A stretch of DNA of 64,000 bases, taken from NCBI GenBank assembly GCA_019322485.1, contig JAHWIK010000015.1:23216-87215 (forward strand), given 5' to 3'. Source of the DNA: Candidatus Woesearchaeota archaeon (GTDB taxonomy: Archaea; Nanobdellota; Nanobdellia; Woesearchaeales; JAHWIC01). Numbering within the stretch: the stretch's first letter is position 1; each line of letters begins with the position of its first letter. Made by a program: the position numbers and the translations under genes. The notes beneath the pieces were generated by a model. The model had not been told where the DNA came from. It ran no database searches and was given only the letters and a program-made list of their open reading frames with translations. Shown here piece by piece: positions 1-64,000 of this stretch.

Positions 1-1
1 T

Positions 2-169
2 GGTGGTTCTATAAGGAGATGGAATCTTGGTTCTTCATTAAAGATGGGAGATGTTATGCATGCATTGATTGGACTTGTAACACCTTATATGACTGGAAAG
101 CTAGACGGCAGAGAAATAACAGATCCAGGTATCTTAAAGGTACATAGAAAGTATAAGCTTCCTGGTTAA
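2..169 (+). CDS. 3' end of an unidentified CDS running in from the window edge (55 codons, ...KVHRKYKLPG*)
   Basis: Frame 2 is open from the window edge to TAA at 167-169. I recognise no motif. Confidence 0.3.
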   Translation, partial: GGSIRRWNLGSSLKMGDVMHALIGLVTPYMTGKLDGREITDPGILKVHRKYKLPG

Positions 170-1408
170 CTACAGAACAGAATAATAATCTTCTAAAACA
201 ATCTTATCCATATTCTCCAGGTCTCTTACAACATATAATCTGCCATTTCCCAGTTCTGTAATCCTTTCTGCCAGGGCTTTTGCTTTTGGCTCTAGCTTTA
301 TTCCAATCAAAGAAATAGTTATTCCAGCATTTCTTGCTTCTGAGATTGCTCTTATTGTTGCGTTCTCAGGGTCACTACCAACAGTTGGCATTGCGTCTGT
401 TATAAGAATCAAATGCTTTGTTATGTTTTCATTCGGGAATAACTCAATTGCTTTCTCTATTGTCTTTACAATGTTTGTTTCTTTTGAGGCCCTTATCTTT
501 GTGATTTCTTTTAACAGCATTCCAAAGTCATTTGTTGGTTCAATAGCTGTTTTTACTTCTGAACCAAATACAATTAAGCCAACCTTGTCTTTTTCATTAA
601 GGGCTTTAAACGCTAATGCAACACCTGCTTTTTTGCAGACATCAATCTTTGCGCCTTTCATTGAGCCGGATGCATCTAGGGCATAGATGATTGATATGCG
701 GCCTTTTCTCTGCCTTTCAAATGTCCTTAGGTCCTCTTTGATTAACTCCTTATGAGACCTTCTTACTGCCAGCTTGATTGAATCCCTTATTGCCAAATCC
801 TTGTATCTATCTCCTTTCTTGTATAGCTTGACATCCATCTTGTCGCCGTAATGCGCAGCTTTTTTATGCACTTTCTCTCCTAGAATTCCTTTAGGCATTA
901 GATTGCTTAATTCTTCTGTGTAAAGAATTAATGATGCAAGCTCAACACCTTTTTCCAGAATATTCCCTCTGCTGTCAATTAATTTATTATCTTTTAATTT
1001 CTCAATGTTCTCTTCAATATTCTTTCTTATCTCTTTCTGGAACTCAGGGATATTTATGTTTTTCTGGATATAGCCTGGCTCGTAATTGCTTAATAACCTT
1101 AGAATTGTGGGGCCAAAGACCTTCTTAGCCATTGAATAGCTTTTAACAAGCTGCTCCATCATTAAATCAGGAGTAAAGCAGCTAAGGCCCTGGTTGATTG
1201 ATTCTCTTATAAGCTTGCCGTCCTTGACTGTTTTCTTGTCGTTCTCAAGAACAGAATGCATTAATTTATCTCCAACCTTGCCTCTTGATAGTTTACCAGA
1301 AAGTTCTGTTATATCAGCCAGCTTTTCTACTTTAGTTTGCCGGCTGTCAAAGGCCACCACCCTTCTTGACGGCCTCGCTCTTTGAGAAATCCTTAAACTC
1401 CTCAGCAA
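170..1408 (-). CDS. von Willebrand factor A (VWA) domain protein, ChlD-like partner of the adjacent AAA+ ATPase
   Basis: The C-terminal half has a VWA MIDAS-type motif 'IIYALDASGSMKG' and 'ILITDAMPT'. It lies directly downstream of the ChlI-like ATPase. The 62-nt overlap suggests the true start is further in. Confidence 0.8.
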   Translation of the reverse strand: MLRSLRISQRARPSRRVVAFDSRQTKVEKLADITELSGKLSRGKVGDKLMHSVLENDKKTVKDGKLIRESINQGLSCFTPDLMMEQLVKSYSMAKKVFGPTILRLLSNYEPGYIQKNINIPEFQKEIRKNIEENIEKLKDNKLIDSRGNILEKGVELASLILYTEELSNLMPKGILGEKVHKKAAHYGDKMDVKLYKKGDRYKDLAIRDSIKLAVRRSHKELIKEDLRTFERQRKGRISIIYALDASGSMKGAKIDVCKKAGVALAFKALNEKDKVGLIVFGSEVKTAIEPTNDFGMLLKEITKIRASKETNIVKTIEKAIELFPNENITKHLILITDAMPTVGSDPENATIRAISEARNAGITISLIGIKLEPKAKALAERITELGNGRLYVVRDLENMDKIVLEDYYSVL

Positions 1409-2369
1409 TGTATTCCGTCGGGCTTTTGAGGTATTTAGCAGAAGGCTTTAACTCAATGCGATGGCTCAAGACAGAGACAACAGCCTCGGCTATATCTTCA
1501 AAATCAATTTTTTGCCTGCCTTTTAATTTTGCATTAGCTTGTGCTCTTTCATACAAGCCAATAGAAGCTCTAACACTAGGCTTTTTGCTTAGTTTGCTGT
1601 CTTCCCTTAATAACCTTACAAAGTAGATTGCTAGGTTTAGTAAATTATCTGCAAATTCAACATCAATTTTCTTTCCTTTTTGTTTTACTATCCCTGTTTC
1701 AATCTCTATGCTTTCTGGGTAAGCCATATATAAAACATCAAACCTGTCAATGAAAACATCTGATATGCGTTCTGTTGATGTGTCCTCTGGATTCATTGTT
1801 GCTATTAGTATGAAATTAGCAGGGATATCAACGTCATAGCTGCTTATGGTTGCTTTTCCTTCCTGCAGAACTTGCAGCAAGGCATTCTGCAGTTTCTCAG
1901 GGCACCTGTTGACTTCATCAAAGAACAAGATGCCATTATTTGCTTTGAATATCTTTCCTGGTGTAAAGGCCTCCATGCTTAAAGGGCCGGATTTTAATGC
2001 CTTTACAGGGTCAATGTCTCCAAGTAAATCCTCAACAGTTAAATCAGGACTTCCCTGGATTCTTATGAATCTTTCAACTCCTTTTACTTTCTTTGATTTT
2101 AGCTGTTTATTTGATTTACAAGAAGGGCAAACAGGATTCTTTGGGTCACAGTGGAACTCACAGCCATCAACAACATCAATCTCTGGCAGTAGTTCTGCAA
2201 CATTCTTTGCTAAGGTAGTCTTTCCAATACCGGGCGGCCCAACAATAATGATATGCCTTCCCATCAATAGGGCTGATTTTAGGCCGTGTTTTACCTTATC
2301 CTGCCCAAGAATATCTATAAATGGGTCTTTTTCCTTCAGGAAAATTGCTTCTAATTGTTTTGAAATCAT
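1347..2369 (-). CDS. AAA+ ATPase of the Mg-chelatase ChlI/BchI (MoxR-related) type
   Basis: Walker A 'GPPGIGKTTLA', Walker B 'ILFFDEVNR' and 'ATMNPE' are present. There is a Cys-rich insert 'CEFHCDPKNPVCPSC'. It is paired with a VWA protein. Confidence 0.85.
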   Translation of the reverse strand: MISKQLEAIFLKEKDPFIDILGQDKVKHGLKSALLMGRHIIIVGPPGIGKTTLAKNVAELLPEIDVVDGCEFHCDPKNPVCPSCKSNKQLKSKKVKGVERFIRIQGSPDLTVEDLLGDIDPVKALKSGPLSMEAFTPGKIFKANNGILFFDEVNRCPEKLQNALLQVLQEGKATISSYDVDIPANFILIATMNPEDTSTERISDVFIDRFDVLYMAYPESIEIETGIVKQKGKKIDVEFADNLLNLAIYFVRLLREDSKLSKKPSVRASIGLYERAQANAKLKGRQKIDFEDIAEAVVSVLSHRIELKPSAKYLKSPTEYIAEEFKDFSKSEAVKKGGGL

Positions 2370-2407
2370 TCCAAAATAAGAAGGTAGAATTACTTATAAA
2401 GGTTTGG

Positions 2408-3421
2408 TTATCGTGACTTGTATGCCCCAGTAGCTTTTTCACCATTCATTCCGCTTCTCAACAGCAAATGGCCGTTGCAGCGGAAATCATAGTACCTATT
2501 AGCTACAGTCCTTAAGATTTCCATATCTATTAACAGGGCTTCAGCTTTTTTTCTTGCTGAATCTTCACCACCCAAGTGTTCACTCACATATTTTTCCATA
2601 AAATGGTCCATTGCAGAGAATGCTCCCTTTAAATAATCTGCTCTGATTCTGCCCCTTAAGGGAATTGCTCTGCTTAGGTTACTATCTACCTGAGCAATTG
2701 CTCCTCTAAATCCGCTAAATTCGTCTCGTTGTCCTTCGGGTTTTGCCCCCAGGACTTTATCCTTGTATATTGCATCTATGTGTCTGCTTACACTTTCTCT
2801 GTATATACCACTGATTATACCGCTAAAAACAGCCTCTACTTCAGCAGGTTCATTGCCATACTTACGCATTTCATAGACTCCTACTTTATCCCACAGCTTT
2901 CTTGTTACATTAGCAACCATCTGGATAGACCTATTTGCTTTTACAGTAGGATGGTCCATCTCCCCATCCATAATCAAACCAAAATCAGTGCCATAATTTT
3001 CATATGCATAGTTTGTTGTGAATATTCTCATAACTGTCCCTAAGACTACCTCAGCCAGTAACATCCTTCTTGCGGGATCTTTAACAGGCTCTTCTACAAC
3101 AGCTCTTTCACCAAGTGCATCTCTTTCAATTCTTATTGTCGGTTCTGGGTCTTCTTCAGGATGAATAGCTAAGTGGACTTTAGCTGCATATACTCTTAAT
3201 GTGTCTATATCAAGATCGTGTAAATAGAATTTTTCTTCACCTTCTTCATCTGTAAAACTACCTTCTGTTGCTTCTCTTACAGCTGCTTGGAACTTAGCTT
3301 CTAATTTAACAATATCACTAAGCTCCTTCCTACTGCTTTCTCTATTTGCTGGGCTTCCTTGCCCTGCTTTGTTTAGTTCTTGCGTCATTTTTCCATAACT
3401 GCGAGAAGTAATCTCGCGCAC
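2408..3421 (-). CDS. hypothetical protein (337 aa), no recognisable motif, Arg/Glu/Ala-rich rather than Lys-rich
   Basis: Long ORF with coding-like composition. It sits at the head of the AAA+/VWA gene string. Confidence 0.55.
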   Translation of the reverse strand: MREITSRSYGKMTQELNKAGQGSPANRESSRKELSDIVKLEAKFQAAVREATEGSFTDEEGEEKFYLHDLDIDTLRVYAAKVHLAIHPEEDPEPTIRIERDALGERAVVEEPVKDPARRMLLAEVVLGTVMRIFTTNYAYENYGTDFGLIMDGEMDHPTVKANRSIQMVANVTRKLWDKVGVYEMRKYGNEPAEVEAVFSGIISGIYRESVSRHIDAIYKDKVLGAKPEGQRDEFSGFRGAIAQVDSNLSRAIPLRGRIRADYLKGAFSAMDHFMEKYVSEHLGGEDSARKKAEALLIDMEILRTVANRYYDFRCNGHLLLRSGMNGEKATGAYKSR

Positions 3422-3517
3422 AGTCTTTTCACTTATTGAGGTTTTTCATACATAATCTAGAAGATTATATAATTTATATAATACGGGAAAATTAGGTACT
3501 TTATAAACCTTTTGTTT

Positions 3518-4114
3518 CTATAGAGTAGAGATAATCCTTGTTAGTTTAATAACAACAGAAGCAACAATTGGCATTACTATGTTATCATCTACCCTGCGCA
3601 TTCCGAACTTTATTTCAATGCCTTCTGCAATCATGGCAAAGATAGCAGCAAAAAAGGCTTCTGCTGGCCTGACAAATATAACTGCAGCAAGAAAGCCGGT
3701 GATTATGCCCACTATTGCACCTTCAATGAACTTGGCGCTGTCCAACGGATGTTTTACCCTTCCAAAATGCACTCCAACAAACCTTGAAATTGGGTCAGCA
3801 ATTGCAAGGATTGCTATTGAAGCAAGAGCGATATCCTGCGGGAAAAGGAAGACTACAATAGTAATTCCAGTGATATAAAAGAATGCACCCTTTGCTGGAA
3901 ACTTTTTTATGTCTTTTTCACGGTCAAATTGCTGCAGAAACCAGTGCATAACAGGTATTCTATATCTTTTTGAAATTAATGACAGCGCTAAAAGAGCTAG
4001 GGTCAATGTTAACAACAGCCATTTTGTAAGAAATTCAAATTTTAGCAGTAATATGATTATTGTACCGCACGTAATGTGGAACAATCCCCTTCTAAATTCA
4101 AACTTGCTAGCCAT
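3518..4114 (-). CDS. polytopic membrane protein of the dolichol/polyprenol kinase - cytidylyltransferase-1 superfamily
   Basis: N-terminal 'EFRRGLFHI' resembles the E-x-RK-x-x-H motif. 'DPISRFVGVHFGRVKH...KFIEGAIVG' resembles D..a..vG..fG..k...K..EGs. About 6 TM segments. Confidence 0.55.
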   Translation of the reverse strand: MASKFEFRRGLFHITCGTIIILLLKFEFLTKWLLLTLTLALLALSLISKRYRIPVMHWFLQQFDREKDIKKFPAKGAFFYITGITIVVFLFPQDIALASIAILAIADPISRFVGVHFGRVKHPLDSAKFIEGAIVGIITGFLAAVIFVRPAEAFFAAIFAMIAEGIEIKFGMRRVDDNIVMPIVASVVIKLTRIISTL

Positions 4115-4115
4115 T

Positions 4116-4694
4116 TTATCTTCTGAATATCTTTATTCTTTGAAAAATTTTATGCTTTTTTTCAATAAAGACAAAAAAGTGTGCAACTGCAAAACCAAGC
4201 AAAGCACCACCAATAACATCGCTTAAGTAGTGCACATTTAAATAGATTCTGCTAAAAGCGACTATAACTGCAAAAAGAACCCAGAACCATTTGAGCTTCG
4301 GAAATTCTAAATCAAGGATCGGTATTGCTGTGAAAGAGGCGCTTGCATGCAGGCTGGGGAATGAGTAAACTGTTGATATTATGAAATGCGCTGCTACCAG
4401 GTCTTCTGGCCTTGGCCTTGCGATAATGGATTTAAGGATAAGGCACAATATTGACGAAGCCAGGAAACTTACCCATAGGACAGGGATCCATTCACGCTTG
4501 CGTTCCTGCCATAAGAACAAGGAGGTCATTACTATCAAGACTATGAATACAGAGCCGAAATGGGTTACTGAGCCTAGGGCATAGTCTAGGATTGGATTTC
4601 TTACCATGCTTACCAATACTAATTTGTCTAAAAAGAAACTGATTATGAGAAGTATGATTCCTGCACTGTAGAAGATAATGTTTTTTGTTTTCAT
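4116..4694 (-). CDS. PAP2-family (type 2 phosphatidic acid / polyprenyl-diphosphate) phosphatase
   Basis: All three PAP2 motifs are present: 'KSIIARPRP', 'PSLHAS' and 'SRIYLNVHYLSD'. Confidence 0.85.
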   Translation of the reverse strand: MKTKNIIFYSAGIILLIISFFLDKLVLVSMVRNPILDYALGSVTHFGSVFIVLIVMTSLFLWQERKREWIPVLWVSFLASSILCLILKSIIARPRPEDLVAAHFIISTVYSFPSLHASASFTAIPILDLEFPKLKWFWVLFAVIVAFSRIYLNVHYLSDVIGGALLGFAVAHFFVFIEKKHKIFQRIKIFRR

Positions 4695-5566
4695 TTGGAT
4701 TTCTTAGTTACAATTGTCGTCGATAAAATCCCCAAAGCAAGGAAGAGAAGCATTACAACAATATTTGATATTGTCCACGAGGTTGTGTTCTGGCATACTT
4801 TCTTTATTGGAATGCTTAAACAACCAATTACCAACCCTAATAGGACATAGAGTGTTTTGCACTTGTCCTTTCTGAATAAAAATGATACAGCTCTTGAGAT
4901 GCTGAACGCCCCTAATATTGCCCCTATAGTGAACGCCATGAAATAATCAAGTTTTCCTAAGATATCATGCAGAACACTTAGCATAAACTCATAGATGCCC
5001 AATATAAGGAGTATGAATGCACCTGAGATTCCAGGCAGGAACATAGCGCTGATTGCAAGGAAACCTCCAATAAAAATATATGCTATATTTGGCGTTATTG
5101 TTGCTGGGATAAGTATTGAAAGTGATATGCCTACCAACAACCCGAGAAGACCGAACATGATATTTTTTGTATGGTGCCTTTCGATGTGGTCAAAGATTGC
5201 TTTTGATGACGCTAGAATCAGGCCAATAAAGAATGATATTGTGTATGCGTAATGATTCTCTAATAGGTAGGTTATAATCCTTGAGCCAATCAGTAATGCA
5301 GTAGCTATGCCTGCTCCTAATGTTATAAGGAAGATAAGGTCCAGCTTTTTTACATCCTGCTTTAATGCGCTTAAGCCCTGCTTGTCTCTCTTTATGCTGT
5401 ATCTGAACAAATCACCAACCAGCTTAGGAGAGAAGCTCTTTACAGCATTTATCAGTCTTGTATAAATCCCTGTGATAAAGGCAATTGTTCCTCCTGAGAT
5501 TCCAGGGATTATATCGCATATTCCCATCAAAACTCCTTTTAGAAATAATAAGGTAGTTTGCTTCAC
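4691..5566 (-). CDS. DUF368-family membrane protein (family reported as a polyprenyl-phosphate translocase, PopT type)
   Basis: Duplicated signature 'IPGISGGTIAFITGIY' and 'LPGISGAFILLILGIYE'. About 8 TM segments. Confidence 0.8.
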   Translation of the reverse strand: MKQTTLLFLKGVLMGICDIIPGISGGTIAFITGIYTRLINAVKSFSPKLVGDLFRYSIKRDKQGLSALKQDVKKLDLIFLITLGAGIATALLIGSRIITYLLENHYAYTISFFIGLILASSKAIFDHIERHHTKNIMFGLLGLLVGISLSILIPATITPNIAYIFIGGFLAISAMFLPGISGAFILLILGIYEFMLSVLHDILGKLDYFMAFTIGAILGAFSISRAVSFLFRKDKCKTLYVLLGLVIGCLSIPIKKVCQNTTSWTISNIVVMLLFLALGILSTTIVTKKSK

Positions 5567-6555
5567 TTCTTGACAACTCCTTTTAGTTTTTTATTCTTTT
5601 TTTTGATATTTGGCCAGATTAAGGTTCCTGGCTGTATAATTACGTTTTTTGCAGTTACTTTATCACCGATAATTGCGCCAAGTTTAAGAACTTTTATTTT
5701 TTTATTTTTTATAATTGAGATTACATTTGATTTTGATTCTATCTTTCCTTTGAAATAAACACCTTCTCCAATTATTGAATCCTTTACTATTGAACCTTTT
5801 TCAATGATTGAATTGTCCATAATGATTGAATTGATTACTTTTCCTTTGATTTTGCAGTTCTTTCCTATTGAGTTTCCTTTTATCCTGAATAATTTCTTTA
5901 CATCAAACAGATTCCATGGATAGCCAACTGATATCCATTGTTTTGCTGCAACACATTTTACTTTTTCTTTTTTTGCCAATGCCCTTACAGAATCAGTTAG
6001 CTCGTATTCTCCTCTTGGAGACCTTTTTATTTTTTTGAGTTCATTGAAGATTTCTTTGTCTAGAACATAAAGTGCAGTATTTGCTAGGTTTGATACTGGC
6101 TTTTTCGGCTTTTCAACTAAATCTGTTACAAAGCCGTTCTTTACAGTATAAACACCAAACCTTGAAGGGTCTTTTACTTTCTTGGCTAGAACTGAATATT
6201 TGTGTTTTATGCATTTTTTTATATCATTTCTCGAGTATAAATCATCTGCCATCAATACTATGAATTTGTTTTTTATCTTGTTTTTTGCTACAGCCAGGGC
6301 ATGGCCTGTTCCTAATTGCGGTTTCTGCAGAACATAACTAATCTTTAATTTTTTGTATCTTTTCTTGAATTGTTTTTTAATTGAATTTGCTTTAAAGCCA
6401 ACTATAAGGATTACTTCTTTAACCAAGCCATTTAACTGGTCTAGATTATATTCTAATAATGTTTTATTTCCTATTTTTAACAACGGCTTTGGCTTGTTTA
6501 TAGTCAGAGGATAGGTTCTTGTTGATTTACCTGCTGCTAGAATTACTGCCTGCAT
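5563..6555 (-). CDS. sugar-1-phosphate nucleotidyltransferase with a C-terminal left-handed beta-helix
   Basis: N-terminus 'MQAVILAAGKSTRTYPLT..KPKPLL'. The C-terminus has hexapeptide-like repeats (IIMDNSIIEKGSIVKDSIIGEGV). Confidence 0.8.
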   Translation of the reverse strand: MQAVILAAGKSTRTYPLTINKPKPLLKIGNKTLLEYNLDQLNGLVKEVILIVGFKANSIKKQFKKRYKKLKISYVLQKPQLGTGHALAVAKNKIKNKFIVLMADDLYSRNDIKKCIKHKYSVLAKKVKDPSRFGVYTVKNGFVTDLVEKPKKPVSNLANTALYVLDKEIFNELKKIKRSPRGEYELTDSVRALAKKEKVKCVAAKQWISVGYPWNLFDVKKLFRIKGNSIGKNCKIKGKVINSIIMDNSIIEKGSIVKDSIIGEGVYFKGKIESKSNVISIIKNKKIKVLKLGAIIGDKVTAKNVIIQPGTLIWPNIKKKNKKLKGVVKK

Positions 6556-6556
6556 T

Positions 6557-7807
6557 TTATAGGAGTCTTATCTGCTTAACCTTTTCTTTTATGTATGGCT
6601 CTTTTATTAATTTTTTAACCAGGTCTTCTGGCTTTGTGAATTCTCTCTTCACCTTTGCAAAGACCTTTTTGCCTTTTGTGAATGTGTTCTTGTGCTTTGC
6701 TTTGAATCTTTTAACATGGAATTTCTGCTTTAATGCAGGCCCTTCGTGGAGCTTGATATTTGGCAGAGGTTTTTTATCGCAGATAAAGAAAATCGTTGCT
6801 TTTAATTCCTTATCCCAATGCCAGCCTTTTTCTAATATCTTGAAATCATTTCTTAGCAGTTTATCTGCCATATATTCAAAGGATTTTACGAGTTTTGCTC
6901 CTGCGATGTCTTCTTTTCTTCTTATTGTTTTGATGTCTAAGGCAATTAATTTCTTGTTTTTTGCTTTCTTTTTTAGGTCATCGGTTGTCAATACCTTTTC
7001 CTTGAAGAGCTCTTTTGACGGTTTTTTTAGGAAATTCTTGCAAGCCAATCTGAAATTATCGAATTTTTCCTTGCTAAGGGCTGCTGCAGCATTCCTGTCA
7101 TGCTGTACAGGGTCTATTAAGATTAATGGTGAATAGGCCTTTGATTTGTTTAGCTCCTGCAGCACATCCTTTCCTTTGTAGTATTTCTTTATGTCAATTA
7201 TTACCTTATCAGGCCATTTTGCTGCATTCCTTGCTAGTTTTAGGAACGAGCCGTAGTGGGTTGTTAGAACCTCGCAGATATAACCTGAGAATCCTCTTAT
7301 GTAGGATTCTGCACCATAGGCATTATTTGCTTTGCAGAATTGTTTTGTCAGCCTTATCTCATCTTTTAAGGCTTTATTTGTGTTGGCTGCAACCCATTTT
7401 GCATGCAATGGGCTTACATCAGTTATATTAACTGCCTGCTTGGCATCCTTTATATCGAGGATAGGGACTATCTCAAAGGTAAAGTTTCCTTTTTTTAGCT
7501 GAAAATAATCCCTGCTACCATGCAATTTTGTAATTCTTGGGAAAATTTTTTTTAATTTCTTCTCCAGGATACCGGATAACTGGTCGCTTTTGTCTTTATA
7601 CTTCGAATATTTGAAGCAGACAAATATATCTGCATCATTTGCACGCTTTAACCAGGTTCCTTTTGCACCAGAACCGCCCAGGATTACTTTAGCCTCTTTT
7701 ACCTTCTTCTTTAATGCTGAAAGAACAGAATAAATCTTTCCAGAAACCTCTGTTTTTAGCTCTTCATCTGGCTTTATTTCCTCTAAAACCTCTTTTAGTA
7801 AATTCAT
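6557..7807 (-). CDS. cca: archaeal class I CCA-adding enzyme (tRNA nucleotidyltransferase)
   Basis: 'LGGSGAKGTWLKRANDADIFVCF' matches the archaeal CCA-enzyme catalytic core (GS..kGTwL...DiDiFv). Length is about 416 aa. Confidence 0.85.
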   Translation of the reverse strand: MNLLKEVLEEIKPDEELKTEVSGKIYSVLSALKKKVKEAKVILGGSGAKGTWLKRANDADIFVCFKYSKYKDKSDQLSGILEKKLKKIFPRITKLHGSRDYFQLKKGNFTFEIVPILDIKDAKQAVNITDVSPLHAKWVAANTNKALKDEIRLTKQFCKANNAYGAESYIRGFSGYICEVLTTHYGSFLKLARNAAKWPDKVIIDIKKYYKGKDVLQELNKSKAYSPLILIDPVQHDRNAAAALSKEKFDNFRLACKNFLKKPSKELFKEKVLTTDDLKKKAKNKKLIALDIKTIRRKEDIAGAKLVKSFEYMADKLLRNDFKILEKGWHWDKELKATIFFICDKKPLPNIKLHEGPALKQKFHVKRFKAKHKNTFTKGKKVFAKVKREFTKPEDLVKKLIKEPYIKEKVKQIRLL

Positions 7808-7889
7808 GGCGAGAATAAAAGATATTGAGTTTAAAAGGTTTATGTTTTTAAGGAAAAACTTAATAAACAGTAATTCTAATGCTTGCTGT

Positions 7890-8663
7890 ATGATAAAAAT
7901 AGGTCCTGCCGGAACCTCAGGCTTGGGTTATCCTGATGGATTTATACACTGCAAGGAGATTGGCCTGGATGCTTTAGAGGTTGAGTTCACCCACAGCGTT
8001 CATATGAATAATGAAAAGGCAAAGCTTGCTGGACAGGCTGCCAGGAAGCTGAAGCTTGACCTTTCTGTTCATGCCCCTTATTTCATTAATTTAGCGTCTG
8101 AGGAAAAGCCGAAGATAACTGCTTCTAAGAAAAGGATTTTGATGAGCTGCGAAAGAGCGCATTATTTAGGTGCAAAATATGTTGTTTTTCATGCCGGCTT
8201 CTACGGCAAAAAAGACCATGAAGAGGTTTATTCTATTATTTCAAATGAGATAGCTGACATGCAAAAGACAATCAAAGCAAAGAAATGGAATGTTGTTTTA
8301 GCTCCTGAGACAACCGGCAAGCCGGTCCAGTTCTGCGGCTTGGATACTTTATTGAGGTTAAGGAAGGATGTTAAGTGTGAACTTTGCATTGATTTTGCAC
8401 ATATGAAAGCCAGAACCCAGGGCAAGATGTCATATGATGAGATGCTTGACAAGCTCAAAGGAATAAAGCACATACATTCACATTTTTCTGGAATAGAATG
8501 GACTCCTAAAGGAGAGAGAAGGCATTTACTGACGCAAGCTAAAGATATAAAAGAACTGCTTAGTTGCTTACTTAAACATAAGGTTGATGTTACTATAATA
8601 AATGAAAGTCCGGATCCAATTGGGGATGCTCTTAAGATGAAGAAGATTTTAGAAAAACTATGA
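7890..8663 (+). CDS. nfo: endonuclease IV-like AP endonuclease (xylose-isomerase-like TIM barrel)
   Basis: 'VHAPYFINLAS', 'VVFHAG', 'LAPETTG' and 'CIDFAHM' are present. I prefer the in-frame ATG at 7890 (MIKIGPAG...). The 7806 ATG abuts the divergent cca start codon and leaves no promoter space. Confidence 0.7.
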   Translation: MIKIGPAGTSGLGYPDGFIHCKEIGLDALEVEFTHSVHMNNEKAKLAGQAARKLKLDLSVHAPYFINLASEEKPKITASKKRILMSCERAHYLGAKYVVFHAGFYGKKDHEEVYSIISNEIADMQKTIKAKKWNVVLAPETTGKPVQFCGLDTLLRLRKDVKCELCIDFAHMKARTQGKMSYDEMLDKLKGIKHIHSHFSGIEWTPKGERRHLLTQAKDIKELLSCLLKHKVDVTIINESPDPIGDALKMKKILEKL

Positions 8664-9043
8664 AGAAAATAATCATTGACACAAACTTTTTAATGGCAGT
8701 AAGCCAGTTTAAGGTAGATATTTTCTCGGAGATAAGAAGGATTTGTGATTTTAGTTATCAATTATTTATCATCGACAAAACAATCAATGAACTCAAGTCA
8801 ATAATAGAAACCCAGAAGGGGAAGAATAAGGCTGCGGCCAAATTAGCATTATCAATAATAAAACTCAAAAAAATTAAAAAAATAAAAACAAAGGAAGGAA
8901 CTGTTGATGAGCTGATTCTAAAACTTCCGAAGAAAGACACAATTGTTGCGACGCAGGATATGGAATTAAAGGGCAGGCTGAGGAAAAAAGGAATTCCTCT
9001 TATTGTTTTAAGGCAGAAGAAGTATTTGGTTATAGTTGAGTAG
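8660..9043 (+). CDS. PIN-domain protein, Fcf1/Utp24-like
   Basis: 'IIIDTNFLM' carries the PIN Asp. 'VATQDMELKGRLRKKGIPLIVLRQKKY' matches the Fcf1-type C-terminus. It overlaps nfo by 4 nt. Confidence 0.7.
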   Translation: MKKIIIDTNFLMAVSQFKVDIFSEIRRICDFSYQLFIIDKTINELKSIIETQKGKNKAAAKLALSIIKLKKIKKIKTKEGTVDELILKLPKKDTIVATQDMELKGRLRKKGIPLIVLRQKKYLVIVE

Positions 9044-9059
9044 AAATTTAAATTATATG

Positions 9060-18348: not shown

Positions 18349-19614
18349 TTAATTTATCCAGCCTAATTCTTTAGCAGTTTGTTGGCAAATTACAATCTGG
18401 TTTAGATTGGCACCCTGTCCTCCTCCATCCTCAGACAACACGATACCACCACACATTAAACATGCCTTATTTTGAGGATATAAAGGTTCTTTATTGGGCT
18501 CAGGAATTCCTTCTGGTATGTTGCAGCAGGACATGTAGGGTCCCCTTGGACAAGGTGCTGTATATTTGTCCTTTACAAAAGAAAGACCACTAAAATAACC
18601 AAGATTATGAGCATTTTCATGTATAAATGTTTCCAACTTTTCATCTCGATACGCGGATGAAGTTTCGAGTGAAATGTAAATGTTTGGGAAAGGGGCAAAA
18701 CTTAAGAAACCTTGATAACCACCATTTTGATGGAAGTCATTTAAAAAAATTATCGTGATACTGTCATAATGACTTATATTGATTTTCTGTTTTTTAATTT
18801 CTTTATCAAAAAAATCTACTATATCTTGATTTGACCCTGTGCGCCTTCCTCTTTGTGGAGGATCTTCTTCCAGCTTATATGGTCCAAAAATTGAAACATT
18901 AAAGATGTCATTATCATAGCTATAGCCATACCTTGCTGCTTCTTTCTTGAAAAAGTCATTTATATAAAACAAAGAGTGGGGTCCTGGGCTTCTGGTTGGT
19001 ACCGACTCGTCTGCTGTTACCTCGAGACCAAAATATCCATTAGGATTATTCAATACTTCTAAGAATGAAAAAGATTTATCTTCAATATCACAGTTCAATT
19101 GGCCGTTTGTCCAAAAACATTCTCTTTCGCCACTTAAATAATGTGTTCTGCAACAATAATAAGCTCTGCCATATTCAAAATCATCCTTAGCTTTAAATTC
19201 AATAACTGCAATTTTAATTGGCCTTCTTAATGACCCTTTTATACATTTGCCACCCTCACAAACAGAAAGCCCAGAACATTTATCTTGACATGATTTTATA
19301 CAAGCTCCATCTCTACAACCGTTTTCGCATTCATAAGGTTCAATTCTTATTCTATTGTTGCTGCAATAGTACTCATAAAGAGTATTGTTATTTCTGCATC
19401 TATCGGTATATATCCTTGTTATGCTTTTGTTCAGCCTAAACCAAGTCTTATAGGTATAACTTACACTTCCTTTTGTAAAATAATTTTGGCCGTCACTATC
19501 TGAACAGGATTCAGAACTTAACCAAAAAAATCCTCCGGTAAAATCTTTTATTTCTGCTAAATATACGGCTAGGAGGAGTAAGACAACCACAAGGATAATT
19601 GTTGACTTTTTCAT
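18349..19614 (-). CDS. secreted Cys-rich protein with an HExxH metalloprotease motif
   Basis: N-terminal signal/TM 'IILVVVLLLLAVYLA', the Cys module 'CSDSDGQ...YEYYC...CRDGAC', and 'FIHENAHNLGY'. Confidence 0.6.
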   Translation of the reverse strand: MKKSTIILVVVLLLLAVYLAEIKDFTGGFFWLSSESCSDSDGQNYFTKGSVSYTYKTWFRLNKSITRIYTDRCRNNNTLYEYYCSNNRIRIEPYECENGCRDGACIKSCQDKCSGLSVCEGGKCIKGSLRRPIKIAVIEFKAKDDFEYGRAYYCCRTHYLSGERECFWTNGQLNCDIEDKSFSFLEVLNNPNGYFGLEVTADESVPTRSPGPHSLFYINDFFKKEAARYGYSYDNDIFNVSIFGPYKLEEDPPQRGRRTGSNQDIVDFFDKEIKKQKINISHYDSITIIFLNDFHQNGGYQGFLSFAPFPNIYISLETSSAYRDEKLETFIHENAHNLGYFSGLSFVKDKYTAPCPRGPYMSCCNIPEGIPEPNKEPLYPQNKACLMCGGIVLSEDGGGQGANLNQIVICQQTAKELGWIN

Positions 19615-19767
19615 TGATTTAGATTATTTTTTTGGTTGTATATAAATTTTTTGACCCATTCAATCATTTTTTTGTTTATTGCTGACCTGCTTTAAGCGGC
19701 TCTTGCAGACTCAAAAATTGAATATGCTATAGAAAACTATAAATACCAATTCATTCAAAATAAGAGT

Positions 19768-20229
19768 ATGAAATACACAATATTATTGTCTTTATTGTCA
19801 ATTATAATAATAAGCGGTTGTTATGCTGAAAAATTAAATGAGGGGGATATTTATATCGATAGGATTGAAATAGTGAATCAGAGGTCTTGCGAAGAAATTG
19901 AAGCAGCTATGGAAACATCGGAATTAGCGAGACTTGATGGTTATAAAACAATGGCTGAAGTTTATACTTATGTAAGCCCTATAGAAGAATCGAGTGGACA
20001 AGATTATGCTTGCATTATCTTAAGAGAGGATCAGTATGATATGTATAAAAAAACTGGCAAGTTAGGATATACTGGTTGGAAACCTGGACTAAATAAAGCT
20101 GAAAGTCTACTTGGATTAGAACTAGATAAAACCACTAAAGTGTATTTTTGTTGTTATATTGTTGATGAGAATGGAGAGAAGATTTCTAATGATTTATGCA
20201 GTGAAAAGACATTTGAAAAAGTTTGTTAG
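19768..20229 (+). CDS. small secreted lipoprotein-like protein
   Basis: Signal with a lipobox-like 'IIIISGC', then a Cys-containing domain. Confidence 0.5.
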   Translation: MKYTILLSLLSIIIISGCYAEKLNEGDIYIDRIEIVNQRSCEEIEAAMETSELARLDGYKTMAEVYTYVSPIEESSGQDYACIILREDQYDMYKKTGKLGYTGWKPGLNKAESLLGLELDKTTKVYFCCYIVDENGEKISNDLCSEKTFEKVC

Positions 20230-20388
20230 TAACAAAAGAGCGATTAAATTAGCAGCAGACTTTATAGTTAAATTAATTCTTGCTTTAGTCTTATTCTTTT
20301 TGGGAATAGTTTTTGTAATAAGATGGATAGGGTTATTTTAGTGGATGAGCCGCCTATATGTTCTTTCTGAATTGGATATAGTTGATAT

Positions 20389-20739
20389 TTACCTTATCTC
20401 AACTTCACAGGTCTTCTTCGGCTCAACAGAAGCCTTTAGGACTCTTATTGTAAGTCCAAGAGCGCTTCTCTCTGTTCCTGTTGTTATGGTCAGGGTTTCT
20501 TCATCAACCCTTATCCTGCAGAAGGTTTCCTGCGGGCTGACATCAACAAGGATAAGATTTCTGCCTTCATGCTCAGTGATAAATCCTTTTCTAAGCACTA
20601 CAACAGGTTCTGGCTCAGGCTCTTTCTCTACTGCTGCTTCTTCTTCAGCTGCAGCCTCTGGTTCAGGAGCTTCCTCCTCAACAGGCTTAGCGCAGCCAAT
20701 AAGCAAAAACAAGATAAGAACTGAAATTATCTTTTTCAT
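20389..20739 (-). CDS. lipoprotein-like secreted protein, paralog of the upstream gene
   Basis: 'LFLLIGCAKP' lipobox, an acidic linker, and a C-terminal ~70-aa domain shared with 20744..21232. Confidence 0.55.
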   Translation of the reverse strand: MKKIISVLILFLLIGCAKPVEEEAPEPEAAAEEEAAVEKEPEPEPVVVLRKGFITEHEGRNLILVDVSPQETFCRIRVDEETLTITTGTERSALGLTIRVLKASVEPKKTCEVEIR

Positions 20740-20743
20740 ATTA

Positions 20744-21232
20744 TCACCTCAACATAACTCTGCATGTTTCATCAGGGCTAAGGGATGGTTCAAGCACTTC
20801 TATGGTAATGCCCTGGATGCTTCTTGACTTTCCTTTGGTTATCAATATGCTCTCGCCATCTACCCTGAACGAGCAGTATGTTTTTTTTGGGCTTACATGG
20901 CTTAGAATAACATCCTTGCCCCTGAATTGAGTAACAATCCCAATTTCAAGCACTGTGCCAGGTTTTGGCGGCTCAGGCTCTGCCTCAACCTCTTCTATTT
21001 CCTCAACAACAGGCTCAAATTTAGGCTCTTCTTTTTTTCTTTCTGGTATTAACTCCTTGATGTTGCTTCTTACATCTTCGATAGAAATAAACTGCGATAG
21101 GTCTGGTCCAGCTAGAAACAGAAAAGCGAGAAGAAGCACAACCACAATAGCTATGTTAATCATGCGCGCCTTTCTTTGCTTCTCTAATTCATCTATGTCC
21201 TGTATTAACTTGGTTTCTGTTGTTTTCTTCAT
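20744..21232 (-). CDS. single-pass membrane protein, paralog of the downstream gene
   Basis: TM 'INIAIVVVLLLAFLFLAG', an acidic linker, and a C-terminal domain alignable with 20389..20739. Confidence 0.55.
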   Translation of the reverse strand: MKKTTETKLIQDIDELEKQRKARMINIAIVVVLLLAFLFLAGPDLSQFISIEDVRSNIKELIPERKKEEPKFEPVVEEIEEVEAEPEPPKPGTVLEIGIVTQFRGKDVILSHVSPKKTYCSFRVDGESILITKGKSRSIQGITIEVLEPSLSPDETCRVMLR

Positions 21233-21537
21233 AGTCTCTTGTATTCCTTCTTAACTCGTACCTTAATCTTGTTTATAGGAGCAAAGACTGGCCTCCCAAG
21301 GTGGTTAAACTCAACTCTTTTCTTCTCTTCATCTATATGCCTTACCTCTCCTTCTATATGGGGCTTGTCAGCTAGCCTAACCACATCGTGCATGGTTATT
21401 TGGTGTATACTGCGGACTGATTTCCAGCGGCCTCCCTTGCTTTTTACTCTGACCTGATGTATTTTAGCACTACTATCAGCTACTGATGAGCCAAATTTTT
21501 CGTGATGAGGCCTTCTCCTGGAAAATATTATTGACAT
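21229..21537 (-). CDS. small basic hypothetical protein (102 aa)
   Basis: The ORF overlaps the next gene by 4 nt (operon-like). I recognise no motif. Confidence 0.45.
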   Translation of the reverse strand: MSIIFSRRRPHHEKFGSSVADSSAKIHQVRVKSKGGRWKSVRSIHQITMHDVVRLADKPHIEGEVRHIDEEKKRVEFNHLGRPVFAPINKIKVRVKKEYKRL

Positions 21538-21585
21538 TTTTATTCCTTTTATGATATATGCAAAGCACTTATTTAAGTTTTACTG

Positions 21586-22830
21586 TTATTTCTTTTTGCT
21601 CTTTACCTTCTTTTTTCTTTTCAATTTTCTGCCGCATTTATAGCAGAATTTAGCGCCTGGCGCATTCCTGGCTTTGCATTTCCTGCATATGGTGAGCTTA
21701 GGCTTTGGCTGTTCTTTTAATTTTTTAGCTTTGATAATCCTGTAGATAATCCATCCAATTAAAATCAAAAAAGCCAGGCCTAAAGTTCCGAATGCAATTG
21801 TGTTCATAAAAGCCCTTAATTTCCATGCTTCCTGGGCCTCTTTTTTTATATCAGCTAATTCCTTTATGCGTTCTTCATCCTCTGTTCTTTTGCACTCACC
21901 GCAGTCAGCAGCACAGCCCCTACATGTTTCTCCAGGCTGGCAAACACCATCACCGCACCAGTCGCAATCCTCAGCACAAACACCCTGCTCTTCAACCTCA
22001 CAGATGCCATTTCCGCAGTATGTTTCACAAACACCTAAGGAGGTGCACCTTTCATAGGCGCCGCAGGCACAATCCTTTGCAGAATTCCTGCAGTTTTCGT
22101 TAACTCCAGCATCACAAAAGCCGTCATTTCTTATAAACGGCGAATGGCTGCATGCCTTATGCACGCAATAGCTCCCTTCGCACTCATCTGCTTCATTGCA
22201 GAATTGTCCATCACATTTGCCTACATCAACTGGGCAGTTGCTGCATGTCTCGTATTGTTTCTCTTTCACCTCATTGCCGCAGTAGGTTGCGCATTTACGC
22301 TCATCAACATCTCTTTTGGAATCGCCTTTATCATCTATACAGCTTTTATTTGGGTCACAGGAACAGTCATTTTCTGCGCTGATGCAGGATTCGTAGCTGT
22401 TCCTTGTAGTGCAGATGCCATCACCTTCATATCCAAAGTCAAAACTTATTGTCTTGGTCTCTGTCTTTGTTGGCGGTGATGTCGGCCATGGATAGCAGGT
22501 CCATGTCTGCTTGCCAACACAGTTTACAATCAGGGGGGTTGAAACATGCCCGAAAATACCCTTTGCTTCTACCCTAAACCCAAAATTCTTAGTCTGCCCC
22601 GCCACAAGGTCTTCGCCTATATCCCCATTATGGTCTTCAGTTTTCCAATTGCATGTAAGCTTGCAGATATTGCTAAGACCCATATTGATGTTAGAAGTAA
22701 GTTCTACAGTCTCCCCCTGGTAAGGAAGGGATGCAGGACTGGGAATAGAACCAATGGTATACTCATAGGCATATGCAGGCTGAAGACTTACTAATAAAAC
22801 AAACAAAATGCATAGCGGTGTTTTGAGCAT
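21586..22830 (-). CDS. type-I membrane protein: Cys-rich ectodomain, one TM segment, cytoplasmic zinc ribbon
   Basis: Signal 'ILFVLLVSLQPAYA'. 'YCGNGICE..CAEDCDWCGDGVCQPGETCRGCAADCGEC' repeats. TM 'GTLGLAFLILIGWIIYRII'. Tail 'CRKCKARNAPGAKFCYKCG'. Confidence 0.6.
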   Translation of the reverse strand: MLKTPLCILFVLLVSLQPAYAYEYTIGSIPSPASLPYQGETVELTSNINMGLSNICKLTCNWKTEDHNGDIGEDLVAGQTKNFGFRVEAKGIFGHVSTPLIVNCVGKQTWTCYPWPTSPPTKTETKTISFDFGYEGDGICTTRNSYESCISAENDCSCDPNKSCIDDKGDSKRDVDERKCATYCGNEVKEKQYETCSNCPVDVGKCDGQFCNEADECEGSYCVHKACSHSPFIRNDGFCDAGVNENCRNSAKDCACGAYERCTSLGVCETYCGNGICEVEEQGVCAEDCDWCGDGVCQPGETCRGCAADCGECKRTEDEERIKELADIKKEAQEAWKLRAFMNTIAFGTLGLAFLILIGWIIYRIIKAKKLKEQPKPKLTICRKCKARNAPGAKFCYKCGRKLKRKKKVKSKKK

Positions 22831-22869
22831 TTTTACTATACCTTGTCCTTTTGTAATTTAAAGTTTTCC

Positions 22870-24288
22870 TTAACCTGCTATAAACTCTATGATTCTGTCA
22901 TATACTTCCGGGGTAGTTAGAGGATACAGCATATAAGTGTGCTTAAACCTTTCTCCAGTGTAAGCCAGGTTCTTAGCGCCTTGTAAAGGCACGCTTGTAG
23001 AGCAGACAACATCATCATGGTATAGTTCAGTCTTGCCGCAGGGATAATAAGGCACTACACCAGCAACATGAATCATTCCTTTTTTTGCTTTTCCGGTTAT
23101 AGTCAGGTATCTTGTTCTACCTGGGGTTTCATCACCTGAGTTCAGCCTTGTCAGGAATGGACTTCCCTCAACCATGTCATAGCACTCCAGCCCAGGATGG
23201 GAAAAACTGCAGCCCACTGCAGGAGCTATTATATTTTCCCCGCCAATAATTCCGTGGTTTGGTGTTCCGATTGTAACAAGAACCTCAACACTCCCGCTTC
23301 CATATTTTCTTATATATTCTCTTGACACTAATCCGCCCATGGAATGGGCTATGATTATGACCTTGTTCTTTCCAGTGTAGTGCTTTAAGGTATCTATTGT
23401 CTTCTTAATCCTGTCTGAGTAGGCTGAGATATCCTTTTCATCCTCAACGCCAATTATCGAGCCCCTGTCATCATATACACCTAGGTAATAGGTTGTTCTT
23501 ACACAGACTGGTTTGTTTAGCTTTCCCCACAGTCCTGCTCCAACAGATTCCTCTCTTGCGCTTGGCAGCAGGATACCTTTGTTGATATAAAGGCCGTCTT
23601 TCTCAAGTTTATTCTGGAACTCTAAAAAATGATTTATGTTAGAATAATCTACATCCTCATTTTCTTTTGCAGAATGCCCATGGATAAGGATAATTGGTAA
23701 ATCAGTGTTGGGGTCAACGCTTTCTTGGGGTATGTATTCCTCTTTGCAGTCTGCAGGGCAATTCATTGGATTTTCATTAGCATCGCATCTTCCATTGCCG
23801 CAGGTTATAATCTCGCATCTTCTTGTTTTTGTGTTGCATCTTCCGTTAACACCACATCTGCAGTCATTAGGCGCTGTAACACAGTTTTCCCCAAGTTCAG
23901 ATTCACAGAGGCCGTCCTGGCAGTCAACTAAACCGCAGTCCTTGTCGCAGCCAAGCCCACACTCCCCAGGATTGCAGATTAGGTCGCCGCAATAAGAGTC
24001 TGCCTCGCAGCTTCCGCAGTCTTTTGCGCATGCAGAACAGCTTTCTTCTGCCTGGCAGAAATAATCCCCGCACCAGTCGCAGTCTAAGGAACATATGCCT
24101 CCCTCGTCTTCCTGGCAGATTCCGTCACCGCACCAGTCGCAATCAGCAAAACACAGTTCAACCTCATTTTCCTGGCAGATTCCATCACCGCAATAAGGCT
24201 TATTTGCAATGAAGAATAAATAACCAGAACCGCTTACCAAAAGGACAATGATGAACACCACAACTATTTCATTTTCAGATATTTTCAT
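22870..24288 (-). CDS. membrane-anchored Cys-rich repeat protein fused to an alpha/beta-hydrolase (lipase/PGAP1-like) domain
   Basis: N-terminal TM, 'YCGDGICQ..CFADCDWCGDGICQ..CSLDCDWCGDYFCQ' repeats, 'PIILIHGHS' and the nucleophile elbow 'IIAHSMGG'. Confidence 0.7.
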   Translation of the reverse strand: MKISENEIVVVFIIVLLVSGSGYLFFIANKPYCGDGICQENEVELCFADCDWCGDGICQEDEGGICSLDCDWCGDYFCQAEESCSACAKDCGSCEADSYCGDLICNPGECGLGCDKDCGLVDCQDGLCESELGENCVTAPNDCRCGVNGRCNTKTRRCEIITCGNGRCDANENPMNCPADCKEEYIPQESVDPNTDLPIILIHGHSAKENEDVDYSNINHFLEFQNKLEKDGLYINKGILLPSAREESVGAGLWGKLNKPVCVRTTYYLGVYDDRGSIIGVEDEKDISAYSDRIKKTIDTLKHYTGKNKVIIIAHSMGGLVSREYIRKYGSGSVEVLVTIGTPNHGIIGGENIIAPAVGCSFSHPGLECYDMVEGSPFLTRLNSGDETPGRTRYLTITGKAKKGMIHVAGVVPYYPCGKTELYHDDVVCSTSVPLQGAKNLAYTGERFKHTYMLYPLTTPEVYDRIIEFIAG

Positions 24289-24484
24289 AGGTGTGAGTTG
24301 GGGATTATCCTATTTAAGTTTTTGCTAAATTTAAAAAAACTTATAAAGAGGTTTGGACTTCCGGCAGTTATATGGCTCCTCTAGAAGTATCGGAAATGGC
24401 CCTGAGAATTGGTGTTCCTGTGTTGATGGGTATTACAGCTAGTGTCTATATTTTTGACTATTTTCTTAGAAGAAGGCAGTATGA

Positions 24485-24838
24485 TTAGTCTTTTGTGATT
24501 AGCTCATCAGCCTCAATATAAGGCTTTGTTCCTGCAAAAGGAATCTCACCATAACGGATTGTCCCCCTTACAACATAATCAACCTCATACTCAAATGTTT
24601 GCTGCGCTACTGCTTTCTTTACATAAAGATAAGGGCCACCGCTTACCTTAGCCCATTCCCGCTTTGCTGTTCCATCTATGATGCCCCTTATCTCAACTTC
24701 CATGCCTTCATACTTTTCAGGATTATCATTTATTGCTTTAATCAATGCACCATCACTTGCTTTTCTTACAATAATCTCATAGCCACCAAACTGGCAGCCG
24801 CATAAAAAAATTAAAAATAAAACTAATAGTTTTTTCAT
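24485..24838 (-). CDS. small lipoprotein-like protein, last gene of the giant-protein operon
   Basis: 'LFLIFLCGCQ' lipobox-like signal. 4-nt overlap with the upstream gene. Confidence 0.5.
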   Translation of the reverse strand: MKKLLVLFLIFLCGCQFGGYEIIVRKASDGALIKAINDNPEKYEGMEVEIRGIIDGTAKREWAKVSGGPYLYVKKAVAQQTFEYEVDYVVRGTIRYGEIPFAGTKPYIEADELITKD

Positions 24839-26016
24839 TTTTTCTTCCTCTTTTTAGGCTTTAGTTTCTTTATCATTATTATCAATGCTGCAGCTATAAT
24901 AGCTAAGGCAACTGCCACATACAACAATGGAGATACCTTTCTTTCTGCTTCGTGCAGCTCTATTGTAAACTCCCTTTCAAAGGTTTTATCTTTATAGTAA
25001 GCCTTTGCCTTTAGTTCATAAGATCCAAGCTCCAGCTCATGCGCTTCCCAATGAAGCCTTACAGAGCTGTTCCTGTTTGGTTCGATATCAATCCTGTTTG
25101 CTTCCATAGCTGCAATTACTGTGCCATTCCTGATAATATCTGCAGTCAGGTTAACATCCTCAAGCTCTTTATTCCAGTTTGACCCTAAGAACATATTTAT
25201 CCTGTTGATTTTATCAACAACAGCAGTTCTTGTTCCTAAGAAAATCAGCACCCCTTCTTCACCAATCCTAAAACTTCCAGTTTCTTCTACTGCTTTTCCG
25301 GAAAACTTAATGATTGATTCTGCATCATACTCACCAGGCTTGAACAGGAACTTCTTTATGGTTAATTGGTTTTCATGACTTTTTCCAGGCTCAATAGTAA
25401 ATGTTGCTTTTGGCAGGGATAGTATCTTCTTCTCTGTATTTCCCAGAATCTTATAACCAAGCACTACATCATGGAATCCATTTACAAGTGCAGCTTTGTA
25501 CAGGCTTGCAACTTTCTCTTTATTCTCATATATGTTAAGGTCATTCTCTATTCCTCCAATTGTTATTGCGCCTTTGTTTTCCATTACTGTTGTAAATTTC
25601 ATAAGATATTGGCTGTCATCAATAACCAAAAGCTCTGTTTTAAGGTATTCCTCAGGATACGGAACAAATAAATTAACCGTATGATGTACTGATGGCTTTG
25701 TTGTTACTGTTCCTGAACCTGCTGGTTCTTCATATACAACTATCTTAGCCTGATGCTCGCCAGGCCCGAAAGGCCCTGATAGGTTAAAGCTGAATTCTTT
25801 TGGGCCTATTACAACCCCTTCACGCGCAATCTCCACGTCAAGCTCACCTTCAACACCAATTGTAATCCTTGTTGGAAGGTTTGATGAAGGTATAACTGTA
25901 AAAACACCTGAATGCTCTTTATTCCCAAAGAAATCTGTCTTTGCGGGCATTGCCCCTAAAGCAAACACAGCGTCTATTGAAAGCACCAATATAATAAATA
26001 AAATCCATTTTTTCAT
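24835..26016 (-). CDS. secreted beta-rich protein with a C-terminal TM anchor and basic tail
   Basis: Signal 'ILFIILVLSIDAVFA'. C-terminal 'LLYVAVALAIIAAALIIMIKKLKPKKRKKK'. 4-nt overlap with the giant gene. Confidence 0.55.
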   Translation of the reverse strand: MKKWILFIILVLSIDAVFALGAMPAKTDFFGNKEHSGVFTVIPSSNLPTRITIGVEGELDVEIAREGVVIGPKEFSFNLSGPFGPGEHQAKIVVYEEPAGSGTVTTKPSVHHTVNLFVPYPEEYLKTELLVIDDSQYLMKFTTVMENKGAITIGGIENDLNIYENKEKVASLYKAALVNGFHDVVLGYKILGNTEKKILSLPKATFTIEPGKSHENQLTIKKFLFKPGEYDAESIIKFSGKAVEETGSFRIGEEGVLIFLGTRTAVVDKINRINMFLGSNWNKELEDVNLTADIIRNGTVIAAMEANRIDIEPNRNSSVRLHWEAHELELGSYELKAKAYYKDKTFEREFTIELHEAERKVSPLLYVAVALAIIAAALIIMIKKLKPKKRKKK

Positions 26017-29000
26017 GTTGTTCTCACCAATATAGTTGAATTCTTCTGCCCCGAGGGCTCAAGCAACGGCACAGTTGCGTTCAAATCAATCTCTGCTGTG
26101 TCTGAGGCATCTTCCCAGTTTAGATTATATATTGCCGGCGTGCTGTTTGAAGGCATTGGAGTTAATGTTGTCGTTGCTGAAGTGAATGAGCCGGATTCAT
26201 TCACGCCTATTGCGAATTGATATGACTCATTTGGATTAGGCACTGTCTCAAACAAGTCAGTTGCATTTATTGATATGTTGACAATTAAATTGCCTACATT
26301 TTCCAATAGGAGCGGCAGTGGGCTGTCATCTTCTGTGGATTCACTAAAGCCAGGTATTACCACCCCAAAGTCAACTACATCCCTTGTCAGGTTTATTGCT
26401 ATGTATGAGCTTAATGTAAAGTTCCATACATCGCTCCATTCTCCTGAGATAATGGAGTGATAAGCCCTTACTCTCCAGAAATATGTCTTGTCAAGCTCGA
26501 GGTCGCTTATTAGTGTGTGGCTGGTTTCATTATTGCTTCCTTCTGATAGATTTCCTCTTGAGTAATCTAATGATGTAAAGATTGGCGAATCATCTATCTC
26601 TATCTCGTATTTTGCAGTTGTTGAGCCATTGTAGGTTGCATTGTACCAAGTGAATGTTGGCCTTAGCTCTGTTGTGGTGTTTCCGCTTTCCGGGCTTTTG
26701 AGGATAACCTTTGACGGCCTGTTGGCTTCTTCTCTTTCACATGCGTCTTTGCATGTGTAGCCATTGTATGTCTGGGTATAATCACAGACCCATATGTTCT
26801 CTTTGCTGTTTCCATTGCTCCAAGGCAGTTCTCCTGATACTGTTCTTGTGTCATTGTCATCTCTTAACTCAACCTCAACAGTATAGTATCCTTCACTCAA
26901 GCCGCTTAAACTGACTGTGCCATTGCACATTCCTGTTGATGCAAGCGGAACACTTCCGAGAGATATCCTGCTGCCAGGGCTGTTCTTTTCTGCATAAACA
27001 ACACAGCCAGAGGCATTAGCAGTAAATCCATAAGTGCTTGTGAAATTAACTGCTACATTCAGTGTTTCTGTTGGCACGTAATAATCCTTTGTTGGGTATG
27101 AAGTACTGCAGTTTGTGTCTATGCAGAAGAATCCTGTTGTTTGTTTTGGCAAGGTTCTTACATCAATGGTCAGGCTTGTGTTTGGACCAATATTGCCGAC
27201 ACCATCAACTGCCCTTGCATAGATTGTATTTAAGCCGTCAGATAATGTGAGGGCATACCTGCAGTCATAAGCTGATGTTTCATTTACCCATCCAGTGCCG
27301 TCATTAAACTGGCAAAGTTCAACGCCGGAATTCCATGTGCCAGAGTCAGTTGCATTTACTCTTACATAAACAGTGTCTGAGGCGCTTAATCTGGTAACTG
27401 TATTGTCTGTTTTTATCATTCTTAGCCTGGAGGTTGTGTAATCATCATCTGCAGGAGTTGTTTTTACAAATACTGGTGCTTGCGGCGGCTCTGTTTCAAG
27501 GATGTACTGCGTAACATCTGCATTTTGCTCTACTCCGCCTATACTTGTTGAGACATAATACGAGAAACTCGAGTTTTGTACAATTGTGTCATTATCAGGG
27601 ACAGTTATCCAGAATGTTAGGTTTAAAATCTGGTTTGGATATGCTCCGCTGTATTCTATAAGGACAGCCTGGTAATGATATCCTGATTGAGCACTGTACT
27701 GCACATTGAAATTACCAGAGTCTGTTCCATAGATTCCAGAGTTTGATGCATTCATCTCATAATCTAATGGCACATAGGTTGCGCTTGCACTTCCAAGATA
27801 AATCTGGATTGTTTTTCCGTTTACATTTGTGGCTGAGTCTGTGAATGTGAATGTAAGGTTTTTTCCTCTCCAATGATATTCTGTGTATGTCAGGTCAGGT
27901 GTTCCGCCGCCCCAGTTTGTGTTTACTGAGTAATCTGGGGGCTCTCCGCCTATGTAGCTGACTGCTGCTGCATCAGAGCATTTTAGCGTGCATGCTGCTA
28001 AACTATTTGTATACGGGGCCAGGCATGAAGCACCTGATGAACAATCTGAGTCTTCGCAGTCAACTGAATTGTCAAAATCATTGTCATAGCTGTCTGTGCA
28101 TGCTGATTCTGTTGTTCTATACCCTGTTCCTGCACTAGCCGAGTTGCAGATTCCTTGGCTTGTAGACCACACACCAACGATTCCATCACAGTCTGAATCC
28201 CTGCAGTCATAAACACCATCATTAAGGCTGGCGTTTATCTCATTAGGGTCATAATTTGTCTTTGAGATGTATTCATCTTGGTATTCATACTCATTGTTTA
28301 AGCCATCCATGCACGAATCTAGCGTTACATTCTCTTCTGGAGGACAGACCCTGCATAATCCTTGATGATAACATCCTGTATCATAACAGTTTGCAAGATT
28401 ATCGCCATCATTATCCATTGAGTAAGCTGTTGTTCCGCTTGAATTATAATCACCGCAAAGAGTATCATCAAAAGGATCAAAGTACATCTCTTCAAATAAT
28501 GCACATAAAATATCTCCTGGGCCCAGCAGGCCATTGCAGTCAGGGTCGCCACAATCTGTTCCTGAAGCATCATTTGTCTCGTATTCTGTTCCATTCCATG
28601 TGTAGGCATCTAGGTCATTGTCTAATGTGTCATTGCAGGTCTGCTCTACTATTGATAATCCTGAGCCGTCATCTGTACAGACATACAGGCCAGATTCCTG
28701 CACAGCATAGCAGTTATAATCATCACAATCTTCACCTGTATTTGCACCGGCATGTGCGCTTCCTGACTCTCCAACATAATAGGTTCCTAGGTCTTGGTCA
28801 TTGTCAACTCCATCAGAACAGTTGTATTCCCATCTTATTGTGCATAAGCCGATATTTCCTGAGTCATTTATGTAAGTGTTATTGCAGTCAGAGTCATAAT
28901 TATTCCATGCACAGTCAATTCCTGCTCCAGCTGCAGTACTTAGATTAATACCATCTGACAAATAATTATCAAGGTCATTGTCAATGCTGTCAAGGCACCA

Positions 29001-32000
29001 GTTTTGTGTGCTGTTGCAGCCAGTTGGTGAGCATGTATAGTTTTCCCGGCCAGGGCAGGCAGAATTGTTATAACAGCTGTAATCATTGCAGTCACCATCT
29101 TGCAGGTAGGTGTTTGCTCCAAAGTGGTATTGATATGATGCATTTGTCCATCCAGGGTTCTGCATCTGGCTGATGTAATAATCCTGGTCATTATCAAAAA
29201 CATCTGTACAGTTTCTTTCAATAATTAATTCACAGTTTTGTCCTGACGGGCCGATAGCTGTATCATTGCAGTCTTGGTCATATCTATAGCTGTCATAAGC
29301 AATAGCATACGGCCAGAATTGGTTTGGAGTGAGACCATATGCATAATAGATGCAGTCTATTCCGCCTGATAGGTTTTCCACTCTGTTTGAATCTAATAAA
29401 TAATCAGTTATGTTGTAGACATACCTGTCTAGGTCATTGTCAACTCCATCAGTGCACAATGATGCTGTTTCTGTTGTAGGGCATGCAGAGTCATTTGCAC
29501 AGTCATAATCATCACAATCATAGCCGCCAGAGGCGCTTGTCCTATTCCCGCCAGGATTGTATGCATTATCTAAGTCATTGTCATAACCATCTGTACAGTT
29601 TATCTCGTGGCCTAGCTCACATTTTCCAGGACCCATATCAACACCATCACAGTCTGCATCAGGGTAGTGGTTTCCATCATAGTTATATCTGCAGTCCATT
29701 CCACCGCCATACTGGTTGTTTGTTGCACTATATTGTGTTCCTGTCCAGCCGGTTATTGTATAATAATCAAGGTCATTATCCTTGTTGTCAGAACAGTTTG
29801 CTCCATCATTTTCCCAATAGTTTGTTACATTGCATGTTGATTGGCAGTCATACTCTCCATGTGCAATGTTGCTTCCACCTGCACCATATTGATAATTTGG
29901 GTTTGTTGTTGAGGCTCCTGTTGAGGTCGTATTGCAGTCAAGTTCCCCATCCTGGTCATTATCAAATCCATCTGAGCAGCTTGTTTCAAAGATTAATTGG
30001 CATGTTCCTGCTGGCAATACAGAACTATTGCAGTCTATATCATACTCTACCATCCTGCAGTCAGCTCCTGCTCCTGGCAAGCCCGAGTAAAAGTCTAGGT
30101 CATTGTCCTTTCCGTCAATGCATGTTATTCCTGACTCATTTATGGGACAGTTTGAATCATTGAAACAATCATATTCTCCATGAGGATAAGTTCCTCCACC
30201 AGAATAGGTTGACCTGGGGTTAGTTGGATTGCTTAAGTACTGGATTACCCCGCCTGTAAAGAATGCTGTTGTGTTGCAGTCAAATGCTCTGTCACGGTCA
30301 TTATCAAACAAGTCATTACATATTGTTTCTACCCCTAATTCGCATGTGCCATTGATTCCTCCAACATTATAGCTGAGCCAGCTTGAGTTTAGGATGTATG
30401 TGTTGTTGCAGTCAGTGTCCCATGTACCTGCATTATAATGGCAGTCTGTATCACCATCATCGTCATTGTCAAAGCCGTCTGTGCAGGAGTTATTTGTTGC
30501 AGCATATTTGCTTTCATTCTGGTAAGCGCATAAAGGATAGGTTCCGTCAGGGTTTGCCGATGTTGAACCAATATAAGCGTCGCAATCAATGTCAATACAG
30601 TCTGTTGTATAATCCAAGTCATTGTCATATGAGTCTGCACAAGATATATCATGTTCATCTCTTACGCCGTCATCTGAAATATTTATGTTAAATTTAAAGT
30701 CATATGCTGAACCATTAAATATCCTGTTCAAGACTAAGCCATACATTCCATAGAAGTTGTTTGTTGTATTCATCATTGCTTTTAGGACATTATCTAATGT
30801 GCTTTGGGTGTAAGGTGTTGGGTCAGAAGGAGGATTTGGGCCAGACTGGGCAATTATTGAGTTAGCACTTGTTGTTTTTCCGCTTAGACCGGTTGTTGCG
30901 GAGTAGTTTAATATCCAGAAATCACCAGGGTTTTCCTGCCATAATGATGTATTGAACTGCCACACCTTGAAATAAGCTGTATAGCCTGTTATTTGCGAGG
31001 TTTGATACAGCCTCATACTAAACAATGCTTCTGGCTGTATCTTGTATGTGTAAGTGACTGCTGTGTTCGATGCTGTTCCAGTGCATAAGTTTGGTGCGCA
31101 TGAAGCATCACAGGTTCCACCGTCTATGCATTGAAGTGACCCATCTAAATCACCTGGGTCATATGGCGGGTCATCTCTCCAGCCAGCTGCTGTTTTGTTG
31201 CAAGTCCATGCAGGAGTGCCCTGCTTGTTTGTATTAGAGCCCCCTACAATATAATATTCTCCGTAGACAATTGAAGCGCAGTCTGAATCCTCACAATCTA
31301 TTTTACCATCTCCATCATCATCTGCATTATTAGCACAGTGCGTCTCCACAACGTCAGGGGTATTCTTTTTCTTTATTGAGAAGTCAACGTCTTTTGCACC
31401 ATAATAATATGATGAGTCTGCGGGATTATAGAAAACACTTGAACAGGTGTTGTTTTCAAGGAAGTAGTTTGAGTTATCTACGCCGGCTGCACAGTTTGCT
31501 GCCCTGGTCACATAACCTACATACCATGCATAGTTGAGGGCAGCTTTACCCTCGTAGAAAGCAAGTTGCACTGTTCCGTTTAATCTTCTGCCAGATGTTA
31601 CAGGTATTGTGCATGTCCTGTGGCATTCTTCACCAACAGGGCATGTTGAATCCTCAGAGTTATTGACATTAGTCACTGTATTGCTTTGGCTTATTGTATA
31701 GGATATAGAGTAATTATTTCCTGCTGTGTTGGTAACTGTTTCTGCTCCATCTGCATAGTTCGAGTCCATGCAGGAGAAATTAGCTTTTAGGTTTTCGATT
31801 ATTCCTTCTCCGATTACTGTCAGATTTATTACTGAACCATCTTCGTAGAACACCCTTCTCCTGTAATTATTTGAGGTATCTGCCACTCTCAACAGGAAGA
31901 ATCCTACTGTTCCTGATGAGCTAGCTCCTCCTGTTATTTCTGTAATAGATGATAACTCTTTTCCATCAGGGATTATGAAGAAGTTTAGTGAACTGACAAG

Positions 32001-32063
32001 TAAGAGGATAATACAAAGTACTAATTTAATAATTTCAGATATCTTTTTTGTTTTATCTTTCAT
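26013..32063 (-). CDS. giant (2016 aa) surface protein with about 15 Cys/Asp/Asn calcium-binding-like repeats and C-terminal Ig/FN3-like domains
   Basis: N-terminal TM/signal. Repeated 'C-x-D-x-x-DND-x-D...DC-x-D-x-DC' units, e.g. CSDGFDNDQDGELDC, CTDGVDNDLDRY, CIDGKDNDLDFY. The C-terminal 'RPTFTWYNA...YFWRVRAY' is FN3-like. Confidence 0.8.
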   Translation of the reverse strand: MKDKTKKISEIIKLVLCIILLLVSSLNFFIIPDGKELSSITEITGGASSSGTVGFFLLRVADTSNNYRRRVFYEDGSVINLTVIGEGIIENLKANFSCMDSNYADGAETVTNTAGNNYSISYTISQSNTVTNVNNSEDSTCPVGEECHRTCTIPVTSGRRLNGTVQLAFYEGKAALNYAWYVGYVTRAANCAAGVDNSNYFLENNTCSSVFYNPADSSYYYGAKDVDFSIKKKNTPDVVETHCANNADDDGDGKIDCEDSDCASIVYGEYYIVGGSNTNKQGTPAWTCNKTAAGWRDDPPYDPGDLDGSLQCIDGGTCDASCAPNLCTGTASNTAVTYTYKIQPEALFSMRLYQTSQITGYTAYFKVWQFNTSLWQENPGDFWILNYSATTGLSGKTTSANSIIAQSGPNPPSDPTPYTQSTLDNVLKAMMNTTNNFYGMYGLVLNRIFNGSAYDFKFNINISDDGVRDEHDISCADSYDNDLDYTTDCIDIDCDAYIGSTSANPDGTYPLCAYQNESKYAATNNSCTDGFDNDDDGDTDCHYNAGTWDTDCNNTYILNSSWLSYNVGGINGTCELGVETICNDLFDNDRDRAFDCNTTAFFTGGVIQYLSNPTNPRSTYSGGGTYPHGEYDCFNDSNCPINESGITCIDGKDNDLDFYSGLPGAGADCRMVEYDIDCNSSVLPAGTCQLIFETSCSDGFDNDQDGELDCNTTSTGASTTNPNYQYGAGGSNIAHGEYDCQSTCNVTNYWENDGANCSDNKDNDLDYYTITGWTGTQYSATNNQYGGGMDCRYNYDGNHYPDADCDGVDMGPGKCELGHEINCTDGYDNDLDNAYNPGGNRTSASGGYDCDDYDCANDSACPTTETASLCTDGVDNDLDRYVYNITDYLLDSNRVENLSGGIDCIYYAYGLTPNQFWPYAIAYDSYRYDQDCNDTAIGPSGQNCELIIERNCTDVFDNDQDYYISQMQNPGWTNASYQYHFGANTYLQDGDCNDYSCYNNSACPGRENYTCSPTGCNSTQNWCLDSIDNDLDNYLSDGINLSTAAGAGIDCAWNNYDSDCNNTYINDSGNIGLCTIRWEYNCSDGVDNDQDLGTYYVGESGSAHAGANTGEDCDDYNCYAVQESGLYVCTDDGSGLSIVEQTCNDTLDNDLDAYTWNGTEYETNDASGTDCGDPDCNGLLGPGDILCALFEEMYFDPFDDTLCGDYNSSGTTAYSMDNDGDNLANCYDTGCYHQGLCRVCPPEENVTLDSCMDGLNNEYEYQDEYISKTNYDPNEINASLNDGVYDCRDSDCDGIVGVWSTSQGICNSASAGTGYRTTESACTDSYDNDFDNSVDCEDSDCSSGASCLAPYTNSLAACTLKCSDAAAVSYIGGEPPDYSVNTNWGGGTPDLTYTEYHWRGKNLTFTFTDSATNVNGKTIQIYLGSASATYVPLDYEMNASNSGIYGTDSGNFNVQYSAQSGYHYQAVLIEYSGAYPNQILNLTFWITVPDNDTIVQNSSFSYYVSTSIGGVEQNADVTQYILETEPPQAPVFVKTTPADDDYTTSRLRMIKTDNTVTRLSASDTVYVRVNATDSGTWNSGVELCQFNDGTGWVNETSAYDCRYALTLSDGLNTIYARAVDGVGNIGPNTSLTIDVRTLPKQTTGFFCIDTNCSTSYPTKDYYVPTETLNVAVNFTSTYGFTANASGCVVYAEKNSPGSRISLGSVPLASTGMCNGTVSLSGLSEGYYTVEVELRDDNDTRTVSGELPWSNGNSKENIWVCDYTQTYNGYTCKDACEREEANRPSKVILKSPESGNTTTELRPTFTWYNATYNGSTTAKYEIEIDDSPIFTSLDYSRGNLSEGSNNETSHTLISDLELDKTYFWRVRAYHSIISGEWSDVWNFTLSSYIAINLTRDVVDFGVVIPGFSESTEDDSPLPLLLENVGNLIVNISINATDLFETVPNPNESYQFAIGVNESGSFTSATTTLTPMPSNSTPAIYNLNWEDASDTAEIDLNATVPLLEPSGQKNSTILVRTT

Positions 32064-32212
32064 TATTCTATTAACACCACTTTTACTTTTTTGTTAGCCC
32101 AGTGTTTAGGAACGTAGATTTGAGCACCGTTGCCGCTGTGTTTTGCGGTCTTCTCAATAACCTCATAACCTTCCATTTCCATTTGAATCGGCTTTCTCTT
32201 TAGGCGTTTCAT
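32063..32212 (-). CDS. 49-aa AbrB/SpoVT-like (DUF2080-like) mini-protein, copy 1
   Basis: My own translation, below the ORF-track cutoff: MKRLKRKPIQMEMEGYEVIEKTAKHSGNGAQIYVPKHWANKKVKVVLIE. Its stop TAA shares 1 nt with the giant gene's ATG (TAATG). Confidence 0.55.
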   Translation of the reverse strand: MKRLKRKPIQMEMEGYEVIEKTAKHSGNGAQIYVPKHWANKKVKVVLIE

Positions 32213-32352
32213 TATTCTATTAACACCACCTTGACTTTTTTGTTAGCCCAGTGTTTAGGAACGTAGATTTGAGCACCGTTGCCGCTGTGTTTTGCAGTCT
32301 TCTCAACTACCTCATGCCCTTCTATTTTCATCTGAATTGGCTTACTTTTCAT
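32212..32352 (-). CDS. 46-aa AbrB/SpoVT-like (DUF2080-like) mini-protein, copy 2
   Basis: My own translation: MKSKPIQMKIEGHEVVEKTAKHSGNGAQIYVPKHWANKKVKVVLIE. It makes a TAATG junction with copy 1. The C-terminal 30 aa are identical to copy 1. Confidence 0.55.
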   Translation of the reverse strand: MKSKPIQMKIEGHEVVEKTAKHSGNGAQIYVPKHWANKKVKVVLIE

Positions 32353-32385
32353 GTAGCTACAATGTAGCTACATCACTTTATAAAG
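32353..32385 (-). promoter_or_regulatory. TATA box plus a double 8-bp palindrome (GTAGCTAC x2) abutting the mini-gene start codon
   Basis: The minus strand reads CTTTATAAAG-TGAT-GTAGCTAC-ATT-GTAGCTAC-ATG. The TATA box is about 25 nt upstream of the ATG, which implies a leaderless transcript. Confidence 0.45.
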
Positions 32386-32436
32386 ATTTCGGTATTTTAG
32401 AAGATATTTTGAGAAAGAACGTCAGAAAGAAACTAT

Positions 32437-32715
32437 TTACTGAATATCCTCAATCCTAATTATATGATATCCAAACTGAGTCTTTACGGGGCCGACAATG
32501 TCTCCTTTCTTTGCATTGAAGCAGGCATTCTCAAACTCTTTTGCCATTTGACCTCTTTTAAACCATCCAAGATTTCCTCCCTTTTTTCTTGAAGGGCACA
32601 TTGATTTCTCTTTAGCAACCTCTGCAAAGTCCTTTCCATGAGTCACATCATAAGAAACAACAAGAGCTTCCTGCTCTGTTTTAACTAAGATATGCGATGC
32701 ATTGACTTTTTTCAT
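32437..32715 (-). CDS. parvulin-type peptidyl-prolyl cis-trans isomerase
   Basis: 'ASHILVKTEQEA', 'GGNLGWFKRGQMAKEFE' and 'GPVKTQFGYHII'. Confidence 0.85.
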   Translation of the reverse strand: MKKVNASHILVKTEQEALVVSYDVTHGKDFAEVAKEKSMCPSRKKGGNLGWFKRGQMAKEFENACFNAKKGDIVGPVKTQFGYHIIRIEDIQ

Positions 32716-32729
32716 AAAACACCCCTGAT

Positions 32730-33452
32730 TTATTCAACATAAACCTTTTCCTTTCCTAGATTCTTAAATGGAATCTCACCAAATCTGCAATTTCTGCAGG
32801 TTGCATCCAAATCAACCCAGTGGTCCATTGATTTATAGCTTTTCAGGGCATCTGGAAGATAAGCCTGGACATAAACATGCCTTGGAATGAAAACTAACCT
32901 TGTGTTTACACCAATTGCTTCTAAGAGAGTTGCTAATAGAACAGCAGCATCATCGCAGTCACCACCCTGAACAGAAAGAGATTCTTTGGCTGTCTTAACA
33001 TACTCAAACTCATTTGGGTCAGAGACATAATTGAAATTATCACGAATAAAATAATAGAGGGCTTTTGCATGGCATACGCGATTAGTAGGGCAGCCCATAA
33101 CTGAAACCCTGTCAGCAGTCTGCTTGATTAAAGGGTCTGTTGGGTCTATTAACTCCAAGAAATCGTATTTGTTGGTCACATTATGTTTTGTAAGGTTTAA
33201 TGAGAATTCTGGAACAACCTCGCTGATTGTTGGAATATAATTAGGTGCAGGATCAATCTTTATAGAATAAGAAGGAACCAGCCATAGCACAACTAATAAT
33301 AACAGAAATATTGCCATAATCCATTTTATAGGGCCTCTCCACCATGGCTCTTGCTCAATATCCTCATGAACTTCGTGTTCTTCTTCCATATTGATTGTTT
33401 TTTCTTCTATGTTTATATTGTTTTTGTTTGAGGAAAGCTTTATAAATCGCAT
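32730..33452 (-). CDS. membrane-anchored transglutaminase-like (papain-fold) domain protein
   Basis: One TM segment. 'QGGDCDDAAVLLATLLEAIGVNTRLV..PRHVYV' followed by 'DLDAT', giving a Cys-His-Asp arrangement. Confidence 0.65.
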   Translation of the reverse strand: MRFIKLSSNKNNINIEEKTINMEEEHEVHEDIEQEPWWRGPIKWIMAIFLLLLVVLWLVPSYSIKIDPAPNYIPTISEVVPEFSLNLTKHNVTNKYDFLELIDPTDPLIKQTADRVSVMGCPTNRVCHAKALYYFIRDNFNYVSDPNEFEYVKTAKESLSVQGGDCDDAAVLLATLLEAIGVNTRLVFIPRHVYVQAYLPDALKSYKSMDHWVDLDATCRNCRFGEIPFKNLGKEKVYVE

Positions 33453-33472
33453 AAAAATCCTGCGCTGGAAAA

Positions 33473-33925
33473 ATGGACTATGCTGAATCAGATAGGGAAC
33501 ATTTGGAGAGCACCTTAGCAGCTGCTACTTCGCCAGTATTAGCTTATTATAGAACTGGCTCAACAGTGAATGGCCAAGCTTTGCCTCACTCTGATATAGA
33601 TTATATTATAATAAATGACATGGATACACATACTCCTTATGGGCATGTTGCCCGTGTCTGGGACCCAAATGCTGCAAAGTTTGTTGATTTTGTTCATTTT
33701 ACAAGAAAGGACCTGGAGTCTCCATCAACAATACCAGATGAGCAGGGCAGAGATGGCAAAATTAAGTATTTGATGAGAGAATTAGTGCGTGAGAGGATAC
33801 TTCTTCATGGTGGAGATGCTTTTCTTGCTTTATTAAATGAAGGAGACCTAAAAAGAGTAGCAGAACAATTAGGGATAGATTCTAGTTCAATGGCAAGGCT
33901 GAAAAATGCAGTATCCTGGGAATAG
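33473..33925 (+). CDS. minimal nucleotidyltransferase (Pol-beta superfamily) domain protein
   Basis: 'YYRTGSTVNGQALPHSDIDYIII' matches the GS-x(n)-D-x-D motif. Confidence 0.55.
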   Translation: MDYAESDREHLESTLAAATSPVLAYYRTGSTVNGQALPHSDIDYIIINDMDTHTPYGHVARVWDPNAAKFVDFVHFTRKDLESPSTIPDEQGRDGKIKYLMRELVRERILLHGGDAFLALLNEGDLKRVAEQLGIDSSSMARLKNAVSWE

Positions 33926-33996
33926 GTTTTTCTTTTTATCCCGAAATTAAAACAACCTTTATAAACAATAATTCTTAACTTTTTCTGGGGGAAATA

Positions 33997-35889
33997 ATGG
34001 TTAAAGAGGAGTTAGATAGAAGTCACTTTCTTGATTTAGTCAGTAGTCCGAAGGATTTGAGGCTGTTGAATAAGCAGCAGTTAGATATGCTTGCTGAGGA
34101 ATTAAGAAGGCTAATAATTGAAACTGTAAGCAAGACAGGCGGCCACTTAGCGTCCAGCCTTGGTGTTATTGAATTAACTATTGCTTTGCATTATGTTTTT
34201 GACTCACCAAATGACAAGATAGTATGGGATGTTGGACATCAGGCTTATGCACATAAGCTGTTAACAGGAAGAAAAAATAAGTTCCATACCTTAAGGCAGC
34301 ACAAGGGCATAGCTGGTTTTCCAAAATCAAAGGAGAGCCCTCACGATGCCTTTGATACTGGACACAGCTCAACAGCAATATCAGCAGCTTTAGGAATAGC
34401 AGCTGCTCGCGATTTAAAGCATGAAAAAAACAAGGTGATAGCTGTTATTGGAGACGGAGCTTTAACTGGCGGAATGTCTTTTGAAGCCTTAAATCATGCT
34501 GGCTCATTAAAGAAAGACCTCATAGTAATCCTTAATGATAATGAGATGTCAATAAGCAAGAATGTAGGTGCTTTATCCTCTTATCTTTCAAAGCTGGTAT
34601 CAAAGCCTGGTTATGTCGACAGAAGAAAGAAAGTAGAAAGGATTTTAAGGGGGATACCTGGCCTGAGAAGGCAGGCTGCTAAGGTTTTTGGAATCGAGGA
34701 TACAATAAGGGCTTTAGCAGCTACAACTCCTGGCCTGATATTCAGGGAGCTTGGTTTTAGGTATTTTGGACCTGTTGATGGCCATAATATCGAGCAGATG
34801 ATAAAAACATTAGAGAACATAGAACAGCTTAAAGGTCCTATATTGCTTCATGTCATAACAAAAAAAGGGAAAGGCTATAGCTATGCAGAAGCTGACAGGA
34901 CAAGGTTTCATGGCATTGCGCCATTCAACATAGAGAATGGTGAAAAGAAGCACAAGAGCAGCGTTACATACACAACAGCATTCTCAAGATGTTTGACAAA
35001 GCTTGCAAAGCAGGACAAAAGGGTAGTTGCAATAACAGCAGCAATGAAGCCTGGAACAGGATTAGACCAGTTTGCAGGAATGTTTCCAGACAGGTTATTT
35101 GACGTCGGCATAGCAGAGCAGCATGCAGTTACATTTGCAGCTGGCTTGGCTAAGAACGGCTATAAGCCGGTATGCGCGATTTATTCTACTTTCCTGCAAA
35201 GGGCTTATGACCAGATTGTGCACGATGTTTGTTTGCAGAACCTGCCTGTTGTCTTTGCAATTGATAGAGCTGGCTTGGTCGGAGAGGACGGACCAACACA
35301 TCATGGAAGTTTTGATTTATCTTATCTGAGGCATATACCAAACATGACTGTAATGGCTCCAAAGGACGAGAATGAACTGGGGCATATGCTAAAAACAGCT
35401 TTAGAGATTGACGGGCCGGTTGCAGTAAGATACCCAAGAGGTACGGGCTTGGGGGTTGCAATACAGAACCCATACCACCCAATAGAATTAGGAAAAGCAG
35501 AAGTAATGCAGAAAGGAAAAGATTTGGCAATATTAGCAGTTGGTTCTTGCGTTGATATGGCGAATAAGGCTGCTGAGAAACTGGGGAAGAATAAAATAAA
35601 TGCAACCGTTGTTAATGTAAGGTTTGTAAAGCCTCTGGACGAGAAACTAATACTGAACCTAGCAAAGAAACACAGGAAACTGATTACTATAGAGGAGAAT
35701 GCATTAGATGGCGGTTTTGGTTCTGGTGTGCTGGAATTGTTGGAGCAGTATAACACCAAGGCAACGGTAAAAAGAATTGGAATACCTGATAAATTTGTAG
35801 AGCACGGTTCAATGTCAATCTTAAGAGAAAAAATTGGATTAACTGAGGATAATATAGTGAAGGAAGCGAAGTCGTTGATGGCAAAATGA
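33997..35889 (+). CDS. dxs: 1-deoxy-D-xylulose-5-phosphate synthase
   Basis: 'GGHLASSLGVIELTIALHYVF', 'DVGHQAYAHKLLTGR', 'GDGALTGGMSFEALNHAG' and 'DGPTHHG'. Confidence 0.95.
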   Translation: MVKEELDRSHFLDLVSSPKDLRLLNKQQLDMLAEELRRLIIETVSKTGGHLASSLGVIELTIALHYVFDSPNDKIVWDVGHQAYAHKLLTGRKNKFHTLRQHKGIAGFPKSKESPHDAFDTGHSSTAISAALGIAAARDLKHEKNKVIAVIGDGALTGGMSFEALNHAGSLKKDLIVILNDNEMSISKNVGALSSYLSKLVSKPGYVDRRKKVERILRGIPGLRRQAAKVFGIEDTIRALAATTPGLIFRELGFRYFGPVDGHNIEQMIKTLENIEQLKGPILLHVITKKGKGYSYAEADRTRFHGIAPFNIENGEKKHKSSVTYTTAFSRCLTKLAKQDKRVVAITAAMKPGTGLDQFAGMFPDRLFDVGIAEQHAVTFAAGLAKNGYKPVCAIYSTFLQRAYDQIVHDVCLQNLPVVFAIDRAGLVGEDGPTHHGSFDLSYLRHIPNMTVMAPKDENELGHMLKTALEIDGPVAVRYPRGTGLGVAIQNPYHPIELGKAEVMQKGKDLAILAVGSCVDMANKAAEKLGKNKINATVVNVRFVKPLDEKLILNLAKKHRKLITIEENALDGGFGSGVLELLEQYNTKATVKRIGIPDKFVEHGSMSILREKIGLTEDNIVKEAKSLMAK

Positions 35890-36923
35890 GAAGCAAAACA
35901 AAAGAAATCAGGATTGGAAAACTGAAGATTGGCGGAGATAATCCTATTGCAATACAGTCAATGACTAATACTGATACAAAAGACGAGGAAGCAACAATAA
36001 AACAGATTCATGAGCTAGAGGAGAATGGCTGCGAGATAGTTAGGGTTTCTGTTCCTGACAAGGAATCGTTGCTTTCATTAAGAGCAATAAAAGAAAACAT
36101 AAGCATTCCATTGGTTGCTGATATTCATTTTGACCATAAATTAGCTGTAGAAGCTGCAAGGATTGCAGACAAGATAAGGATTAACCCAGGAAATATTGGG
36201 AAAGAGAACCTGAAAGAGGTTGTTGATGCTGTTATGGATTCAAATATTCCGATGAGGGTGGGGATTAACCTAGGTTCTTTGGAAAAAGACATTGAGAAGA
36301 AGTTTGGCCTTACTGCATTAGGTATGGTTGAGAGCGCAATGAGGTCTGTGAAAGAGATAGAAAGGCTTGGCTTCTACAATATGGTTATTTCATTAAAGGC
36401 TTCTGATGTGTTAAAGACAATAGAAGCTTACAGATTGTTTTCACAGAGGTCACAATACCCTTTACACGTCGGTATAACCGAGTCTGGGAGCAGTTTTACA
36501 GGAACTGTTAATTCATCAGTTGGAATTGGAGCTTTATTATTGCAGGGAATTGGAGATACAATCCGCGTTTCATTATCAGCTGAGCCTGTTGAAGAGGTTA
36601 AAGTTGGCTGGCAGATTCTGAAAGCACTTAGGCTTAGGAAGAGGGGGATTGACATAACAAGCTGCCCAACGTGCGCAAGAAAAGGCATAGATGTTATCAA
36701 TATTGTCAAGGAGCTTGAGCAAAGAACCTCAAAAATGAACAAGCCTTTGCATATTGCAGTTATGGGCTGCGGTGTTAATGGTCCAGGAGAAGCTAAAGAA
36801 GCTGATATTGGTGTTGTCGGCGGAAAAGGAAATGTTTTGCTTTACAAGAATGGAATGATGGTCGGCAATATTGAGGGAGATGTTCTTGAAAGGTTGATGA
36901 AGGAGATAGAGAATTCAAAATGA
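35886..36923 (+). CDS. ispG: 4-hydroxy-3-methylbut-2-en-1-yl diphosphate synthase
   Basis: 'IGGDNPIAIQSMTNT', 'RINPGNIG', 'SCPTCAR' and 'AVMGCGVNGPGEA'. ATGA overlap with dxs. Confidence 0.9.
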   Translation: MRSKTKEIRIGKLKIGGDNPIAIQSMTNTDTKDEEATIKQIHELEENGCEIVRVSVPDKESLLSLRAIKENISIPLVADIHFDHKLAVEAARIADKIRINPGNIGKENLKEVVDAVMDSNIPMRVGINLGSLEKDIEKKFGLTALGMVESAMRSVKEIERLGFYNMVISLKASDVLKTIEAYRLFSQRSQYPLHVGITESGSSFTGTVNSSVGIGALLLQGIGDTIRVSLSAEPVEEVKVGWQILKALRLRKRGIDITSCPTCARKGIDVINIVKELEQRTSKMNKPLHIAVMGCGVNGPGEAKEADIGVVGGKGNVLLYKNGMMVGNIEGDVLERLMKEIENSK

Positions 36924-38305
36924 GCTGGAAATTAATCACATTAAAACAGTATCCGATGTTCTCGAGATGGTGGATACATGAAGCGTTTCTCCACGATATG
37001 AAAGATACTTTAGGTATGAATTTTAAAATGTACAAATCGCTCTATAGCGGGACTTATGCTGATAGTGATGAGGTTGAAAAGTTAAGGTCTATGTTAATAT
37101 CTAAACTTGAAAAAGATATTGATTCAATTAGGAAATTATGTGAGAATTGGAAACATGATTGTGATGAGCTTATTAGATTTACAAAAGAATTAGAAAAATC
37201 GGACTTCTCAAAAAACTCTGATGAGGAATTAGTTAATTTATCAGAGAATTGCATTAAAAAATTAAGAAGAAGCGCTTCATATATTTATCTGTCAGTTGTT
37301 TTGGATGAATATTTTCAGAATTGGCTGAATAAAATACTTGAAGCTAAGGTTCAGGACCAGAATGAGAGGACAAAATACTTCCAAATTCTTACATCTCCAA
37401 CAAAAAATACTAAATTAATTGACGCTAAGAAGGTATTAATTGAGATTTCTAAAGTTGTTAAAGAGAAAGGTCTTGAGGGAGCAGAGGACTTAATCAAAGA
37501 TTATGTATCTAAATTTAAATGGCTTGGATATGATACTGGAATTGGAAGTGATTTAACTATAGAACAAACAAAGGATAAGATTTCTAATATTCTTGAGCAA
37601 AAACAGCACGACTCTGATGTTAAAAATAGGGATGAGGTCTTGTCTGAGTTGGATCTCAATGAAAAAGATAAAGAATTACTTGACTTGATGGACGAACTTA
37701 TTTTCCTAAGGACTTATAGGGCTGAAAGCAATATGGTTGCAGGAGCTGATATAAGGCCTATTCTTGAAGAACTTGCAAAAAGAGCCAATACAAATTATGA
37801 TAATCTAGTTCAATTAACCATTGATGAAATAAAAGACTCAATAAAGTCAAAAAAAGTAGACTTGAAGAAGATTGAGGAGAGAAAGAATAAGTATGGCTTG
37901 TTAATGGTCGATGGAAAGAATACAATCTACAGTGGAGATGAAGTGGATAAAGTAGAGGAAAAGGTTGAAGTTCCTGAAGGATTGACAGAGTTAAAAGGAT
38001 TAGTAGCACACCATGGAAATAAGAGGGGCCATGTTAAGATTGTTTTGAGGCATAAAGACTTTGATAAGATTGAATTTGGAGATATTTTGGTAACAAAGAT
38101 GACTAATCCTGATTTTATAGTTGTTTTAGAACAGTGTTCTGGAATAATTACAGACATTGGAGGGATAACCTCTCATGCAGCGATTGTTGCACGAGAACTA
38201 AACAAGCCATGCATTACAGGAACTCAATATGCTACAAAAGTCTTGAAAGATGGTGACTTAGTTGAGCTTGATACAGATAAAGGCATTGTAAAGATAATAA
38301 AATGA
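36920..38305 (+). CDS. uncharacterised protein with a C-terminal PEP-utilising-enzyme mobile (swivel phospho-His) domain
   Basis: C-terminal 'GIITDIGGITSHAAIVARELNKPCITG'. The N-terminal ~360 aa are helical and K/E-rich, with no ATP-grasp motif I can see. ATGA overlaps on both sides. Confidence 0.7.
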   Translation: MSWKLITLKQYPMFSRWWIHEAFLHDMKDTLGMNFKMYKSLYSGTYADSDEVEKLRSMLISKLEKDIDSIRKLCENWKHDCDELIRFTKELEKSDFSKNSDEELVNLSENCIKKLRRSASYIYLSVVLDEYFQNWLNKILEAKVQDQNERTKYFQILTSPTKNTKLIDAKKVLIEISKVVKEKGLEGAEDLIKDYVSKFKWLGYDTGIGSDLTIEQTKDKISNILEQKQHDSDVKNRDEVLSELDLNEKDKELLDLMDELIFLRTYRAESNMVAGADIRPILEELAKRANTNYDNLVQLTIDEIKDSIKSKKVDLKKIEERKNKYGLLMVDGKNTIYSGDEVDKVEEKVEVPEGLTELKGLVAHHGNKRGHVKIVLRHKDFDKIEFGDILVTKMTNPDFIVVLEQCSGIITDIGGITSHAAIVARELNKPCITGTQYATKVLKDGDLVELDTDKGIVKIIK

Positions 38306-39453
38306 ACATAGCAATCATAACAGCAGCTGGAAAAGGAACAAGGATGAATGAAAAAGTCAATAAAATATTGTTATCTTTAGTCGATAAATCAATAATTGAA
38401 GAAACAATCGAGGTTTTTGAGGCGTGTAAAGATATTGATGAGATAATTATTGTTGGAAACAGCGATGATATTGAATCATTAAACAAAATCAATGAAAAAA
38501 ATAATTATAAAAAAATTAAAAAAATCATTGAAGGCGGAGAACAACGGCAGGATTCAGTGTTTAATGGAATAAAATCCATTGAAAATGCGAGTAATGATGA
38601 TATTTTATTGATTCATAATGGTGCAAACCCCCTTGTAGACGAGAAAACGATTCTTGAATGTATTAAAGAAGCAAAGGAGCATGGGGCAGCTGTTGCTGCA
38701 ATGCCTGCAAAAGATACAATAAAACAGGTTGAGAATGGTTTTGTTGCTAAAACATTGGATAGAAAGCAGCTCTGGCAGATGCAGACACCGCAAACAATCC
38801 AGTTTGGGCTTGCGAAAGAGGCTTTTGAAAAGGCATTTGCTGATAATTTCTATGGAACTGATGATGTTGGGCTTGTAGAAAGGCTTGGAAAAAAGGTTAA
38901 GATTGTTGAGTGCAATACTGAGAACGTAAAAATCACAACAAAGAATGATTTAGAACAAGCAAGACTCTTGCTTAATGCTTCTGTTGTTGGAATCGGACAG
39001 GATTCCCACAAATTTACCGACGAGAAAAAGGATTTAGTTTTGGGTGGTGTAGTAATTCCAAATGAGCAGGGCTTAGAAGCAAACTCTGATGGTGATGTCA
39101 TCCTGCATGCCTTGTTTAATGCTTTAAGCCAGGCAGCTGGAGAAAAATCATTGGGAAATTATGCAGATTCAATGTGTGAGAATGGAATAAAAGACAGCAG
39201 AGAGTATCTAAGAGTGATTTTAGACATAATCAACAAGAAAAATTACAAGATAAATAATGTTGGCTTTATGATAGAAGCAAAAAAGCCAAGGCTAGGGGCT
39301 AATGAAGACAGAATAAAAGAGAATATTGCAAATTTATTGGGAATAACTAAAGATAAAGTTGGAATAACAGCAACCTCAGGAGAGGAATTAACTCCATTTG
39401 GCCAGGGCAAGGCAATACAGGTATTTTCAGTTGCAAGCTTAACAAGAAAATAA
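38302..39453 (+). CDS. ispDF: bifunctional IspD/IspF (MEP cytidylyltransferase / MEcPP synthase)
   Basis: N-terminal 'IITAAGKGTRM' is IspD-like. C-terminal 'GIGQDSHKF...SDGDVILHAL' is IspF-like. Confidence 0.9.
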   Translation: MNIAIITAAGKGTRMNEKVNKILLSLVDKSIIEETIEVFEACKDIDEIIIVGNSDDIESLNKINEKNNYKKIKKIIEGGEQRQDSVFNGIKSIENASNDDILLIHNGANPLVDEKTILECIKEAKEHGAAVAAMPAKDTIKQVENGFVAKTLDRKQLWQMQTPQTIQFGLAKEAFEKAFADNFYGTDDVGLVERLGKKVKIVECNTENVKITTKNDLEQARLLLNASVVGIGQDSHKFTDEKKDLVLGGVVIPNEQGLEANSDGDVILHALFNALSQAAGEKSLGNYADSMCENGIKDSREYLRVILDIINKKNYKINNVGFMIEAKKPRLGANEDRIKENIANLLGITKDKVGITATSGEELTPFGQGKAIQVFSVASLTRK

Positions 39454-39474
39454 TGAAAATCAAAGATTTTCAGT

Positions 39475-40344
39475 ATGTCAAAAACCAAGGTTTTTAACAT
39501 GATCCAGCTAAAAGCACACGCAAAGATAAACCTGACCTTAGATGTACTTGCAAGGCTGGATGACGGCTATCATCGGATAGAATCTATAAAACAGCAGGTT
39601 GGTTTGCACGATAAAATCTCATTAGGGCCATTGGATGATATAAAGGTAATCTGCAGCCATCCTAACATAACCACAAAAGAAAATCTTGTCTTTAAAACAG
39701 CATTGTTGCTAAAAAATGAATTTAATGTAGCAGAGGGAGCGAAGATAACAATAGAAAAAAATATTCCATTAGCTGCTGGCTTGGCTGGAGGCTCATCAGA
39801 CGCAGCAGCAACCCTGGTAGGATTAAACAAGCTTTGGAAACTTGAGCTTGATGAGCAGGAACTGACAAAATTAGCTGCAGAGATTGGAATGGATGTTCCT
39901 TTTTCTGTTGTTGGCGGTTCTTGTTTTGCAGAGGGCAAAGGCACTAAACTAAGCAGGATAGAGCTGCCTGAGATGCATGTGCTGTTAATCAACCCTGGTT
40001 TTGAAGTCTCTACAAGAACAGCTTACCAAAGCCTTGACTTGTCAAGAACAGGAAAGGCAATGGCAACAAAGAAACTATTGGAAGTAAGGAACATGGGTGT
40101 GAGAGAAATATCAAAGGTCATGCATAATGACTTTGAAGCTGTGGTGCTGGGGAAGCATTCTATTCTGAAAGAGATAAAGGGCAAATTAATGGAGAATAAT
40201 GCCTTGAATGCAATAGTATCTGGCTCAGGGCCAACTGTTTTTGGCTTGTTTGAGGATGAATCAACTATAAGCAAGGCTTACGAATCTCTTAAAGAAACTT
40301 ATCCATTTGTATTCATGACAAAAACAGTAGCGAGGAAAGAATGA
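39475..40344 (+). CDS. ispE: 4-diphosphocytidyl-2-C-methyl-D-erythritol kinase
   Basis: 'KAHAKINLTLDV', 'PLAAGLAGGSSDAAATL' and 'SGSGPTVFG' (GHMP kinase motifs). Confidence 0.9.
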   Translation: MSKTKVFNMIQLKAHAKINLTLDVLARLDDGYHRIESIKQQVGLHDKISLGPLDDIKVICSHPNITTKENLVFKTALLLKNEFNVAEGAKITIEKNIPLAAGLAGGSSDAAATLVGLNKLWKLELDEQELTKLAAEIGMDVPFSVVGGSCFAEGKGTKLSRIELPEMHVLLINPGFEVSTRTAYQSLDLSRTGKAMATKKLLEVRNMGVREISKVMHNDFEAVVLGKHSILKEIKGKLMENNALNAIVSGSGPTVFGLFEDESTISKAYESLKETYPFVFMTKTVARKE

Positions 40345-41153
40345 GAATTAAAAAAGCAAAGCACTCTGGATTTTGTTTTGGTGTTAAGAGGGCAGTAGAG
40401 TCAGCGCTGGGCACAGAGGGGGAAGTAAAGACATTAGGCCCATTAATACATAATCCTCAGTTTATAGCAGAGCTTGAGAAAAAGGGAATAAAATCTGTTG
40501 ATTCTGTCGATGAGGTTGAAAAAGGCTCTTTGATAATAAGGGCGCATGGTGTCCCGGATTCTGTTATAGAAAAGGCCAGGGGAAAAGGGCTTAATGTAAC
40601 TGATTTAACATGTCCTTTTGTCAGGAAGGTGCATGATTATGCTAAGGAATTCTACAAACAAGGCTATAGTGTGGTTGTGGTTGGAGAGAAAAACCATCCT
40701 GAGGTTGTAGGAATAATTGGCAACATTGATGGTATTGTTGTGGGCAATGCAGATGATGCAAGGAAACTTGGCAGGTTCGAAAAGATTGGAGTGGTTGCAC
40801 AAACAACACAATCACTTGAGAACTTTAACAATGTTGTTGATGAGCTGAAAAAGCATACAGATGAGTTAAAGGTACATAATACCATATGCTCTGAAACAGA
40901 TTCAAGGCAGAAACACGCTATTGAGCTGGCAAAAGAGGTTGACTTGATGATAGTTATTGGGGGGAGAAACTCTGGAAATACCAGAAGGCTTGCCCAGCTT
41001 TGCTCTAAATTAACTGAAACAAAGCATATTGAGTCTGAGGATGAGTTAAAGGAGGGGTGGTTTGCAGGCAAGGGTTGTGTTGGGATAACAGCTGGCGCTT
41101 CAACACCGGACAGCACAATCAAGAAGATTGAGGATAGAATCAGGGAGATATGA
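40341..41153 (+). CDS. ispH: 4-hydroxy-3-methylbut-2-enyl diphosphate reductase
   Basis: 'GFCFGVKRAV', 'GPLIHNPQ', 'LTCPFVRKVH', 'NTICSET' and 'GASTP'. Confidence 0.9.
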   Translation: MRIKKAKHSGFCFGVKRAVESALGTEGEVKTLGPLIHNPQFIAELEKKGIKSVDSVDEVEKGSLIIRAHGVPDSVIEKARGKGLNVTDLTCPFVRKVHDYAKEFYKQGYSVVVVGEKNHPEVVGIIGNIDGIVVGNADDARKLGRFEKIGVVAQTTQSLENFNNVVDELKKHTDELKVHNTICSETDSRQKHAIELAKEVDLMIVIGGRNSGNTRRLAQLCSKLTETKHIESEDELKEGWFAGKGCVGITAGASTPDSTIKKIEDRIREI

Positions 41154-42246
41154 GATTATGGAATTCATACAAGCAGTAGGGCAATACAAGGGAATAGTCA
41201 ATAAGACTTTAAGCACGTTCTTTGATAATCATATCAATAAAACACAGGATGGCTTTCTAAAATTTAATTATTCTACACTTAGGGATTATGTTTTGCGGGA
41301 CGGCAAGAGATTAAGGCCAATCACACTGATAATGGCTTACAAGTCAATAACTGATAATGATGAGCAGAAGATTTACATGCCTTCTTTGAGTATGGAACTG
41401 TTCCATGCTTCCTCATTAATACATGATGATATAATGGATGAGGATGATTTAAGGAGGGGAAAAGAGAGCATGCATACCCTGTTTAACCAGTGGTTTGTTG
41501 ATAATCACGGCCAGGCAGGCTATAATGGGCCTATATTTAACCAGTTATCTACTAAGTTTGGGGTTTCTATGGCAATACTGCAGGGAAATATACTGATTGC
41601 TTTAGGTGAGTCCTGCTTGTCAGGCTCCTCATTTGCCCCGGAACAGATAAAGGCTGCTTTAATGGTGTGCAATAACACAAACAAGGTAGTTAATGAAGGC
41701 CAGATACAGGACATTGTTCTGGAGACAAAGAGGGAGTTTACTGAAAATGATTATTTGAGTATGATTGCTAAGAAAACAGGCAAATTATTCAGCACATCTC
41801 TTGAGATAGGTGCAGTATTTGCAGGTGCAACAGATTCTCAGAGAAAAGCGCTTGATAATTATGCATTATCTGCAGCAACAACATTCCAGATACAGGACGA
41901 TATAATGGACATAAGCCCTGATATGAAAAAGGGGCATGAGGTTGGCTCTGATATAAAGCAGGGAAAAAGAACCTTGCTTGTTATGAAGGCCCTGGAAAAA
42001 GGGGATGAAGGCCAAAAAAAGGTTTTGTTTGATGCTCTTGGCAATGAGAAAGCAACACCAGAAGAAATAGAGATTGCTATCGATGTTATGCACGCTACAG
42101 GGGCAGTTGATTATGCAAAGAATCTTGCAGCTGATATGATTAAGAAAGGAAAGGATGCGCTTAAGGAAGCAGACCCTGCTTTATCTTCTGATGGATTGAA
42201 GTTCTTTAATGATTTAGCAGATTATATGGTAAATAGAAATGTCTAG
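41128..42246 (+). CDS. trans-polyprenyl (GGPP-type) diphosphate synthase
   Basis: FARM 'LIHDDIMDEDDLRRG' and SARM 'FQIQDDIMD'. The true start may be the ATG at 41159 (MEFIQAV...). Confidence 0.85.
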   Translation: MRIESGRYEIMEFIQAVGQYKGIVNKTLSTFFDNHINKTQDGFLKFNYSTLRDYVLRDGKRLRPITLIMAYKSITDNDEQKIYMPSLSMELFHASSLIHDDIMDEDDLRRGKESMHTLFNQWFVDNHGQAGYNGPIFNQLSTKFGVSMAILQGNILIALGESCLSGSSFAPEQIKAALMVCNNTNKVVNEGQIQDIVLETKREFTENDYLSMIAKKTGKLFSTSLEIGAVFAGATDSQRKALDNYALSAATTFQIQDDIMDISPDMKKGHEVGSDIKQGKRTLLVMKALEKGDEGQKKVLFDALGNEKATPEEIEIAIDVMHATGAVDYAKNLAADMIKKGKDALKEADPALSSDGLKFFNDLADYMVNRNV

Positions 42247-42764
42247 GATTTGATTAGTTTCTCTAGCTTGTCCCAATTGTCTGCTGAGTTTTCTTCGCAG
42301 TTATAGGTTGCCAGCTTGACTCCTTGAGGTATGACCTTGACTTTGTATGCATGAGCTCCTTTAGAGTTTACTTTCTCATTTCTTATGCTTTTTTTAATCT
42401 CTTCAGAGCAGGCAAAGCCAATAACTCCTCTTGGCTTGTGTTTCTTTATAATCCTCTTCATGAAGTTAAGAGAAGGAACAACAAAGAATTTAGAGCCAAG
42501 GCCTTCGCTTAATTTTCTTATGTCCCCTATCTTACACAGTCCGCAGCTGATGCACTTAACCCCTTCTAATGAATCAAGCCTTGCAGGACATTTAGGATTT
42601 CTTAAGCAGTGAGGCAGAAAAACGGCTCTTTCATTCTTAGGTATTTTCCTGAAGTCTTCCTCATAATATTTGTTGATAGCATCTAGGATATCATGTTTTA
42701 TTCCTAATAGCTTTCTAAGTGGATATAACGATACTGTCAGGAAGAATTTCACTTTTTTATTCAT
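42243..42764 (-). CDS. DUF116-like Cys-rich protein
   Basis: 'FLPHCLRNPKCPA...CISCGLCKIGD' and 'VIGFACSEE'. Confidence 0.6.
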   Translation of the reverse strand: MNKKVKFFLTVSLYPLRKLLGIKHDILDAINKYYEEDFRKIPKNERAVFLPHCLRNPKCPARLDSLEGVKCISCGLCKIGDIRKLSEGLGSKFFVVPSLNFMKRIIKKHKPRGVIGFACSEEIKKSIRNEKVNSKGAHAYKVKVIPQGVKLATYNCEENSADNWDKLEKLIKS

Positions 42765-42788
42765 TTTTTTGAATAAAAATAAAAAAAT

Positions 42789-43244
42789 TTATTCTAACAA
42801 CATTCTTGCTCTTGATGGATCATATTTCCACTCAGAGGATAATTTTCCAGTTCTCTTGTAGTACTTTACAAGCCTGTTTATCTTTGACGAGGTTAACAAC
42901 AAGCCTCTTTTTGCAGTTGAGTCTCTTGTGTTTGCCTCAAGATGCTTGTGTATCTTAACTGCCCTCCTTATGAGGCTTTGCAGGTCCTCAGGCATAGCTG
43001 GCAGAATTTTCTTTTCTTTTAGAATCTGCGTAATGTCCTTTTTTGTTAACAGCTTAACATTAGGAACACCGTAAGTATCTCTTAGTGAAATGCCTATCTG
43101 GGAAGGTGTTTTGCCTTCTTTTGCCAGCCTTACAATCAATAATTCTATTTCCTTTCCTTTGTACCTTGTCCATGTGGGTGTTGTTGTCTGTAATGGTTTT
43201 TTGCTTTTAGCTTTACCTTTCCTTCTTGAATACATTCTTGCCAT
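42789..43244 (-). CDS. rps15: 30S ribosomal protein uS15 (S13e type)
   Basis: 'MARMYSRRKGKAKS', 'PSQIGISLRDTYGVP' and 'HLEANTRDSTAKRGLLL'. Confidence 0.9.
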   Translation of the reverse strand: MARMYSRRKGKAKSKKPLQTTTPTWTRYKGKEIELLIVRLAKEGKTPSQIGISLRDTYGVPNVKLLTKKDITQILKEKKILPAMPEDLQSLIRRAVKIHKHLEANTRDSTAKRGLLLTSSKINRLVKYYKRTGKLSSEWKYDPSRARMLLE

Positions 43245-43393
43245 AGTATCACCTTTAGTCTATTTTATTTGGAAACAAATGAGAATTCATTTTGTCTCCA
43301 GTATAAGCGAGCCATTATTGACCTGCTTATCTCTCGATATAATATAGGAATGATAATTGGTTTAAAAACCTTACTATATGAAGAAATAATCAA

Positions 43394-43565
43394 TAGCCCC
43401 GGGCAGATTCGAACTGCCGTCCCCGGCTGTTTTCGATGGAAATCGCAAAACTGTTGGAAATCTTTGATTTCCACCACCAAAAGCAGGGATGATTTGTCGG
43501 AAATCGGAGATTTCTGAGCAAATTGAAAATCTCCGATTTTCAATTGACCACTACACTACGGGGCT
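43394..43565 (-). tRNA. tRNA-Gln(UUG) with two introns (51 nt in the D-arm, 48 nt at 37/38)
   Basis: Hand fold gives acceptor AGCCCCG/CGGGGCU (A1-U72) and D arm GUGU-AGUGGUCAA-[intron]-UCAU. The AC stem is CCUGC/GCCGG with a U-C mismatch, and the loop is UUUUGG|A. The T arm is GGCAG-UUCGAAU-CUGCC. The mature length is 73 nt. Intron 2 forms a full hBHBh' motif. Confidence 0.7.
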
Positions 43566-43644
43566 CTAAAGCTAAGAAACTCCTCGCGAATATATAAAAG
43601 TTGTGATAAACTAAATCAAAAATTATTTATACCAGTGTTTTAGA

Positions 43645-44247
43645 TTGTTAGTCATGGCACTATTGACCAGTATGTTGGAGGCCTTGAATCAGATAGGGGC
43701 TTCTTTTACTCAGGATTATAGTTTGTGGTGGTATCTTGCACCTGTTTTTTTGCTGTGGACCCTATTGGAGCTTTATTTTGGCAAATATAAGAGGGAAAAG
43801 CTTGGTTGGAACACCTCTCTCGGTAATGGGATTACTTTAACCTGGATTAGTGTTGAGTCAATGCGTTTCCTGTTTGAAAAGCAGCCCTCAAATTTTTGGT
43901 TTAAATTTGGAATTATAATGGCAATATTGCTTTATGCAATGTTGATAGTTTATTTTGCATTCTCACATAAATTATCTGCTAAGGTCACTTATACCCTGGC
44001 AAGCCCTAGTCCGGTGTATTTTCTGAGCGCTGTTACGATTTTATGGGGCCATGGAGTTTTGATTGTGACCTGGTGGGTTCTGCTTGACCTGGTCATTATA
44101 TATATCCTCTTGGCGATTATTTTTTTAATTATCAAAAAGATTATGCCAGAGTCAACAAGGGATATGGAAGGAGAACAGCCTCCAGGGTTAGGGGGCATGG
44201 GTAAAGAGGATTTAGGTTTGAAAGATCTCAAAGATTTAAAGATCTAA
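43645..44247 (+). CDS. polytopic membrane protein, function unknown
   Basis: About 5 TM segments and a C-terminal tail 'GLGGMGKEDLGLKDLKDLKI'. Confidence 0.5.
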   Translation: MLVMALLTSMLEALNQIGASFTQDYSLWWYLAPVFLLWTLLELYFGKYKREKLGWNTSLGNGITLTWISVESMRFLFEKQPSNFWFKFGIIMAILLYAMLIVYFAFSHKLSAKVTYTLASPSPVYFLSAVTILWGHGVLIVTWWVLLDLVIIYILLAIIFLIIKKIMPESTRDMEGEQPPGLGGMGKEDLGLKDLKDLKI

Positions 44248-44255
44248 TTTTCAAC

Positions 44256-44558
44256 ATGAAAAAAATTATTTTATTTTGTTTGGTGCTTCTAGTAGTGCTA
44301 GCTGGCTGCAGGCCAAAGGAAAAGATAGTTATTGCAGACAAAACAGGAGCTATGACTAAATCTATGGGAGGGCCTTCCTTGAACTGCCAGGACAGTGACG
44401 GAGGAAATACTCCAGAAGTAAAGGGAACTGTTACAGTGACTGGAGCTGAGGAAACTGACTCCTGCCTTGGAGATTTCCTGGTAGAGTATTACTGCGAGAA
44501 TGGAAGGAAAACACATACGAATATAAGATGCGATTGTGAAGACGGCGCTTGTTCTTAG
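44256..44558 (+). CDS. small lipoprotein with a 'CxDSDGG...EYYC...DGAC' Cys module
   Basis: 'VLAGCRPKE' lipobox. 'CQDSDGGNTPEVKGTVTV..DSCLGDFLVEYYCENG...CDCEDGACS'. Confidence 0.55.
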   Translation: MKKIILFCLVLLVVLAGCRPKEKIVIADKTGAMTKSMGGPSLNCQDSDGGNTPEVKGTVTVTGAEETDSCLGDFLVEYYCENGRKTHTNIRCDCEDGACS

Positions 44559-45286
44559 CTGTAAAGCTTAAGTGATTCTTCTTCCATGAAATGCAGATTT
44601 CCCGGTATGATTAAACACTGAGGATATTTTTCAATCTTTAGATTCTTAATGTCTCTCAATTTAGCTGATTTGATAAAGGGAGCATCAGAGCCGAGCTGTG
44701 CGCAGGCAACAGCTAGTTTGTCACTCTCAACACCTTCTTTTATCAGATATTTAGCTGCATCACCTATAGTTAGGAACTTGTTGTTTTTGGGGTCTAAGTC
44801 TAATAGAAACAAAGTATGGAACCCAATTGACTGGTTGCTTTTCAATACACTAACTGGTGATTTAATATCTTTATTATTGAATGGAATGGAGGTTGTTTTT
44901 CCGAATTTATACAGCTCTAAACCAGTTATGCCAACAGCAGTCAGTATAGAGGCATTATGGATTATTTTTGTCTTAACTCCAGCTTTCTTTGCTCTCATAA
45001 GAATGTCAATATGTGTTGTCGCTCCAAACACATCGCCAATTATCAATAAAGCAGTTTCCTTGGTTTTTGCATCTTTGAGTATGGTTTCTTCAGCTTTTTT
45101 CTCTACTAGGTCTCTATCAGCCACTATAATCTTCTTTCCGTAGACTTTCTCTAGAGCTCCTACAGAACAATTAAGCTTAGATGTGTAGCTTTCCAAGTAA
45201 ACTGATTCACATTTCCTTACAGCTTCCAAGCCTTTAACACTGATATCTTTCTCATCATTAAGGCCGATTCCTATTAGGTATAACAT
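44555..45286 (-). CDS. dph5: diphthine synthase
   Basis: 'MLYLIGIGLNDEKDISVKGLEAVRKCESVYLESYTS' and 'LIIGDVFGATTH'. Confidence 0.9.
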   Translation of the reverse strand: MLYLIGIGLNDEKDISVKGLEAVRKCESVYLESYTSKLNCSVGALEKVYGKKIIVADRDLVEKKAEETILKDAKTKETALLIIGDVFGATTHIDILMRAKKAGVKTKIIHNASILTAVGITGLELYKFGKTTSIPFNNKDIKSPVSVLKSNQSIGFHTLFLLDLDPKNNKFLTIGDAAKYLIKEGVESDKLAVACAQLGSDAPFIKSAKLRDIKNLKIEKYPQCLIIPGNLHFMEEESLKLYS

Positions 45287-45448
45287 GGGAAAGGAAAATT
45301 AAGGCTGTTTTATAAACATTATTAAAAATAAAAAAAGAAAAAAAATCCCCGCTATGCGCAGGGGATTCAAGGCCTTCATCCTAAAACGCGTTGGGGGGTG
45401 GTTTAAAAGATGAAGGCAGAATTTCACCGAACTGGTGAATATGATGCC

Positions 45449-46522
45449 TTACCTCACTACGTCTATTCCAAGCTCTTCGCTTATCTGCATAGCTTGAGGG
45501 CTTGCTTTTGTGTAGTCAATCTTGCCTAGGATCCATGGAGACTTTACTCCAGTTATTATAGTCATAACTGTTAACTTGCCTTTTAGTGTGTCATCAACTC
45601 TTGCTCCCCAGATAACATTTGCATCAGGGTCAAGGCTTTCAGTTACTTGTTCTCCAACCTTGTTGATTTCATCCAAGGTCATATCTGGACCACCAGCTAT
45701 ATGTATTAATGCGCCTGTTGCTCCTTTGTAGCTTATGTCAAGCAAAGGATTGCTTAATGCTCCCTTTACTGCTTCATCTACTCTGTTGTTTGTGTCAGAA
45801 GCACCAACTCCGATAGCTGCTACTCCGCCGTTTGTCATTATTGTTTTAACATCTGCATAATCAAGGTTAACCAAGCTAGGTATTGCTATTGTCTCAACAA
45901 TTCCTTTTATCATTGTAGCTATTAGTTCGTTAGCTACGGCAAACGCTTGTTTTATAGGCAGGTTACCTGCTATATTTACCAGCCTGTTGTTATCAATGAC
46001 TATAACTGTGTCTGCAACTTGTCTTAATTGCTGCAAGCCAAATTCAGCTTTGTCTACTCTCGCGCGCTCAATCTTAAATGGCATTGTCACTGTTCCTATT
46101 ACTATGGAACCAGTGTCTTTTGCTACTTGTGCTATTATTGGGGCTCCGCCTGTACCTGTGCCGCCACCCATGCCTGCGCAGACAAATACCATGTCTGAGC
46201 TTTTTAGCACTTCTTTTATCTCCTGTATGCTTTCCTGTGCTGCTTCAGCACCTTTCTCTGGATAGCCTCCACAGCCTAGGCCACGAGTTACTTCTTTCCC
46301 AACCAGGAACTTGCGGTCAGAATCAGTTATATCTAAGTGCTGTCTGTCAGTGTTGGCTGCGATTATTTCAGCACCTTTTATACCCTTTTGGTATAGCCAG
46401 CCAACCATGTTATTGCCAGCTCCGCCAATACCAATTACCTTTATATTTGCTTGACCTATGTCAAGTTCTTTTGTTCCCTGTTCTTCTGCGTGTTTTAACG
46501 CACTATCTATTATAAAGTCCAT
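45449..46522 (-). CDS. ftsZ: cell division GTPase FtsZ
   Basis: 'GIGGAGNNMV' and the tubulin signature 'GMGGGTGTGGAPIIA'. Confidence 0.95.
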   Translation of the reverse strand: MDFIIDSALKHAEEQGTKELDIGQANIKVIGIGGAGNNMVGWLYQKGIKGAEIIAANTDRQHLDITDSDRKFLVGKEVTRGLGCGGYPEKGAEAAQESIQEIKEVLKSSDMVFVCAGMGGGTGTGGAPIIAQVAKDTGSIVIGTVTMPFKIERARVDKAEFGLQQLRQVADTVIVIDNNRLVNIAGNLPIKQAFAVANELIATMIKGIVETIAIPSLVNLDYADVKTIMTNGGVAAIGVGASDTNNRVDEAVKGALSNPLLDISYKGATGALIHIAGGPDMTLDEINKVGEQVTESLDPDANVIWGARVDDTLKGKLTVMTIITGVKSPWILGKIDYTKASPQAMQISEELGIDVVR

Positions 46523-46839
46523 TTTTTCTCCCCCATTTTTGTTTTTGTGGTTTTCATAATATATTTTTCGATATATACATCGAATTATCGAAATATTTAA
46601 ATAGGAGCTTATACTATATACTCCTTAGAACGGGTTTAACACTTGCGCCAACAGGTGTTTAAGCTTGTGCACGGCGGTTTGACTATCTTTCGCCAAAAGG
46701 ATTCCAAAAACCGCTTTTTTCAACCAACAAACGTTTTTAATTGAGTTTTTCGCCAAAAAAACCCAATAGACACGATTTCTATTTTATTATACACATATGT
46801 ATACTAGTATTTAAATTTTTCTATTATAGATTATATAAA

Positions 46840-47499
46840 TCAACGTTTGAGCTTTTCCTTAACTTTCTCAGAAATCTTTTCATGCAGTTTCTTTAGGCTT
46901 TTTACTCCTTCTTTTAGGTATATCTCTGTTCTCTTGGACCACCAGCCCCAGGATGAAGGAGGTATATGCTTTCTTGATCCCCATCTGTTCACAAAGAATA
47001 TTGCAAAGGCCCTGTTCTTTGGTGGCGGCTCTGGTTCTTCAGCAGCATAACCCACTGTAATAATAGCCTGAGGTATCACTTCCTCTGGCAGGCCTAAAGC
47101 CCTGCGCATCATGTCTTCATCAAAGGCACTAACCCAGCAGGCACCTAAGCCAAGTGCATGGGCTGCTATTAACATGTTTTCTGCAGCAGCAGCACAATTC
47201 TGTATTGCGTATAAACGCTCGCCTCTGACACCATAGAATCTTTTTACTTTCTCAGGCACTGCTATGATAGCAAAGTGTACTGGCGCTTGAACCATCCATG
47301 TTTGTTGCAAGGCGGCTTCAGCTACCTGTTTCCTTACTGCCTCTTCCCTGATGATTATAAATTTCCAGCTTTGTATATTTCCTGAAGAAGGAGCCAGCCT
47401 TCCGGAATCTAGGATAGTTGCTATCATATCCCAAGGCACTGCCTTATCCTTGTACTTCCTTACAGACCTTCTTGTAATAATACATTCAATTGCATCCAT
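46840..47499 (-). CDS. nitroreductase-family flavoprotein
   Basis: 'ITRRSVRKYKDKAVP', 'APSSGNIQSWKF' and 'HALGLGACWV'. Confidence 0.8.
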   Translation of the reverse strand: MDAIECIITRRSVRKYKDKAVPWDMIATILDSGRLAPSSGNIQSWKFIIIREEAVRKQVAEAALQQTWMVQAPVHFAIIAVPEKVKRFYGVRGERLYAIQNCAAAAENMLIAAHALGLGACWVSAFDEDMMRRALGLPEEVIPQAIITVGYAAEEPEPPPKNRAFAIFFVNRWGSRKHIPPSSWGWWSKRTEIYLKEGVKSLKKLHEKISEKVKEKLKR

Positions 47500-47541
47500 C
47501 TAACAAGTTTTTTATACTTACTTATATTTATATCTAACGGT

Positions 47542-49299
47542 ATGAAGTATCAAAATCTGGTTAATGTTTATCAAAAACTTGAAGCAACAACAAAGCGCTT
47601 AGAGAAGACCCATATTATCTCTGAGTTTTTGAAAACAATTGAAGCAGAGGATTTACCTAAGGTTATTCTGCTGCTGCAGGGAAAGCTATTTCCAAATTGG
47701 GATCCAAGCAAGATTGGTGTTGCTTCCAGGCTGATTTTGAAGGCTATTGCAATTTCTACTGGAATTGATACGAGCAAGGTTGAGAATAGCTGGAAGCGAA
47801 GCGGTGACCTGGGAAAAACTGCTGAAGAGCTTGTTGTGCTCAAGAAACAGGCAACACTCTTTTCAAAAGAGTTGGATGTAAAGAAGGTCTTTGATAACCT
47901 GAGAAAACTTGCAACCTTGGAAGGAGCAGGCACTGTTGAAAGAAAGATTCAATTAATTGCTGAGTTGCTGACAAGTGCAGAGCCGTTAGAAGCAAGATAT
48001 ATAGTACGGACTGTTTTAGGTGAGCTAAGGGTTGGTGTTGGAGAAGGAAGCTTGCGTGATGCAGTTGTTTGGGCATTCTTTACAGATGAGATAGGCTTTA
48101 CATATAATACTAAAGAAAATAATATTGAGATTGAGAACAGGGATGATTATAACAAGTATGCAAATGCTGTTCAGCAGGCTTACGATTTGACAAATGATTT
48201 TTCTTCTGTTGCTAAGGTTGCTAAGACTGCTGGCATTGATGGCTTGTTGAATATGGAGCTTGAGGTTAACAGGCCTGTTAAGGTTATGCTTGCCATAAAG
48301 GTAAAGGATATTGGTGATGGCTTTGAAAGGGTTGGAAAGCCAGCTGCTGTTGAGTTTAAGTATGACGGCTTTAGGATGCAGATACATAAAGCGCATGATA
48401 AGATAACTATATTTACCCGGCGTTTAGAGGATGTCACAAGACAGTTTCCTGAGGTTGTTAAGTATGTTAAGGATAATGTTAAGGGCAAGGAATTTATTAT
48501 TGATTCTGAGGCTGTTGGTTACGACCCTAAAACAGATAAGTATCTGCCTTTCCAGAGTGTTTCCCAGAGAATAAAAAGAAAGTATGATATTGAGAAGATG
48601 GCTAAGGATTTCCCTGTTGAGCTTAATGTTTTTGATATAATCTATTTTGAGGGAAAGAATCTGATAAAAGAAGGATTTGGCAGAAGACGAGAGGTTCTCT
48701 GGAAGATTGTAAACCAGGTTCCTAAGAGGATAGTTCTTGCAAAGAATCTGATAACCTCTAGTGAGGATGAGGTTAGGGCTTTTTATAATGAATCTTTAGA
48801 GGCTGGCAATGAGGGGATTATGTTTAAGACTCTTGATGCTCCCTACAAGCCTGGTGCTCGTGTTGGCCATATGGTAAAGTTAAAGCCTACAATGGAAACA
48901 CTTGATTTAGTCATAGTTGGTGCTGACTGGGGCGAGGGTAAAAGAGCTTCATGGCTTTCAAGCTTTACAATTGCATGCATTGATGATAATGGAAATTTTC
49001 TTGAGGTTGGAAAGGTTGGCACTGGTATAAAGGAAAAAGAAACTGAAGAAGGGGTAACGTTTAAGCAGCTTACTGAATTGCTTAAGCCTTTGATAATTGC
49101 AGAGAAAGGCAAAGAGGTTAAGATACAGCCGAAGATTGTTATTGAGATAACCTATGAAGAGATACAGAAAAGTCCTACTTATGCTTCTGGTTATGCTTTA
49201 AGGTTTCCTAGGCTGCTTAATATTCGTGAAGACCGTTCTGCTGAGGATATAAGCACTTTAGAGATGGTTGAGGAGTTTTATCTTGGACAGAAGAAATAA
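47542..49299 (+). CDS. lig: ATP-dependent DNA ligase
   Basis: Motif I 'EFKYDGFRMQIH', 'DSEAVGY', 'EGIMFK' and 'VKLKP'. Length is about 585 aa. Confidence 0.9.
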   Translation: MKYQNLVNVYQKLEATTKRLEKTHIISEFLKTIEAEDLPKVILLLQGKLFPNWDPSKIGVASRLILKAIAISTGIDTSKVENSWKRSGDLGKTAEELVVLKKQATLFSKELDVKKVFDNLRKLATLEGAGTVERKIQLIAELLTSAEPLEARYIVRTVLGELRVGVGEGSLRDAVVWAFFTDEIGFTYNTKENNIEIENRDDYNKYANAVQQAYDLTNDFSSVAKVAKTAGIDGLLNMELEVNRPVKVMLAIKVKDIGDGFERVGKPAAVEFKYDGFRMQIHKAHDKITIFTRRLEDVTRQFPEVVKYVKDNVKGKEFIIDSEAVGYDPKTDKYLPFQSVSQRIKRKYDIEKMAKDFPVELNVFDIIYFEGKNLIKEGFGRRREVLWKIVNQVPKRIVLAKNLITSSEDEVRAFYNESLEAGNEGIMFKTLDAPYKPGARVGHMVKLKPTMETLDLVIVGADWGEGKRASWLSSFTIACIDDNGNFLEVGKVGTGIKEKETEEGVTFKQLTELLKPLIIAEKGKEVKIQPKIVIEITYEEIQKSPTYASGYALRFPRLLNIREDRSAEDISTLEMVEEFYLGQKK

Positions 49300-50502
49300 T
49301 TATTTATTCGGAACAAAATACATTATTCCTAATCCTATAACAAAGAATCCCATCAACAGCCATAAAGCTGGCTGGTAGCCTGCTCTGACAACAATAAAAC
49401 CAAACAGTACAGGTCCAATCAAGCCAGAGAATTTCTCTGTTAAACCTTGGAAGCCGAAGAATTGCGCCAACTTGTTCTTTGGGCTTAGGTGTACTAACAT
49501 TGGCCTGTTTAAGGTCCAGATTGCACCTAAGGCTGCTCCGCCAAGGCAGCCAGCTATTATGAATGTAACTACATTGTTAACCTTCATTAATAAGTATATG
49601 ATTCCAATCCAAAGAAACAAAGCAGTAACTATAGATCTCTTTGAGCCGATCTTGTCTCCAAGTTTTCCGAATATTAAAGCACCTAAAGCAGAGGTTAAAG
49701 CCATTCCTGCATAAGCATAAAAGAAATTAACCATACTGATTCCTATTTGCTCGCGGCCGTAAAGATAAAGGAATACAATTGCAGTATTCATTCCGTCTGT
49801 ATATAACAAACAAGCTATTAAGAAAATGAATAAGCTCTTGTGTTTTCTTGCCTCCCTGAAGGTTGATTTAATTGCTGAATAGGCTTTTTTAATCCCTTCT
49901 TTTAGGCTTACTGTTGCTTTTCTTACTTTGTCTTTGACAAGGATGAAGGTGATTATTGAAAAACCTAGGAAGAAAATTGCTGTTGCTGGAAAGATTGATT
50001 TTACTGCTGCTTCTGTTTCCCAGCCAAGCATACTCATTAATATGTATGCCATGACCAGGCTTAGGATTGTTCCAACATAACCCATTGCAACACCATAGCC
50101 AGAGATCTTTGACATATTCTTTTTTGTCGAGATATCTGTTAGTATTGCATCATAGACATCCAGGCATGCATGGAAGGTAAGTGTTGCAAATACTCCAAGA
50201 ATTAAGGCACCATACAATCCAATATAAGGTGTTAATGCTGTTGCAGTAACGCAAAGCAGGGTAAAGAAAATAACATAAGGCATCTTCCTTCCAGTTGAGT
50301 CAGATAAAGCACCAATAAAAGGAACAAATACGCCAGCAAGGAATATTCCAAGGCTTGTTACTAAGCCCACATGGAATTCATTCCCGCCCAAGAAAACCTT
50401 GATTAAAACAGGAAAGAAGAATGTTACATATAAAGCAGAGAAAGCAGTATTTGCTAAGTCATATATTGTCCAGCCAAAGATTTTTTTTGTTAGTTTCTTC
50501 AC
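49300..50502 (-). CDS. MFS transporter (UMF1/Atg22-like)
   Basis: About 12 TM segments. The N-terminus 'GWTIYDLANTAFSALYVTFFFP' is typical of UMF1. Confidence 0.8.
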   Translation of the reverse strand: MKKLTKKIFGWTIYDLANTAFSALYVTFFFPVLIKVFLGGNEFHVGLVTSLGIFLAGVFVPFIGALSDSTGRKMPYVIFFTLLCVTATALTPYIGLYGALILGVFATLTFHACLDVYDAILTDISTKKNMSKISGYGVAMGYVGTILSLVMAYILMSMLGWETEAAVKSIFPATAIFFLGFSIITFILVKDKVRKATVSLKEGIKKAYSAIKSTFREARKHKSLFIFLIACLLYTDGMNTAIVFLYLYGREQIGISMVNFFYAYAGMALTSALGALIFGKLGDKIGSKRSIVTALFLWIGIIYLLMKVNNVVTFIIAGCLGGAALGAIWTLNRPMLVHLSPKNKLAQFFGFQGLTEKFSGLIGPVLFGFIVVRAGYQPALWLLMGFFVIGLGIMYFVPNK

Positions 50503-50619
50503 AAGCTTCTTTCTGATATAATAGTATAAAATCTTTTTGGTTTACTATCTCTATTGTTTACTATTTTGTAGTGGTAAAATTGAAAAGCTTTATATATAAA
50601 AAACCATTTTGGTCCTATT

Positions 50620-52584
50620 ATGGTACCAGATAATGGAGAAAAGGATACTGGTAACTCTACAGAAGGACCTCCAGAGGACACCCAAGGAGAACCTACAGAG
50701 AGCCCTACAGAAGCCTCTACAGAAGAACCTGAAGAAGAAAAGCTTCTAGTAATAAGACCTTTTGATGAGGTTAAGGCGGATTTGATAAGGCTATCTGAAT
50801 CAACGGATGATGCTGAGAAGGAAGTGATTCGTGGTAGGTTACATGAGGACTTCGATTCTGTCTATCCTATGTTAAAGGGACTGCCTCGCGGGGAAGATGC
50901 TACACTTCTTTCCTACCCTGGGCAAGAGAATATGGTTTCTGCTGTGGATATGGTTGCTAAAAAACCCAAAAAGAAATATGTAGATATGGCAAGCCAACAA
51001 CTAGGCAGGCTTTATGAATCGTATCAGGCAGAGGTTCTTCAAGCGAAATGGAATACTGAAGCTGAGAAACTGCAGTCAGCAGTAGCAAACCCACAAGAGA
51101 CAATAACCCATCTAAGAACTTCCCTTTCTTCTCATCTGTCAGGGCTTCATAGAGATGTTCGTGCTTGTACCATCGACCTATTAATAAAATATAGGGACTT
51201 TAAAATAGGGGAAGATCCTGCTCGGGATGAGGAGAGGATCACTGATAGTTTGCTTGACCCTGAAGATGGGTATTACATCTTAGGTTATACCATAAGGATT
51301 TTTGAGGATGTAAGCGCTAGATATAATGATGTCCGGCTTAAGCAACTTGCACTGAATCCAAGTATTGCTGATACAGCCCGTACCTTATTGCAGATAGTTA
51401 ATGAGGCTCGAAAGATAACTGGGGAGGCTGGCCTTAGTTTAGAAATCTCGTGCAGGGAAGAACTTGAAGCTATGCTGGAGAAAGGAGAGCCTTCTCCTGC
51501 TGATTCAGAGAGGATACTTGCCACTAATAACGAAATACTAATACAACTTGGTAATTTCTTGCTTGATGCTGTTCAAGGCACAAGTTTAGAAGGTAAGTTG
51601 GATTATAAGAAACAAGACTTGCCTGAGAGAGAGCAGGCAGATAAACCAAAAGCGCCACGCAGGGAATATAAAAGGTCTGCTCCGAGCAGGGTATTTTCAA
51701 ATGAATCTCACTCTGAACTTGCAGGTCTTATTTGCACGCTTTCTGCTTCAGAGAATAACGAGGAGTGGGCAGAGATGAGGGGGTGTATAAAAGGAATGCT
51801 GAGTGAGGCGTATAGAGCAATAGGGATAACAGAGGCACATGTGAACGAAATACGTTTGACCTATCCTAAAGAGGAGGAGTTATGTTCTTTGGCTGATAAA
51901 ATTCCTGAACAAAAGGAGACAACTTATGAATTAACTGCTAAGGTGAGAGCTCTTTATGAAGCTGGCACTGCTTACACTGCCCTGGCTTTTTGGAAGAGAT
52001 GGGTGGCTTCATTAAAGGAAGAGTTGGCAACTGAATCTATGGTATATGATACCTGGAAAGGTGCTTTATCAACTTATATGAAGCATTGCGCACCTGAATC
52101 TAGGGACGAAGTTAATAAACGTTTGATAGCGCGTAGAAGGTCAGTCATGGGAGAAGAAGAAAGCCAGAAGTATAGTGATGAGGAAATACTTTTAGCAGTA
52201 AATTCCGAGCTGGATGACAGAGGTAGGCCTGATTTAATGTTAGATCATTCTGCAATATTTTTTGAGGTTGCTATAGAAGATTACGCTCGTTTAGCAAATG
52301 ATGTATGTAAGAAATGGAGGGGCACAACTGAGTTTATTGGTGCTATGCTTAGGTTTTGTGGCGGTGTTTCTCCTTTGGCAGGCTCGTTAGGTATAACTGC
52401 AGATGATTCAGACAGCACCAAACTTAAGGAGTCGTATGAAAAAGGGCTGGGCTATGTTATGGAAGATGAGCATGACCCAAAAGATGTTGCTAATACTTTA
52501 GGTACTTCAAAGAATGTATTGAAGCAGTACGGGGAAATTTATATTAAAATTCTTGAGAAGGTTGCTGAAGAGAAACAGAAATAA
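50620..52584 (+). CDS. acidic hypothetical protein (654 aa) with a two-fold internal duplication
   Basis: Long ORF with an acidic, low-complexity N-terminus. The two ~300-aa halves are alignable by eye. Its stop codon abuts the 3' end of tRNA-Arg. Confidence 0.6.
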   Translation: MVPDNGEKDTGNSTEGPPEDTQGEPTESPTEASTEEPEEEKLLVIRPFDEVKADLIRLSESTDDAEKEVIRGRLHEDFDSVYPMLKGLPRGEDATLLSYPGQENMVSAVDMVAKKPKKKYVDMASQQLGRLYESYQAEVLQAKWNTEAEKLQSAVANPQETITHLRTSLSSHLSGLHRDVRACTIDLLIKYRDFKIGEDPARDEERITDSLLDPEDGYYILGYTIRIFEDVSARYNDVRLKQLALNPSIADTARTLLQIVNEARKITGEAGLSLEISCREELEAMLEKGEPSPADSERILATNNEILIQLGNFLLDAVQGTSLEGKLDYKKQDLPEREQADKPKAPRREYKRSAPSRVFSNESHSELAGLICTLSASENNEEWAEMRGCIKGMLSEAYRAIGITEAHVNEIRLTYPKEEELCSLADKIPEQKETTYELTAKVRALYEAGTAYTALAFWKRWVASLKEELATESMVYDTWKGALSTYMKHCAPESRDEVNKRLIARRRSVMGEEESQKYSDEEILLAVNSELDDRGRPDLMLDHSAIFFEVAIEDYARLANDVCKKWRGTTEFIGAMLRFCGGVSPLAGSLGITADDSDSTKLKESYEKGLGYVMEDEHDPKDVANTLGTSKNVLKQYGEIYIKILEKVAEEKQK

Positions 52585-52700
52585 TGCCCCTGCCGAGAAT
52601 CGAACTCGGGTCTTCAGGTTTTTGCAAAATTGCCGCAACCTAATATTCTTTTTGGCTATGCCGAACCTTGTTCAGCAAGTATCCACTATACTACAGGGGC
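52585..52700 (-). tRNA. probable tRNA-Arg(GCG) with a 13-nt 37/38 intron and a ~31-nt D-arm insertion
   Basis: Acceptor GCCCCUG/CAGGGGC. T arm CCGAG-UUCGAUU-CUCGG. AC stem UUAGG/CCUGA with loop UUGCGG|A. The mini-intron CAAUUUUGCAAAA gives H = UUGC/GCAA flanked by 3-nt bulges. I could not fix the D-arm boundaries by hand. Confidence 0.6.
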
Positions 52701-52712
52701 AATAATTTGTTT

Positions 52713-53207
52713 TTAATCTGACTCTTTTAATAAACCTTTCTTAACTTTGAGGAAGAAATCCTGGTTTTCTTTTAGTTTGTAATCAGCAAAGGTATGGTTA
52801 AATTCAATAATCTCATCACCATTAAATCCCAGAACTTTATGCAAGAATATTCCATCTCCAATCTCTGTTTTAAACGGCCTGTGCTTTAAGCTTGCCATGA
52901 AAACTCCTTCTTCAGAAATATATCCAGGATCAATGTTAACTGTTCTTTTGTTATCAATTCTAAATTTGTCTTCAATCTTTCCGGTTTGGATTCTTATTTT
53001 TGCTAATTCTTCATCATTAATTATTTTTTTAAAAGAAATAAACCTCTTTTTTAGATTCTTTCCAGATTCTTTTTCGTAATAATCGGTAAAAGTAAAATCA
53101 TACTCTCCACTTTCATCATCAATTTCTCCAAATTGATTTTTCAATTCAATAACTGCTTTATCAAGAGCTTCTTTTTCTGAGTACATTACAGCCATTAATA
53201 GTTTCAT
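52713..53207 (-). CDS. DUF4416-like protein
   Basis: 'FTFTDYYEKESG', 'RTVNIDPGYI' and 'HTFADYK' match my recollection of the DUF4416 pattern. I prefer the start at MKLLMAVMY; the track ORF extends to 53264. Confidence 0.55.
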   Translation of the reverse strand: MKLLMAVMYSEKEALDKAVIELKNQFGEIDDESGEYDFTFTDYYEKESGKNLKKRFISFKKIINDEELAKIRIQTGKIEDKFRIDNKRTVNIDPGYISEEGVFMASLKHRPFKTEIGDGIFLHKVLGFNGDEIIEFNHTFADYKLKENQDFFLKVKKGLLKESD

Positions 53208-53375
53208 CTTAACCATTATTTCAATCTTAATAAAAATAAATCTGAAAATTCCTTTCACAATCACTATAAAGGAATTTTCATCTGCTTAATTTACTTCATG
53301 ACATATGATGAGTTTTGCTTTAAAGGATGGAAGAAGGCAAAACTCAGATTTATTTCTTTTTATTGATTATTTTTC

Positions 53376-54944
53376 TCATTGATTCCAATCTTTAAGACTA
53401 ATCTGTCCTTTTCTCTTGCGTTCAGGAACTTTTGATTTATCTATGTCCTCGCCAACCTGCTTCTTGACGTCAATCGCAACCTTTTTCCCAAGTATTTGGA
53501 CTAGTTTTGTGATGTCAGCTTTCTTCACACCTGAAACATCCTTAATCTTGTTTCTGAATAAAGCTCTTGCACGCACTCTTCCAACATTCTTTATCCTAAG
53601 CAGAGGCAGCAGCTCTTCCTTAACACCATACTTAAGCCTTAACCTAAGCTTTATTATCTCGCTTATCAAAGATTTCAGCTTAAGAATCCTGCACAGCTCT
53701 TCTGCTGCATAAAGAAGCCAGTCCGCATTATCCACTTTAACCCGCAATTCACCAGGCCTTACATTAAACTCTTCAAGAATAAATTCCTCATCCTTTTCAT
53801 CTATCCAGTTCTGCATGAATAAGGCAGTCTTAACTGAGCTGAGAAAATCCTCATATTCTGGGTCATACATAGATGGAATCTCTTCCAGTATAGAGTCATG
53901 GTATGTCACCAAAGCTTCTTCTATTTTCTCGTATTCCTTTACCCTTACCTTGAGCAGGGGCCTTATTTCTAGTGTGTGCGATACCATCTGCAGGAATGAA
54001 AATGCTTCTGTCCTGTTATGGGCCTTTTTTAGACATTCAATAAAGAAATGCGCTGTCAGAGGGTCAATATAAAGCTCAGCAACCCTTTTTCCTAGGATTG
54101 TTGCCTTGTACTTTTCATTTCCAAATTCATCAGCTGTTTGGAAGTCAGCACTTTTGCTTGTGGATGTTAAGAATCCCCAGTCCTCAAGCAGGGTCAGCAT
54201 CCTCATGATAATCTCTTCAAGCTTTTCCATATCCTTGAACTGATAAGCCCAGAATGTTTTTTCAAAAAAATCAAGAATGCTTTTCTTGTCATTGATAAAG
54301 TTAGCAGCAATCAATGACAGCAGATAAGTCCTGAGAACAGGCTCGACTGCAAGCTTTGAATAGATGTCTTCCGGCTCTCCCAGGATATATTTCTCATGAA
54401 TCTTTTTTTTCTCAGGCTTTGTTGCAGCTATTGCTATTGCCTGGCCTTCCTTGTCATAATTAGGACGGCCGGCACGGCCAGCCATCTGCAGATATTCTAG
54501 GACAGGGATAAACTGCATTCCACGATGACCGTAACGCCTTAAATCCTTGAGGATAGCCCTGAATGCAGGCAAATCAACTCCTAAGGCGAGTGTTGGTGTG
54601 GCACAGATAATCTTTATTGTTCTGTCCCTGAAAGAATTCTCAATTAATTCTTTTTGCTTATGGGTTAAGCCTGCGTGATGGAATGCAATGCCTTTCTTGA
54701 CGCATGAAGCCAGCCTTTCACACTGCCTTGTTGGCCTTGAAAGAACTTTTAGTACAGCTTCAGAAAGTTCTTGAAGTTTTTTATCACTTATTTTGGCTTT
54801 TTTAGAAATCTCTTCTGCAGTTTTTTCAGCAGAGCGCTTTGTATTCACGAATACAATCGCCTGTTTATTTTTATTTATAGTATCTAATGCAAGGTTTATT
54901 GTTGCATCATCAGCATTCCCGCTAATCTTTACTGTTTTATCCAT
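53376..54944 (-). CDS. Hel308/Ski2-type helicase fragment: RecA2 + winged helix + ratchet + HhH, with no RecA1 domain
   Basis: 'AIVFVNTKRSAEK' (motif IV region), 'ATPTLALGVDLPA' (V), 'QMAGRAGRPNYD' (VI) and a C-terminal HhH 'IKNVGRVRARALF'. No Walker A or DExH is present. Only 32 nt separate it from the upstream gene. Confidence 0.8.
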   Translation of the reverse strand: MDKTVKISGNADDATINLALDTINKNKQAIVFVNTKRSAEKTAEEISKKAKISDKKLQELSEAVLKVLSRPTRQCERLASCVKKGIAFHHAGLTHKQKELIENSFRDRTIKIICATPTLALGVDLPAFRAILKDLRRYGHRGMQFIPVLEYLQMAGRAGRPNYDKEGQAIAIAATKPEKKKIHEKYILGEPEDIYSKLAVEPVLRTYLLSLIAANFINDKKSILDFFEKTFWAYQFKDMEKLEEIIMRMLTLLEDWGFLTSTSKSADFQTADEFGNEKYKATILGKRVAELYIDPLTAHFFIECLKKAHNRTEAFSFLQMVSHTLEIRPLLKVRVKEYEKIEEALVTYHDSILEEIPSMYDPEYEDFLSSVKTALFMQNWIDEKDEEFILEEFNVRPGELRVKVDNADWLLYAAEELCRILKLKSLISEIIKLRLRLKYGVKEELLPLLRIKNVGRVRARALFRNKIKDVSGVKKADITKLVQILGKKVAIDVKKQVGEDIDKSKVPERKRKGQISLKDWNQ

Positions 54945-54976
54945 GAAAAAACAAGAAGAAATACGAATATAAATAG

Positions 54977-57130
54977 TTATACCTTTTCTGTTACAACGTA
55001 CGTCTTGTAAGTATACTGCCTTGGTGGTATTGGTTGAGGTGCGGGTTGAGGTGTTGGTTCTGGTGCAGGCTGTGGTGCTGGTGCAGGCGCTGGTGTTGGC
55101 TCAGGAGTAGGCTCCGGAGCTGGTTCTGGTGCAGGCTGTGGTGCTGGTGCAGGTGTTATTGGTGTTGGTTGCGGTGCGCTTGTAACAACCATTTGAGGAA
55201 GGGTTTGCCGTTCTATTACACTAACAATCCATCTGACACTTACAGCAGCTTTGCCATCAGAGATAATAACTCTCACCTCTTTTTTTCCAGGAGAAGTAAA
55301 CCAACGTCTATGCAGCGGGCCCCCTTTGTAGCGCGCAAGTGGACCAAATATCCATTCATAGCTTAGTGCATCACCATCAGGGTCCTGGGCAGATGCTTGG
55401 AACAAAACAGAGCTGTTGACATAAACACCAAATTGACCCACCATTGGGCTGACATTCCATACAACAGGCTCCCTGTTTGTGTTGTGCACAAGGACTACTG
55501 CATCTTCGCTTGAATTTAAGTCACCATCTGAAGCTGTAAAGGTGACTGTATATTGTTTTGCTTCCAGCCTTCTTGTCTCATCATGGCTGGGGGTCCAGCT
55601 AAACCCGTCTGCATCAAAACTTGAGCCGGCAGGCACATCTTCTGCAGATGTGACAATCCTGTCATTATCTGGGTCATAGGAATTAACATTAAAGTGTAAA
55701 ACTGCTCCTTCATCTACATCCTGCTGAGGTATTTCCTCAAGAACAGGCGGCCTGTTAACATTATTTACAACAACTGTTACGTTCTTCTCAACAGAGGTTT
55801 TGCTGTCAGATAATTTAATAAATACTGTGTAGGTGCCTGCATCATCATAACCAGTCCCTTTCACAGCTTTGTTCATCCAGCCGCTATATCTATAAGATAC
55901 CTTATCACCATCAAGGTCATATCCATTAGGCTCTAATACAAGGGTTTCCCCTTCATTCATGACTATTGTTCCCATATCTTCAAGCACAGGGGCCCTATTC
56001 TCTTCCATGACCCTAATCTTTATGGTTTTGGTTGTGCTAAATTCATTGCTTTCAGCCAGGAATGTTATAGTTTGAGTTCTGCTGAGTAAGTGGAAATTGT
56101 CAAGGAAATATGTAAAGAGGTTTGTTTTTTTAACAAAATCCTTGCTTGGTGTCCATTTAAAGACATTGCCATCAAATCCTGAATTTTCCGGCGCTTCAAG
56201 AACTGTGATTATTATATCATCGCCATCTGGGTCGCTGGCATTTACTACTAAGTTTACTTCCTCACCTTCTCTTACAGTTATATCATGGAGTGGTTCAATT
56301 ATCGGTTCGCGGTCTACATCATAAACTACAAGGTCTACCTTTTTTGAATATTCAAAATCCCTGTCCCTTATTGTTATTGTTACCATGTATTCACCATCAT
56401 CCTCATAGGTGGTTTGCCAGAAATTTTCATTGCCTATTGGCTCTGATATCTCATATTCAAGATGGTAGGCTCCTAAATCAGGAAGCTCGATACTTACTAT
56501 GTCTGTTTCATCTACTTCAATATAGCTTATGTTATCCAGGAGTTGTGCCCTGTCAACATCCTCAATATCCATAGTCCATTCCTGGGATGTTTTAAGCGTG
56601 CTGTCAGATACAACTACTTTTATGGTATGCGTTCCCTGGTCAAAATAGTCTGCGTAATACTCAATCTCTTGCTCCCTGCCTAAGAATTCATCATCAATGA
56701 ACCATTTGTAGGTTAGTTCATCTTCGTTTATGTCAGAGGCCTCAGCCCTGAAGTAGAGGCTTTCACCCTCTTCAATTGACAAAGAGGTATCTTCTGGGTA
56801 GAAATCATATATTTCAGGCTGTTCTTCTTTTTTGTTAACAACGATTATGACCTCTTCTTCTGTGATAAGGTCGCCGTCAGAAGCAGTGACTGAGGCAATA
56901 TAATTTCCAGCATCTCCATAGGTAGTTTGCCATTCTCCCTCGCTGTTTAAGGGGTATGTGTAGGAATATTCTAATGTATCACCGTCAGGATCATCAAAAG
57001 AAGGTTTTATGGAGACAAGGTCAGTCTCATTAACTATCATATTAGTTAGAGAATAAGTTATTGGCAATACAATAATTAGAACTAATACTAAAATTAACCA
57101 TTTCTTATCCATTAACCCAACCCCCAACAT
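54977..57130 (-). CDS. secreted protein with ~7 Ig/cadherin-like 'DPDGD' repeat domains and a Pro-rich tail
   Basis: N-terminal TM/signal. Repeated 'D.DGD.L.Y.....WQTTY.D.G.Y.V.I..SDG'. Tail 'PAPAPQPAPEPAPEPTPEPTP'. Confidence 0.7.
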   Translation of the reverse strand: MLGVGLMDKKWLILVLVLIIVLPITYSLTNMIVNETDLVSIKPSFDDPDGDTLEYSYTYPLNSEGEWQTTYGDAGNYIASVTASDGDLITEEEVIIVVNKKEEQPEIYDFYPEDTSLSIEEGESLYFRAEASDINEDELTYKWFIDDEFLGREQEIEYYADYFDQGTHTIKVVVSDSTLKTSQEWTMDIEDVDRAQLLDNISYIEVDETDIVSIELPDLGAYHLEYEISEPIGNENFWQTTYEDDGEYMVTITIRDRDFEYSKKVDLVVYDVDREPIIEPLHDITVREGEEVNLVVNASDPDGDDIIITVLEAPENSGFDGNVFKWTPSKDFVKKTNLFTYFLDNFHLLSRTQTITFLAESNEFSTTKTIKIRVMEENRAPVLEDMGTIVMNEGETLVLEPNGYDLDGDKVSYRYSGWMNKAVKGTGYDDAGTYTVFIKLSDSKTSVEKNVTVVVNNVNRPPVLEEIPQQDVDEGAVLHFNVNSYDPDNDRIVTSAEDVPAGSSFDADGFSWTPSHDETRRLEAKQYTVTFTASDGDLNSSEDAVVLVHNTNREPVVWNVSPMVGQFGVYVNSSVLFQASAQDPDGDALSYEWIFGPLARYKGGPLHRRWFTSPGKKEVRVIISDGKAAVSVRWIVSVIERQTLPQMVVTSAPQPTPITPAPAPQPAPEPAPEPTPEPTPAPAPAPQPAPEPTPQPAPQPIPPRQYTYKTYVVTEKV

Positions 57131-57156
57131 TAAAAATTAAAAAAATAAAAAAGAAA

Positions 57157-58272
57157 TTATCTTTGTTCTATTCCTAGGAATACAGGTGCCCTGTTAACGT
57201 TTTCAACAGCCACGTTTATCTGCTGGCTTACTGAAAGGTCACCGTCGCTTACTGTTATTGTTACATCATAGCTGCCTGAATCATCATAGGTTGTATCCCA
57301 CGCAAAGACATTCCCTTCCTGCTCAAATTTGTCGCTATCTGCTGCAAAGGATAGGCCGTCTCCATCTAGGTCAGAGGCTTCTACAACAATTATTACAGGC
57401 TCATTTTCATTAACTATGATGTTGTCTAGTTCTTCCATTTCAGGCGGCCTGTTAACATTTTCAACTGTAATAGCCCATATCTGTGATGTCTCAAGTGTGC
57501 CGTCGGTTATTGATAACTTAATAGTGTGTGAACCAGCACTGTCATAGCCTAGGTCAAATGCGAATGAGGTGTCGGTTGATACTTCCTCGCCATCAATCTT
57601 CCATTCATAATCCAGGTAATCACCATTAAGGTCTGATGCTGATACGCTGAATTCTATGATGTTATCCTCTGCTATGATTAATTCTGTATCTGCTGGATTA
57701 GCAAACTCAATTATTGGGGCCTCTTCTTTTCTGTTTACAATTATTAATACATCCTGTGAAGCAGAAAGGTCTCCATCAGATGCGGTTATTGTTACTGTGT
57801 ATTCACCCTCATCTCCATAAGTAGTTTGCCAATCACCTATGCCATCAAGAGGTGATGTGAATGCGTAAGTTAAAGGGTCTCCATCAGGGTCAGTTGCGTC
57901 AGGTTCTAAGCTGACAAGCTCTGTTTCTTCTACTATGATAACAACTGCTTGCTGGTCAACAACGTCTACATCTTCTAATACTACTTCCTCCTCTTCCTCA
58001 ATAATCTCAATGACCTCTTCAATGTCTTCCTCGACCTCTTCTTCCTCTTCCTCATCTCTTCTGAAGATGTCAAGAGGGCTTGTTCTTTCTTCCTCCTCTT
58101 CCACTTCTTCTTCCTCTTCTGCAACCTCCTCATCTTCTTCACCCTCAACAACAATATCATCCATGCTTATTGTAGAAACATCAGATTTGCCATATATATC
58201 TTCATAGATTTGACATCCACTCAATAAGAACAAGACTATCACACCAATTACAAGTAAATATTTCTTAAACAT
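57157..58272 (-). CDS. lipoprotein paralog with an acidic linker and 3 Ig/cadherin-like 'DPDGD' domains
   Basis: 'LLSGCQ' lipobox, poly-Glu linker, and 'ATDPDGDPLTYAF...WQTTYGDEGEYTVTITASDGDL'. Confidence 0.7.
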   Translation of the reverse strand: MFKKYLLVIGVIVLFLLSGCQIYEDIYGKSDVSTISMDDIVVEGEEDEEVAEEEEEVEEEEERTSPLDIFRRDEEEEEEVEEDIEEVIEIIEEEEEVVLEDVDVVDQQAVVIIVEETELVSLEPDATDPDGDPLTYAFTSPLDGIGDWQTTYGDEGEYTVTITASDGDLSASQDVLIIVNRKEEAPIIEFANPADTELIIAEDNIIEFSVSASDLNGDYLDYEWKIDGEEVSTDTSFAFDLGYDSAGSHTIKLSITDGTLETSQIWAITVENVNRPPEMEELDNIIVNENEPVIIVVEASDLDGDGLSFAADSDKFEQEGNVFAWDTTYDDSGSYDVTITVSDGDLSVSQQINVAVENVNRAPVFLGIEQR

Positions 58273-58456
58273 ATACCAACACCTCCAGGTTTTTGTGTTT
58301 TTATTATTTTTATCATTATAAAATGGGAACTTCTATATAAACTTTATGGTAGTCAAAGCTATAAAACCATTTTTTTTTTACCACTGTTTCCGACGACAAA
58401 CTTAGACTTTTTTCGTAACTGGGTTTGGACGAATCGGAAAAATTTGCTGAAAAATC

Positions 58457-58480
58457 TGAAAAAAATGGGCCCGCTGTGAC
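58457..58480 (-). repeat. orphan 24-nt copy (23/24 identical) of the tRNA-Ile 3' exon plus its T-tract
   Basis: tgaaaaaaatgggcccgcTgtgac here matches tgaaaaaaatgggcccgcCgtgac at 58572..58595. I found no matching 5' acceptor strand upstream. Confidence 0.7.
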
Positions 58481-58573
58481 CTAAGGGTTTCACCCGATAG
58501 ACCCCTGTAGGGAACATAAAGTTCCCTGCCGCAATTTGCTGTATAGTTAAGATTGCGGATTGTTAAGTTTTTG

Positions 58574-58580
58574 AAAAAAA
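58574..58580 (-). terminator. oligo-T tract (T7) directly after tRNA-Ile
   Basis: Seven T residues on the transcribed strand follow the discriminator base. Archaeal termination signals are oligo-T tracts. Confidence 0.5.
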
Positions 58581-58712
58581 TGGGCCCGCCGTGACTTTCT
58601 AGCCACAAGTTTTAGAACTTGATGACATTTGAACACGGGACCACTCGATGTCTGTATTTCGCTTGCGCGAAATGTATCAGTCGAGCGCGCCACCAGACTA
58701 TGCCACGGGCCC
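58581..58712 (-). tRNA. tRNA-Ile(GAU) with two introns (25 nt at 37/38; 33 nt in the T-loop, ~59/60)
   Basis: The fold is GGGCCCG-UG-GCAU-AGUCUGGUG-GCGC-G-CUCGA-CUGAUA|A-UCGAG-UGGUC-CCGUG-UUCAAAU-CACGG-CGGGCCC-A. Intron 1 has a 7-bp h' helix with a GCAA tetraloop and 3-nt bulges. Confidence 0.75.
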
Positions 58713-58728
58713 ACTATCATAACAAAAA

Positions 58729-58856
58729 CGCCTCTGGGCAGATTTTCCCGCCATAAATCTTTCGGATTTAATGCGTCTCGAACTGCCGACCTTGTGATTT
58801 CTTCACCAAAGAATTGGTGTAACAGTCACACGCTCTACCTGCTAAGCTACAGAGGC
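58729..58856 (-). tRNA. tRNA-Asn(GUU) with two introns (21 nt at 37/38; 34 nt in the T-loop)
   Basis: The fold is GCCUCUG-UA-GCUU-AGCAGGUA-GAGC-G-UGUGA-CUGUUA|A-UCACA-AGGUC-GGCAG-UUCGA|AU-CUGCC-CAGAGGC-G. The mature length is 73 nt. Confidence 0.75.
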
Positions 58857-58878
58857 ATTAAGTTCAAGAATTGATACT

Positions 58879-58894
58879 ATATTTATATAATTTT
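58879..58894 (-). promoter_or_regulatory. BRE/TATA promoter for the tRNA-Asn/tRNA-Ile pair
   Basis: The minus strand reads AAAATTATATAAATA, centred about 30 nt upstream of tRNA-Asn position 1. Confidence 0.45.
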
Positions 58895-58900
58895 CTATGG

Positions 58901-59395
58901 CTATGATTTCTTTTTCTTGAGTATAATATATACTATTATTGCAGCTAGAATTGCTGAAGCAAGAATAATGGGGATTGTTATAGTTAACCTTTTTTCCCTT
59001 AAATCAGCTGTCAACACATTTTCTTCTTTTTCATTGTATATGTTTATCTGCTTTGCATCTGGCAGCGAGGGCAGGATTAATGCAAAATCTGTATTATCTA
59101 CCCTAACAAGGCCCCCCTGGGTTTTGCCGTCCATATGAATATCTGTGTAATGTTCTAATGGAACCTCAAATCTGAATGAATATATGACATCATCATCTAC
59201 GGAAATTATTTCTGCCTTATAGCCTGCATCAGGCTGTATCTTTCTGTCGGGATAGTATCCATATGTTTCTATCTCGTCAATAATAGAGACTTTGCCATTA
59301 TCGTAATTGAGATTTAAGATTAATATTTTTTCAGCGCATGCTGCCTGCGCAAATAATAACAGCATTATCATTAAGATAAGTTTTTTAGTTTTCAT
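58901..59395 (-). CDS. secreted protein with a C-terminal TM anchor
   Basis: Signal 'LILMIMLLLFAQAACA'. C-terminal 'IPIILASAILAAIIVYIILKKKKS'. 4-nt overlap with the upstream peptidase gene. Confidence 0.5.
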   Translation of the reverse strand: MKTKKLILMIMLLLFAQAACAEKILILNLNYDNGKVSIIDEIETYGYYPDRKIQPDAGYKAEIISVDDDVIYSFRFEVPLEHYTDIHMDGKTQGGLVRVDNTDFALILPSLPDAKQINIYNEKEENVLTADLREKRLTITIPIILASAILAAIIVYIILKKKKS

Positions 59396-60546
59396 CTTTC
59401 GTACACGCTTAATTTTTCTATTATTGCTTCTTCATTAATTGGGCCGTAATATTCTGCGTAGAGGCTCCTCATCAATGAGTTTTCTGTTCCACGGTAATAT
59501 CCATCTGTTGAGCAGCCCTTTAAGCAGTCAGTTCCTTCTGTACCAGCCCATTTTGAGCATTGGCTGTTGTCACAATTCGGATACTCCTCTCCATCAAATT
59601 TTATTTGCAGGTAATAATCATCAACATATTCATCAGCCAGGTCACCAAAGCTGTGGCCAAACTCATGCATTAGTACAGATGGGTTGTCAGCTGTGTTGAT
59701 GTTTGCTATGTTTGCTATAGCGCTTGACCTGATTGGTATTACAAGATCCTTAATCTTGTTCCTTTCTATTAAAATAAAAATAAATTCATGAGGACATCTT
59801 GATGCAATCCTCTTCACCTTAAAATTATTGCACAAGACATAATTATTGAATGTACAGCTTAGGTCCTGGAAGTCATCCACCATATAGAAATTGAATTTGT
59901 CTCTGTTTGCGTGGAATGGCTCAAGCTTGAAGAAAACATTGTTTATATAATTATAAACCTCATCTTTGAATTCTTCTGTTGTCTTATATGCCTGGCCTAA
60001 AAAGACAATATCAATTCCATCATCTGGTTCTGAGGTATAGAAAACAGAGACACATTCTTCTCTTTCATCCTCTTCTGAAAAACCATCGATAGTTGAGGTT
60101 CCGAGCTTGCTTGTTAGTTTTAATCTAACCTTGCCATTAACTGCTTTGATGCATAGGGGGCTTCTGTCAATCTCAAAGTTTTCAAGTTTTTCTGCTCTGA
60201 GTTCTTCTGAAGGTAAAACAAAGAAATTTGAGTCTGGATAATTATCAATATTCATTGTAAGCTCGTTATTGGCAAAATCATCGAATTCTTTTGAGCGGTC
60301 AACAAAGCAAATAGAGGTTATATCCTTTGGTACAGCCATGGTCCTGTCTACATAGCTTCCATAGCCTTGCTTGCTTTGGACGCCTATAGCACTTTTGACA
60401 CTCTCAATAAATATTGCAACCTCTCTTTTCTGCGCAGATTCTTCAAGCTCCCTGATATAAACAAAACCAAATGATAGAACAAGTACTGCTAAAATAGCTG
60501 TTACAGCGAAGATAAATGGTTTTGCCGCTACCTGAGCTTTTGTCAT
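59392..60546 (-). CDS. membrane-anchored M64 (IgA-peptidase-like) zinc metallopeptidase
   Basis: 'LMHEFGHSFGDLADEY' matches the M64 HEFGHSFGgLADEY signature. There is an N-terminal TM segment. Confidence 0.7.
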   Translation of the reverse strand: MTKAQVAAKPFIFAVTAILAVLVLSFGFVYIRELEESAQKREVAIFIESVKSAIGVQSKQGYGSYVDRTMAVPKDITSICFVDRSKEFDDFANNELTMNIDNYPDSNFFVLPSEELRAEKLENFEIDRSPLCIKAVNGKVRLKLTSKLGTSTIDGFSEEDEREECVSVFYTSEPDDGIDIVFLGQAYKTTEEFKDEVYNYINNVFFKLEPFHANRDKFNFYMVDDFQDLSCTFNNYVLCNNFKVKRIASRCPHEFIFILIERNKIKDLVIPIRSSAIANIANINTADNPSVLMHEFGHSFGDLADEYVDDYYLQIKFDGEEYPNCDNSQCSKWAGTEGTDCLKGCSTDGYYRGTENSLMRSLYAEYYGPINEEAIIEKLSVYER

Positions 60547-60578
60547 AATCTATTTTCTTGAGGAATTTATATATAAAC

Positions 60579-62030
60579 TTATTGCTTGACTCTAGCGATA
60601 ATGCTTCTCAACATATGCCCGATAACTTCAATATCATAGAATTTGTTTAATTCAAGCCTTTCTTTGACCCCTATGATTAAAGGATAGGTGCCAATCTGCC
60701 TTCCAAAGGTTGTTTTGCCGTCATAAATTTCCATTCTTACATCCTTGATAACAGTTCCTTCTGGAACAAGTTTCTTTAGCATAGGTGAATCAATCTCCTG
60801 CCTTATCTGGTTGCGCCATTTCCAGTAATATTTCTTGTTCTTTTTTATGAACTTGTTTCCAACAGTATTATATAGCTGGGTTCCTTCAAAAATATCAACC
60901 TGCCTGACATTGATTCTTCTTAGTAATAAGCCCTCACCCATAAAGCGCTTTAGCCATTGGATGTTATGCTCATTTGTGGATTTGCTCTCTCCAATCAGCC
61001 CAAACAGCAAGTTGATTCCAGGCAGGAATTTAGGCATGCCATTCTTGCCTCTTTCCTGGCCATATTTATTCAGTATTCTTCCAGCCTCGTAAGTAACCTC
61101 AGGGTCAGCGTTAAGGTTGTTTTGCTTTACAACCTCTGGGTCAAAGCTTTCAACGCCAAATGCAGCTGTATTGCCTGCTGTACCATACTTAACAATAGCT
61201 TTTGTTATCTCAATTCCTTTTTTTGACACAACATTTACAGGATTTACATTATCAATATGCAAAACCTTTGGCTCGCATTCTTTTCTAATGCCTTCAATAA
61301 TACCAATGGCTTCTGGGTGAGAATAGTAGTCAGACTGTTTTCCTAGTCTAAAATATTTTACACCAAGCTTGTCGAATGCTTTTGCTTCTTTTAGGATATC
61401 TTTTTTTGGTCTGAATGAGATGCTGTTTTTTATTGGCTCTGTGCAAAAGCTGCAATGTGTTTTTCTTGAGCAGCCTTTTGAGGTCTCTAGCTCAATTATT
61501 CTTAAGCTCGGGATTTGTTTTATCAATTCTGTTCCTTTGACTGCAAAATCTTCTACCTCTTCATAGCTGAAATTGAAATCTTTTATCTCGTTGAAATTTG
61601 AAAGGTCTGCCTTTTCAAAGAATCTTCCTCCCTCTGTTGATGTTCCGTAAACAGCAGGTCCAGTTAATATTTTTCTGCAGTTTAGGTCTTTTGTCAGCTG
61701 TATAATCTCCTTTAAAGTACCAGGAACAGCACTTAGGTATTTTCCAGGAGTATGAACACCAGCGATTATAATTAGTTCAGAAGTGGAGTTTAAGATTCCC
61801 TTTATTTCATCACTAGTTCTTGTGGTGTTATATTTTTTAATATTTGTTTTTTGAATTGATTTCTTTTCATTGATACTTTTTAGTAATCTTAAATCGTCTA
61901 TTGTAATATAGTTTGGAATCTTTTCTAAAGAACCGGCAATATATCTAGGATAAGTGCCCAAGTAAGGCGGAACACCTAGACCAGCTGGTTCATCTGTGTA
62001 GCAGTCTAATATTGTGAATACCATAGGCAT
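60579..62030 (-). CDS. radical-SAM-like Fe-S enzyme with a C-terminal TRAM-like domain
   Basis: 'ETSKGCSRKTHCSFCTEP' (CX5CX2C cluster motif). The N-terminus is flavodoxin/B12-like. The C-terminal 'GTVIKDVRMEIYDG...YDIEVIGH' is TRAM-like. Confidence 0.65.
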   Translation of the reverse strand: MPMVFTILDCYTDEPAGLGVPPYLGTYPRYIAGSLEKIPNYITIDDLRLLKSINEKKSIQKTNIKKYNTTRTSDEIKGILNSTSELIIIAGVHTPGKYLSAVPGTLKEIIQLTKDLNCRKILTGPAVYGTSTEGGRFFEKADLSNFNEIKDFNFSYEEVEDFAVKGTELIKQIPSLRIIELETSKGCSRKTHCSFCTEPIKNSISFRPKKDILKEAKAFDKLGVKYFRLGKQSDYYSHPEAIGIIEGIRKECEPKVLHIDNVNPVNVVSKKGIEITKAIVKYGTAGNTAAFGVESFDPEVVKQNNLNADPEVTYEAGRILNKYGQERGKNGMPKFLPGINLLFGLIGESKSTNEHNIQWLKRFMGEGLLLRRINVRQVDIFEGTQLYNTVGNKFIKKNKKYYWKWRNQIRQEIDSPMLKKLVPEGTVIKDVRMEIYDGKTTFGRQIGTYPLIIGVKERLELNKFYDIEVIGHMLRSIIARVKQ

Positions 62031-62057
62031 AGAATATTATTTCTTGTTATTAAAGCT

Positions 62058-64000: not shown

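What the first reader, a model, noticed from the sequence alone, without database searches (positions are those of the whole stretch)
26013..32063. 2016-aa giant surface protein built from ~15 'C-x-D-x2-DND-x-D ... DC-x-D-x-DC' repeats
About 10% of the window encodes one secreted protein. Its central ~1100 aa are a string of Cys/Asp/Asn modules:
- CANNADDDGDGKIDCEDSDC
- CTDGFDNDDDGDTDC
- CSDGFDNDQDGELDC
- CIDGKDNDLDFY..ADC
- CTDSYDNDFDNSVDCEDSDC

These resemble thrombospondin-type-3 or MopE-type metal (Ca/Cu)-binding motifs, with disulfide pairs between the acidic loops. The C-terminus has FN3/Ig-like beta modules.

In a small-genome, probably host-dependent archaeon, such a protein is a prime candidate for cell-cell attachment. 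Its two downstream coupled partners, a TM-anchored 393-aa protein and a 117-aa lipoprotein, may anchor or mature it.
Basis: partly seen in the sequence, partly recalled or inferred. Interest (0 to 1): 0.55.

Follow-up and report, generated by a model that had tools for sequence, protein, structure and literature searches.

The report
Calcium-module giant protein with anchor partner
A tiny, probably host-dependent archaeon encodes a real 2016-residue sugar-coated surface protein whose stalk is 16 calcium-binding, disulfide-locked modules of the kind otherwise solved only in animal teneurins. Its tail domain always travels with a membrane-anchored partner gene, which points to an undescribed way these archaea hang proteins on their surface.

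Summary
Window 26013..32063 (-) is an intact 2016-aa ORF, identical to a hypothetical protein of a Candidatus Woesearchaeota MAG. It has an N-terminal hydrophobic segment, 89 Cys, 10% Asp and twice the expected number of N-glycosylation sequons.

It carries 16 four-Cys acidic modules: 15 match the core motif against 0.017 expected, plus one degenerate unit. Ten of them form five A+B super-repeats. The module is already a curated family (NCBIfam NF033662, 86 bits against a cutoff of 41). Pfam TSP_3 and MopE do not match.

A profile of the module hits only teneurin C-rich domains in the PDB (E 4e-8). That domain binds three Ca2+, and 128 of 144 equivalent ligand positions are kept here.

The new part lies at the C-terminus. 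The last ~235 aa (an FN3-like domain plus a ~130-aa unnamed beta domain) recur at the extreme C-terminus of unrelated cargos: Cys-poor giants, an S8 protease, and small proteins. In 15 of 16 contexts this tail sits directly upstream of a homolog of the 393-aa partner. The partner has a signal peptide, beta-sandwich domains (the last DUF3324/WxLIP_HBD-like) and a TM helix.

Best reading: a Ca2+-stiffened glycoprotein stalk docked non-covalently on a membrane-anchored partner. Binding, calcium dependence and adhesion are all inferred.

The parts
26013..32063 (-). Giant gene, 2016 aa (KY360_02710)
   Evidence: Intact in 3 orthologs at 57-62% identity.
31971..32033 (-). Residues 11-31: the only hydrophobic segment of the giant (signal peptide or N-terminal signal-anchor)
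   Evidence: Kyte-Doolittle scan. A comparable N-terminal segment is present in all orthologs. Cleavage was not testable.
31347..31958 (-). Residues 36-239: N-terminal region with no database match (possible distal tip)
   Evidence: No Pfam or NCBIfam hit. The AF2 model is unusable (pLDDT 31). 42% of positions are invariant among the 4 orthologs.
31200..31346 (-). Residues 240-288: module 1 (CANNADDDGDGKIDCEDSDC...C288)
   Evidence: Best NF033662 stretch at 240-264. 8 of 9 ligand positions kept.
30654..31199 (-). Residues 289-470: non-module insert with a 4-Cys cluster (C312-C327), also present in distant homolog P0006
28023..30653 (-). Residues 471-1347: modules 2-16, each C1-x-D-x2-D-N-D-x-D-(3..29 aa)-D-C2-(4..36 aa)-D-x-D-C3-(3..21 aa)-C4. 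Residues 523-1142 (nt 28638-30497) are five A+B super-repeats.
   Evidence: Core positions are invariant in 84 of 90 cases across orthologs.
26718..28022 (-). Residues 1348-1782: beta-rich middle region. Residues ~1555-1775 (nt 26739-27401) are modelled as tandem Ig/FN3-like sandwiches.
   Evidence: AF2 pLDDT is 65-82 only for that stretch. Foldseek against the PDB returns FN3 tandems and SiiE BIg.
26406..26717 (-). Residues 1783-1886: FN3-like first half of the conserved C-terminal module ('TYFWRVRAY')
   Evidence: Pfam Pur_ac_phosph_N, Ig_Rha78A_N and fn3, all below threshold. Contactin FN3 in the PDB. Shared with unrelated cargos.
26016..26405 (-). Residues 1887-2016: terminal beta domain ('TERM'; PLLLENxGN...NxxW.DxSD...G.KNST), proposed docking domain
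   Evidence: No Pfam, NCBIfam or PDB match. Always ends within 0-7 aa of the stop. Co-occurs with the partner gene.
24835..26016 (-). 393-aa partner: signal peptide, beta-sandwich ectodomains (probably three: ~25-130, ~140-250, ~260-358, the last DUF3324/WxLIP_HBD-like), TM helix 359-387, poly-Lys tail
   Evidence: NCBI name is 'DUF3324 domain-containing protein'.
24485..24838 (-). 117-aa small secreted protein with a lipobox-like LCGC. Clade-specific third gene of the cassette.
   Evidence: Conserved after the partner only in L001 and L002. No relative found in other cassettes.
32063..32352 (-). Two tandem paralogous mini-ORFs (46 and 49 aa, weakly DUF2080/AbrB-like). The first stop overlaps the second ORF's ATG, and the second stop overlaps the giant's ATG (TAATG). 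Possible operon leader or regulators.
   Evidence: E 0.03 and 0.008, below the Pfam cutoff. Not conserved upstream of the orthologs.
32352..32385 (.). Two exact copies of the 10-bp palindrome TGTAGCTACA (32352-32361, 32363-32372) abutting the first mini-ORF, plus a TTTATAAA TATA-like box at about 32378-32385
   Evidence: The palindrome count alone is not significant (26 of 100 shuffles reach 3 matches). The tandem placement is the only argument.

Best explanation
The gene encodes an exported, heavily N-glycosylated, strongly acidic surface protein (290 Asp+Glu against 86 Lys+Arg) of a Woesearchaeote.

Stalk. Its central ~1100 residues are a chain of 16 small modules. By homology with the teneurin C-rich domain, each module is locked by two disulfides (C1-C3, C2-C4). 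Each could coordinate up to three Ca2+ through an E/D-x2-C-x-D-x2-D-N-D-x-D...D-C...D-x-D-C ligand set, or about 45 ions in all. Outside the cell, calcium would fold and stiffen this chain into an extended stalk. The variable loops inserted at two fixed points of each module, and the glycans, would form its surface.

Anchoring. The protein ends in a conserved two-domain tail: an FN3-like domain plus a ~130-aa terminal beta domain. I propose that this tail docks non-covalently on the ectodomain of the 393-aa protein encoded immediately downstream. That partner is held in the membrane by a C-terminal helix and a poly-lysine cytoplasmic stop. The unmatched N-terminal region would then project outward as the working tip, most plausibly an adhesive one.

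What is shown: the ORF, its modules, its homology to NF033662 and to the teneurin C-rich domain, conservation of Cys and ligand positions, and the tail-partner gene association.

What is inferred: Ca2+ binding, the disulfide pattern, physical docking, orientation and adhesion.
For: Modules:
- NF033662 scores 86.3 bits against a cutoff of 41, in 9 stretches.
- A 30-column profile of canonical modules hits 13 PDB sequences, all teneurins, best 7plp_A at E 4.4e-8.
- The 1.5 A structure of that domain shows three Ca2+ held by E835, D840, D843, N844, D845, D847, D851, D854 and D856, with disulfides 1-3, 2-5 and 4-6.
- 128 of 144 equivalent positions are kept here, and 15 of 16 modules keep at least 7 of 9.
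- 87 of 89 Cys and 84 of 90 core positions are invariant in four orthologs, against 43.5% overall.

Extracellular location:
- There is a single N-terminal hydrophobic segment.
- There are 71 sequons against 34.2 +/- 5.2 expected.

Tail-partner link:
- The last ~235 aa are shared with otherwise unrelated proteins, at 32-41% identity and E 3e-41 to 2e-22. These include >2179-aa and >2243-aa Cys-poor giants, a 1191-aa protein and a 409-aa protein. Each is followed by a partner homolog.
- The terminal domain alone ends 189-226-aa proteins that sit next to partner paralogs.
- A second tail-partner pair exists in the same genome (KY360_03885, L010).
- A 3273-aa S8 peptidase carries the tail.
- Among 80 metagenome loci fished with the FN3 part only, 7 have the terminal domain and 5 have a partner. 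All 5 partner loci are among those 7, and the partner lies directly downstream. None of the 73 FN3-only loci has a partner. My hypergeometric arithmetic gives P ~9e-7, or ~1e-5 if the duplicate pair L015/L016 is counted once.
- A mirror-tree comparison of tail against partner gives r = 0.52, reached by 0 of 5000 permutations.
- A short 243-aa partner keeps only the signal peptide, first domain and TM helix, which points to domain 1 as the docking surface.

Partner:
- DUF3324/WxLIP_HBD scores 40.7 bits against a cutoff of 28.9. It is found in 17 of 31 family members.
Against: - No structure or complex could be modelled. The AF2 models have mean pLDDT 31 and 40, and the tail itself is below 50. 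The terminal domain's fold and any interface are therefore unknown.
- Gene adjacency and co-inheritance do not prove binding.
- In L011 the partner is not next to the tail-bearing protease. It lies 3 kb away in convergent orientation.
- The N-terminal hydrophobic stretch is long (~21 aa) and may stay in the membrane. In that case the giant does not need a separate anchor.
- Distant homolog P0006 has the modules but carries its own C-terminal TM helix, with no tail and no partner.
- Woesearchaeota are mostly anaerobes (my knowledge), so formation of ~40 extracellular disulfides is not self-evident.
- Module 14 keeps only 3 of 9 ligand positions.
- Nothing identifies a ligand or host.
Confidence: 0.55

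Rival explanations
1. Two-component envelope (S-layer-like) rather than an adhesin. The giant would be the outer canopy protein of the cell wall and the 393-aa protein its membrane stalk, as SlaA and SlaB are in Sulfolobales.
For: - The grammar is the same: a large soluble glycosylated beta-rich protein, followed by a ~400-aa protein with beta-sandwich domains and a C-terminal TM helix.
- For comparison, SlaA is 1424 aa. SlaB is 475 aa, with three beta-sandwich domains and a TM at 448-470.
- The partner domains come, and the glycosylation signal.
Against: - There are several tail-partner pairs per genome and per locus.
- The cargos are extremely varied, including an S8 protease and ~200-aa proteins.
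- The giant's family is very narrow: 4-5 relatives in 5.8 billion proteins, and one locus among 185,579 species genomes. That is not expected of a main wall protein.
- The partner has no SlaB-like long coiled-coil. Only ~10 residues separate the last domain from the TM helix.
Confidence: 0.17
2. The giant is held by its own uncleaved N-terminal signal-anchor. The tail and the 393-aa protein then serve another purpose: a co-receptor at the distal end, a periplasmic-type chaperone or assembly factor, or a second attachment point that makes an arch.
For: - The hydrophobic segment is ~21 aa long with no obvious A-x-A cleavage site, in all four orthologs.
- Homolog P0006 is membrane-anchored by itself.
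- The partner's first strand motif 'ALG(I/V)xPAK' resembles first strands of Ig-like pilus chaperones. This rests on my recollection and was not tested.
Against: - Small 189-226-aa tail-only proteins also pair with partners. That fits a display or anchoring role better than a tip co-receptor.
- The partner's poly-Lys tail and TM helix fix it in the producer's own membrane.
- The minimal partner keeps exactly the first domain and the TM helix.
Confidence: 0.18
3. Metal-scavenging (copper) protein of the MopE type, as the first reader suggested as one option.
For: [quoted passage not shown]
- The protein is very acidic.
Against: - Pfam PF11617 gives no match on the whole protein, or on single modules at E<=10.
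- The module profile finds no MopE chain in the PDB at E<=10.
- The ligand set is all-oxygen (Asp/Glu/Asn), which suits Ca2+.
- Only 15 His occur in 2016 aa.
Confidence: 0.03
4. Artefact: a pseudogene, or a mis-assembled or collapsed repeat region.
For: None found. Repeat-rich genes in MAGs are a generic risk.
Against: - No DNA tandem repeat is present.
- The ORF is uninterrupted.
- Three independent assemblies from other samples carry co-linear 2045-2053-aa orthologs with the same 88-89 Cys.
Confidence: 0.01

Closest known systems
NCBIfam NF033662 'acidic double-disulfide repeat' (acid_disulf_rpt)
   Same: - The HMM matches above its curated cutoff (86.3 against 41 bits) in 9 stretches.
- Each unit has four Cys and is rich in Asp.
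   Different: - Only 9 of the 16 units are recognised.
- Most units here carry long insertions, 3-29 aa before C2 and 4-36 aa between C2 and C3.
- Ten units are organised as five two-module super-repeats.
- I found no paper describing the family.
Teneurin C-rich domain (PDB 7PLP; Meijer et al. 2022, PMC9058538)
   Same: - It is the only solved relative (E 4.4e-8 with a module profile).
- The motif E-x2-C-x-D-x2-D-N-D-x-D-x3-D-C-x-D-x-D-C is identical, and every side-chain Ca2+ ligand is conserved in six modules.
- It is extracellular and sits in an adhesion molecule.
   Different: - Teneurin has one copy with six Cys and three disulfides. The archaeal unit has four Cys, lacking the C4-C6 pair, and is repeated 16 times.
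- The flanking architecture is unrelated: EGF, TTR and YD-shell in teneurin, against Ig/FN3 and the docking tail here.
- Ca2+ binding has not been measured here.
Thrombospondin type-3 repeats
   Same: - They are Asp-rich, disulfide-stapled Ca2+ 'wire' repeats.
- The teneurin authors equate two of their three sites with T3 geometry.
- Functionally, both would be calcium-rigidified extracellular spacers.
   Different: - Pfam TSP_3 does not match.
- No TSP chain is found with the module profile.
- The Cys spacing differs.
Firmicute WxL / WxLIP surface clusters (Hassan et al. 2023, PMC10599100)
   Same: - The logic matches. Small and large secreted proteins share a C-terminal domain, with variable N-terminal passengers.
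- They are clustered with a ~350-400-aa protein made of Ig-like domains plus a C-terminal TM helix.
- The last domain of the partner is a bona fide DUF3324/WxLIP_HBD match.
   Different: - No WxL domain is found in the cargo tail and no DUF916/PGBD in the partner.
- The partner seems to have three rather than two sandwiches.
- Archaea have no peptidoglycan for WxL to bind.
- All named members are Woesearchaeota or Nanoarchaeota.
Sulfolobales SlaA/SlaB two-component S-layer (Gambelli et al. 2024, PMC10903991)
   Same: A large glycosylated beta-rich outer protein sits next to a smaller protein with three beta-sandwich domains and a C-terminal membrane anchor.
   Different: - There is no sequence similarity.
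- The partner has no coiled-coil stalk.
- Each genome has multiple cargo-partner pairs with diverse cargos.
- A lattice has not been shown.
Giant Ca2+-dependent bacterial adhesins (SiiE, RTX ice-binding adhesin type)
   Same: - They are very long and acidic, with calcium-stiffened repeat stalks and Ig-like domains.
- Foldseek on the Ig region returns SiiE BIg domains among the FN3 tandems.
   Different: - The repeat unit here is a ~30-aa disulfide knot, not a BIg domain.
- There is no T1SS signal.
- The host is an archaeon.

Membership tests
NCBIfam NF033662 acidic double-disulfide repeat | HMM score at or above the curated cutoff | tested here: met
   86.3 bits against a cutoff of 41, E 7.7e-25, 9 stretches
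NCBIfam NF033662 acidic double-disulfide repeat | Four Cys per unit (two disulfides) in an Asp-rich ~30-aa unit | tested here: met
   All 16 units have exactly four Cys. 72 of 73 Cys in residues 240-1365 are invariant in orthologs. Actual disulfide bonding was not tested.
Teneurin C-rich Ca2+-binding domain | Ca2+ ligand set: E-3, D+2, D+5, N+6, D+7, D+9, D before C2, and D-x-D before C3 | tested here: met
   128 of 144 positions kept. Six modules keep 9 of 9 and 15 of 16 keep at least 7 of 9. Profile against the PDB gives E 4.4e-8, teneurins only.
Teneurin C-rich Ca2+-binding domain | Six Cys forming disulfides 1-3, 2-5 and 4-6 | tested here: not met
   Only four Cys per unit. The CC doublet and the sixth Cys are absent.
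Teneurin C-rich Ca2+-binding domain | Context EGF repeats - C-rich - TTR - YD shell | tested here: not met
   No EGF, TTR, NHL or YD/RHS Pfam hit
Teneurin C-rich Ca2+-binding domain | Measured binding of three Ca2+ and Ca-dependent stability | not testable with these tools
   Needs ITC, thermal shift or a crystal structure. The AF2 models are unusable.
Thrombospondin type-3 repeat (Pfam PF02412) | Match to the TSP_3 HMM | tested here: not met
   No hit on the whole protein at E<=1, or on six single modules and the 896-aa repeat region at E<=10. No TSP chain in the profile search of the PDB.
MopE-type putative metal-binding motif (Pfam PF11617) | Match to the PF11617 HMM or to MopE structures | tested here: not met
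   No hit. The only link is a literature remark that the teneurin core aligns with the MopE motif.
WxL / WxLIP cell-surface cluster | Partner has the DUF3324 (WxLIP_HBD) domain followed by a C-terminal TM helix | tested here: met
   PF11797 at 40.7 bits against a cutoff of 28.9, residues 263-358. TM helix at 359-387. 17 of 31 family members match. Weak hit to the solved EfmWxLIP1 structure 9i1y (E 0.45).
WxL / WxLIP cell-surface cluster | Partner has the DUF916 (PGBD) domain with the NQIDKxxxYFDLK motif | tested here: not met
   No DUF916 hit in the N-terminal half at E<=10, or in any of 31 members. The motif is absent.
WxL / WxLIP cell-surface cluster | Cargo proteins carry a C-terminal WxL domain | tested here: not met
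   No WxL Pfam hit in the tail at E<=10. A different conserved tail occupies that position.
WxL / WxLIP cell-surface cluster | Clustering of small and large tail-bearing proteins with the TM partner | tested here: met
   15 of 16 partner genes examined have a tail-bearing gene just upstream. Loci L006, L007, L008 and L014 hold both large and small cargos. This is an analogy of organisation only.
SlaA/SlaB-type two-component S-layer | Anchor protein with beta-sandwich domains, a long coiled-coil and a C-terminal TM helix | tested here: not met
   Beta-sandwich domains and a TM helix are present, but only ~10 residues lie between the last domain and the TM helix.
SlaA/SlaB-type two-component S-layer | Outer protein forms a 2-D lattice | not testable with these tools
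   Needs cryo-ET of cells

The most novel reading that the evidence does not exclude
DPANN archaea (Woesearchaeota/Nanoarchaeota) have a dedicated modular surface-display system. A ~130-aa C-terminal beta domain, usually preceded by an FN3-like domain, would act as a sorting and docking tag. It would attach very different cargos (Ca-module giants, Cys-poor giants, S8 proteases, ~200-aa proteins) to cognate membrane-anchored Ig-domain partners. The last domain of these partners is homologous to DUF3324 of the Firmicute WxL-interacting proteins. This would be an archaeal counterpart, possibly a relative, of the WxL/WxLIP system. The window's giant would be its calcium-stiffened host-attachment fibre.

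A side claim follows. The teneurin C-rich domain, described as resembling no other fold, would belong to a prokaryotic tandem-repeat family.
Probability: 0.4. Interest if true: 0.72.

Novelty: new variant of a known kind. Interest (0 to 1): 0.55.

Why it matters
How DPANN archaea build their surface and hold on to hosts is largely unknown, and most of their big surface genes are 'hypothetical'.

- This locus offers a concrete, testable rule: a C-terminal tag plus an adjacent TM partner. The rule can be used to list the displayed surface proteome of these organisms.
- It nominates one calcium-dependent stalk protein as an attachment candidate.
- It ties the teneurin C-rich calcium domain to an archaeal repeat family. 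That bears on the debated, partly horizontal origin of teneurins.
- It supplies natural tandem arrays of a minimal three-calcium disulfide knot for biophysics.

Tried and rejected
- AF2 of residues 32-760 with a 5-sequence alignment gave mean pLDDT 31 and is unusable.
- AF2 of residues 1240-2016 gave mean pLDDT 40. Only ~1555-1775 is interpretable, and the modules and the tail are below 50. The Foldseek hits are therefore trusted only as 'tandem FN3/Ig'.
A single-sequence search was used instead.
- The species-genome scan with the partner found only one locus, so there is no broad taxonomic census.
- Searches with the whole giant and with its C-terminal 657 aa returned only a handful of relatives.
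- Pfam on single modules gave only EF-hand noise.
- I tested whether the 117-aa gene is related to the ~135-aa genes that follow partners in other loci. No link was found.
- The 2026 'CysRRep' preprint concerns a different Cys pattern and was dropped.
- The bacterial-teneurin paper says nothing about C-rich relatives.
- No paper was found on NF033662 or on archaeal DUF3324 proteins.
- The transglutaminase-like, parvulin and lipase-like neighbours are not conserved next to the orthologs. I therefore did not count them as parts.
- The sigma-70 promoter scan was not used, because the organism is an archaeon.

Full report

Yes. Window 26013..32063 on the minus strand is one uninterrupted ATG-initiated ORF of 2016 codons, which is 9.5% of the window. 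It is identical to GenBank 'hypothetical protein KY360_02710 [Candidatus Woesearchaeota archaeon]' on a 92.6-kb contig.

The protein is 10.0% Asp, 9.5% Asn and 4.4% Cys, with 89 Cys in all. It has 290 acidic against 86 basic residues.

The two downstream ORFs are there as described. The 393-aa ORF is at 24835..26016 and the 117-aa ORF at 24485..24838. Each overlaps its predecessor by 4 nt.

**2. The repeats**

The core pattern C.[DN]..[DN][ND][DE].[DE] occurs 15 times. The mean in 5000 shuffles of the same protein is 0.017, with a maximum of 1. The pattern is found in no other reading frame of the 64-kb window.

With one degenerate unit at residue 1203 there are 16 modules, at C1 = 243, 475, 527, 582, 648, 696, 757, 823, 870, 952, 1023, 1082, 1143, 1203, 1251 and 1322. 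Each has exactly four Cys.

The modules vary in length at two fixed points. There are 3-29 residues between the DND-x-D loop and D-C2, and 4-36 residues between C2 and the D-x-D-C3 triplet.

Modules 3-12 alternate between two subtypes. The B subtype always has Glu at position -3 and ends in C-x-N-x-S-x-C-P. Together these form five two-module super-repeats of 109-153 aa, 39-48% identical to the first copy.

Tandem Repeats Finder sees nothing at the DNA level. The units are therefore ancient and diverged, which removes the worry about assembly collapse.

Three full-length orthologs from other samples are 57-62% identical (P0002, P0003 and P0004, 2045-2053 aa). Across the four proteins, 87 of 89 Cys and 84 of 90 core module positions are invariant, against 43.5% of all positions. 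That is the signature of purifying selection on exactly the residues the model needs.

**3. What the module is**

- Pfam has no model for it. Neither TSP_3 nor the MopE-type motif PF11617 appears on the whole protein at E<=1. Neither appears on six individual modules or the 896-aa repeat region at E<=10.
- NCBIfam does have a model. NF033662, 'acidic double-disulfide repeat', scores 86.3 bits against a cutoff of 41, in nine stretches.
- Against the PDB, the full protein weakly picks out the teneurin-4 C-rich domain (7PLP, E 0.011).
- A 30-column profile of 14 canonical modules from this protein, its orthologs and P0006 then hits 13 distinct PDB sequences. All are teneurins (Ten-2, -3, -4 and fly Ten-m), best E 4.4e-8. 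No thrombospondin, LDL-receptor A or MopE chain appears at E<=10.

The 1.5 A structure of the teneurin domain (Meijer et al. 2022, PMC9058538) shows three octahedral Ca2+ ions. They are held by E835, D840, D843, N844, D845, D847, D851, D854 and D856, plus three backbone carbonyls. The disulfides are C1-C3, C2-C5 and C4-C6. The authors describe sites I and II as thrombospondin type-3-like and site III as LDLR-A-like. They state that the domain as a whole resembles no other known fold.

I mapped those nine side-chain positions onto the 16 modules. 128 of 144 are retained. Six modules keep 9 of 9, and 15 of 16 keep at least 7 of 9. Only module 14 is degenerate, at 3 of 9.

The archaeal unit lacks teneurin's CC doublet and sixth Cys. 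It should therefore have just the C1-C3 and C2-C4 bonds, which fits the family's name. This is an inference from homology and has not been shown.

Tucker et al. 2012 (PMC3278476) had noted that the teneurin core resembles a diatom glucanase sequence and 'aligns well' with the MopE motif. By the tests run here, however, the protein is not a member of either family.

**4. The rest of the giant**

- The only hydrophobic segment is at residues 11-31, and all orthologs have an equivalent. Whether it is cleaved could not be tested.
- Sequons are enriched two-fold, 71 against 34.2 +/- 5.2. That is typical of archaeal surface glycoproteins (established knowledge).
- Residues 36-239 and 289-470 match nothing. 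AF2 with a 5-sequence alignment failed, at pLDDT 31.
- The model of the C-terminal 777 aa is poor overall (pLDDT 40). Residues ~1555-1775 reach 65-82 as two or three beta-sandwiches. Foldseek returns FN3 tandems, SiiE BIg domains and similar.
- Residues 1798-1883 give sub-threshold FN3-type Pfam hits.

**5. The surroundings lead away from the repeats**

The giant, ~400-aa and ~120-aa triplet is conserved with 4-nt overlaps in two other loci whose flanks are unrelated. These are L001 (=L005, Woesearchaeota SI073_bin58) and L002 (Saanich Inlet). Identities are 38-42% for the partner and 36-47% for the third gene.

The partner belongs to a large family. There are 1086 cluster representatives at E<=1e-3 and 241 at E<=1e-10, nearly all 370-420 aa and matched over both halves. 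Every member that carries an organism name is from Woesearchaeota or Nanoarchaeota.

Looking at the genomic context of distant partner homologs (22-29% identity) produced the key result:

- The gene in front of them is unrelated to the window's giant except for its last ~235 residues.
- L006 has a >2179-aa protein with 0.3% Cys and no module. Its C-terminus is 41% identical over 232 aa to residues 1783-2011 of the window protein (E 3e-41).
- The same tail ends a >2243-aa protein (L009), a 1191-aa protein (L008) and a 409-aa protein (L007).

An HMM of the tail extended this:

- It finds the tail at the end of a >621-aa protein in L010. That protein sits directly before KY360_03885, a second partner paralog of the same genome as the window.
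- It finds the tail at the end of a 3273-aa S8 peptidase in L011.
- The last ~130 aa alone end 189-226-aa proteins lying beside further partner paralogs in L006, L007 and L008.
- In every case the tail stops within 0-7 residues of the stop codon.

**6. An independent test with a built-in control**

A metagenome scan seeded only by peptide patterns from the FN3 half of the tail returned 80 loci.

- 77 contain the FN3-like part. Only 7 contain the terminal domain, and 5 contain a partner homolog.
- All 5 partner loci are among those 7, with the partner directly downstream on the same strand.
- Of the other two, one contig ends at the tail and one (L018) is anomalous.
- None of the 73 FN3-only loci has a partner.

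By my arithmetic the hypergeometric probability is ~9e-7. It is ~1e-5 if L015 and L016, which look like the same sequence, are counted once.

Over all contexts examined, 15 of 16 partner genes have a tail-bearing gene immediately upstream, with at most one small ORF between. The exception is L011, where the tail-bearing protease lies 3 kb away in convergent orientation.

Distance matrices of the terminal domain and of the adjacent partner correlate (r = 0.52), and 0 of 5000 permutations reach that value. Among the 32 ways of swapping partners within genomes that have two pairs, the true pairing ranks second. This is supportive but weak.

One partner (L015) is a 243-aa minimal form, with signal peptide, first domain and TM helix.

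**7. What the partner is**

- It has a signal peptide, beta-sandwich domains, a TM helix at 359-387 and a KKLKPKKRKKK tail.
- A family profile weakly hits structural-genomics Ig or CARDB-like proteins for domains 1 and 2. For domain 3 it hits the solved E. faecium WxLIP1 structure (9i1y, E 0.45).
- Pfam WxLIP_HBD (DUF3324) is above threshold in the window protein, at 40.7 against 28.9 bits. It is found in 17 of 31 family members. DUF916/PGBD is found in none.
- The tail has no WxL, NCBIfam or PDB match beyond the FN3 half.

**8. Mechanism proposed**

Shown:
- A secretion-type N-terminus and the glycosylation signal.
- Sixteen conserved modules homologous to a structurally defined three-Ca2+ domain.
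- A modular C-terminal tail whose terminal domain is genetically locked to a membrane-anchored Ig-domain protein.

Inferred:
- After export, Ca2+ and two disulfides per unit fold the module chain into a stiff, glycan-covered stalk.
- The tail docks on the partner, probably on its first domain, so the cargo is displayed from the producer's membrane.
- The unmatched N-terminal ~450 residues form the distal, probably adhesive, end.

The organisational parallels are the Firmicute WxL/WxLIP clusters and the Sulfolobus SlaA/SlaB pair. In WxL clusters, small and large proteins share a C-terminal domain and sit with a DUF916-DUF3324-TM protein (PMC10599100). SlaA/SlaB is described in PMC10903991. Membership in either is not met, as the membership table shows.

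The 117-aa third gene is specific to this clade. It loses its lipobox Cys in L002 and has no detectable relative in other cassettes. I can assign it no role.

**9. Rivals**

- An S-layer-like envelope pair is possible. The multiplicity and diversity of cargos, and the rarity of this giant, argue against it.
- The long N-terminal hydrophobic segment may be an uncleaved anchor. The tail-partner pair would then have another role. This cannot be excluded.
- Copper scavenging of the MopE type, and an artefact or pseudogene, are effectively excluded.

**10. Novelty and score**

The repeat itself is a known curated family with a solved eukaryotic relative. On that level the giant is a new, unusually elaborate member.

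I found no description of the tail-partner pairing in the searchable literature. It looks like a new variant of two-component surface anchoring. The link between the teneurin C-rich domain and an archaeal tandem-repeat family is also, as far as I could find, unremarked.

All functional steps remain inferences and no structural model could be obtained, so the interest is moderate to good rather than high.

Noticed in passing
window 32063-32385 (- strand): Two tandem paralogous mini-ORFs (46 and 49 aa; '...KHSGNGAQIYVPKHWANKKVKVVLIE') lie directly upstream of the giant. Each stop overlaps the next ATG as TAATG. They give weak, sub-threshold DUF2080 matches. Two exact copies of the palindrome TGTAGCTACA and a TTTATAAA box lie just upstream. 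Together these could be a small autoregulated leader for the operon. The arrangement is not conserved in the orthologous loci.
   Followed up: partly
window 33997-42246 (+ strand): A bacterial-type MEP isoprenoid operon sits in this Woesearchaeota contig: DXS, IspG/GcpE, a 461-aa PEP-utilizer-domain protein, fused IspD-IspF, a GHMP kinase (IspE-like), IspH/LytB and a polyprenyl synthase. No DXR was recognised. This is unusual for archaea, which normally use the mevalonate route.
   Followed up: partly
L018 (Ga0209541_10099991) 2-2691: The last ~35 aa of the tail ('NAFNEFFMEINLTVPA[DS]EPAGAKYSN[LI]TFTVISNE') recur at the ends of three successive reading frames. PIN/antitoxin-like genes lie on the opposite strand between them. 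This may be cassette duplication or recombination of tail ends.
   Followed up: no
L006 7778-7996, L007 4007-4279, L008 6034-6249, L009 6730-6975; L008 4250-4780, L014 6690-7235: Two further components recur in other tail-partner clusters but not in the window. One is a set of 70-90-aa proteins with one N-terminal TM helix. The other is ~180-aa proteins with an N-terminal TM helix plus only the FN3-like half of the tail.
   Followed up: partly
P0006 / L003 8001-13982; small tail proteins in L006, L007: Several of these surface proteins start with a similar N-terminus, 'M.(I/M)SN(K/N).(I/L)A(V/L)L...'. This may be a dedicated signal-peptide class. P0006 also carries C-terminal 'C.DG..N..E.G.DCGGPCP.C' repeats and its own TM helix plus a long cytoplasmic tail.
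   Followed up: no
L011 14319-21185 (GCA_964556395.1): A 3273-aa subtilisin (Peptidase_S8) giant ends in the same C-terminal tail. Proteases may therefore be displayed by the same route. Here the partner gene is 3 kb away and convergent.
   Followed up: partly
window 15432-17414 (- strand): A 660-aa ORF has ribosomal P0/L10 domains only in its first ~180 residues. About 480 extra residues are of unknown nature.
   Followed up: no
window 54977-57130 (- strand) and 32437-33452 (- strand): There is another surface-type protein of 717 aa with Big_9, cadherin-like, He_PIG and PKD domains. Just upstream of the giant's operon lie a transglutaminase-like protein and a 92-aa parvulin PPIase. A SurA-like PPIase also precedes the partner in L011.
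   Followed up: no

What the first reader, a model, noticed from the sequence alone, without database searches (positions are those of the whole stretch)
32063..32385. Two tandem AbrB/DUF2080-like mini-genes with a double-palindrome operator head the giant-surface-protein operon
Two ORFs that are not in the ORF track, of 46 and 49 aa, sit directly upstream of the 2016-aa gene. They are joined to each other and to it by TAATG overlaps, and the chain continues by ATGA overlaps into the 393-aa and 117-aa genes. This gives a five-gene, translationally coupled unit.

The two mini-genes are a tandem duplication. Their 3' ~85 nt are nearly identical and their C-terminal 30 aa are identical. The shared core 'GNGAQIYVPKHWANKKVKVV' looks like the swapped-hairpin AbrB/SpoVT DNA-binding fold, and like what I recall of the archaeal DUF2080 'transposon-encoded' family.

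The start codon is preceded by GTAGCTAC-ATT-GTAGCTAC and a TATA box about 25 nt upstream. A TSS-overlapping operator of this kind would suit autoregulation. A dedicated mini-regulator pair co-translated with a giant adhesin-like protein is an unusual arrangement.
Basis: partly seen in the sequence, partly recalled or inferred. Interest (0 to 1): 0.65.

Follow-up and report, generated by a model that had tools for sequence, protein, structure and literature searches.

The report
Transposon-derived mini-regulator heads giant surface-protein operon
Two tiny, strongly conserved genes and their palindromic control site at the head of a giant archaeal surface-protein operon are the front end of a jumping gene (an IS66-family insertion sequence) that lost its transposase and appears to have been kept as the operon's switch.

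Summary
Two minus-strand ORFs of 46 and 49 aa, TAATG/ATGA overlaps through a five-gene chain, a 143-nt tandem repeat, and a perfect inverted repeat between a TATA box and the first ATG are all present.

Both mini-proteins belong to the DUF2080 family (NCBIfam 57-58 bits, cut-off 22). The AbrB/MazE relationship is plausible but unproven.

The same promoter, inverted repeat and mini-gene form the 5' module of IS66-family insertion sequences in DPANN archaea. About 17 distinct IS loci were examined, and every one has a transposase after the mini-gene. The window has no transposase; the module is fused to a 2016-aa surface-protein gene.

This junction recurs in independent assemblies of two diverged relatives (L009, L051; 78-84% nt identity), with one or two mini-gene copies. 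The mini-genes are under strong purifying selection (dN/dS 0.02-0.06), and the promoter block is conserved.

Three further non-homologous loci put a DUF2080 gene in front of membrane-anchored or secreted proteins. Two of them keep the inverted repeat.

Best reading: a domesticated IS regulatory cassette. A small dimeric DNA-binding autorepressor probably acts on an operator overlapping the start of a leaderless transcript. The function is inferred, not shown.

The parts
32420..32440 (-). Probable remnant of the IS66-type left terminal inverted repeat (GTAAATAGTTTCTTTCTGACG). It contains the stop codon of the upstream rotamase gene.
   Evidence: Its G lies 88 nt from the ATG, the same distance as the IS terminus in L010 (88 nt) and L001 (87 nt). 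It shares GTAA and CTTTCTGA with GTAATTATTTAGCTTTCTGAAG. The local-alignment p-value is 0.016-0.024 against 2 of 5 IS ends and not significant against the other three. Suggestive only.
32377..32392 (-). Archaeal-type promoter: BRE-like CCGAAATC (32385-32392) and TATA box TTTATAAA (32377-32384), at -40..-25 from the ATG.
   Evidence: The block AAATCTTTA is invariant in an alignment of eight loci. The spacing of TATA, 5 nt, 19-nt repeat core and ATG is also found in L029. The -51..-1 block matches L009 at 47/51 and L051 at 46/51, against about 42% further upstream. The transcription start is inferred, not mapped.
32351..32373 (.). Perfect inverted repeat ATGTAGCTACA-T-TGTAGCTACAT (putative operator), lying between the TATA box and the start codon and overlapping the start codon.
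   Evidence: It is identical upstream of DUF2080 genes in loci found by protein similarity (L001, L003, L010, L009, L051). A spacer variant occurs in L030 and a compensatory variant in L038.
32212..32352 (-). Mini-gene 1 (W1): 46-aa DUF2080-family protein.
   Evidence: NF033496 at 57 bits against a cut-off of 22. It is 43/46 identical to an IS-borne copy in L014. dN/dS is 0.06 against L009 and 0.02 against L051.
32063..32212 (-). Mini-gene 2 (W2): 49-aa DUF2080-family protein, the tandem paralogue of W1.
   Evidence: NF033496 at 58 bits. Its orthologue in L009 is P0002 at 88% identity. dN/dS is 0.06 at dS 1.19. The central part shows gene conversion with mini-gene 1.
26013..32063 (-). 2016-aa surface protein: N-terminal signal anchor, 13 C-x-[DN]-x-x-D-N-D-x-D repeats and 71 N-x-S/T sequons.
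   Evidence: It has no Pfam domain. Its N-terminus is conserved in L009 and L051 (78% aa identity to L051).
24835..26016 (-). 393-aa protein with an N-terminal signal sequence, a WxL-interacting-protein host-binding domain and a C-terminal membrane anchor. It has an ATGA overlap with the giant gene.
   Evidence: PF11797 at E = 2.8e-10. Hydrophobic segments.
24485..24838 (-). 117-aa protein with an N-terminal hydrophobic, lipoprotein-like signal. It is the last member of the overlapping gene chain.

Best explanation
The region is the retained 5' control module of an IS66-family insertion sequence of DPANN archaea. The module consists of an archaeal promoter, a perfect inverted repeat abutting the start codon, and a ~45-aa DUF2080 gene that normally overlaps the transposase start.

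Proposed history:
- An element of this kind inserted just after the rotamase gene.
- It lost its transposase and right end, and the module became fused by a stop/start overlap to a 2016-aa surface-protein gene.
- The mini-gene was duplicated in tandem in some lineages. L051 has one copy; the window and L009 have two.

Proposed mechanism (inferred):
- Transcription starts at or next to the first ATG, giving a leaderless mRNA.
- The DUF2080 proteins form a small beta-barrel dimer (homodimer or W1/W2 heterodimer).
- The dimer binds the symmetric half-sites TGTAGCTACA between the TATA box and the transcription start, and represses its own promoter.
- Output of the whole operon is thereby set: two mini-genes, the giant protein, a 393-aa WxLIP-like protein and a 117-aa lipoprotein-like protein.
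- Downstream genes are translated by termination-reinitiation at the TAATG/ATGA overlaps.

Shown: homology, IS origin of the module, loss of the transposase, conservation of the junction, purifying selection, and conservation of the promoter and repeat.
Inferred: DNA binding, repression, transcription start, dimerisation.
For: Family membership:
- NF033496 at 57-58 bits against a cut-off of 22.

IS origin:
- The closest homologues (77-93% identity) lie immediately upstream of IS66 transposases, with 1-4-nt overlaps.
- The L001 transposase passes NF033517 (191 bits, cut-off 180).
- L001 has GTAA...TTAC terminal repeats and an 8-bp target duplication, TATTTTTT.
- The same TATA box and inverted repeat precede the mini-gene in those ISs.
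- All 12 metagenome contigs and 5 of 6 genome contigs with the exact 22-mer carry a transposase after the mini-gene.

State of the window:
- It has no IS66 transposase (tblastn) and no right-end repeat.
- DNA homology to the IS stops exactly at the end of the mini-gene.

Conservation of the junction and selection:
- The same rotamase / repeat / mini-gene(s) / giant-gene order occurs in the independent assemblies L009 and L051-L054, at 78-84% nt identity.
- Mini-gene dN/dS is 0.02-0.06 at dS 0.47-1.19. Rotamase is 0.11 and the giant gene's N-terminus is 0.14.
- The -51..-1 block matches at 46-47/51, against about 42% further upstream.

Recurrence elsewhere:
- L029: exact repeat, 58-aa DUF2080, 653-aa CARDB protein and 424-aa protein, with an 8251-aa gene nearby.
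- L030-L037: repeat, DUF2080 and a 507-aa membrane M15 peptidase.
- L055: fused tandem DUF2080 before a signal-anchored protein of at least 1704 aa; the repeat is degenerate there.
- None of these has BLASTP similarity to the window operon.

DNA-binding dimer:
- Sub-threshold PF04014 hits in a constant register in 11 of 92 and 7 of 10 relatives.
- The symmetric compensatory change in the L038 repeat fits a symmetric dimer site.
- The repeat is kept in L030, where the upstream gene is divergent. That argues for a DNA-level role.
Against: - No experiment or transcript data: DNA binding, repression and the transcription start are all inferred.
- The AbrB/MazE relationship is not significant by hhalign or by fold search of the monomer. 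The pseudo-dimer hits are generic six-stranded barrels, and the model is only moderately confident (pLDDT 74).
- The compensatory change in L038 fits an RNA or DNA hairpin equally well. The repeat folds as RNA at -14.7 kcal/mol (z = -3.2).
- The left-end remnant is only weakly significant, and no right end or target duplication survives. The insertion-then-deletion history is therefore reconstructed, not proven.
- L055 and the haloarchaeal DUF2080 genes lack the repeat, so binding to this site cannot be general to the family.
- Most motif-bearing loci were retrieved by searching for the exact motif. That inflates its apparent invariance.
Confidence: 0.6

Rival explanations
1. Promoter donation only. 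The IS remnant merely supplies a strong promoter and translational coupling to the giant gene. The mini-ORFs would act as leader ORFs, and their protein products would have no regulatory role.
For: - The IS-derived promoter block is conserved.
- All downstream genes are linked by stop/start overlaps.
- The conserved K-V-V codons AAGGTGGTG/AAAGTGGTG, about 11 nt before the next ATG, resemble a Shine-Dalgarno sequence.
- It is established knowledge that ISs often activate neighbouring genes.
Against: - Amino-acid-level purifying selection is stronger than on the rotamase or the giant gene. dN/dS is 0.02-0.06 with 9-17 synonymous changes per comparison.
- Two intact copies are maintained in two lineages.
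- A fused tandem version is kept before another giant gene.
- The repeat would not be needed for promoter activity alone.
Confidence: 0.15
2. The inverted repeat works as an RNA hairpin, not as a protein operator. In transcripts reading in from outside, it sequesters the start codon and so protects the IS from external activation, as in IS10/IS50 fold-back inhibition. It is absent from the element's own leaderless mRNA. In the window it would be an inherited feature that damps read-through from the rotamase gene.
For: - The RNA fold gives a 10-bp stem with a 3-nt loop that includes the AU of the AUG: -14.7 kcal/mol, z = -3.2.
- The compensatory C>T/G>A change in the L038 IS keeps the pairing.
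- The two changes in the decayed copy L007 give G.U pairs.
- The rotamase gene is co-directional and only 84 nt upstream.
Against: - Where the repeat is intact, its arms are either identical across loci or changed symmetrically in both half-sites (L038). This holds even where the mini-proteins are about 55% identical and in a 54% GC genome.
- It is retained in L030-L037, where the upstream gene is divergent and no read-through is expected.
- An internal AUG without a Shine-Dalgarno sequence would be poorly translated anyway.
- The two roles are not mutually exclusive.
Confidence: 0.15
3. One reading: a host-dedicated pair of AbrB-like regulators that arose in place by tandem duplication and has no relation to mobile elements.
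For: - The tandem duplication is real.
- The linkage to the giant gene is conserved in relatives.
- There are weak AbrB/MazE-like signals.
Against: - The whole module is shared at 77-83% nt identity with IS66-type elements, and W1 is 43/46 identical to an IS-borne protein.
- IS-borne copies far outnumber host-linked ones.
- There is a probable left-end remnant.
- A single-copy state exists in L051.
Confidence: 0.05
4. The DUF2080 proteins act on a protein rather than on DNA. They would be antitoxin-like or transposase-modulating partners, and in the window they would be retained to neutralise transposases of related ISs in trans (IS immunity), independent of the operon they precede.
For: - NetFlax lists a DUF2080-type domain as an antitoxin of nuclease toxins (PMC10440598).
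- CalpT was described as MazF-like plus DUF2080 (bioRxiv 10.1101/2024.05.08.593097).
- In haloarchaea, DUF2080 precedes several unrelated transposase types, including TnpB.
Against: - There is no toxin or transposase in the 64-kb window.
- Four independent host-linked copies all precede envelope proteins, which this model does not explain.
- The conserved repeat at the promoter is also unexplained.
Confidence: 0.05

Closest known systems
DUF2080 family transposase-associated protein (NCBIfam NF033496 / Pfam PF09853) as the first gene of IS66-family insertion sequences in DPANN archaea
   Same: - Same protein family (57-58 bits), up to 93% identity.
- Same promoter, same inverted repeat and same stop/start overlap with the next gene.
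   Different: - There is no transposase, no right end and no target duplication.
- The next gene is a 2016-aa surface protein.
- The mini-gene is duplicated.
- The locus is fixed and syntenic in at least three lineages.
AbrB/MazE/SpoVT swapped-hairpin DNA-binding proteins (PF04014). From general knowledge, these are small dimeric regulators and antitoxins that autoregulate their own operons at promoter-overlapping sites.
   Same: - Size.
- An all-beta prediction.
- The G-N-S/G-x-x-[IV]-Y-V-P-K-x-W motif, aligned with the family's first beta-hairpin.
- Position as the first gene of an operon, with a symmetric site at its promoter.
- A tandem or fused two-domain version.
   Different: - No significant sequence or profile match for the window proteins.
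- The fold is not demonstrated.
- The protein is about 45 aa, with only a very short helix.
- No toxin partner is present.
IS-derived promoters and domesticated transposon genes (established phenomenon: IS insertions that activate or regulate adjacent genes)
   Same: A mobile-element end supplies the promoter for a host gene.
   Different: - Here the element's own small accessory gene and its cis site are retained under strong purifying selection.
- This has happened several times, each time in front of an envelope-protein gene.
Fold-back inhibition in IS10/IS50, which protects the transposase start from read-through transcripts (from general knowledge)
   Same: An inverted repeat that can sequester the start codon in externally initiated transcripts.
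   Different: - Archaeal, leaderless context.
- The repeat lies wholly between the TATA box and the ATG.
- It is conserved after the transposase is lost and where no co-directional upstream gene exists.

Membership tests
DUF2080 (NCBIfam NF033496 DUF2080_fam_acc) | Score above the curated cut-off (22 bits) over the 34-position model. | tested here: met
   W1 scores 57 bits and W2 scores 58 bits, with full model coverage.
DUF2080 (Pfam PF09853) | Score above the Pfam gathering threshold (21.5 bits). | tested here: not met
   W1 scores 14.5 bits and W2 scores 16.4 bits. 83 of 92 relatives hit the model at E <= 10, and diverse relatives pass (23-40 bits). The Pfam model is biased towards other subfamilies.
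DUF2080 'transposase-associated' context | Encoded immediately upstream of a transposase. | tested here: not met
   There is no IS66 transposase anywhere in the window (tblastn). The criterion is met in the closest relatives.
IS66-family insertion sequence | DDE_Tnp_IS66 transposase gene. | tested here: not met
   the best tblastn E-value is 0.43.
IS66-family insertion sequence | Terminal inverted repeats starting GTAA, plus an 8-bp target-site duplication. | tested here: inconclusive
   A left-end-like sequence lies at the expected distance (88 nt), with p about 0.02 against 2 of 5 IS ends. There is no right end, and no duplication can be identified. Intact copies do have both (L001).
AbrB/MazE/SpoVT (PF04014) | Significant sequence or profile match to the SpoVT-AbrB domain. 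| tested here: not met
   W1 and W2 give no hit at E <= 10. Relatives score 12.9-22.5 bits against a gathering score of 24.7, always matching profile positions 2-18. hhalign gives E = 0.2-0.44.
AbrB/MazE/SpoVT (PF04014) | Swapped-hairpin beta-barrel formed by a dimer. | tested here: inconclusive
AbrB/MazE/SpoVT (PF04014) | Sequence-specific DNA binding at its own promoter. | not testable with these tools
   Indirect evidence only: a conserved symmetric site between the TATA box and the ATG.
Archaeal leaderless operon with an operator overlapping the transcription start | TATA box about 25-30 nt upstream of a transcription start that coincides with the start codon. | tested here: inconclusive
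   The sequence geometry fits: TTTATAAA at -32..-25 and a BRE-like CCGAAATC upstream, conserved across loci. No transcript data are available.

The most novel reading that the evidence does not exclude
The DUF2080 gene together with its inverted repeat is a self-contained, portable autoregulatory promoter cassette. Archaeal mobile elements use it to throttle their transposase genes (IS66-type in DPANN; other transposases and TnpB in haloarchaea, there without this repeat). DPANN archaea have repeatedly domesticated it to control giant or envelope-protein operons. Because IS-borne and host-fixed copies share the same operator, IS copy number could modulate surface-protein expression in trans, and the host copies could in turn repress incoming ISs. 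That would be a regulatory link between the mobilome and the cell surface of episymbiotic archaea.
Probability: 0.3. Interest if true: 0.75.

Novelty: new variant of a known kind. Interest (0 to 1): 0.6.

Why it matters
DUF2080 is a widespread family: 919 hits in one profile search. It is annotated only as 'transposase-associated', and I found no functional study of it in the searchable literature.

This locus and its relatives give the family a concrete, testable function. The model is a small dimeric repressor acting on a defined 23-bp site between the TATA box and a leaderless start.

The loci also show an insertion-sequence control module being kept, without its transposase and under strong selection, in front of very large surface proteins of DPANN archaea. 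Those proteins are the prime candidates for host attachment in these episymbionts, and almost nothing is known about how they are regulated.

If the cross-talk reading holds, mobile-element load would feed directly into surface-protein expression.

Tried and rejected
- Source contig: exact look-ups of the 49-aa and 393-aa proteins found nothing. The motif scan of GTDB representative genomes did not return the source genome either.
- Assembly chimera at a repeated IS: rejected, because the same junction occurs in independent assemblies (L009, L051-L054).
- Rfam and tRNA scans of the window: nothing found.
- PDB sequence search with the family profile: only chance hits.
- AFDB50 fold search: library unavailable.
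- hhalign against one MazE protein and against a 3-sequence AbrB/MazE alignment: not significant.
- Right-end repeat search in the window: only two chance-level 3-mismatch hits, far from the locus.
- Further operator half-sites in the window (regulon idea): none beyond chance.
- Viral-contig scan: three distant DUF2080-like domains, without the repeat and uninformative for the operator.
- Sigma-70 promoter and intrinsic-terminator scan: not applicable to an archaeon, and fewer promoter-like sites than in shuffles.
- Shared start of the giant gene and the L010 transposase (ATGAAAGATAAA, MKDK): noted as a possible deletion breakpoint, but too short and AT-rich to count as evidence.
- Literature searches for PF09853, IS66 with DPANN, and IS66 with ISBst12 and archaea: no description of this module or of its co-option.
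Full report
**1. Observation**

All features are on the minus strand.
- W1 is ORF 32212..32352, 46 aa. W2 is ORF 32063..32212, 49 aa.
- W1/W2 and W2/giant gene share one base (TAATG).
- The 2016-aa, 393-aa and 117-aa genes follow with ATGA overlaps.
- The mini-genes are a 149-nt-period tandem repeat: 143 nt at 91% identity. Their C-terminal 30 aa are identical.
- A perfect inverted repeat, ATGTAGCTACA-T-TGTAGCTACAT, lies at 32351-32373 and includes the A and T of the ATG. The 19-nt core did not occur in any of 100 shuffles of the window.
- TTTATAAA lies at -32..-25 from the ATG and CCGAAATC at -40..-33.
- The window is archaeal: archaeal L10/P0, Hel308 and an ATP-dependent ligase. An archaeal promoter reading is therefore appropriate.

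**2. Family**

- NCBIfam NF033496 (DUF2080 family transposase-associated protein) matches both proteins at 57-58 bits against a cut-off of 22.
- Pfam PF09853 is below its threshold for these two proteins but is passed by relatives.
- A profile search found 919 family members. The closest are from DPANN ('Nanoarchaeota', Woesearchaeota) metagenome-assembled genomes.

**3. What the module normally is**

In loci retrieved by protein identity, the ~45-aa gene overlaps the start of a 434-474-aa IS66-family transposase.
- This holds for L001, L002-L006, L010 and L038-L047.
- The L001 transposase passes NF033517 (191 bits, cut-off 180).
- L001 is a complete IS of about 1.57 kb, with GTAATCGTTTAGC...GCTAAACGATTAC ends and an 8-bp target duplication.
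- In these ISs the same GAAATCTTTA(T/A)A box and the same inverted repeat directly precede the mini-gene.

Scans for the exact 22-mer gave the same picture.
- 12 metagenome contigs were found, all with mini-gene plus IS66 transposase.
- 6 genome contigs were found, 5 of them IS copies.

**4. What the window has instead**

- There is no transposase anywhere in the 64 kb and no right-end repeat.
- DNA homology to the ISs runs from about 60 nt upstream of the ATG to the last codon of the mini-gene and then stops.
- At the position expected for the IS left terminus, 88 nt from the ATG, the window reads GTAAATAGTTTCTTTCTGACG. This resembles GTAATTATTTAGCTTTCTGAAG and contains the rotamase stop codon. 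The similarity is only weakly significant (p about 0.02 for 2 of 5 comparisons).

**5. The junction is real and maintained**

- L009 has rotamase, repeat, mini-gene, mini-gene (49 aa) and giant ORF, at 81% nt identity to the window.
- L051 (with L052-L054) has rotamase, repeat, one 47-aa mini-gene, an ATGA overlap and the same giant ORF at 78% aa identity.
- Selection:

| Comparison | dN | dS | dN/dS |
|---|---|---|---|
| W1 vs its L009 orthologue | 0.027 | 0.47 | ~0.06 |
| W2 vs its L009 orthologue | 0.071 | 1.19 | ~0.06 |
| W1 vs L051 mini-gene | 0.018 | 0.82 | ~0.02 |
| Rotamase, window vs L009 | 0.041 | 0.375 | 0.11 |
| Giant gene N-terminus, window vs L009 / L051 | 0.148 / 0.158 | 1.03 / 1.15 | 0.14 |

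- Paralogues within a genome share synonymous variants (dS 0.36-0.49 within a genome, against 1.4-1.6 across genomes). At the 3' end, GTCAAGGTG against GTAAAAGTG is conserved orthologously. The duplication therefore predates the window/L009 split, and the centre has been homogenised by gene conversion.
- The -51..-1 block matches at 47/51 and 46/51 across the three lineages, against about 42% further upstream.
- W1 is 43/46 identical to an IS-borne protein in L014, so the co-option is recent relative to IS diversity.

**6. Recurrence**

Three other loci put a DUF2080 gene in front of non-transposase genes.
- L029 (a DPANN genome at 54% GC): exact repeat with the same TATA/5-nt/repeat/ATG geometry, a 58-aa DUF2080 gene, an overlapping 653-aa CARDB protein and a 424-aa protein. 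An 8251-aa gene follows just downstream.
- L030-L037: repeat with one spacer change, a DUF2080 gene and a 507-aa membrane M15 peptidase. This is a fixed locus seen in many samples, and the upstream gene is divergent.
- L055: a fused tandem DUF2080 gene (P0101, 104 aa) overlapping a signal-anchored protein of at least 1704 aa. The repeat is degenerate here.

None of these downstream proteins is BLASTP-similar to the window operon. All have N-terminal or internal hydrophobic anchors. In haloarchaeal plasmids DUF2080 precedes other transposase types and TnpB, without this repeat.

**7. Nature of the repeat**

- The L038 IS family has TGTAGTTACA-A-TGTAACTACA. The large inverted repeat is preserved by a compensatory double change, but the local 8-bp palindromes and the 11-nt direct repeat are not.
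- This fits a symmetric dimer site with half-site TGTAG[C/T]TACA. It fits a hairpin equally well.
- As RNA the repeat forms a 10-bp stem that includes the AU of the AUG: -14.7 kcal/mol, z = -3.2.
- Three points favour a DNA-level operator: its retention where the upstream gene is divergent (L030), its retention in a GC-rich genome (L029), and its position between the TATA box and the predicted leaderless start.
- The hairpin reading is not excluded.

**8. Fold**

- The AlphaFold2 monomer model is confident (pLDDT 87) and all-beta, but has no significant PDB neighbour.
- The hits include PG0164, PhS018, VAT-N/DPBB, ribosomal L3 and the ATPase N-terminal barrels. To my knowledge these belong with the swapped-hairpin AbrB fold in the 'cradle-loop barrel' group. 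This rests on memory, not on a tool result.
- PF04014 is hit below threshold by 11 of 92 and 7 of 10 relatives, always DUF2080 residues ~20-37 against profile positions 2-18.
- hhalign finds the same register (NGAQIYVPKH against DKGQIAIPQN) but at E = 0.2.
- Two papers mention DUF2080-type domains, as an antitoxin domain and as the partner of a MazF-like domain.
- Verdict: AbrB/MazE-like is plausible but not established.

**9. Mechanism proposed**

- The mRNA is leaderless and starts at or next to position 32352.
- A DUF2080 dimer binds the repeat and represses its own promoter.
- Downstream genes are translated by reinitiation at the overlaps.
- In the IS this module would keep the transposase low. 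In the window it sets expression of a surface-protein operon.
- The giant protein has a single N-terminal anchor, 13 C-x-[DN]-x-x-D-N-D-x-D repeats and 71 glycosylation sequons. The 393-aa protein has a WxLIP host-binding domain and a C-terminal anchor.

**10. Novelty and score**

- The family and its link to transposases are known from annotation.
- The searchable literature does not describe the conserved operator-like repeat, the loss of the transposase with retention under selection, or the repeated placement before envelope or giant proteins.
- I rate it a new variant of a known kind (domesticated IS regulatory module), with interest 0.6.

Noticed in passing
L014 21-42 and 1593-1614 (minus strand): Two copies of the 22-nt motif lie 1572 nt apart on a 2089-bp contig. 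This could be two tandem IS copies, or a circular or junction form of the IS captured by assembly.
   Followed up: no
window 33997-36923 (+): dxs (882 bits to TIGR00204) and GcpE/IspG are bacterial-type MEP-pathway genes, here in an archaeal (DPANN-like) window. Several PEP-utiliser-domain genes follow. This is unusual for archaea, which generally use the mevalonate route.
   Followed up: partly
window 15432-17414 (-); L055 2736-4166: The ribosomal protein L10/P0 homologue is 660 aa in the window and 476 aa in L055, against about 340 aa for the NCBIfam models. Both therefore carry a long C-terminal extension.
   Followed up: no
window 20389-20739 and 20744-21232 (-): Two adjacent small secreted proteins (116 and 162 aa) have clearly similar C-terminal ~65-residue domains (e.g. 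...VSPQETFCRIRVDEETLTITTG... against ...VSPKKTYCSFRVDGESILITKG...). This is another local tandem duplication.
   Followed up: no
L023 and L024: Short IS-only contigs carrying this archaeal IS66/DUF2080 element are binned in bacterial genomes ('Vicingus sp.', 'Omnitrophota bacterium'). These are probably binning errors for a repeated element.
   Followed up: no
L056-L058 (haloarchaeal plasmids NZ_CP120472.1, NZ_CP007059.1, NZ_CP101157.1): DUF2080 genes sit directly upstream of a 580-aa transposase and of a TnpB RNA-guided endonuclease gene. The family is therefore a modular 'head gene' for several unrelated mobile-element types. No inverted repeat abuts the ATG there.
   Followed up: partly
H6/H7: Methanoculleus virus L4768 and Blf4, 24410-24544: These archaeal viruses encode a 45-aa hypothetical protein 40% identical to a DUF2080 consensus-like member (P0081).
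   Followed up: no
window 32221-32229 and 32072-32080 (-): The conserved Lys-Val-Val codons AAGGTGGTG (W1) and AAAGTGGTG (W2), about 11 nt before the next start codon, look like a Shine-Dalgarno sequence. They may contribute to nucleotide-level conservation of the mini-gene 3' end.
   Followed up: no
window 32437-32440 (-): The rotamase stop codon TAA lies inside the putative IS left terminus (GTAA...). The insertion seems to have supplied or replaced the end of the rotamase reading frame. In L009 the rotamase ends differently (…EDCK* against …EDIQ*).
   Followed up: partly
L007 10001-10120 / L008 1586-1705: This is a decayed solo copy: a 39-aa DUF2080 ORF with two C>T changes in the repeat. 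No transposase follows; only what look by eye like short remnants of its 5' end lie between the rpS19e and rpoK genes. It is an example of the module decaying rather than being co-opted.
   Followed up: partly
L048-L050 (IMG/VR contigs): DUF2080-like domains occur at the C-terminus of longer proteins (195-241 aa) on putative archaeal viral contigs, so the domain is not restricted to mini-proteins.
   Followed up: no

What the first reader, a model, noticed from the sequence alone, without database searches (positions are those of the whole stretch)
33997..42246. Bacterial-type MEP/DOXP isoprenoid operon embedded in an unmistakably archaeal chromosome
dxs, ispG, ispDF, ispE and ispH are all recognisable from canonical motifs. 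They are chained by ATGA start/stop overlaps at 35886, 36920, 38302 and 40341. The chain ends in a GGPP-type prenyl synthase that carries both DDxxD motifs.

The flanking genes are archaeal:
- uS15 (S13e type)
- eS24 and eS27ae
- the P0/P1 stalk proteins
- Spt4 and a class-I CCA enzyme
- Dph5
- tRNAs with BHB introns

By established knowledge, archaea make IPP through mevalonate-type routes and the MEP pathway is bacterial or plastidial. A whole co-translated MEP operon feeding a GGPP synthase therefore implies wholesale acquisition of the bacterial route for archaeal lipid precursors. I am unsure how widely this has been reported for DPANN genomes.
Basis: partly seen in the sequence, partly recalled or inferred. 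Interest (0 to 1): 0.7.

Follow-up and report, generated by a model that had tools for sequence, protein, structure and literature searches.

The report
Known Woesearchaeota MEP isoprenoid operon
This is the bacterial-type MEP isoprenoid gene cluster already reported for a clade of Woesearchaeota (DPANN archaea). This copy keeps dxr at a separate locus and carries one extra inserted gene for a histidine-swivel phosphotransferase subunit.

Summary
The genes are real and sit at the stated coordinates. The window comes from an NCBI Candidatus Woesearchaeota MAG in which they are already annotated.

- The chain holds seven ORFs, not six. Window 36920-38305 encodes a 461-aa protein. It folds like the substrate-binding and His-swivel domains of rifampin phosphotransferase, that is, like HpeH of two-component dikinases. 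It is a clean single-ORF insertion that the closest relatives lack.
- dxr is missing from the operon and from the window. A Woesearchaeota Dxr (MBW2979868.1) falls 444 accession numbers before the window's proteins. It almost certainly belongs to the same MAG, on another contig, so the pathway is probably complete.
- The acquisition is not specific to this genome. Named IspG homologues down to 59% identity are nearly all DPANN. Published work describes the pathway in a monophyletic clade of 52 Woesearchaeota genomes, with a likely origin in Firmicutes or CPR bacteria.

An assembly chimera is excluded. Two further independent assemblies show the same junction between archaeal genes and dxs. dN/dS of 0.03-0.10 shows the genes are not decaying.

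The prenyl synthase is most similar to archaeal GGPP synthases, but its chain length and any role in membrane lipids are untested. Novelty is low. The inserted orphan dikinase subunit is the only new detail.

The parts
33958..33965 (+). TATA-box-like TTTATAAA, 32 nt upstream of the dxs ATG, followed by a GGGGG Shine-Dalgarno-like run at 33987-33991. Candidate archaeal promoter of the operon.
   Evidence: Read directly from the sequence. The function is inferred, not tested.
33997..35889 (+). [quoted passage not shown]
   Evidence: TIGR00204 at 881 bits and PF13292 at E 6.5e-122. NCBI name. 79-81% aa identity to relatives L006, L007 and L021. dN/dS 0.07.
35886..36923 (+). ispG (gcpE), short bacterial type (345 aa). 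Cluster cysteines C260, C263 and C295 are present.
   Evidence: PF04551 at E 2.9e-141 and NF001540 at 462 bits. Cysteines. The top 120 homologues at 59-90% identity are almost all labelled DPANN.
36920..38305 (+). Inserted ORF of 461 aa (KY360_02750, MBW2980312.1). It is the substrate-binding plus phospho-His swivel component of an RPH/HpeH-like small-molecule dikinase, with catalytic His419 in GGITSHAAIVARE. No ATP-grasp partner is present in the window.
   Evidence: PF00391 at E 4.8e-26. AF2 model with pLDDT 91. Foldseek top hit is rifampin phosphotransferase 5fbu, E 4.9e-15, TMq 0.64. H419 is invariant in 37 homologues. blastn shows that window ~36915-38298 is the only segment missing in L006, L007 and L021. 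The closest homologues are followed by a coupled PPDK_N gene. No PPDK_N in the window.
38302..39453 (+). ispDF fusion (383 aa): MEP cytidylyltransferase plus MEcPP synthase
   Evidence: PF01128 at E 2e-61 and PF02542 at E 4e-39; TIGR00453 and TIGR00151 are above their cut-offs. The fusion is reported for Woesearchaeota subgroup J (PMC8421398).
39475..40344 (+). ispE, CDP-ME kinase (289 aa from ATG 39475). The NCBI call and alignment to relatives favour ATG 39499, giving 281 aa.
   Evidence: TIGR00154 at 241 bits. Start position.
40341..41153 (+). ispH (lytB), HMBPP reductase (270 aa). Cluster cysteines C12, C91 and C183 are present.
   Evidence: PF02401 at E 1.5e-91 and TIGR00216 at 281 bits. 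Cysteines.
41158..42246 (+). Short-chain trans-prenyl diphosphate synthase, archaeal GGPPS-like (362 aa). FARM DDIMD lies at nt 41425-41439 and SARM DDIMD at nt 41896-41910.
   Evidence: PF00348 at E 4e-55. NCBIfam IdsA and GGPP_syn are the best matches but fall below their cut-offs. The best solved relatives are the geranylgeranyl pyrophosphate synthetases 5jfq and 1wy0, which I recall to be from archaea. Motifs. NCBI start.
32730..33452 (-). Transglutaminase-core protein. It marks the conserved 5' flank of the operon in independent assemblies.
   Evidence: PF01841. 84% aa identity and the same position in L007. Same order, rotamase then TGase then dxs, in L021, which also carries P0 and L1.
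42789..43244 (-). Archaeal uS15 (S13e type), 3' flank marker, preceded by DUF116 at 42243-42764
   Evidence: PF08069 plus PF00312, and NF006331 at 201 bits.

Best explanation
The locus is the MEP (non-mevalonate) isoprenoid gene cluster that a clade of Woesearchaeota (DPANN archaea) inherited from an ancestor, which had acquired it from bacteria.

In this genome it is one tightly packed transcription unit: dxs, ispG, [461-aa insert], ispDF, ispE, ispH, prenyl synthase. It is probably driven by an archaeal TATA-type promoter upstream of dxs, and 4-nt ATGA overlaps couple translation of adjacent genes.

Pathway steps:
1. Dxs makes DXP.
2. Dxr, encoded elsewhere in what is probably the same MAG, makes MEP.
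3. IspD, IspE and IspF make MEcPP.
4. The Fe-S enzymes IspG and IspH make IPP and DMAPP.
5. An archaeal-type short-chain prenyl synthase elongates these, probably to C20.

The seventh gene is a lineage-specific insertion. It is the substrate-binding plus phospho-histidine swivel half of a two-component, RPH/HpeH-like small-molecule dikinase, cut away from its ATP-grasp partner. It would take phosphate on His419 from an ATP-grasp subunit encoded elsewhere and pass it to a hydroxyl of an unknown small molecule.

Shown here: gene identities, order and coupling; the insertion; the archaeal context; purifying selection. Inferred: the promoter, the source of Dxr, the product chain length, and the activity and substrate of the insert.
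For: Gene identities.

Start/stop overlaps and upstream TATA-like box.

Source: an NCBI Candidatus Woesearchaeota MAG with consecutive accessions MBW2980309-17, already named as MEP enzymes.

The enzymes belong to a DPANN clade. Among the 120 best IspG homologues (59-100% identity), every named one but P0123 is Woesearchaeota, Nanoarchaeota or 'archaeon'. The same holds for Dxr.

Literature:
- The pathway is widespread in a monophyletic clade of 52 Woesearchaeota genomes, with co-located genes (PMC8204110).
- ispDF fusion, and Firmicutes or Nealsonbacteria affinities (PMC8421398).
- HGT is inferred (PMC6107057).

Not chimeric. The same TGase-dxs junction occurs in L007 (ENA) and L021 (JGI), and L021 also carries P0 and L1. 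GC of 0.33-0.42 matches the rest of the window.

Not decaying. dN/dS is 0.03-0.10, like the flanking gene. The catalytic Cys, His and DDxxD motifs are intact.

Dxr. MBW2979868.1 lies 444 accessions before KY360_02750, on a 187-kb contig. A Logan contig of the same protein shows it next to archaeal uS2.

Insert. The 1.38-kb segment is the only part missing from relatives. It has an RPH-like fold. Its closest homologues carry a coupled PPDK_N partner. The two-component dikinase precedent is HpeHI (PMC12167813).
Against: - Assigning Dxr to the same MAG rests on accession-number arithmetic and on binning, not on a shared contig.
- No phylogeny with bacterial outgroups was built here. The bacterial origin is taken from the literature and from family assignments.
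- The 3' junction (prenyl synthase, DUF116, uS15) was not seen in an independent assembly.
- No ATP-grasp partner for the inserted gene was found, so it may be inactive as a kinase or may use another phosphodonor.
- The product chain length is uncertain. Ser-Ser occupies positions -5 and -4 before the first DDxxD, where archaeal type-I GGPP synthases usually have an aromatic residue (my own knowledge of the family, not tested here).
Confidence: 0.9

Rival explanations
1. Assembly or binning chimera: a bacterial MEP fragment was joined to archaeal sequence.
For: The MEP pathway is typically bacterial. A related MEP fragment sits at the very start of a 1.14-Mb record labelled 'Candidatus Omn...' (L006), which shows that such joins may occur in public assemblies.
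Against: The same 5' junction (rotamase, TGase, dxs) occurs in two further independent assemblies, and L021 has P0 and L1 on the same contig. Composition is uniform. The last operon gene is archaeal-type. The closest homologues are DPANN, not bacteria. 52 genomes are published.
Confidence: 0.02
2. A recent, genome-specific wholesale acquisition of the bacterial route.
For: The enzymes are of bacterial type. The operon is compact and co-translated.
Against: Relatives with 55-89% identical enzymes and shared flanks form a deep DPANN clade. Synonymous sites are near saturation against the nearest relatives while the flank diverges equally. The literature places the gain at an internal Woesearchaeota node (PMC8421398).
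Confidence: 0.03
3. The inserted His-swivel protein has been recruited to isoprenoid metabolism. For example, with an ATP-grasp partner it could phosphorylate a pathway alcohol such as 2-C-methyl-D-erythritol, 1-deoxyxylulose, isopentenyl phosphate or prenols. That would add a salvage entry to the MEP route.
For: The gene is intact and has an invariant catalytic His. It is translationally coupled on both sides inside the operon. It sits at the junction where other Woesearchaeota carry dxr, as in ispG-dxr-ispDF of L014. The family phosphorylates small-molecule hydroxyls (PMC12167813).
Against: The insert was seen in this one genome only. Four lineages of close relatives join ispG to ispDF directly. 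Homologues elsewhere are not next to MEP genes; they sit beside HD-domain, PPDK_N or paralogous genes. No ATP-grasp partner is in the window. dxr exists elsewhere, so no bypass is needed.
Confidence: 0.1
4. The operon supplies IPP for non-membrane isoprenoids, such as polyprenyl-phosphate glycan carriers or quinone-like or other prenylated compounds, rather than for archaeal ether lipids.
For: No GGGP or DGGGP synthase or G1P dehydrogenase is in the window. PMC8421398 reports that the MEP-bearing Woesearchaeota lack GGGPS and DGGGPS. A bacterial-type G3P dehydrogenase lies next to dxr. PAP2 and polyprenyl-phosphate translocase-like genes are in the window at 4116-5566.
Against: The coupled prenyl synthase is closest to geranylgeranyl pyrophosphate synthetases 5jfq and 1wy0. 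PMC8204110 notes UbiA prenyltransferases near MEP genes in some genomes. The rest of the MAG was not inspected.
Confidence: 0.3

Closest known systems
MEP/DOXP gene clusters of Woesearchaeota (Castelle & Banfield 2018 as cited in PMC8204110; Castelle et al. 2021, PMC8204110; Huang et al. 2021, PMC8421398)
   Same: DPANN host, co-located bacterial-type dxs, ispG, ispDF, ispE and ispH, the ispD/F fusion, and a prenyl synthase at the end of the cluster. Homologues are 55-89% identical and share flanks.
   Different: Here dxr is unlinked. L014 has ispG-dxr-ispDF and L010/L011 have dxr-ispDF-ispE-ispH-prenyl synthase. A 461-aa dikinase-component gene is inserted between ispG and ispDF. I found no mention of either detail in the papers read.
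Bacterial MEP pathway (Firmicutes/Clostridia-type and CPR-type enzymes)
   Same: All six enzyme families reach or approach the equivalog cut-offs of bacterial models. eggNOG best hits for Woesearchaeota dxr and ispG in PMC8421398 carry taxon ids 1304284 and 273068, and that paper states that dxr and ispG are most related to Firmicutes.
   Different: The genes are encoded in an archaeal chromosome, behind a TATA-like element, and fused in one operon with an archaeal-type GGPPS-like gene. The nearest sequence relatives are other DPANN, not bacteria.
Two-component small-molecule dikinases (HpeHI) and rifampin phosphotransferase RPH (PMC12167813; PMC4844700; PDB 5fbu)
   Same: The 461-aa ORF has the RPH substrate-binding plus His-swivel fold (Foldseek E 4.9e-15, TMq 0.64) and the conserved TSH histidine. 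Its closest homologues (59-67% identity) are followed by a coupled ATP-grasp PPDK_N gene, like HpeH and HpeI.
   Different: Sequence identity to RPH is only about 15%. No ATP-grasp partner is nearby. The substrate is unknown. The gene is embedded in an isoprenoid operon rather than in an aromatic-catabolic or resistance context.
GGPP synthases with solved structures (PDB 5jfq, 1wy0)
   Same: These are the best solved-structure matches (E 5.5e-48 and 7.2e-44). Both DDxxD motifs are present. NCBIfam IdsA and GGPP_syn are the top models. From memory, 5jfq is from Geoglobus acetivorans and 1wy0 from Pyrococcus horikoshii, both archaea.
   Different: Scores are below the equivalog cut-offs (207 against 468; 197 against 500). 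There is an insertion of about 20 aa after the first DDxxD. Ser-Ser lies at -5 and -4 instead of an aromatic residue, so the product length is uncertain.

Membership tests
MEP (non-mevalonate) pathway gene set | Dxs (DXP synthase) | tested here: met
   TIGR00204 at 881 bits against a cut-off of 466.
MEP (non-mevalonate) pathway gene set | Dxr/IspC (or DRL) in the locus | tested here: not met
   No PF02670, PF08436 or PF13288 in any scanned window ORF. tblastn with a Woesearchaeota Dxr finds nothing in the window. A Dxr (MBW2979868.1) is inferred to lie elsewhere in the same MAG.
MEP (non-mevalonate) pathway gene set | IspD, IspE, IspF | tested here: met
   TIGR00453 at 216 against 181, TIGR00151 at 152 against 116, and TIGR00154 at 241 against 139.
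MEP (non-mevalonate) pathway gene set | IspG and IspH with Fe-S cysteines | tested here: met
   NF001540 at 462 against 345 and TIGR00216 at 281 against 188. Three conserved cysteines in each protein.
MEP (non-mevalonate) pathway gene set | Enzymatic activity and flux to IPP/DMAPP | not testable with these tools
   Only indirect support: dN/dS of 0.03-0.10.
Woesearchaeota MEP clade (PMC8204110, PMC8421398) | Host is a Woesearchaeon and the enzymes cluster with other DPANN sequences | tested here: met
   NCBI label Candidatus Woesearchaeota. Archaeal marker genes are present across the window. Named IspG hits are DPANN. No formal tree was built.
Woesearchaeota MEP clade (PMC8204110, PMC8421398) | Co-located MEP genes with the ispD/F fusion | tested here: met
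Two-component RPH/HpeHI-type small-molecule dikinase | Phospho-carrier His swivel domain with conserved His | tested here: met
   PF00391 at E 4.8e-26. H419 is invariant in 37 sequences.
Two-component RPH/HpeHI-type small-molecule dikinase | RIF-binding-like substrate domain | tested here: met
   The AF2 model (pLDDT 91) aligns over both domains to 5fbu and 5fbt, TMq 0.60-0.64.
Two-component RPH/HpeHI-type small-molecule dikinase | ATP-grasp (PPDK_N) domain or an adjacent partner subunit | tested here: not met
   None in the window. It is present next to the closest homologues in L015, L016 and L018-L020, and fused in P0016 and P0017. The rest of the MAG was not searchable.
Two-component RPH/HpeHI-type small-molecule dikinase | Kinase activity on a defined substrate | not testable with these tools
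   No biochemical data are available.
Geranylgeranyl diphosphate synthase (short-chain trans-prenyltransferase) | Polyprenyl_synt fold with two DDxxD motifs | tested here: met
   PF00348 at E 4e-55. DDIMD at aa 90 and aa 247.
Geranylgeranyl diphosphate synthase (short-chain trans-prenyltransferase) | Equivalog-level match to GGPPS models, or C20 product | tested here: inconclusive
   NF040698 at 207 against 468 and NF041003 at 197 against 500. The best PDB matches are named geranylgeranyl pyrophosphate synthetase. Chain length was not determined.

The most novel reading that the evidence does not exclude
The orphan RPH/HpeH-like His-swivel phosphotransferase was inserted, with translational coupling, at the ispG|ispDF junction, where other Woesearchaeota carry dxr. 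It may have been recruited as an accessory enzyme of the archaeal MEP route. For example, it could phosphorylate scavenged 2-C-methyl-D-erythritol, deoxyxylulose or prenyl alcohols taken from a host. That would give a host-dependent DPANN cell a salvage entry into isoprenoid synthesis.
Probability: 0.08. Interest if true: 0.55.

Novelty: already known. Interest (0 to 1): 0.22.

Why it matters
The MEP pathway in DPANN archaea bears on the 'lipid divide' and on how symbiotic archaea with hybrid archaeal and bacterial gene sets build membranes. That point has been in the literature since 2018, and this locus is already annotated in GenBank.

This analysis adds small points:
- A documented operon variant in one Woesearchaeota subclade, with dxr relocated next to a bacterial-type G3P dehydrogenase and archaeal uS2.
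- A clean example of a single gene inserted with preserved translational coupling.
- An orphan dikinase subunit whose substrate could be tested.

It also shows that the locus is neither an assembly artefact nor decaying.

Tried and rejected
1. 'The 461-aa ORF replaces Dxr.' Rejected for four reasons:
- Its fold is an RPH-like phosphotransferase, not a reductoisomerase.
- The closest relatives lack both dxr and the insert in the operon.
- Homologues elsewhere are not linked to MEP genes.
- A dxr is assigned to the same MAG.

2. Chimeric assembly. Rejected.

3. Looking up the source contig beyond the window with the look-up of encoding contigs failed, because the NCBI MAG is not indexed. The remaining 28 kb of the 92.6-kb contig and the rest of the MAG were therefore not inspected.

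4. The single genome-contig scan, queried with the 461-aa ORF, returned only an irrelevant swivel-domain hit in Flavisolibacter (L001).

5. The metagenome scan with IspDF gave only three short loci, although L014 proved informative.

6. Rfam at both gathering and E<=1 thresholds gave no RNA family in the window.

7. Supplementary Table 4 of PMC8204110 (genes neighbouring the MEP pathway) had no hits for my search terms in the two supplementary files held as text.

8. GC content as evidence that the insert is recent is inconclusive. The insert is at 0.328, but ispDF is also low at 0.354.

9. dS against the nearest homologues of the insert is saturated, so no dN/dS could be computed for it.

Full report
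**What is in the sequence.** The + strand from 33997 to 42246 carries seven contiguous ORFs. Pfam and NCBIfam identify six of them well above curated cut-offs:

| Gene | Coordinates | Best model |
|---|---|---|
| Dxs | 33997-35889 | TIGR00204, 881 bits |
| short bacterial-type IspG | 35886-36923 | NF001540, 462 bits |
| IspD-IspF fusion | 38302-39453 | PF01128 + PF02542 |
| IspE | 39475-40344 | TIGR00154, 241 bits |
| IspH | 40341-41153 | TIGR00216, 281 bits |
| polyprenyl synthase | ends at 42246 | PF00348 |

- The ATGA overlaps at 35886, 36920, 38302 and 40341 are real.
- Both DDxxD motifs (DDIMD at aa 90 and 247), the Fe-S cysteines of IspG and IspH, and the other motifs checked are intact.
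- A TTTATAAA box at 33958-33965 and a GGGGG run precede the dxs start. I read these as an archaeal promoter and ribosome-binding site; this is inference.
- The prenyl synthase most likely starts at ATG 41158, just after the ispH stop, as in the NCBI annotation.

**The archaeal setting is genuine.** Across the window I confirmed:
- a class-I CCA-adding enzyme, Rpo7, P0 with its insertion domain, and L1
- eS24, eS27a and P1
- Spt4 at about 13342-13527
- uS15 with the S13 N-terminal domain
- a Dph5-like methylase, FtsZ, an ATP-dependent DNA ligase and a Hel308-type helicase

Default ARAGORN and Rfam find no tRNA. ARAGORN in intron mode calls a tRNA-Lys at 43394-43565 with an 83-nt intron and a second candidate at 52584-52701. 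The acceptor stem and T arm of the first are visible by eye. BHB motifs were not tested.

1. The overlaps at 36920 and 38302 bound a seventh gene of 461 aa. Its only Pfam domain is the PEP-utilizers phospho-histidine swivel domain.
2. There is no dxr in the operon or anywhere in the 64-kb window (Pfam scans; tblastn with a Woesearchaeota Dxr).

**Source and prior knowledge.** The 461-aa ORF is identical to 'hypothetical protein KY360_02750 [Candidatus Woesearchaeota archaeon]' on a 92,607-bp NCBI contig. The operon proteins are MBW2980310-16, and the flanking ORFs 33473-33925 and DUF116 are MBW2980309 and MBW2980317. All are already named as MEP enzymes, polyprenyl synthetase or DUF116.

The literature describes exactly this:
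- Castelle et al. [quoted passage not shown]
- Huang et al. 2021 describe the ispD/F fusion. They find dxr and ispG closest to Firmicutes and ispDF closest to Nealsonbacteria. They also note that GGGP and DGGGP synthases are absent (PMC8421398).
- Hoshino & Gaucher 2018 infer HGT (PMC6107057).
- A 2024 survey again finds MEP in Woesearchaeota and Nanoarchaeota (PMC10936187).

The 120 best IspG homologues (59-100% identity) that carry a name are all DPANN, with one exception. The same holds for Dxr. The acquisition is therefore old within a Woesearchaeota clade and is not specific to this genome.

**Not a chimera and not decaying.**
- Two further independent assemblies show the same 5' junction. 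L007 (ENA) has TGase, a small ORF, dxs, ispG and ispDF, with the TGase protein 84% identical.
- L021 (JGI) has P1, P0, L1, further genes, rotamase, TGase, dxs, ispG, ispDF, ispE and ispH on one 10.6-kb contig.
- GC is uniform: 0.33-0.42 in the operon against 0.34-0.44 elsewhere.
- Against L021, dN/dS is 0.07 for Dxs, 0.10 for IspG, 0.09 for IspDF and 0.03 for IspE. The flanking TGase gives 0.05. Synonymous sites are near saturation.
- The 3' junction was not seen in a second assembly.

**Where dxr is.**
- In more distant Woesearchaeota, dxr sits in the cluster. L014 has ispG-dxr-ispDF, and L010/L011 have dxr-ispDF-ispE-ispH-prenyl synthase.
- In the window's subclade (IspG at least 83% identical: L006-L009, L012, L021), ispG overlaps ispDF directly.
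- Contig lengths in the Dxr and IspG hit lists coincide for the distant group but never for this subclade.
- One Dxr hit, P0330, is MBW2979868.1 from 'Candidatus Woesearchaeota archaeon' on a 187,486-bp contig. It lies 444 accessions before KY360_02750. That ORF is gene number 550 by locus tag, so the Dxr falls inside the same submission, near gene 100.
- A Logan contig with the identical protein (L022, SRR14699980) shows a complete three-domain Dxr. It is flanked by a bacterial-type NAD-dependent G3P dehydrogenase, DUF212 and an archaeal uS2.

I therefore infer that the pathway is complete in this organism, with dxr unlinked. This rests on accession arithmetic and on binning.

**The inserted gene.**
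- blastn against L006, L007 and L021 shows that window ~36915-38298 is the only segment without a counterpart. It is a clean one-ORF insertion, with AAAATGA at both junctions.
- An AlphaFold model (pLDDT 91.2) matches rifampin phosphotransferase over both its rifampin-binding and His-swivel domains (5fbu, E 4.9e-15, TMq 0.64).
- His419 in GGITSHAAIVARE is invariant in 37 homologues.
- There is no ATP-grasp domain in the protein and no PPDK_N gene in the window.
- The closest homologues (67% and 59% identity) are each followed by a translationally coupled PPDK_N gene (L015, L016, L018-L020). Others are fused to one (P0016, P0017).
- This is the architecture of the two-component dikinase HpeHI, in which HpeH is the swivel plus substrate-binding part and HpeI is the ATP-grasp part (PMC12167813).
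- The family is very large, with 2,432 representatives at E<=1e-30, many of them multi-module. It is common in CPR and DPANN.
- Homologues elsewhere are not next to MEP genes.

I conclude that the ORF is an orphan 'H' component, captured into the operon in this lineage. Its substrate is unknown. A role in isoprenoid metabolism is possible but unsupported beyond its position.

**The prenyl synthase and the end use.** The best solved relatives are the geranylgeranyl pyrophosphate synthetases 5jfq and 1wy0, which I recall to be archaeal. NCBIfam IdsA and GGPP_syn are the top models but fall below their cut-offs. A homologous prenyl synthase also ends the cluster in L010. Ser-Ser lies at -5 and -4 before the first DDxxD and an insertion follows it. 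By established knowledge of chain-length determination, this leaves the product length open. No archaeal ether-lipid genes are in the window. Use of the product for membrane lipids is therefore not shown.

**Verdict.** The phenomenon is already known and this locus is already annotated. The unlinked dxr and the inserted orphan dikinase subunit are minor new details.

Noticed in passing
L006 1-4898 (CP070655.1, GCA_020354945.1, 1,137,816 bp, labelled 'Candidatus Omn...'): The first 4.9 kb of this record is a Woesearchaeota-like dxs-ispG-ispDF-ispE fragment (proteins 74-89% identical to the window, 74-79% nt identity). Homology starts at base 1 and stops abruptly at 4898, inside ispE. Typical bacterial genes follow (LptF/G, exonuclease VII, YmdB). 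This is either a misjoin at a contig end or a recent inter-domain transfer.
   Followed up: partly
L022 3-920 and 2781-3374 (Logan SRR14699980): The dxr assigned to the same MAG lies between a bacterial-type NAD-dependent glycerol-3-phosphate dehydrogenase (GpsA-like: PF01210, PF07479, PF20618), DUF212 and an archaeal uS2. This fits the published note that bacterial G3P dehydrogenase co-occurs with MEP genes in Woesearchaeota.
   Followed up: partly
window 15432-17414 (-) and 17411-18256 (-): Ribosomal stalk protein P0 is 660 aa and has a C-terminal extension of about 370 aa rich in K, E and P. The homologue in L021 is 540 aa. L1 also carries a K/E/P-rich tail. This region shows the strongest strand skews in the window.
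   Followed up: no
window 32058-32200 and 32207-32349: A 143-bp tandem direct repeat, 91% identical, lies in the spacer between the 2016-aa ORF and the rotamase gene.
   Followed up: no
window 26013-32063 (-): A 2016-aa ORF with an N-terminal hydrophobic segment and many repeated Cys-rich, DNDxD-containing modules. It is probably a giant surface protein. It is absent from the syntenic contig L021.
   Followed up: no
window 43394-43565 (-) and 52584-52701 (-): Intron-containing tRNA candidates that only ARAGORN in intron mode finds: tRNA-Lys(UUU) with an 83-nt intron at position 33, and a doubtful tRNA-Pro(AGG) with a 28-nt intron. Rfam and default ARAGORN miss both.
   Followed up: partly
L007 9563-10000 (also L008, L009): These relatives have a spacer of about 437 nt between dxs and ispG that contains several perfect hairpins (for example AAAACCGCAC...GTGCGGTTTT). 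In the window, L006 and L021 the two genes overlap by 4 nt. The spacer may be a small mobile insertion.
   Followed up: no
L018 496-4306; contig of P0002; L015/L016: Homologues of the 461-aa ORF occur as tandem paralogue pairs plus one ATP-grasp gene (L018), next to HD-domain genes of about 200 aa (contigs of P0002 and P0010), and divergent from a GHMP-kinase gene (L015). The representative search also lists proteins of up to 2,648 aa with six matched stretches.
   Followed up: partly
window 4116-6555 (-): A PAP2 phosphatase, a VCA0040-like polyprenyl-phosphate translocase-like protein and a sugar nucleotidyltransferase lie together. They are possible users of polyprenyl phosphate made from the operon's products.
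   Followed up: no

What the first reader, a model, noticed from the sequence alone, without database searches (positions are those of the whole stretch)
43394..43565. tRNA-Gln(UUG) split by two long introns, one with a textbook hBHBh' motif
The 172-nt gene reduces to a 73-nt cloverleaf only after two segments are removed. These are 51 nt between D-loop 'AGUGGUCAA' and D-stem 'UCAU' (about 43493-43543) and 48 nt at 37/38 (43429-43476).

I could fold the 37/38 intron completely by hand:
- outer helix: anticodon stem CCUGC/GCCGG
- central helix: UUUU/GAAA
- 3-nt bulges: GG|U and AC|A
- inner helix: 10 bp, GGUGGAAAUC/GAUUUCCAUC

I could not fit the D-arm intron to a strict BHB, although it contains a 13-bp helix (AAAUCGGAGAUUU/AAAUCUCCGAUUU). 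The anticodon stem also carries a U29-C41 mismatch.
Basis: seen in the sequence. Interest (0 to 1): 0.55.

Follow-up and report, generated by a model that had tools for sequence, protein, structure and literature searches.

The report
Archaeal glutamine tRNA gene with two introns
This is a real glutamine tRNA gene of a tiny Woesearchaeota archaeon, interrupted by two short protein-spliced introns; this kind of gene is already well known in archaea, so it is a tidy but ordinary find.

Summary
On the minus strand, 43565->43394, three exons join into a 73-nt tRNA-Gln(UUG).

- ARAGORN recognises the spliced product. It is 71/73 identical to the syntenic orthologue L054.
- The 48-nt intron at 37/38 is a strict hBHBh' motif. 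Its core (UUUU GG|U ... GAAA AC|A) is identical in two close relatives, while the inner helix differs in sequence yet stays paired.
- The 51-nt D-loop intron (21/22) does not fit a strict BHB. It does fit the relaxed HBh' pattern found at the same site in at least eight other archaeal tRNA-Gln genes, with compensatory changes.
- The U29-C41 mismatch is real and specific to this lineage.

The source is a Candidatus Woesearchaeota archaeon. Close relatives carry different intron sets at three positions (21/22, 37/38, 59/60), so intron turnover is fast. Multi-intron tRNAs with relaxed BHB motifs are well documented in Thermoproteales, Methanopyrus and DPANN archaea.

Verdict: a new member of a known kind, of modest interest. 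Splicing itself is inferred, not shown.

The parts
43394..43565 (-). Whole tRNA-Gln(UUG) gene, 172 nt. No CCA is encoded.
   Evidence: It is syntenic with the tRNA-Gln of L054/L121/L125/L126, between a membrane-protein gene and rps15.
43544..43565 (-). Exon 1: acceptor 5' strand AGCCCCG, U8 A9, D-stem 5' strand GUGU, D-loop AGUGGUCAA
   Evidence: Identical to exon 1 of L054 and to many intron-less homologues. Weak hit of model R1.
43493..43543 (-). Intron 1, 51 nt, in the D-loop at 21/22 (three other placements give the same product). Relaxed HBh' motif.
   Evidence: The junction is fixed by the conserved mature sequence GGUCAAUCAU.
43546..43548 (-). Intron-1 central helix, 5' strand (G-U-C of the D-loop). 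It pairs with 43496-43498 (GAC). The fourth position is a G.A mismatch.
   Evidence: The same GGUC/GACA arrangement is found in L054. The pair covaries to GGCC/GGCC in L073 and L026.
43543..43545 (-). Intron-1 5' bulge, AA|U
   Evidence: Homologues have AA|U or AA|A at the same place.
43492..43494 (-). Intron-1 3' bulge, AA|U. It is followed by CAU, the D-stem 3' strand.
43527..43539 (-). Intron-1 long helix, 5' arm AAAUCGGAGAUUU. It pairs with 43501-43513.
   Evidence: the repeat finder I3, 13/13 complementary. MFE fold.
43501..43513 (-). Intron-1 long helix, 3' arm AAAUCUCCGAUUU
43477..43492 (-). Exon 2: D-stem 3' strand UCAU, C26, anticodon-stem 5' strand CCUGC, loop UU-UUG-G
   Evidence: It differs from L054/L125/L126 only at positions 26 and 29.
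43478..43480 (-). Anticodon UUG (positions 34-36)
   Evidence: ARAGORN run on the spliced sequence
43429..43476 (-). Intron 2, 48 nt, at the canonical 37/38 position. Strict hBHBh' motif.
   Evidence: Its last 26 nt are identical to the L125 intron.
43479..43482 (-). Intron-2 central helix, 5' strand UUUU (positions 32-35). It pairs with GAAA at 43431-43434.
   Evidence: Identical in L125 and L126.
43466..43475 (-). Intron-2 inner helix, 5' arm GGUGGAAAUC. It pairs with GAUUUCCAUC at 43435-43444.
   Evidence: L125 has GAUGGA/UCCAUC and L126 has GGCC/GGCC at the same place.
43394..43428 (-). Exon 3: A38, anticodon-stem 3' strand GCCGG, variable loop GGAC, T arm GGCAG-UUCGAAU-CUGCC, acceptor 3' strand CGGGGCU, discriminator A73
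   Evidence: Model R1 hit, E=7e-9. The 25-nt probe matched 120 loci.
43591..43598 (-). TATA-like box TTTATATA, about 26-33 nt upstream of the mature 5' end. Likely archaeal promoter (inferred).
   Evidence: Sequence. The same box and leader (TTTTATATAGTCGCGAGGAGTTTCATAGCCTTAG) are conserved in L126. Other orthologues have TTTAAATA at a similar distance.
43380..43393 (-). T-rich trailer UUGAUUAUUUCUUC after the discriminator. Likely termination tract (inferred).
   Evidence: Sequence

Best explanation
This is the functional tRNA-Gln(UUG) gene of a Candidatus Woesearchaeota (DPANN) archaeon. The proposed pathway is as follows.

1. The gene is transcribed from an upstream TATA box as a pre-tRNA of about 172 nt plus leader and trailer.
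2. The archaeal tRNA splicing endonuclease (EndA) cuts at two 3-nt bulges on either side of a 4-bp helix.
   - At the canonical 37/38 site it cuts a strict hBHBh' motif and removes 48 nt.
   - In the D-loop at 21/22 it cuts a relaxed HBh' motif and removes 51 nt. There the central helix is made from D-loop nucleotides GGUC pairing with the intron's GACA.
3. An RtcB-type ligase joins the three exons into a 73-nt tRNA. The introns are probably released as circles.
4. CCA is added afterwards. An archaeal CCA-adding enzyme is encoded in the same window.

Shown: exon content, motif geometry, conservation and covariation. Inferred: transcription, cleavage, ligation and use in translation.
For: - The spliced product is called tRNA-Gln(ttg) by ARAGORN. 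It is 71/73 identical to its orthologue in L054.
- The gene has A1-U72 and A73, the T-loop UUCGAAU and the D-arm GUGU/UCAU, all shared with the family.
- Synteny dph5-membrane protein-tRNA-rps15-DUF116-GGPS-ispH-ispE-ispDF is shared with L054/L121/L125 and partly with L126.
- Intron 2 has 4/4 central-helix pairs, two 3-nt bulges and a 10-bp inner helix. L125 and L126 have the same core with different but still paired inner helices. Most of the 42 candidate 37/38 rows for homologous genes show the same geometry (26 with 4/4 central-helix pairs).
- Intron 1 shares its site and architecture with eight other genes. On that set, 90% of cells are paired against 69% in shuffles (0/500 reach it) and 35-54% when the partner strand is slid. 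Five of 8 pairs show changes on both sides.
- The source organism is identified by a 100% identical S15 protein named Candidatus Woesearchaeota archaeon.
- A CCA-adding enzyme lies at 6557-7807.
- Literature: DPANN lineages including Woesearchaeota carry alpha4 EndA with an L3 insert and have more disrupted tRNA genes. M. kandleri pre-tRNA-Glu has the same pairing of a canonical intron with a D-loop HBh' intron (PMC5829648).
Against: - There are no RNA data.
- The thermodynamic MFE of the pre-tRNA (-67 kcal/mol) is not the BHB fold. It puts a 3x3 internal loop at the D-arm junction and a 2x2 loop at 37/38. Folds with the splice-site bulges constrained to be unpaired came out 2.5-7 kcal/mol higher, but the forced helices were not enforced in that run.
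- In intron 1 the central helix has only 3 Watson-Crick pairs plus a G.A. The inner helix also starts with a U.C mismatch, so the motif is weaker than in L054.
- The anticodon stem carries a U29.C41 mismatch that L054, L125 and L126 lack.
- No EndA or RtcB gene was found among the 30 of 59 window ORFs scanned.
- Junction choice for the covariation test was partly guided by BHB score, which biases upward.
Confidence: 0.85

Rival explanations
1. A decaying or non-functional tRNA-Gln gene. The D-arm insertion, or both insertions, can no longer be spliced efficiently, and the gene is on its way to becoming a pseudogene.
For: - The U29.C41 mismatch is unique to this lineage.
- The D-loop motif is weaker than in relatives: G.A in the central helix and U.C next to the bulge.
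- The BHB fold is not the MFE. BHB pairs have low ensemble probability, 0.002-0.07.
Against: - All other exon positions are intact, and the PSSM score lies within the family range.
- The promoter box and leader are conserved with L126.
- G.A at the same central-helix position also occurs in L054 and L014.
- BHB motifs are bound and stabilised by protein and are not expected to be the MFE (general knowledge).
- A single mismatch in an anticodon stem is common in functional tRNAs.
Confidence: 0.08
2. The 51-nt D-arm insertion is not one intron. It is either a composite of two nested or adjacent introns, or it is cut at an alternative, stricter-looking BHB around its first hairpin. That alternative cuts after gene positions 20 and 50: helix GUGG/UUGC, bulges UC|A and UC|A, and a 10-bp inner hairpin.
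For: A brute-force BHB scan finds this motif with 4/4 central pairs (1 G-C, 3 G.U) and 10 inner pairs. The intron contains two similar hairpin modules.
Against: - Removing those 30 nt leaves a 21-nt remainder with no usable bulges.
- No second cut then gives the conserved GGUCAAUCAU D-arm (worked through by hand).
- The resulting sequence scores far below the single-intron solution.
Confidence: 0.04
3. The extra length of the introns relative to their orthologues comes from copying or insertion of a short hairpin module (GAAAUC-NNN-GAUUUC). The module occurs three times in the two introns and in some intergenic spacers. On this view the introns are partly built from a dispersed or mobile hairpin element. 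This reading is compatible with the main explanation.
For: - There are three 20-nt direct copies at 70-80% identity across both introns.
- The motif is over-represented in the window, 5 matches against 0.35 expected.
- There is a 15-nt exact match at 13300, next to a second hairpin resembling the intron-1 hairpin.
- L054 and L125 have shorter introns that lack the module.
Against: - Local alignment of intron 1 against intron 2 reaches only p~0.05 against shuffles.
- blastn-short E-values are 0.002-0.6.
- Two of the five motif matches lie inside coding regions.
- The sequences are palindromic and AT-rich, which inflates apparent similarity.
Confidence: 0.15

Closest known systems
Methanopyrus kandleri pre-tRNA-Glu(UUC) (Kaneta et al. 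2018, PMC5829648)
   Same: A single tRNA gene carries a canonical strict-BHB intron at 37/38 plus a non-canonical relaxed HBh' intron in the D-loop. Both are removed by EndA.
   Different: Different isotype and phylum (a euryarchaeon with (alpha-beta)2 EndA lacking the specific loop). Cleavage there was shown experimentally; here nothing has been tested at the RNA level.
Multi-intron tRNA genes of Thermoproteales (Sugahara 2007/2008; Fujishima 2010; reviewed in PMC4033280)
   Same: Up to three BHB-type introns per tRNA at non-canonical positions. Introns are gained rapidly, and similar intron sequences in different places suggest transposition.
   Different: Those are Crenarchaeota with (alpha-beta)2 EndA carrying the CSL loop. 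This gene is from a DPANN Woesearchaeote with an AT-rich genome, and the evidence for intron-to-intron copying is weak (p~0.05).
Disrupted tRNA genes of DPANN archaea (ARMAN-2 epsilon2 EndA, PMC3239211; the DPANN survey in PMC5829648, which includes a Woesearchaeota genome)
   Same: The same superphylum. An increased number of non-canonical and multiple introns was reported, associated with EndA inserts (L2/L3).
   Different: Those papers, as far as I read them, do not describe this tRNA-Gln locus or its intron turnover. The EndA type of this genome is not known from the window.
Orthologous tRNA-Gln genes found here (L054/L121, L125, L126, L073, L088 and others)
   Same: Same exons, same synteny, same D-loop or 37/38 intron sites, and the same BHB cores.
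   Different: - L054 has only a 21-nt D-loop intron.
- L125 and L126 have a 37/38 intron plus a T-loop 59/60 intron and no D-loop intron.
- Only this gene combines long D-loop and 37/38 introns and carries U29.

Membership tests
Archaeal tRNA-Gln(UUG) | After intron removal, a cloverleaf with a 7-bp acceptor stem, a D arm, a 5-bp anticodon stem, a 7-nt loop with U33 and anticodon UUG, and a 5-bp T stem with a UUCGAAU loop | tested here: met
   ARAGORN run on the spliced 73-mer. One U29.C41 mismatch and a U13.U22 apposition; the latter is conserved in the family.
Archaeal tRNA-Gln(UUG) | Sequence membership in the tRNA-Gln family (A1-U72, A73, conserved D and T arms) | tested here: met
   PSSM score of 112 bits, within the family range 97-125. 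71/73 identical to L054. Model R1 hits exon 3 at E=7e-9.
Archaeal tRNA-Gln(UUG) | Expression, aminoacylation (Glu-tRNA-Gln followed by GatDE amidation) and decoding | not testable with these tools
   No RNA or biochemical data are available.
Canonical archaeal BHB (hBHBh') tRNA intron | Located between positions 37 and 38 | tested here: met
   Junction G37|U...C|A38. It is the unique best-scoring placement.
Canonical archaeal BHB (hBHBh') tRNA intron | Two 3-nt bulges on opposite strands, separated by a 4-bp helix and flanked by helices h and h' | tested here: met
   H is UUUU/GAAA with 4/4 pairs. Bulges are GG|U and AC|A. h' has 10 bp. h has 4 of 5 pairs.
Canonical archaeal BHB (hBHBh') tRNA intron | Motif kept in relatives despite sequence change | tested here: met
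   L125 and L126 have an identical core and different paired inner helices.
Canonical archaeal BHB (hBHBh') tRNA intron | Cleavage by EndA and ligation by RtcB | not testable with these tools
   No enzyme gene was found in the 30 ORFs scanned. There are no RNA data.
Non-canonical relaxed BHB (HBh') tRNA intron | Lies outside 37/38, and its removal restores the conserved mature sequence | tested here: met
   D-loop 21/22. It restores GGUCAAUCAU, which is found in many intron-less homologues.
Non-canonical relaxed BHB (HBh') tRNA intron | A 4-bp central helix with at least one proper 3-nt bulge backed by an inner helix | tested here: inconclusive
   H has 3 Watson-Crick pairs plus a G.A. The 5' bulge AA|U is followed by a U.C mismatch and then a paired helix. 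The 3' site faces unpaired D-loop bases. L054 and L014 show the same G.A.
Non-canonical relaxed BHB (HBh') tRNA intron | Same architecture in homologous genes, with covariation | tested here: met
   Nine genes: 90% paired against 69% shuffled (0/500) and 35-54% slid; 5 of 8 pairs have double changes. Caveat: the junction register was chosen partly by BHB score.
Non-canonical relaxed BHB (HBh') tRNA intron | The host encodes an EndA with broad specificity (CSL/ASL/L3-type insert) | not tested
   EndA is not in the scanned part of the window. Only a literature statement for DPANN is available (PMC5829648).
Split or permuted tRNA gene | tRNA halves encoded apart or in permuted order | tested here: not met
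   All three exons are collinear within 172 nt.
Group I intron in tRNA | Self-splicing ribozyme core of at least about 200 nt | tested here: not met
   The introns are 48 and 51 nt, and no Rfam intron family is hit.

The most novel reading that the evidence does not exclude
In this Woesearchaeota clade, BHB introns of a single tRNA gene are gained, lost and remodelled between lineages whose S15 proteins are still 81-83% identical. Four configurations occur over three sites: 21/22, 37/38 and 59/60. The two introns of this gene may have grown by copying a shared hairpin module that also occurs in intergenic spacers. If true, this would be a natural system showing how archaeal tRNA introns expand and move, by template switching or a mobile hairpin element.
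Probability: 0.15. Interest if true: 0.55.

Novelty: new member of a known kind. Interest (0 to 1): 0.27.

Why it matters
- It shows that standard tools miss this gene. ARAGORN and Rfam report no tRNA in the whole 64-kb window, so CAA-decoding capacity would look absent in automatic annotation of such genomes.
- It adds a clear DPANN example of a tRNA with one canonical and one D-loop relaxed-BHB intron.
- Together with its relatives, it offers a compact comparative series for studying intron gain and loss, and the substrate range of DPANN splicing endonucleases.
- It does not change what is known about the mechanism.

Tried and rejected
- **ARAGORN.** In default mode it finds no tRNA in the window. 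With -i it reports tRNA-Lys(ttt) with an 83-nt intron at this locus and tRNA-Pro(agg) at 52584-52701. I rejected both as artefacts of its single-intron model.
- **Rfam.** Both the gathering and the E<=10 searches give no tRNA hit, only chance miRNA-like hairpin matches to the intron helices.
- **Own covariance model (R1).** It cannot bridge the introns and sees only the exons.
- **Thermodynamic folding.** It does not recover the BHB folds, so I did not use it as a criterion.
- **Nested or two-step splicing of intron 1.** I tested this via the strict-looking internal BHB (cuts after gene positions 20 and 50) and rejected it, because no second step gives the conserved D-arm.
- **Metagenome scans.** A scan for genes with both introns found nothing. 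The looser scan found only a second copy of L054.
- **Intron 1 versus intron 2 homology.** Marginal, p~0.05.
- **Similarity of intron hairpins to intergenic hairpins.** Marginal.
- **EndA and RtcB.** Not found among the 30 of 59 window ORFs scanned with Pfam.
- **Second tRNA at 52584-52701.** An attempt to resolve its exon structure by exhaustive ARAGORN testing was uninformative, because ARAGORN accepted too many variants.

Full report
**Observation**

The minus strand from 43565 to 43394 reads AGCCCCGUAGUGUAGUGGUCAA / 51 nt / UCAUCCCUGCUUUUGG / 48 nt / AGCCGGGGACGGCAGUUCGAAUCUGCCCGGGGCUA. Joining the three pieces gives a 73-mer. ARAGORN folds it as tRNA-Gln(ttg) with a 7-bp acceptor stem, a normal T arm and a 7-nt anticodon loop UU-UUG-GA.

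- the 10-bp inner helix of the 37/38 intron, with one G.U;
- the UUUU/GAAA central helix;
- the bulges GG|U and AC|A;
- the 13-bp perfect helix in the D-arm intron (repeat finder I3);
- the U29.C41 mismatch.

ARAGORN in default mode and Rfam at gathering threshold find no tRNA anywhere in the 64-kb window. Automatic annotation would therefore miss this gene.

**Is it more than chance?**

Most hits are archaeal tRNA-Gln genes. They include 44 distinct intron-less 73-mers and about 50 intron-bearing genes.

Many intron-less genes share the exact D arm GUGUAGUGGUCAAUCAU.

I scored every combination of two deletions summing to 99 nt against a PSSM of the 44 intron-less genes. The next distinct product scores 105.8, and real family members range from 97 to 125. 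The 37/38 junction is unique. The D-arm junction has four sequence-equivalent placements.

A covariance model built from 36 intron-less homologues hits exon 3 at E=7e-9 and exon 1 weakly. It proposes no other anticodon.

**Organism and context**

The adjacent S15 protein is 100% identical to a protein named Candidatus Woesearchaeota archaeon, on a 92.6-kb NCBI contig. The gene order dph5 - membrane protein - tRNA-Gln - rps15 - DUF116 - GGPS - ispH - ispE - ispDF is shared with L054 (Woesearchaeota Yap2000.bin4.8) at 42-86% protein identity (77-86% for five of the eight shared genes), and with L121, L125 and L126.

A TATA-like box TTTATATA lies about 30 nt upstream. That box and the leader are conserved in L126. 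The trailer is T-rich, and CCA is not encoded. An archaeal CCA-adding enzyme is encoded at 6557-7807.

**Intron 2 (37/38)**

Intron 2 meets every geometric criterion of the strict hBHBh' motif. Two close relatives carry an intron at the same site with the identical core UUUU GG|U ... GAAA AC|A but different inner helices:
- L125 has GAUGGA/UCCAUC.
- L126 has GGCC/GGCC.
- This gene has GGUGGAAAUC/GAUUUCCAUC.

The last 26 nt of the L125 intron are identical to this one. The scan of homologous tRNA-Gln genes returned 42 candidate 37/38 rows, a few of them alternative or spurious placements. Of these, 26 have 4/4 central pairs and most of the rest 3/4.

**Intron 1 (D-loop)**

No placement gives a strict BHB. 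With cuts AA|U (after A21) and AA|U (before U22):
- The central helix is GGUC/GACA, with three Watson-Crick pairs and one G.A.
- The 5' bulge is followed by a U.C mismatch and then the long helix.
- The 3' bulge is followed by the D-stem strand CAU.

This is the relaxed HBh' class.

The orthologue L054 has a 21-nt intron at exactly this site with the same GGUC/GACA helix and bulges. L014, L026, L030, L032, L073, L112 and L022 have introns in the same register. In some of them the helix covaries to GGCC/GGCC, GGUC/GACC or GGUC/GAUU.

On a junction-anchored alignment of these nine genes:
- 90% of cells pair, against 69% in shuffles (0/500 reach it) and 35-54% when the partner strand is slid.
- Five of eight pairs show changes on both sides.

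The register was chosen partly by BHB score, so this is supportive and not independent proof.

Other genes (L088, L100, L046, L066) have D-loop introns shifted by one or two positions.

**Weak points**

- The MFE fold of the pre-tRNA is not the BHB fold. Folds with the bulges held unpaired were 2.5-7 kcal/mol higher, though the forced helices were not enforced in that run.
- The anticodon stem has U29.C41, whereas L054, L125 and L126 have G29-C41. The change is therefore specific to this lineage.
- No EndA or RtcB gene was found in the 30 ORFs scanned.
- A strict-looking BHB inside intron 1 (cuts after gene positions 20 and 50) exists, but it cannot lead to the conserved product.

**Mechanism**

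By analogy with established archaeal tRNA splicing, EndA cuts both motifs and RtcB ligates the exons.

According to Kaneta et al. 2018 (PMC5829648), relaxed HBh'/hBH motifs need EndA variants with a specificity insert. DPANN lineages carry alpha4 enzymes with an L3 insert and have more disrupted tRNA genes; the tRNA predictions in that paper included one Woesearchaeota genome. In M. kandleri pre-tRNA-Glu, which also has a canonical intron plus a D-loop HBh' intron, the canonical intron is removed first.

Multi-intron tRNAs and intron transposition are well documented in Thermoproteales (PMC4033280).

**Evolution**

Among relatives whose S15 is 81-83% identical, the orthologous gene has four configurations:
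- D-loop (51 nt) plus 37/38 (48 nt) in this gene;
- D-loop only (21 nt) in L054/L121;
- 37/38 plus a T-loop 59/60 intron in L125 (41 + 33 nt);
- 37/38 plus a T-loop 59/60 intron in L126 (20 + 47 nt).

More distant Woesearchaeota have up to three introns, including one near position 9/10 (L112, L050; L022, labelled Aenigmatarchaeota, has the same layout).

The two introns here share a 20-nt hairpin module in three copies at 70-80% identity. The statistical support for common origin is marginal, p~0.05.

**Verdict**

This is a new member of a known kind and is of modest interest.

Noticed in passing
window 52584-52701, minus strand: A second intron-bearing tRNA gene (118 nt) that default ARAGORN and Rfam miss. 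Read by hand, it looks like tRNA-Arg(GCG). It would have a 13-nt mini-intron at 37/38 (helix UUGC/GCAA, bulges GG|C and AA|A) and an unresolved insertion of about 33 nt between the D-loop and the anticodon stem. ARAGORN -i calls it Pro(agg).
   Followed up: partly
window about 43245-43345, minus strand (5' leader of rps15); same region in L054 and L123-L127: A conserved structured leader upstream of the S15 gene. It has a stem with 4-5 compensatory pairs (AU<->GC), followed by an almost invariant hairpin UGGAGAC...GUUUCCA and then the ribosome-binding site (alifold A1). No Rfam family matches it. It could be an S15 autoregulatory leader in Woesearchaeota.
   Followed up: partly
window 13295-13345 (+) and 39453-39473 (+): Short intergenic spacers carry hairpins of the same type as the intron hairpins. 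These are GAAATC-AAA-GATTTC followed by TTGAAATTC-GGT-GAATTTCAA ahead of an Spt4-like ORF, and ATGAAAATC-AAA-GATTTTCAG between ispDF and ispE. The motif is over-represented (5 against 0.35 expected), but the similarity scores are marginal.
   Followed up: partly
L125 1226-1386 and L126 1205-1358 (tRNA-Gln orthologues): Both relatives carry an intron in the T-loop at 59/60 (33 and 47 nt) with a shared core UUCG AA|N ... CGAA AG|U. That is why the 3'-exon probe missed them.
   Followed up: partly
window 35886-42246: A cluster of bacterial-type MEP isoprenoid pathway genes sits in an archaeal genome: GcpE/IspG (Pfam), then IspDF, IspE and IspH (named from my reading of the translations), and a polyprenyl synthase. 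The cluster is syntenic in L054, L088 and L058.
   Followed up: partly
window 43566-43600 and 43245-43393 compared with L126 and L125: Mosaic similarity. The promoter and leader upstream of the tRNA closely match L126. The downstream rps15 leader hairpin and the 3' half of intron 2 are identical to L125. This suggests recombination among related lineages.
   Followed up: no
window 6557-7807, minus strand: An archaeal class I CCA-adding enzyme (tRNA_NucTransf2 and CAA_C domains). This is consistent with tRNA genes that do not encode CCA.
   Followed up: yes
window 26013-32063, minus strand: A very large ORF of 2016 aa. The next ORF downstream on the same strand has a WxL-interacting host-binding domain, and a PKD/Ig-domain protein lies further away at 57157-58272. 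Possibly cell-surface proteins.
   Followed up: no
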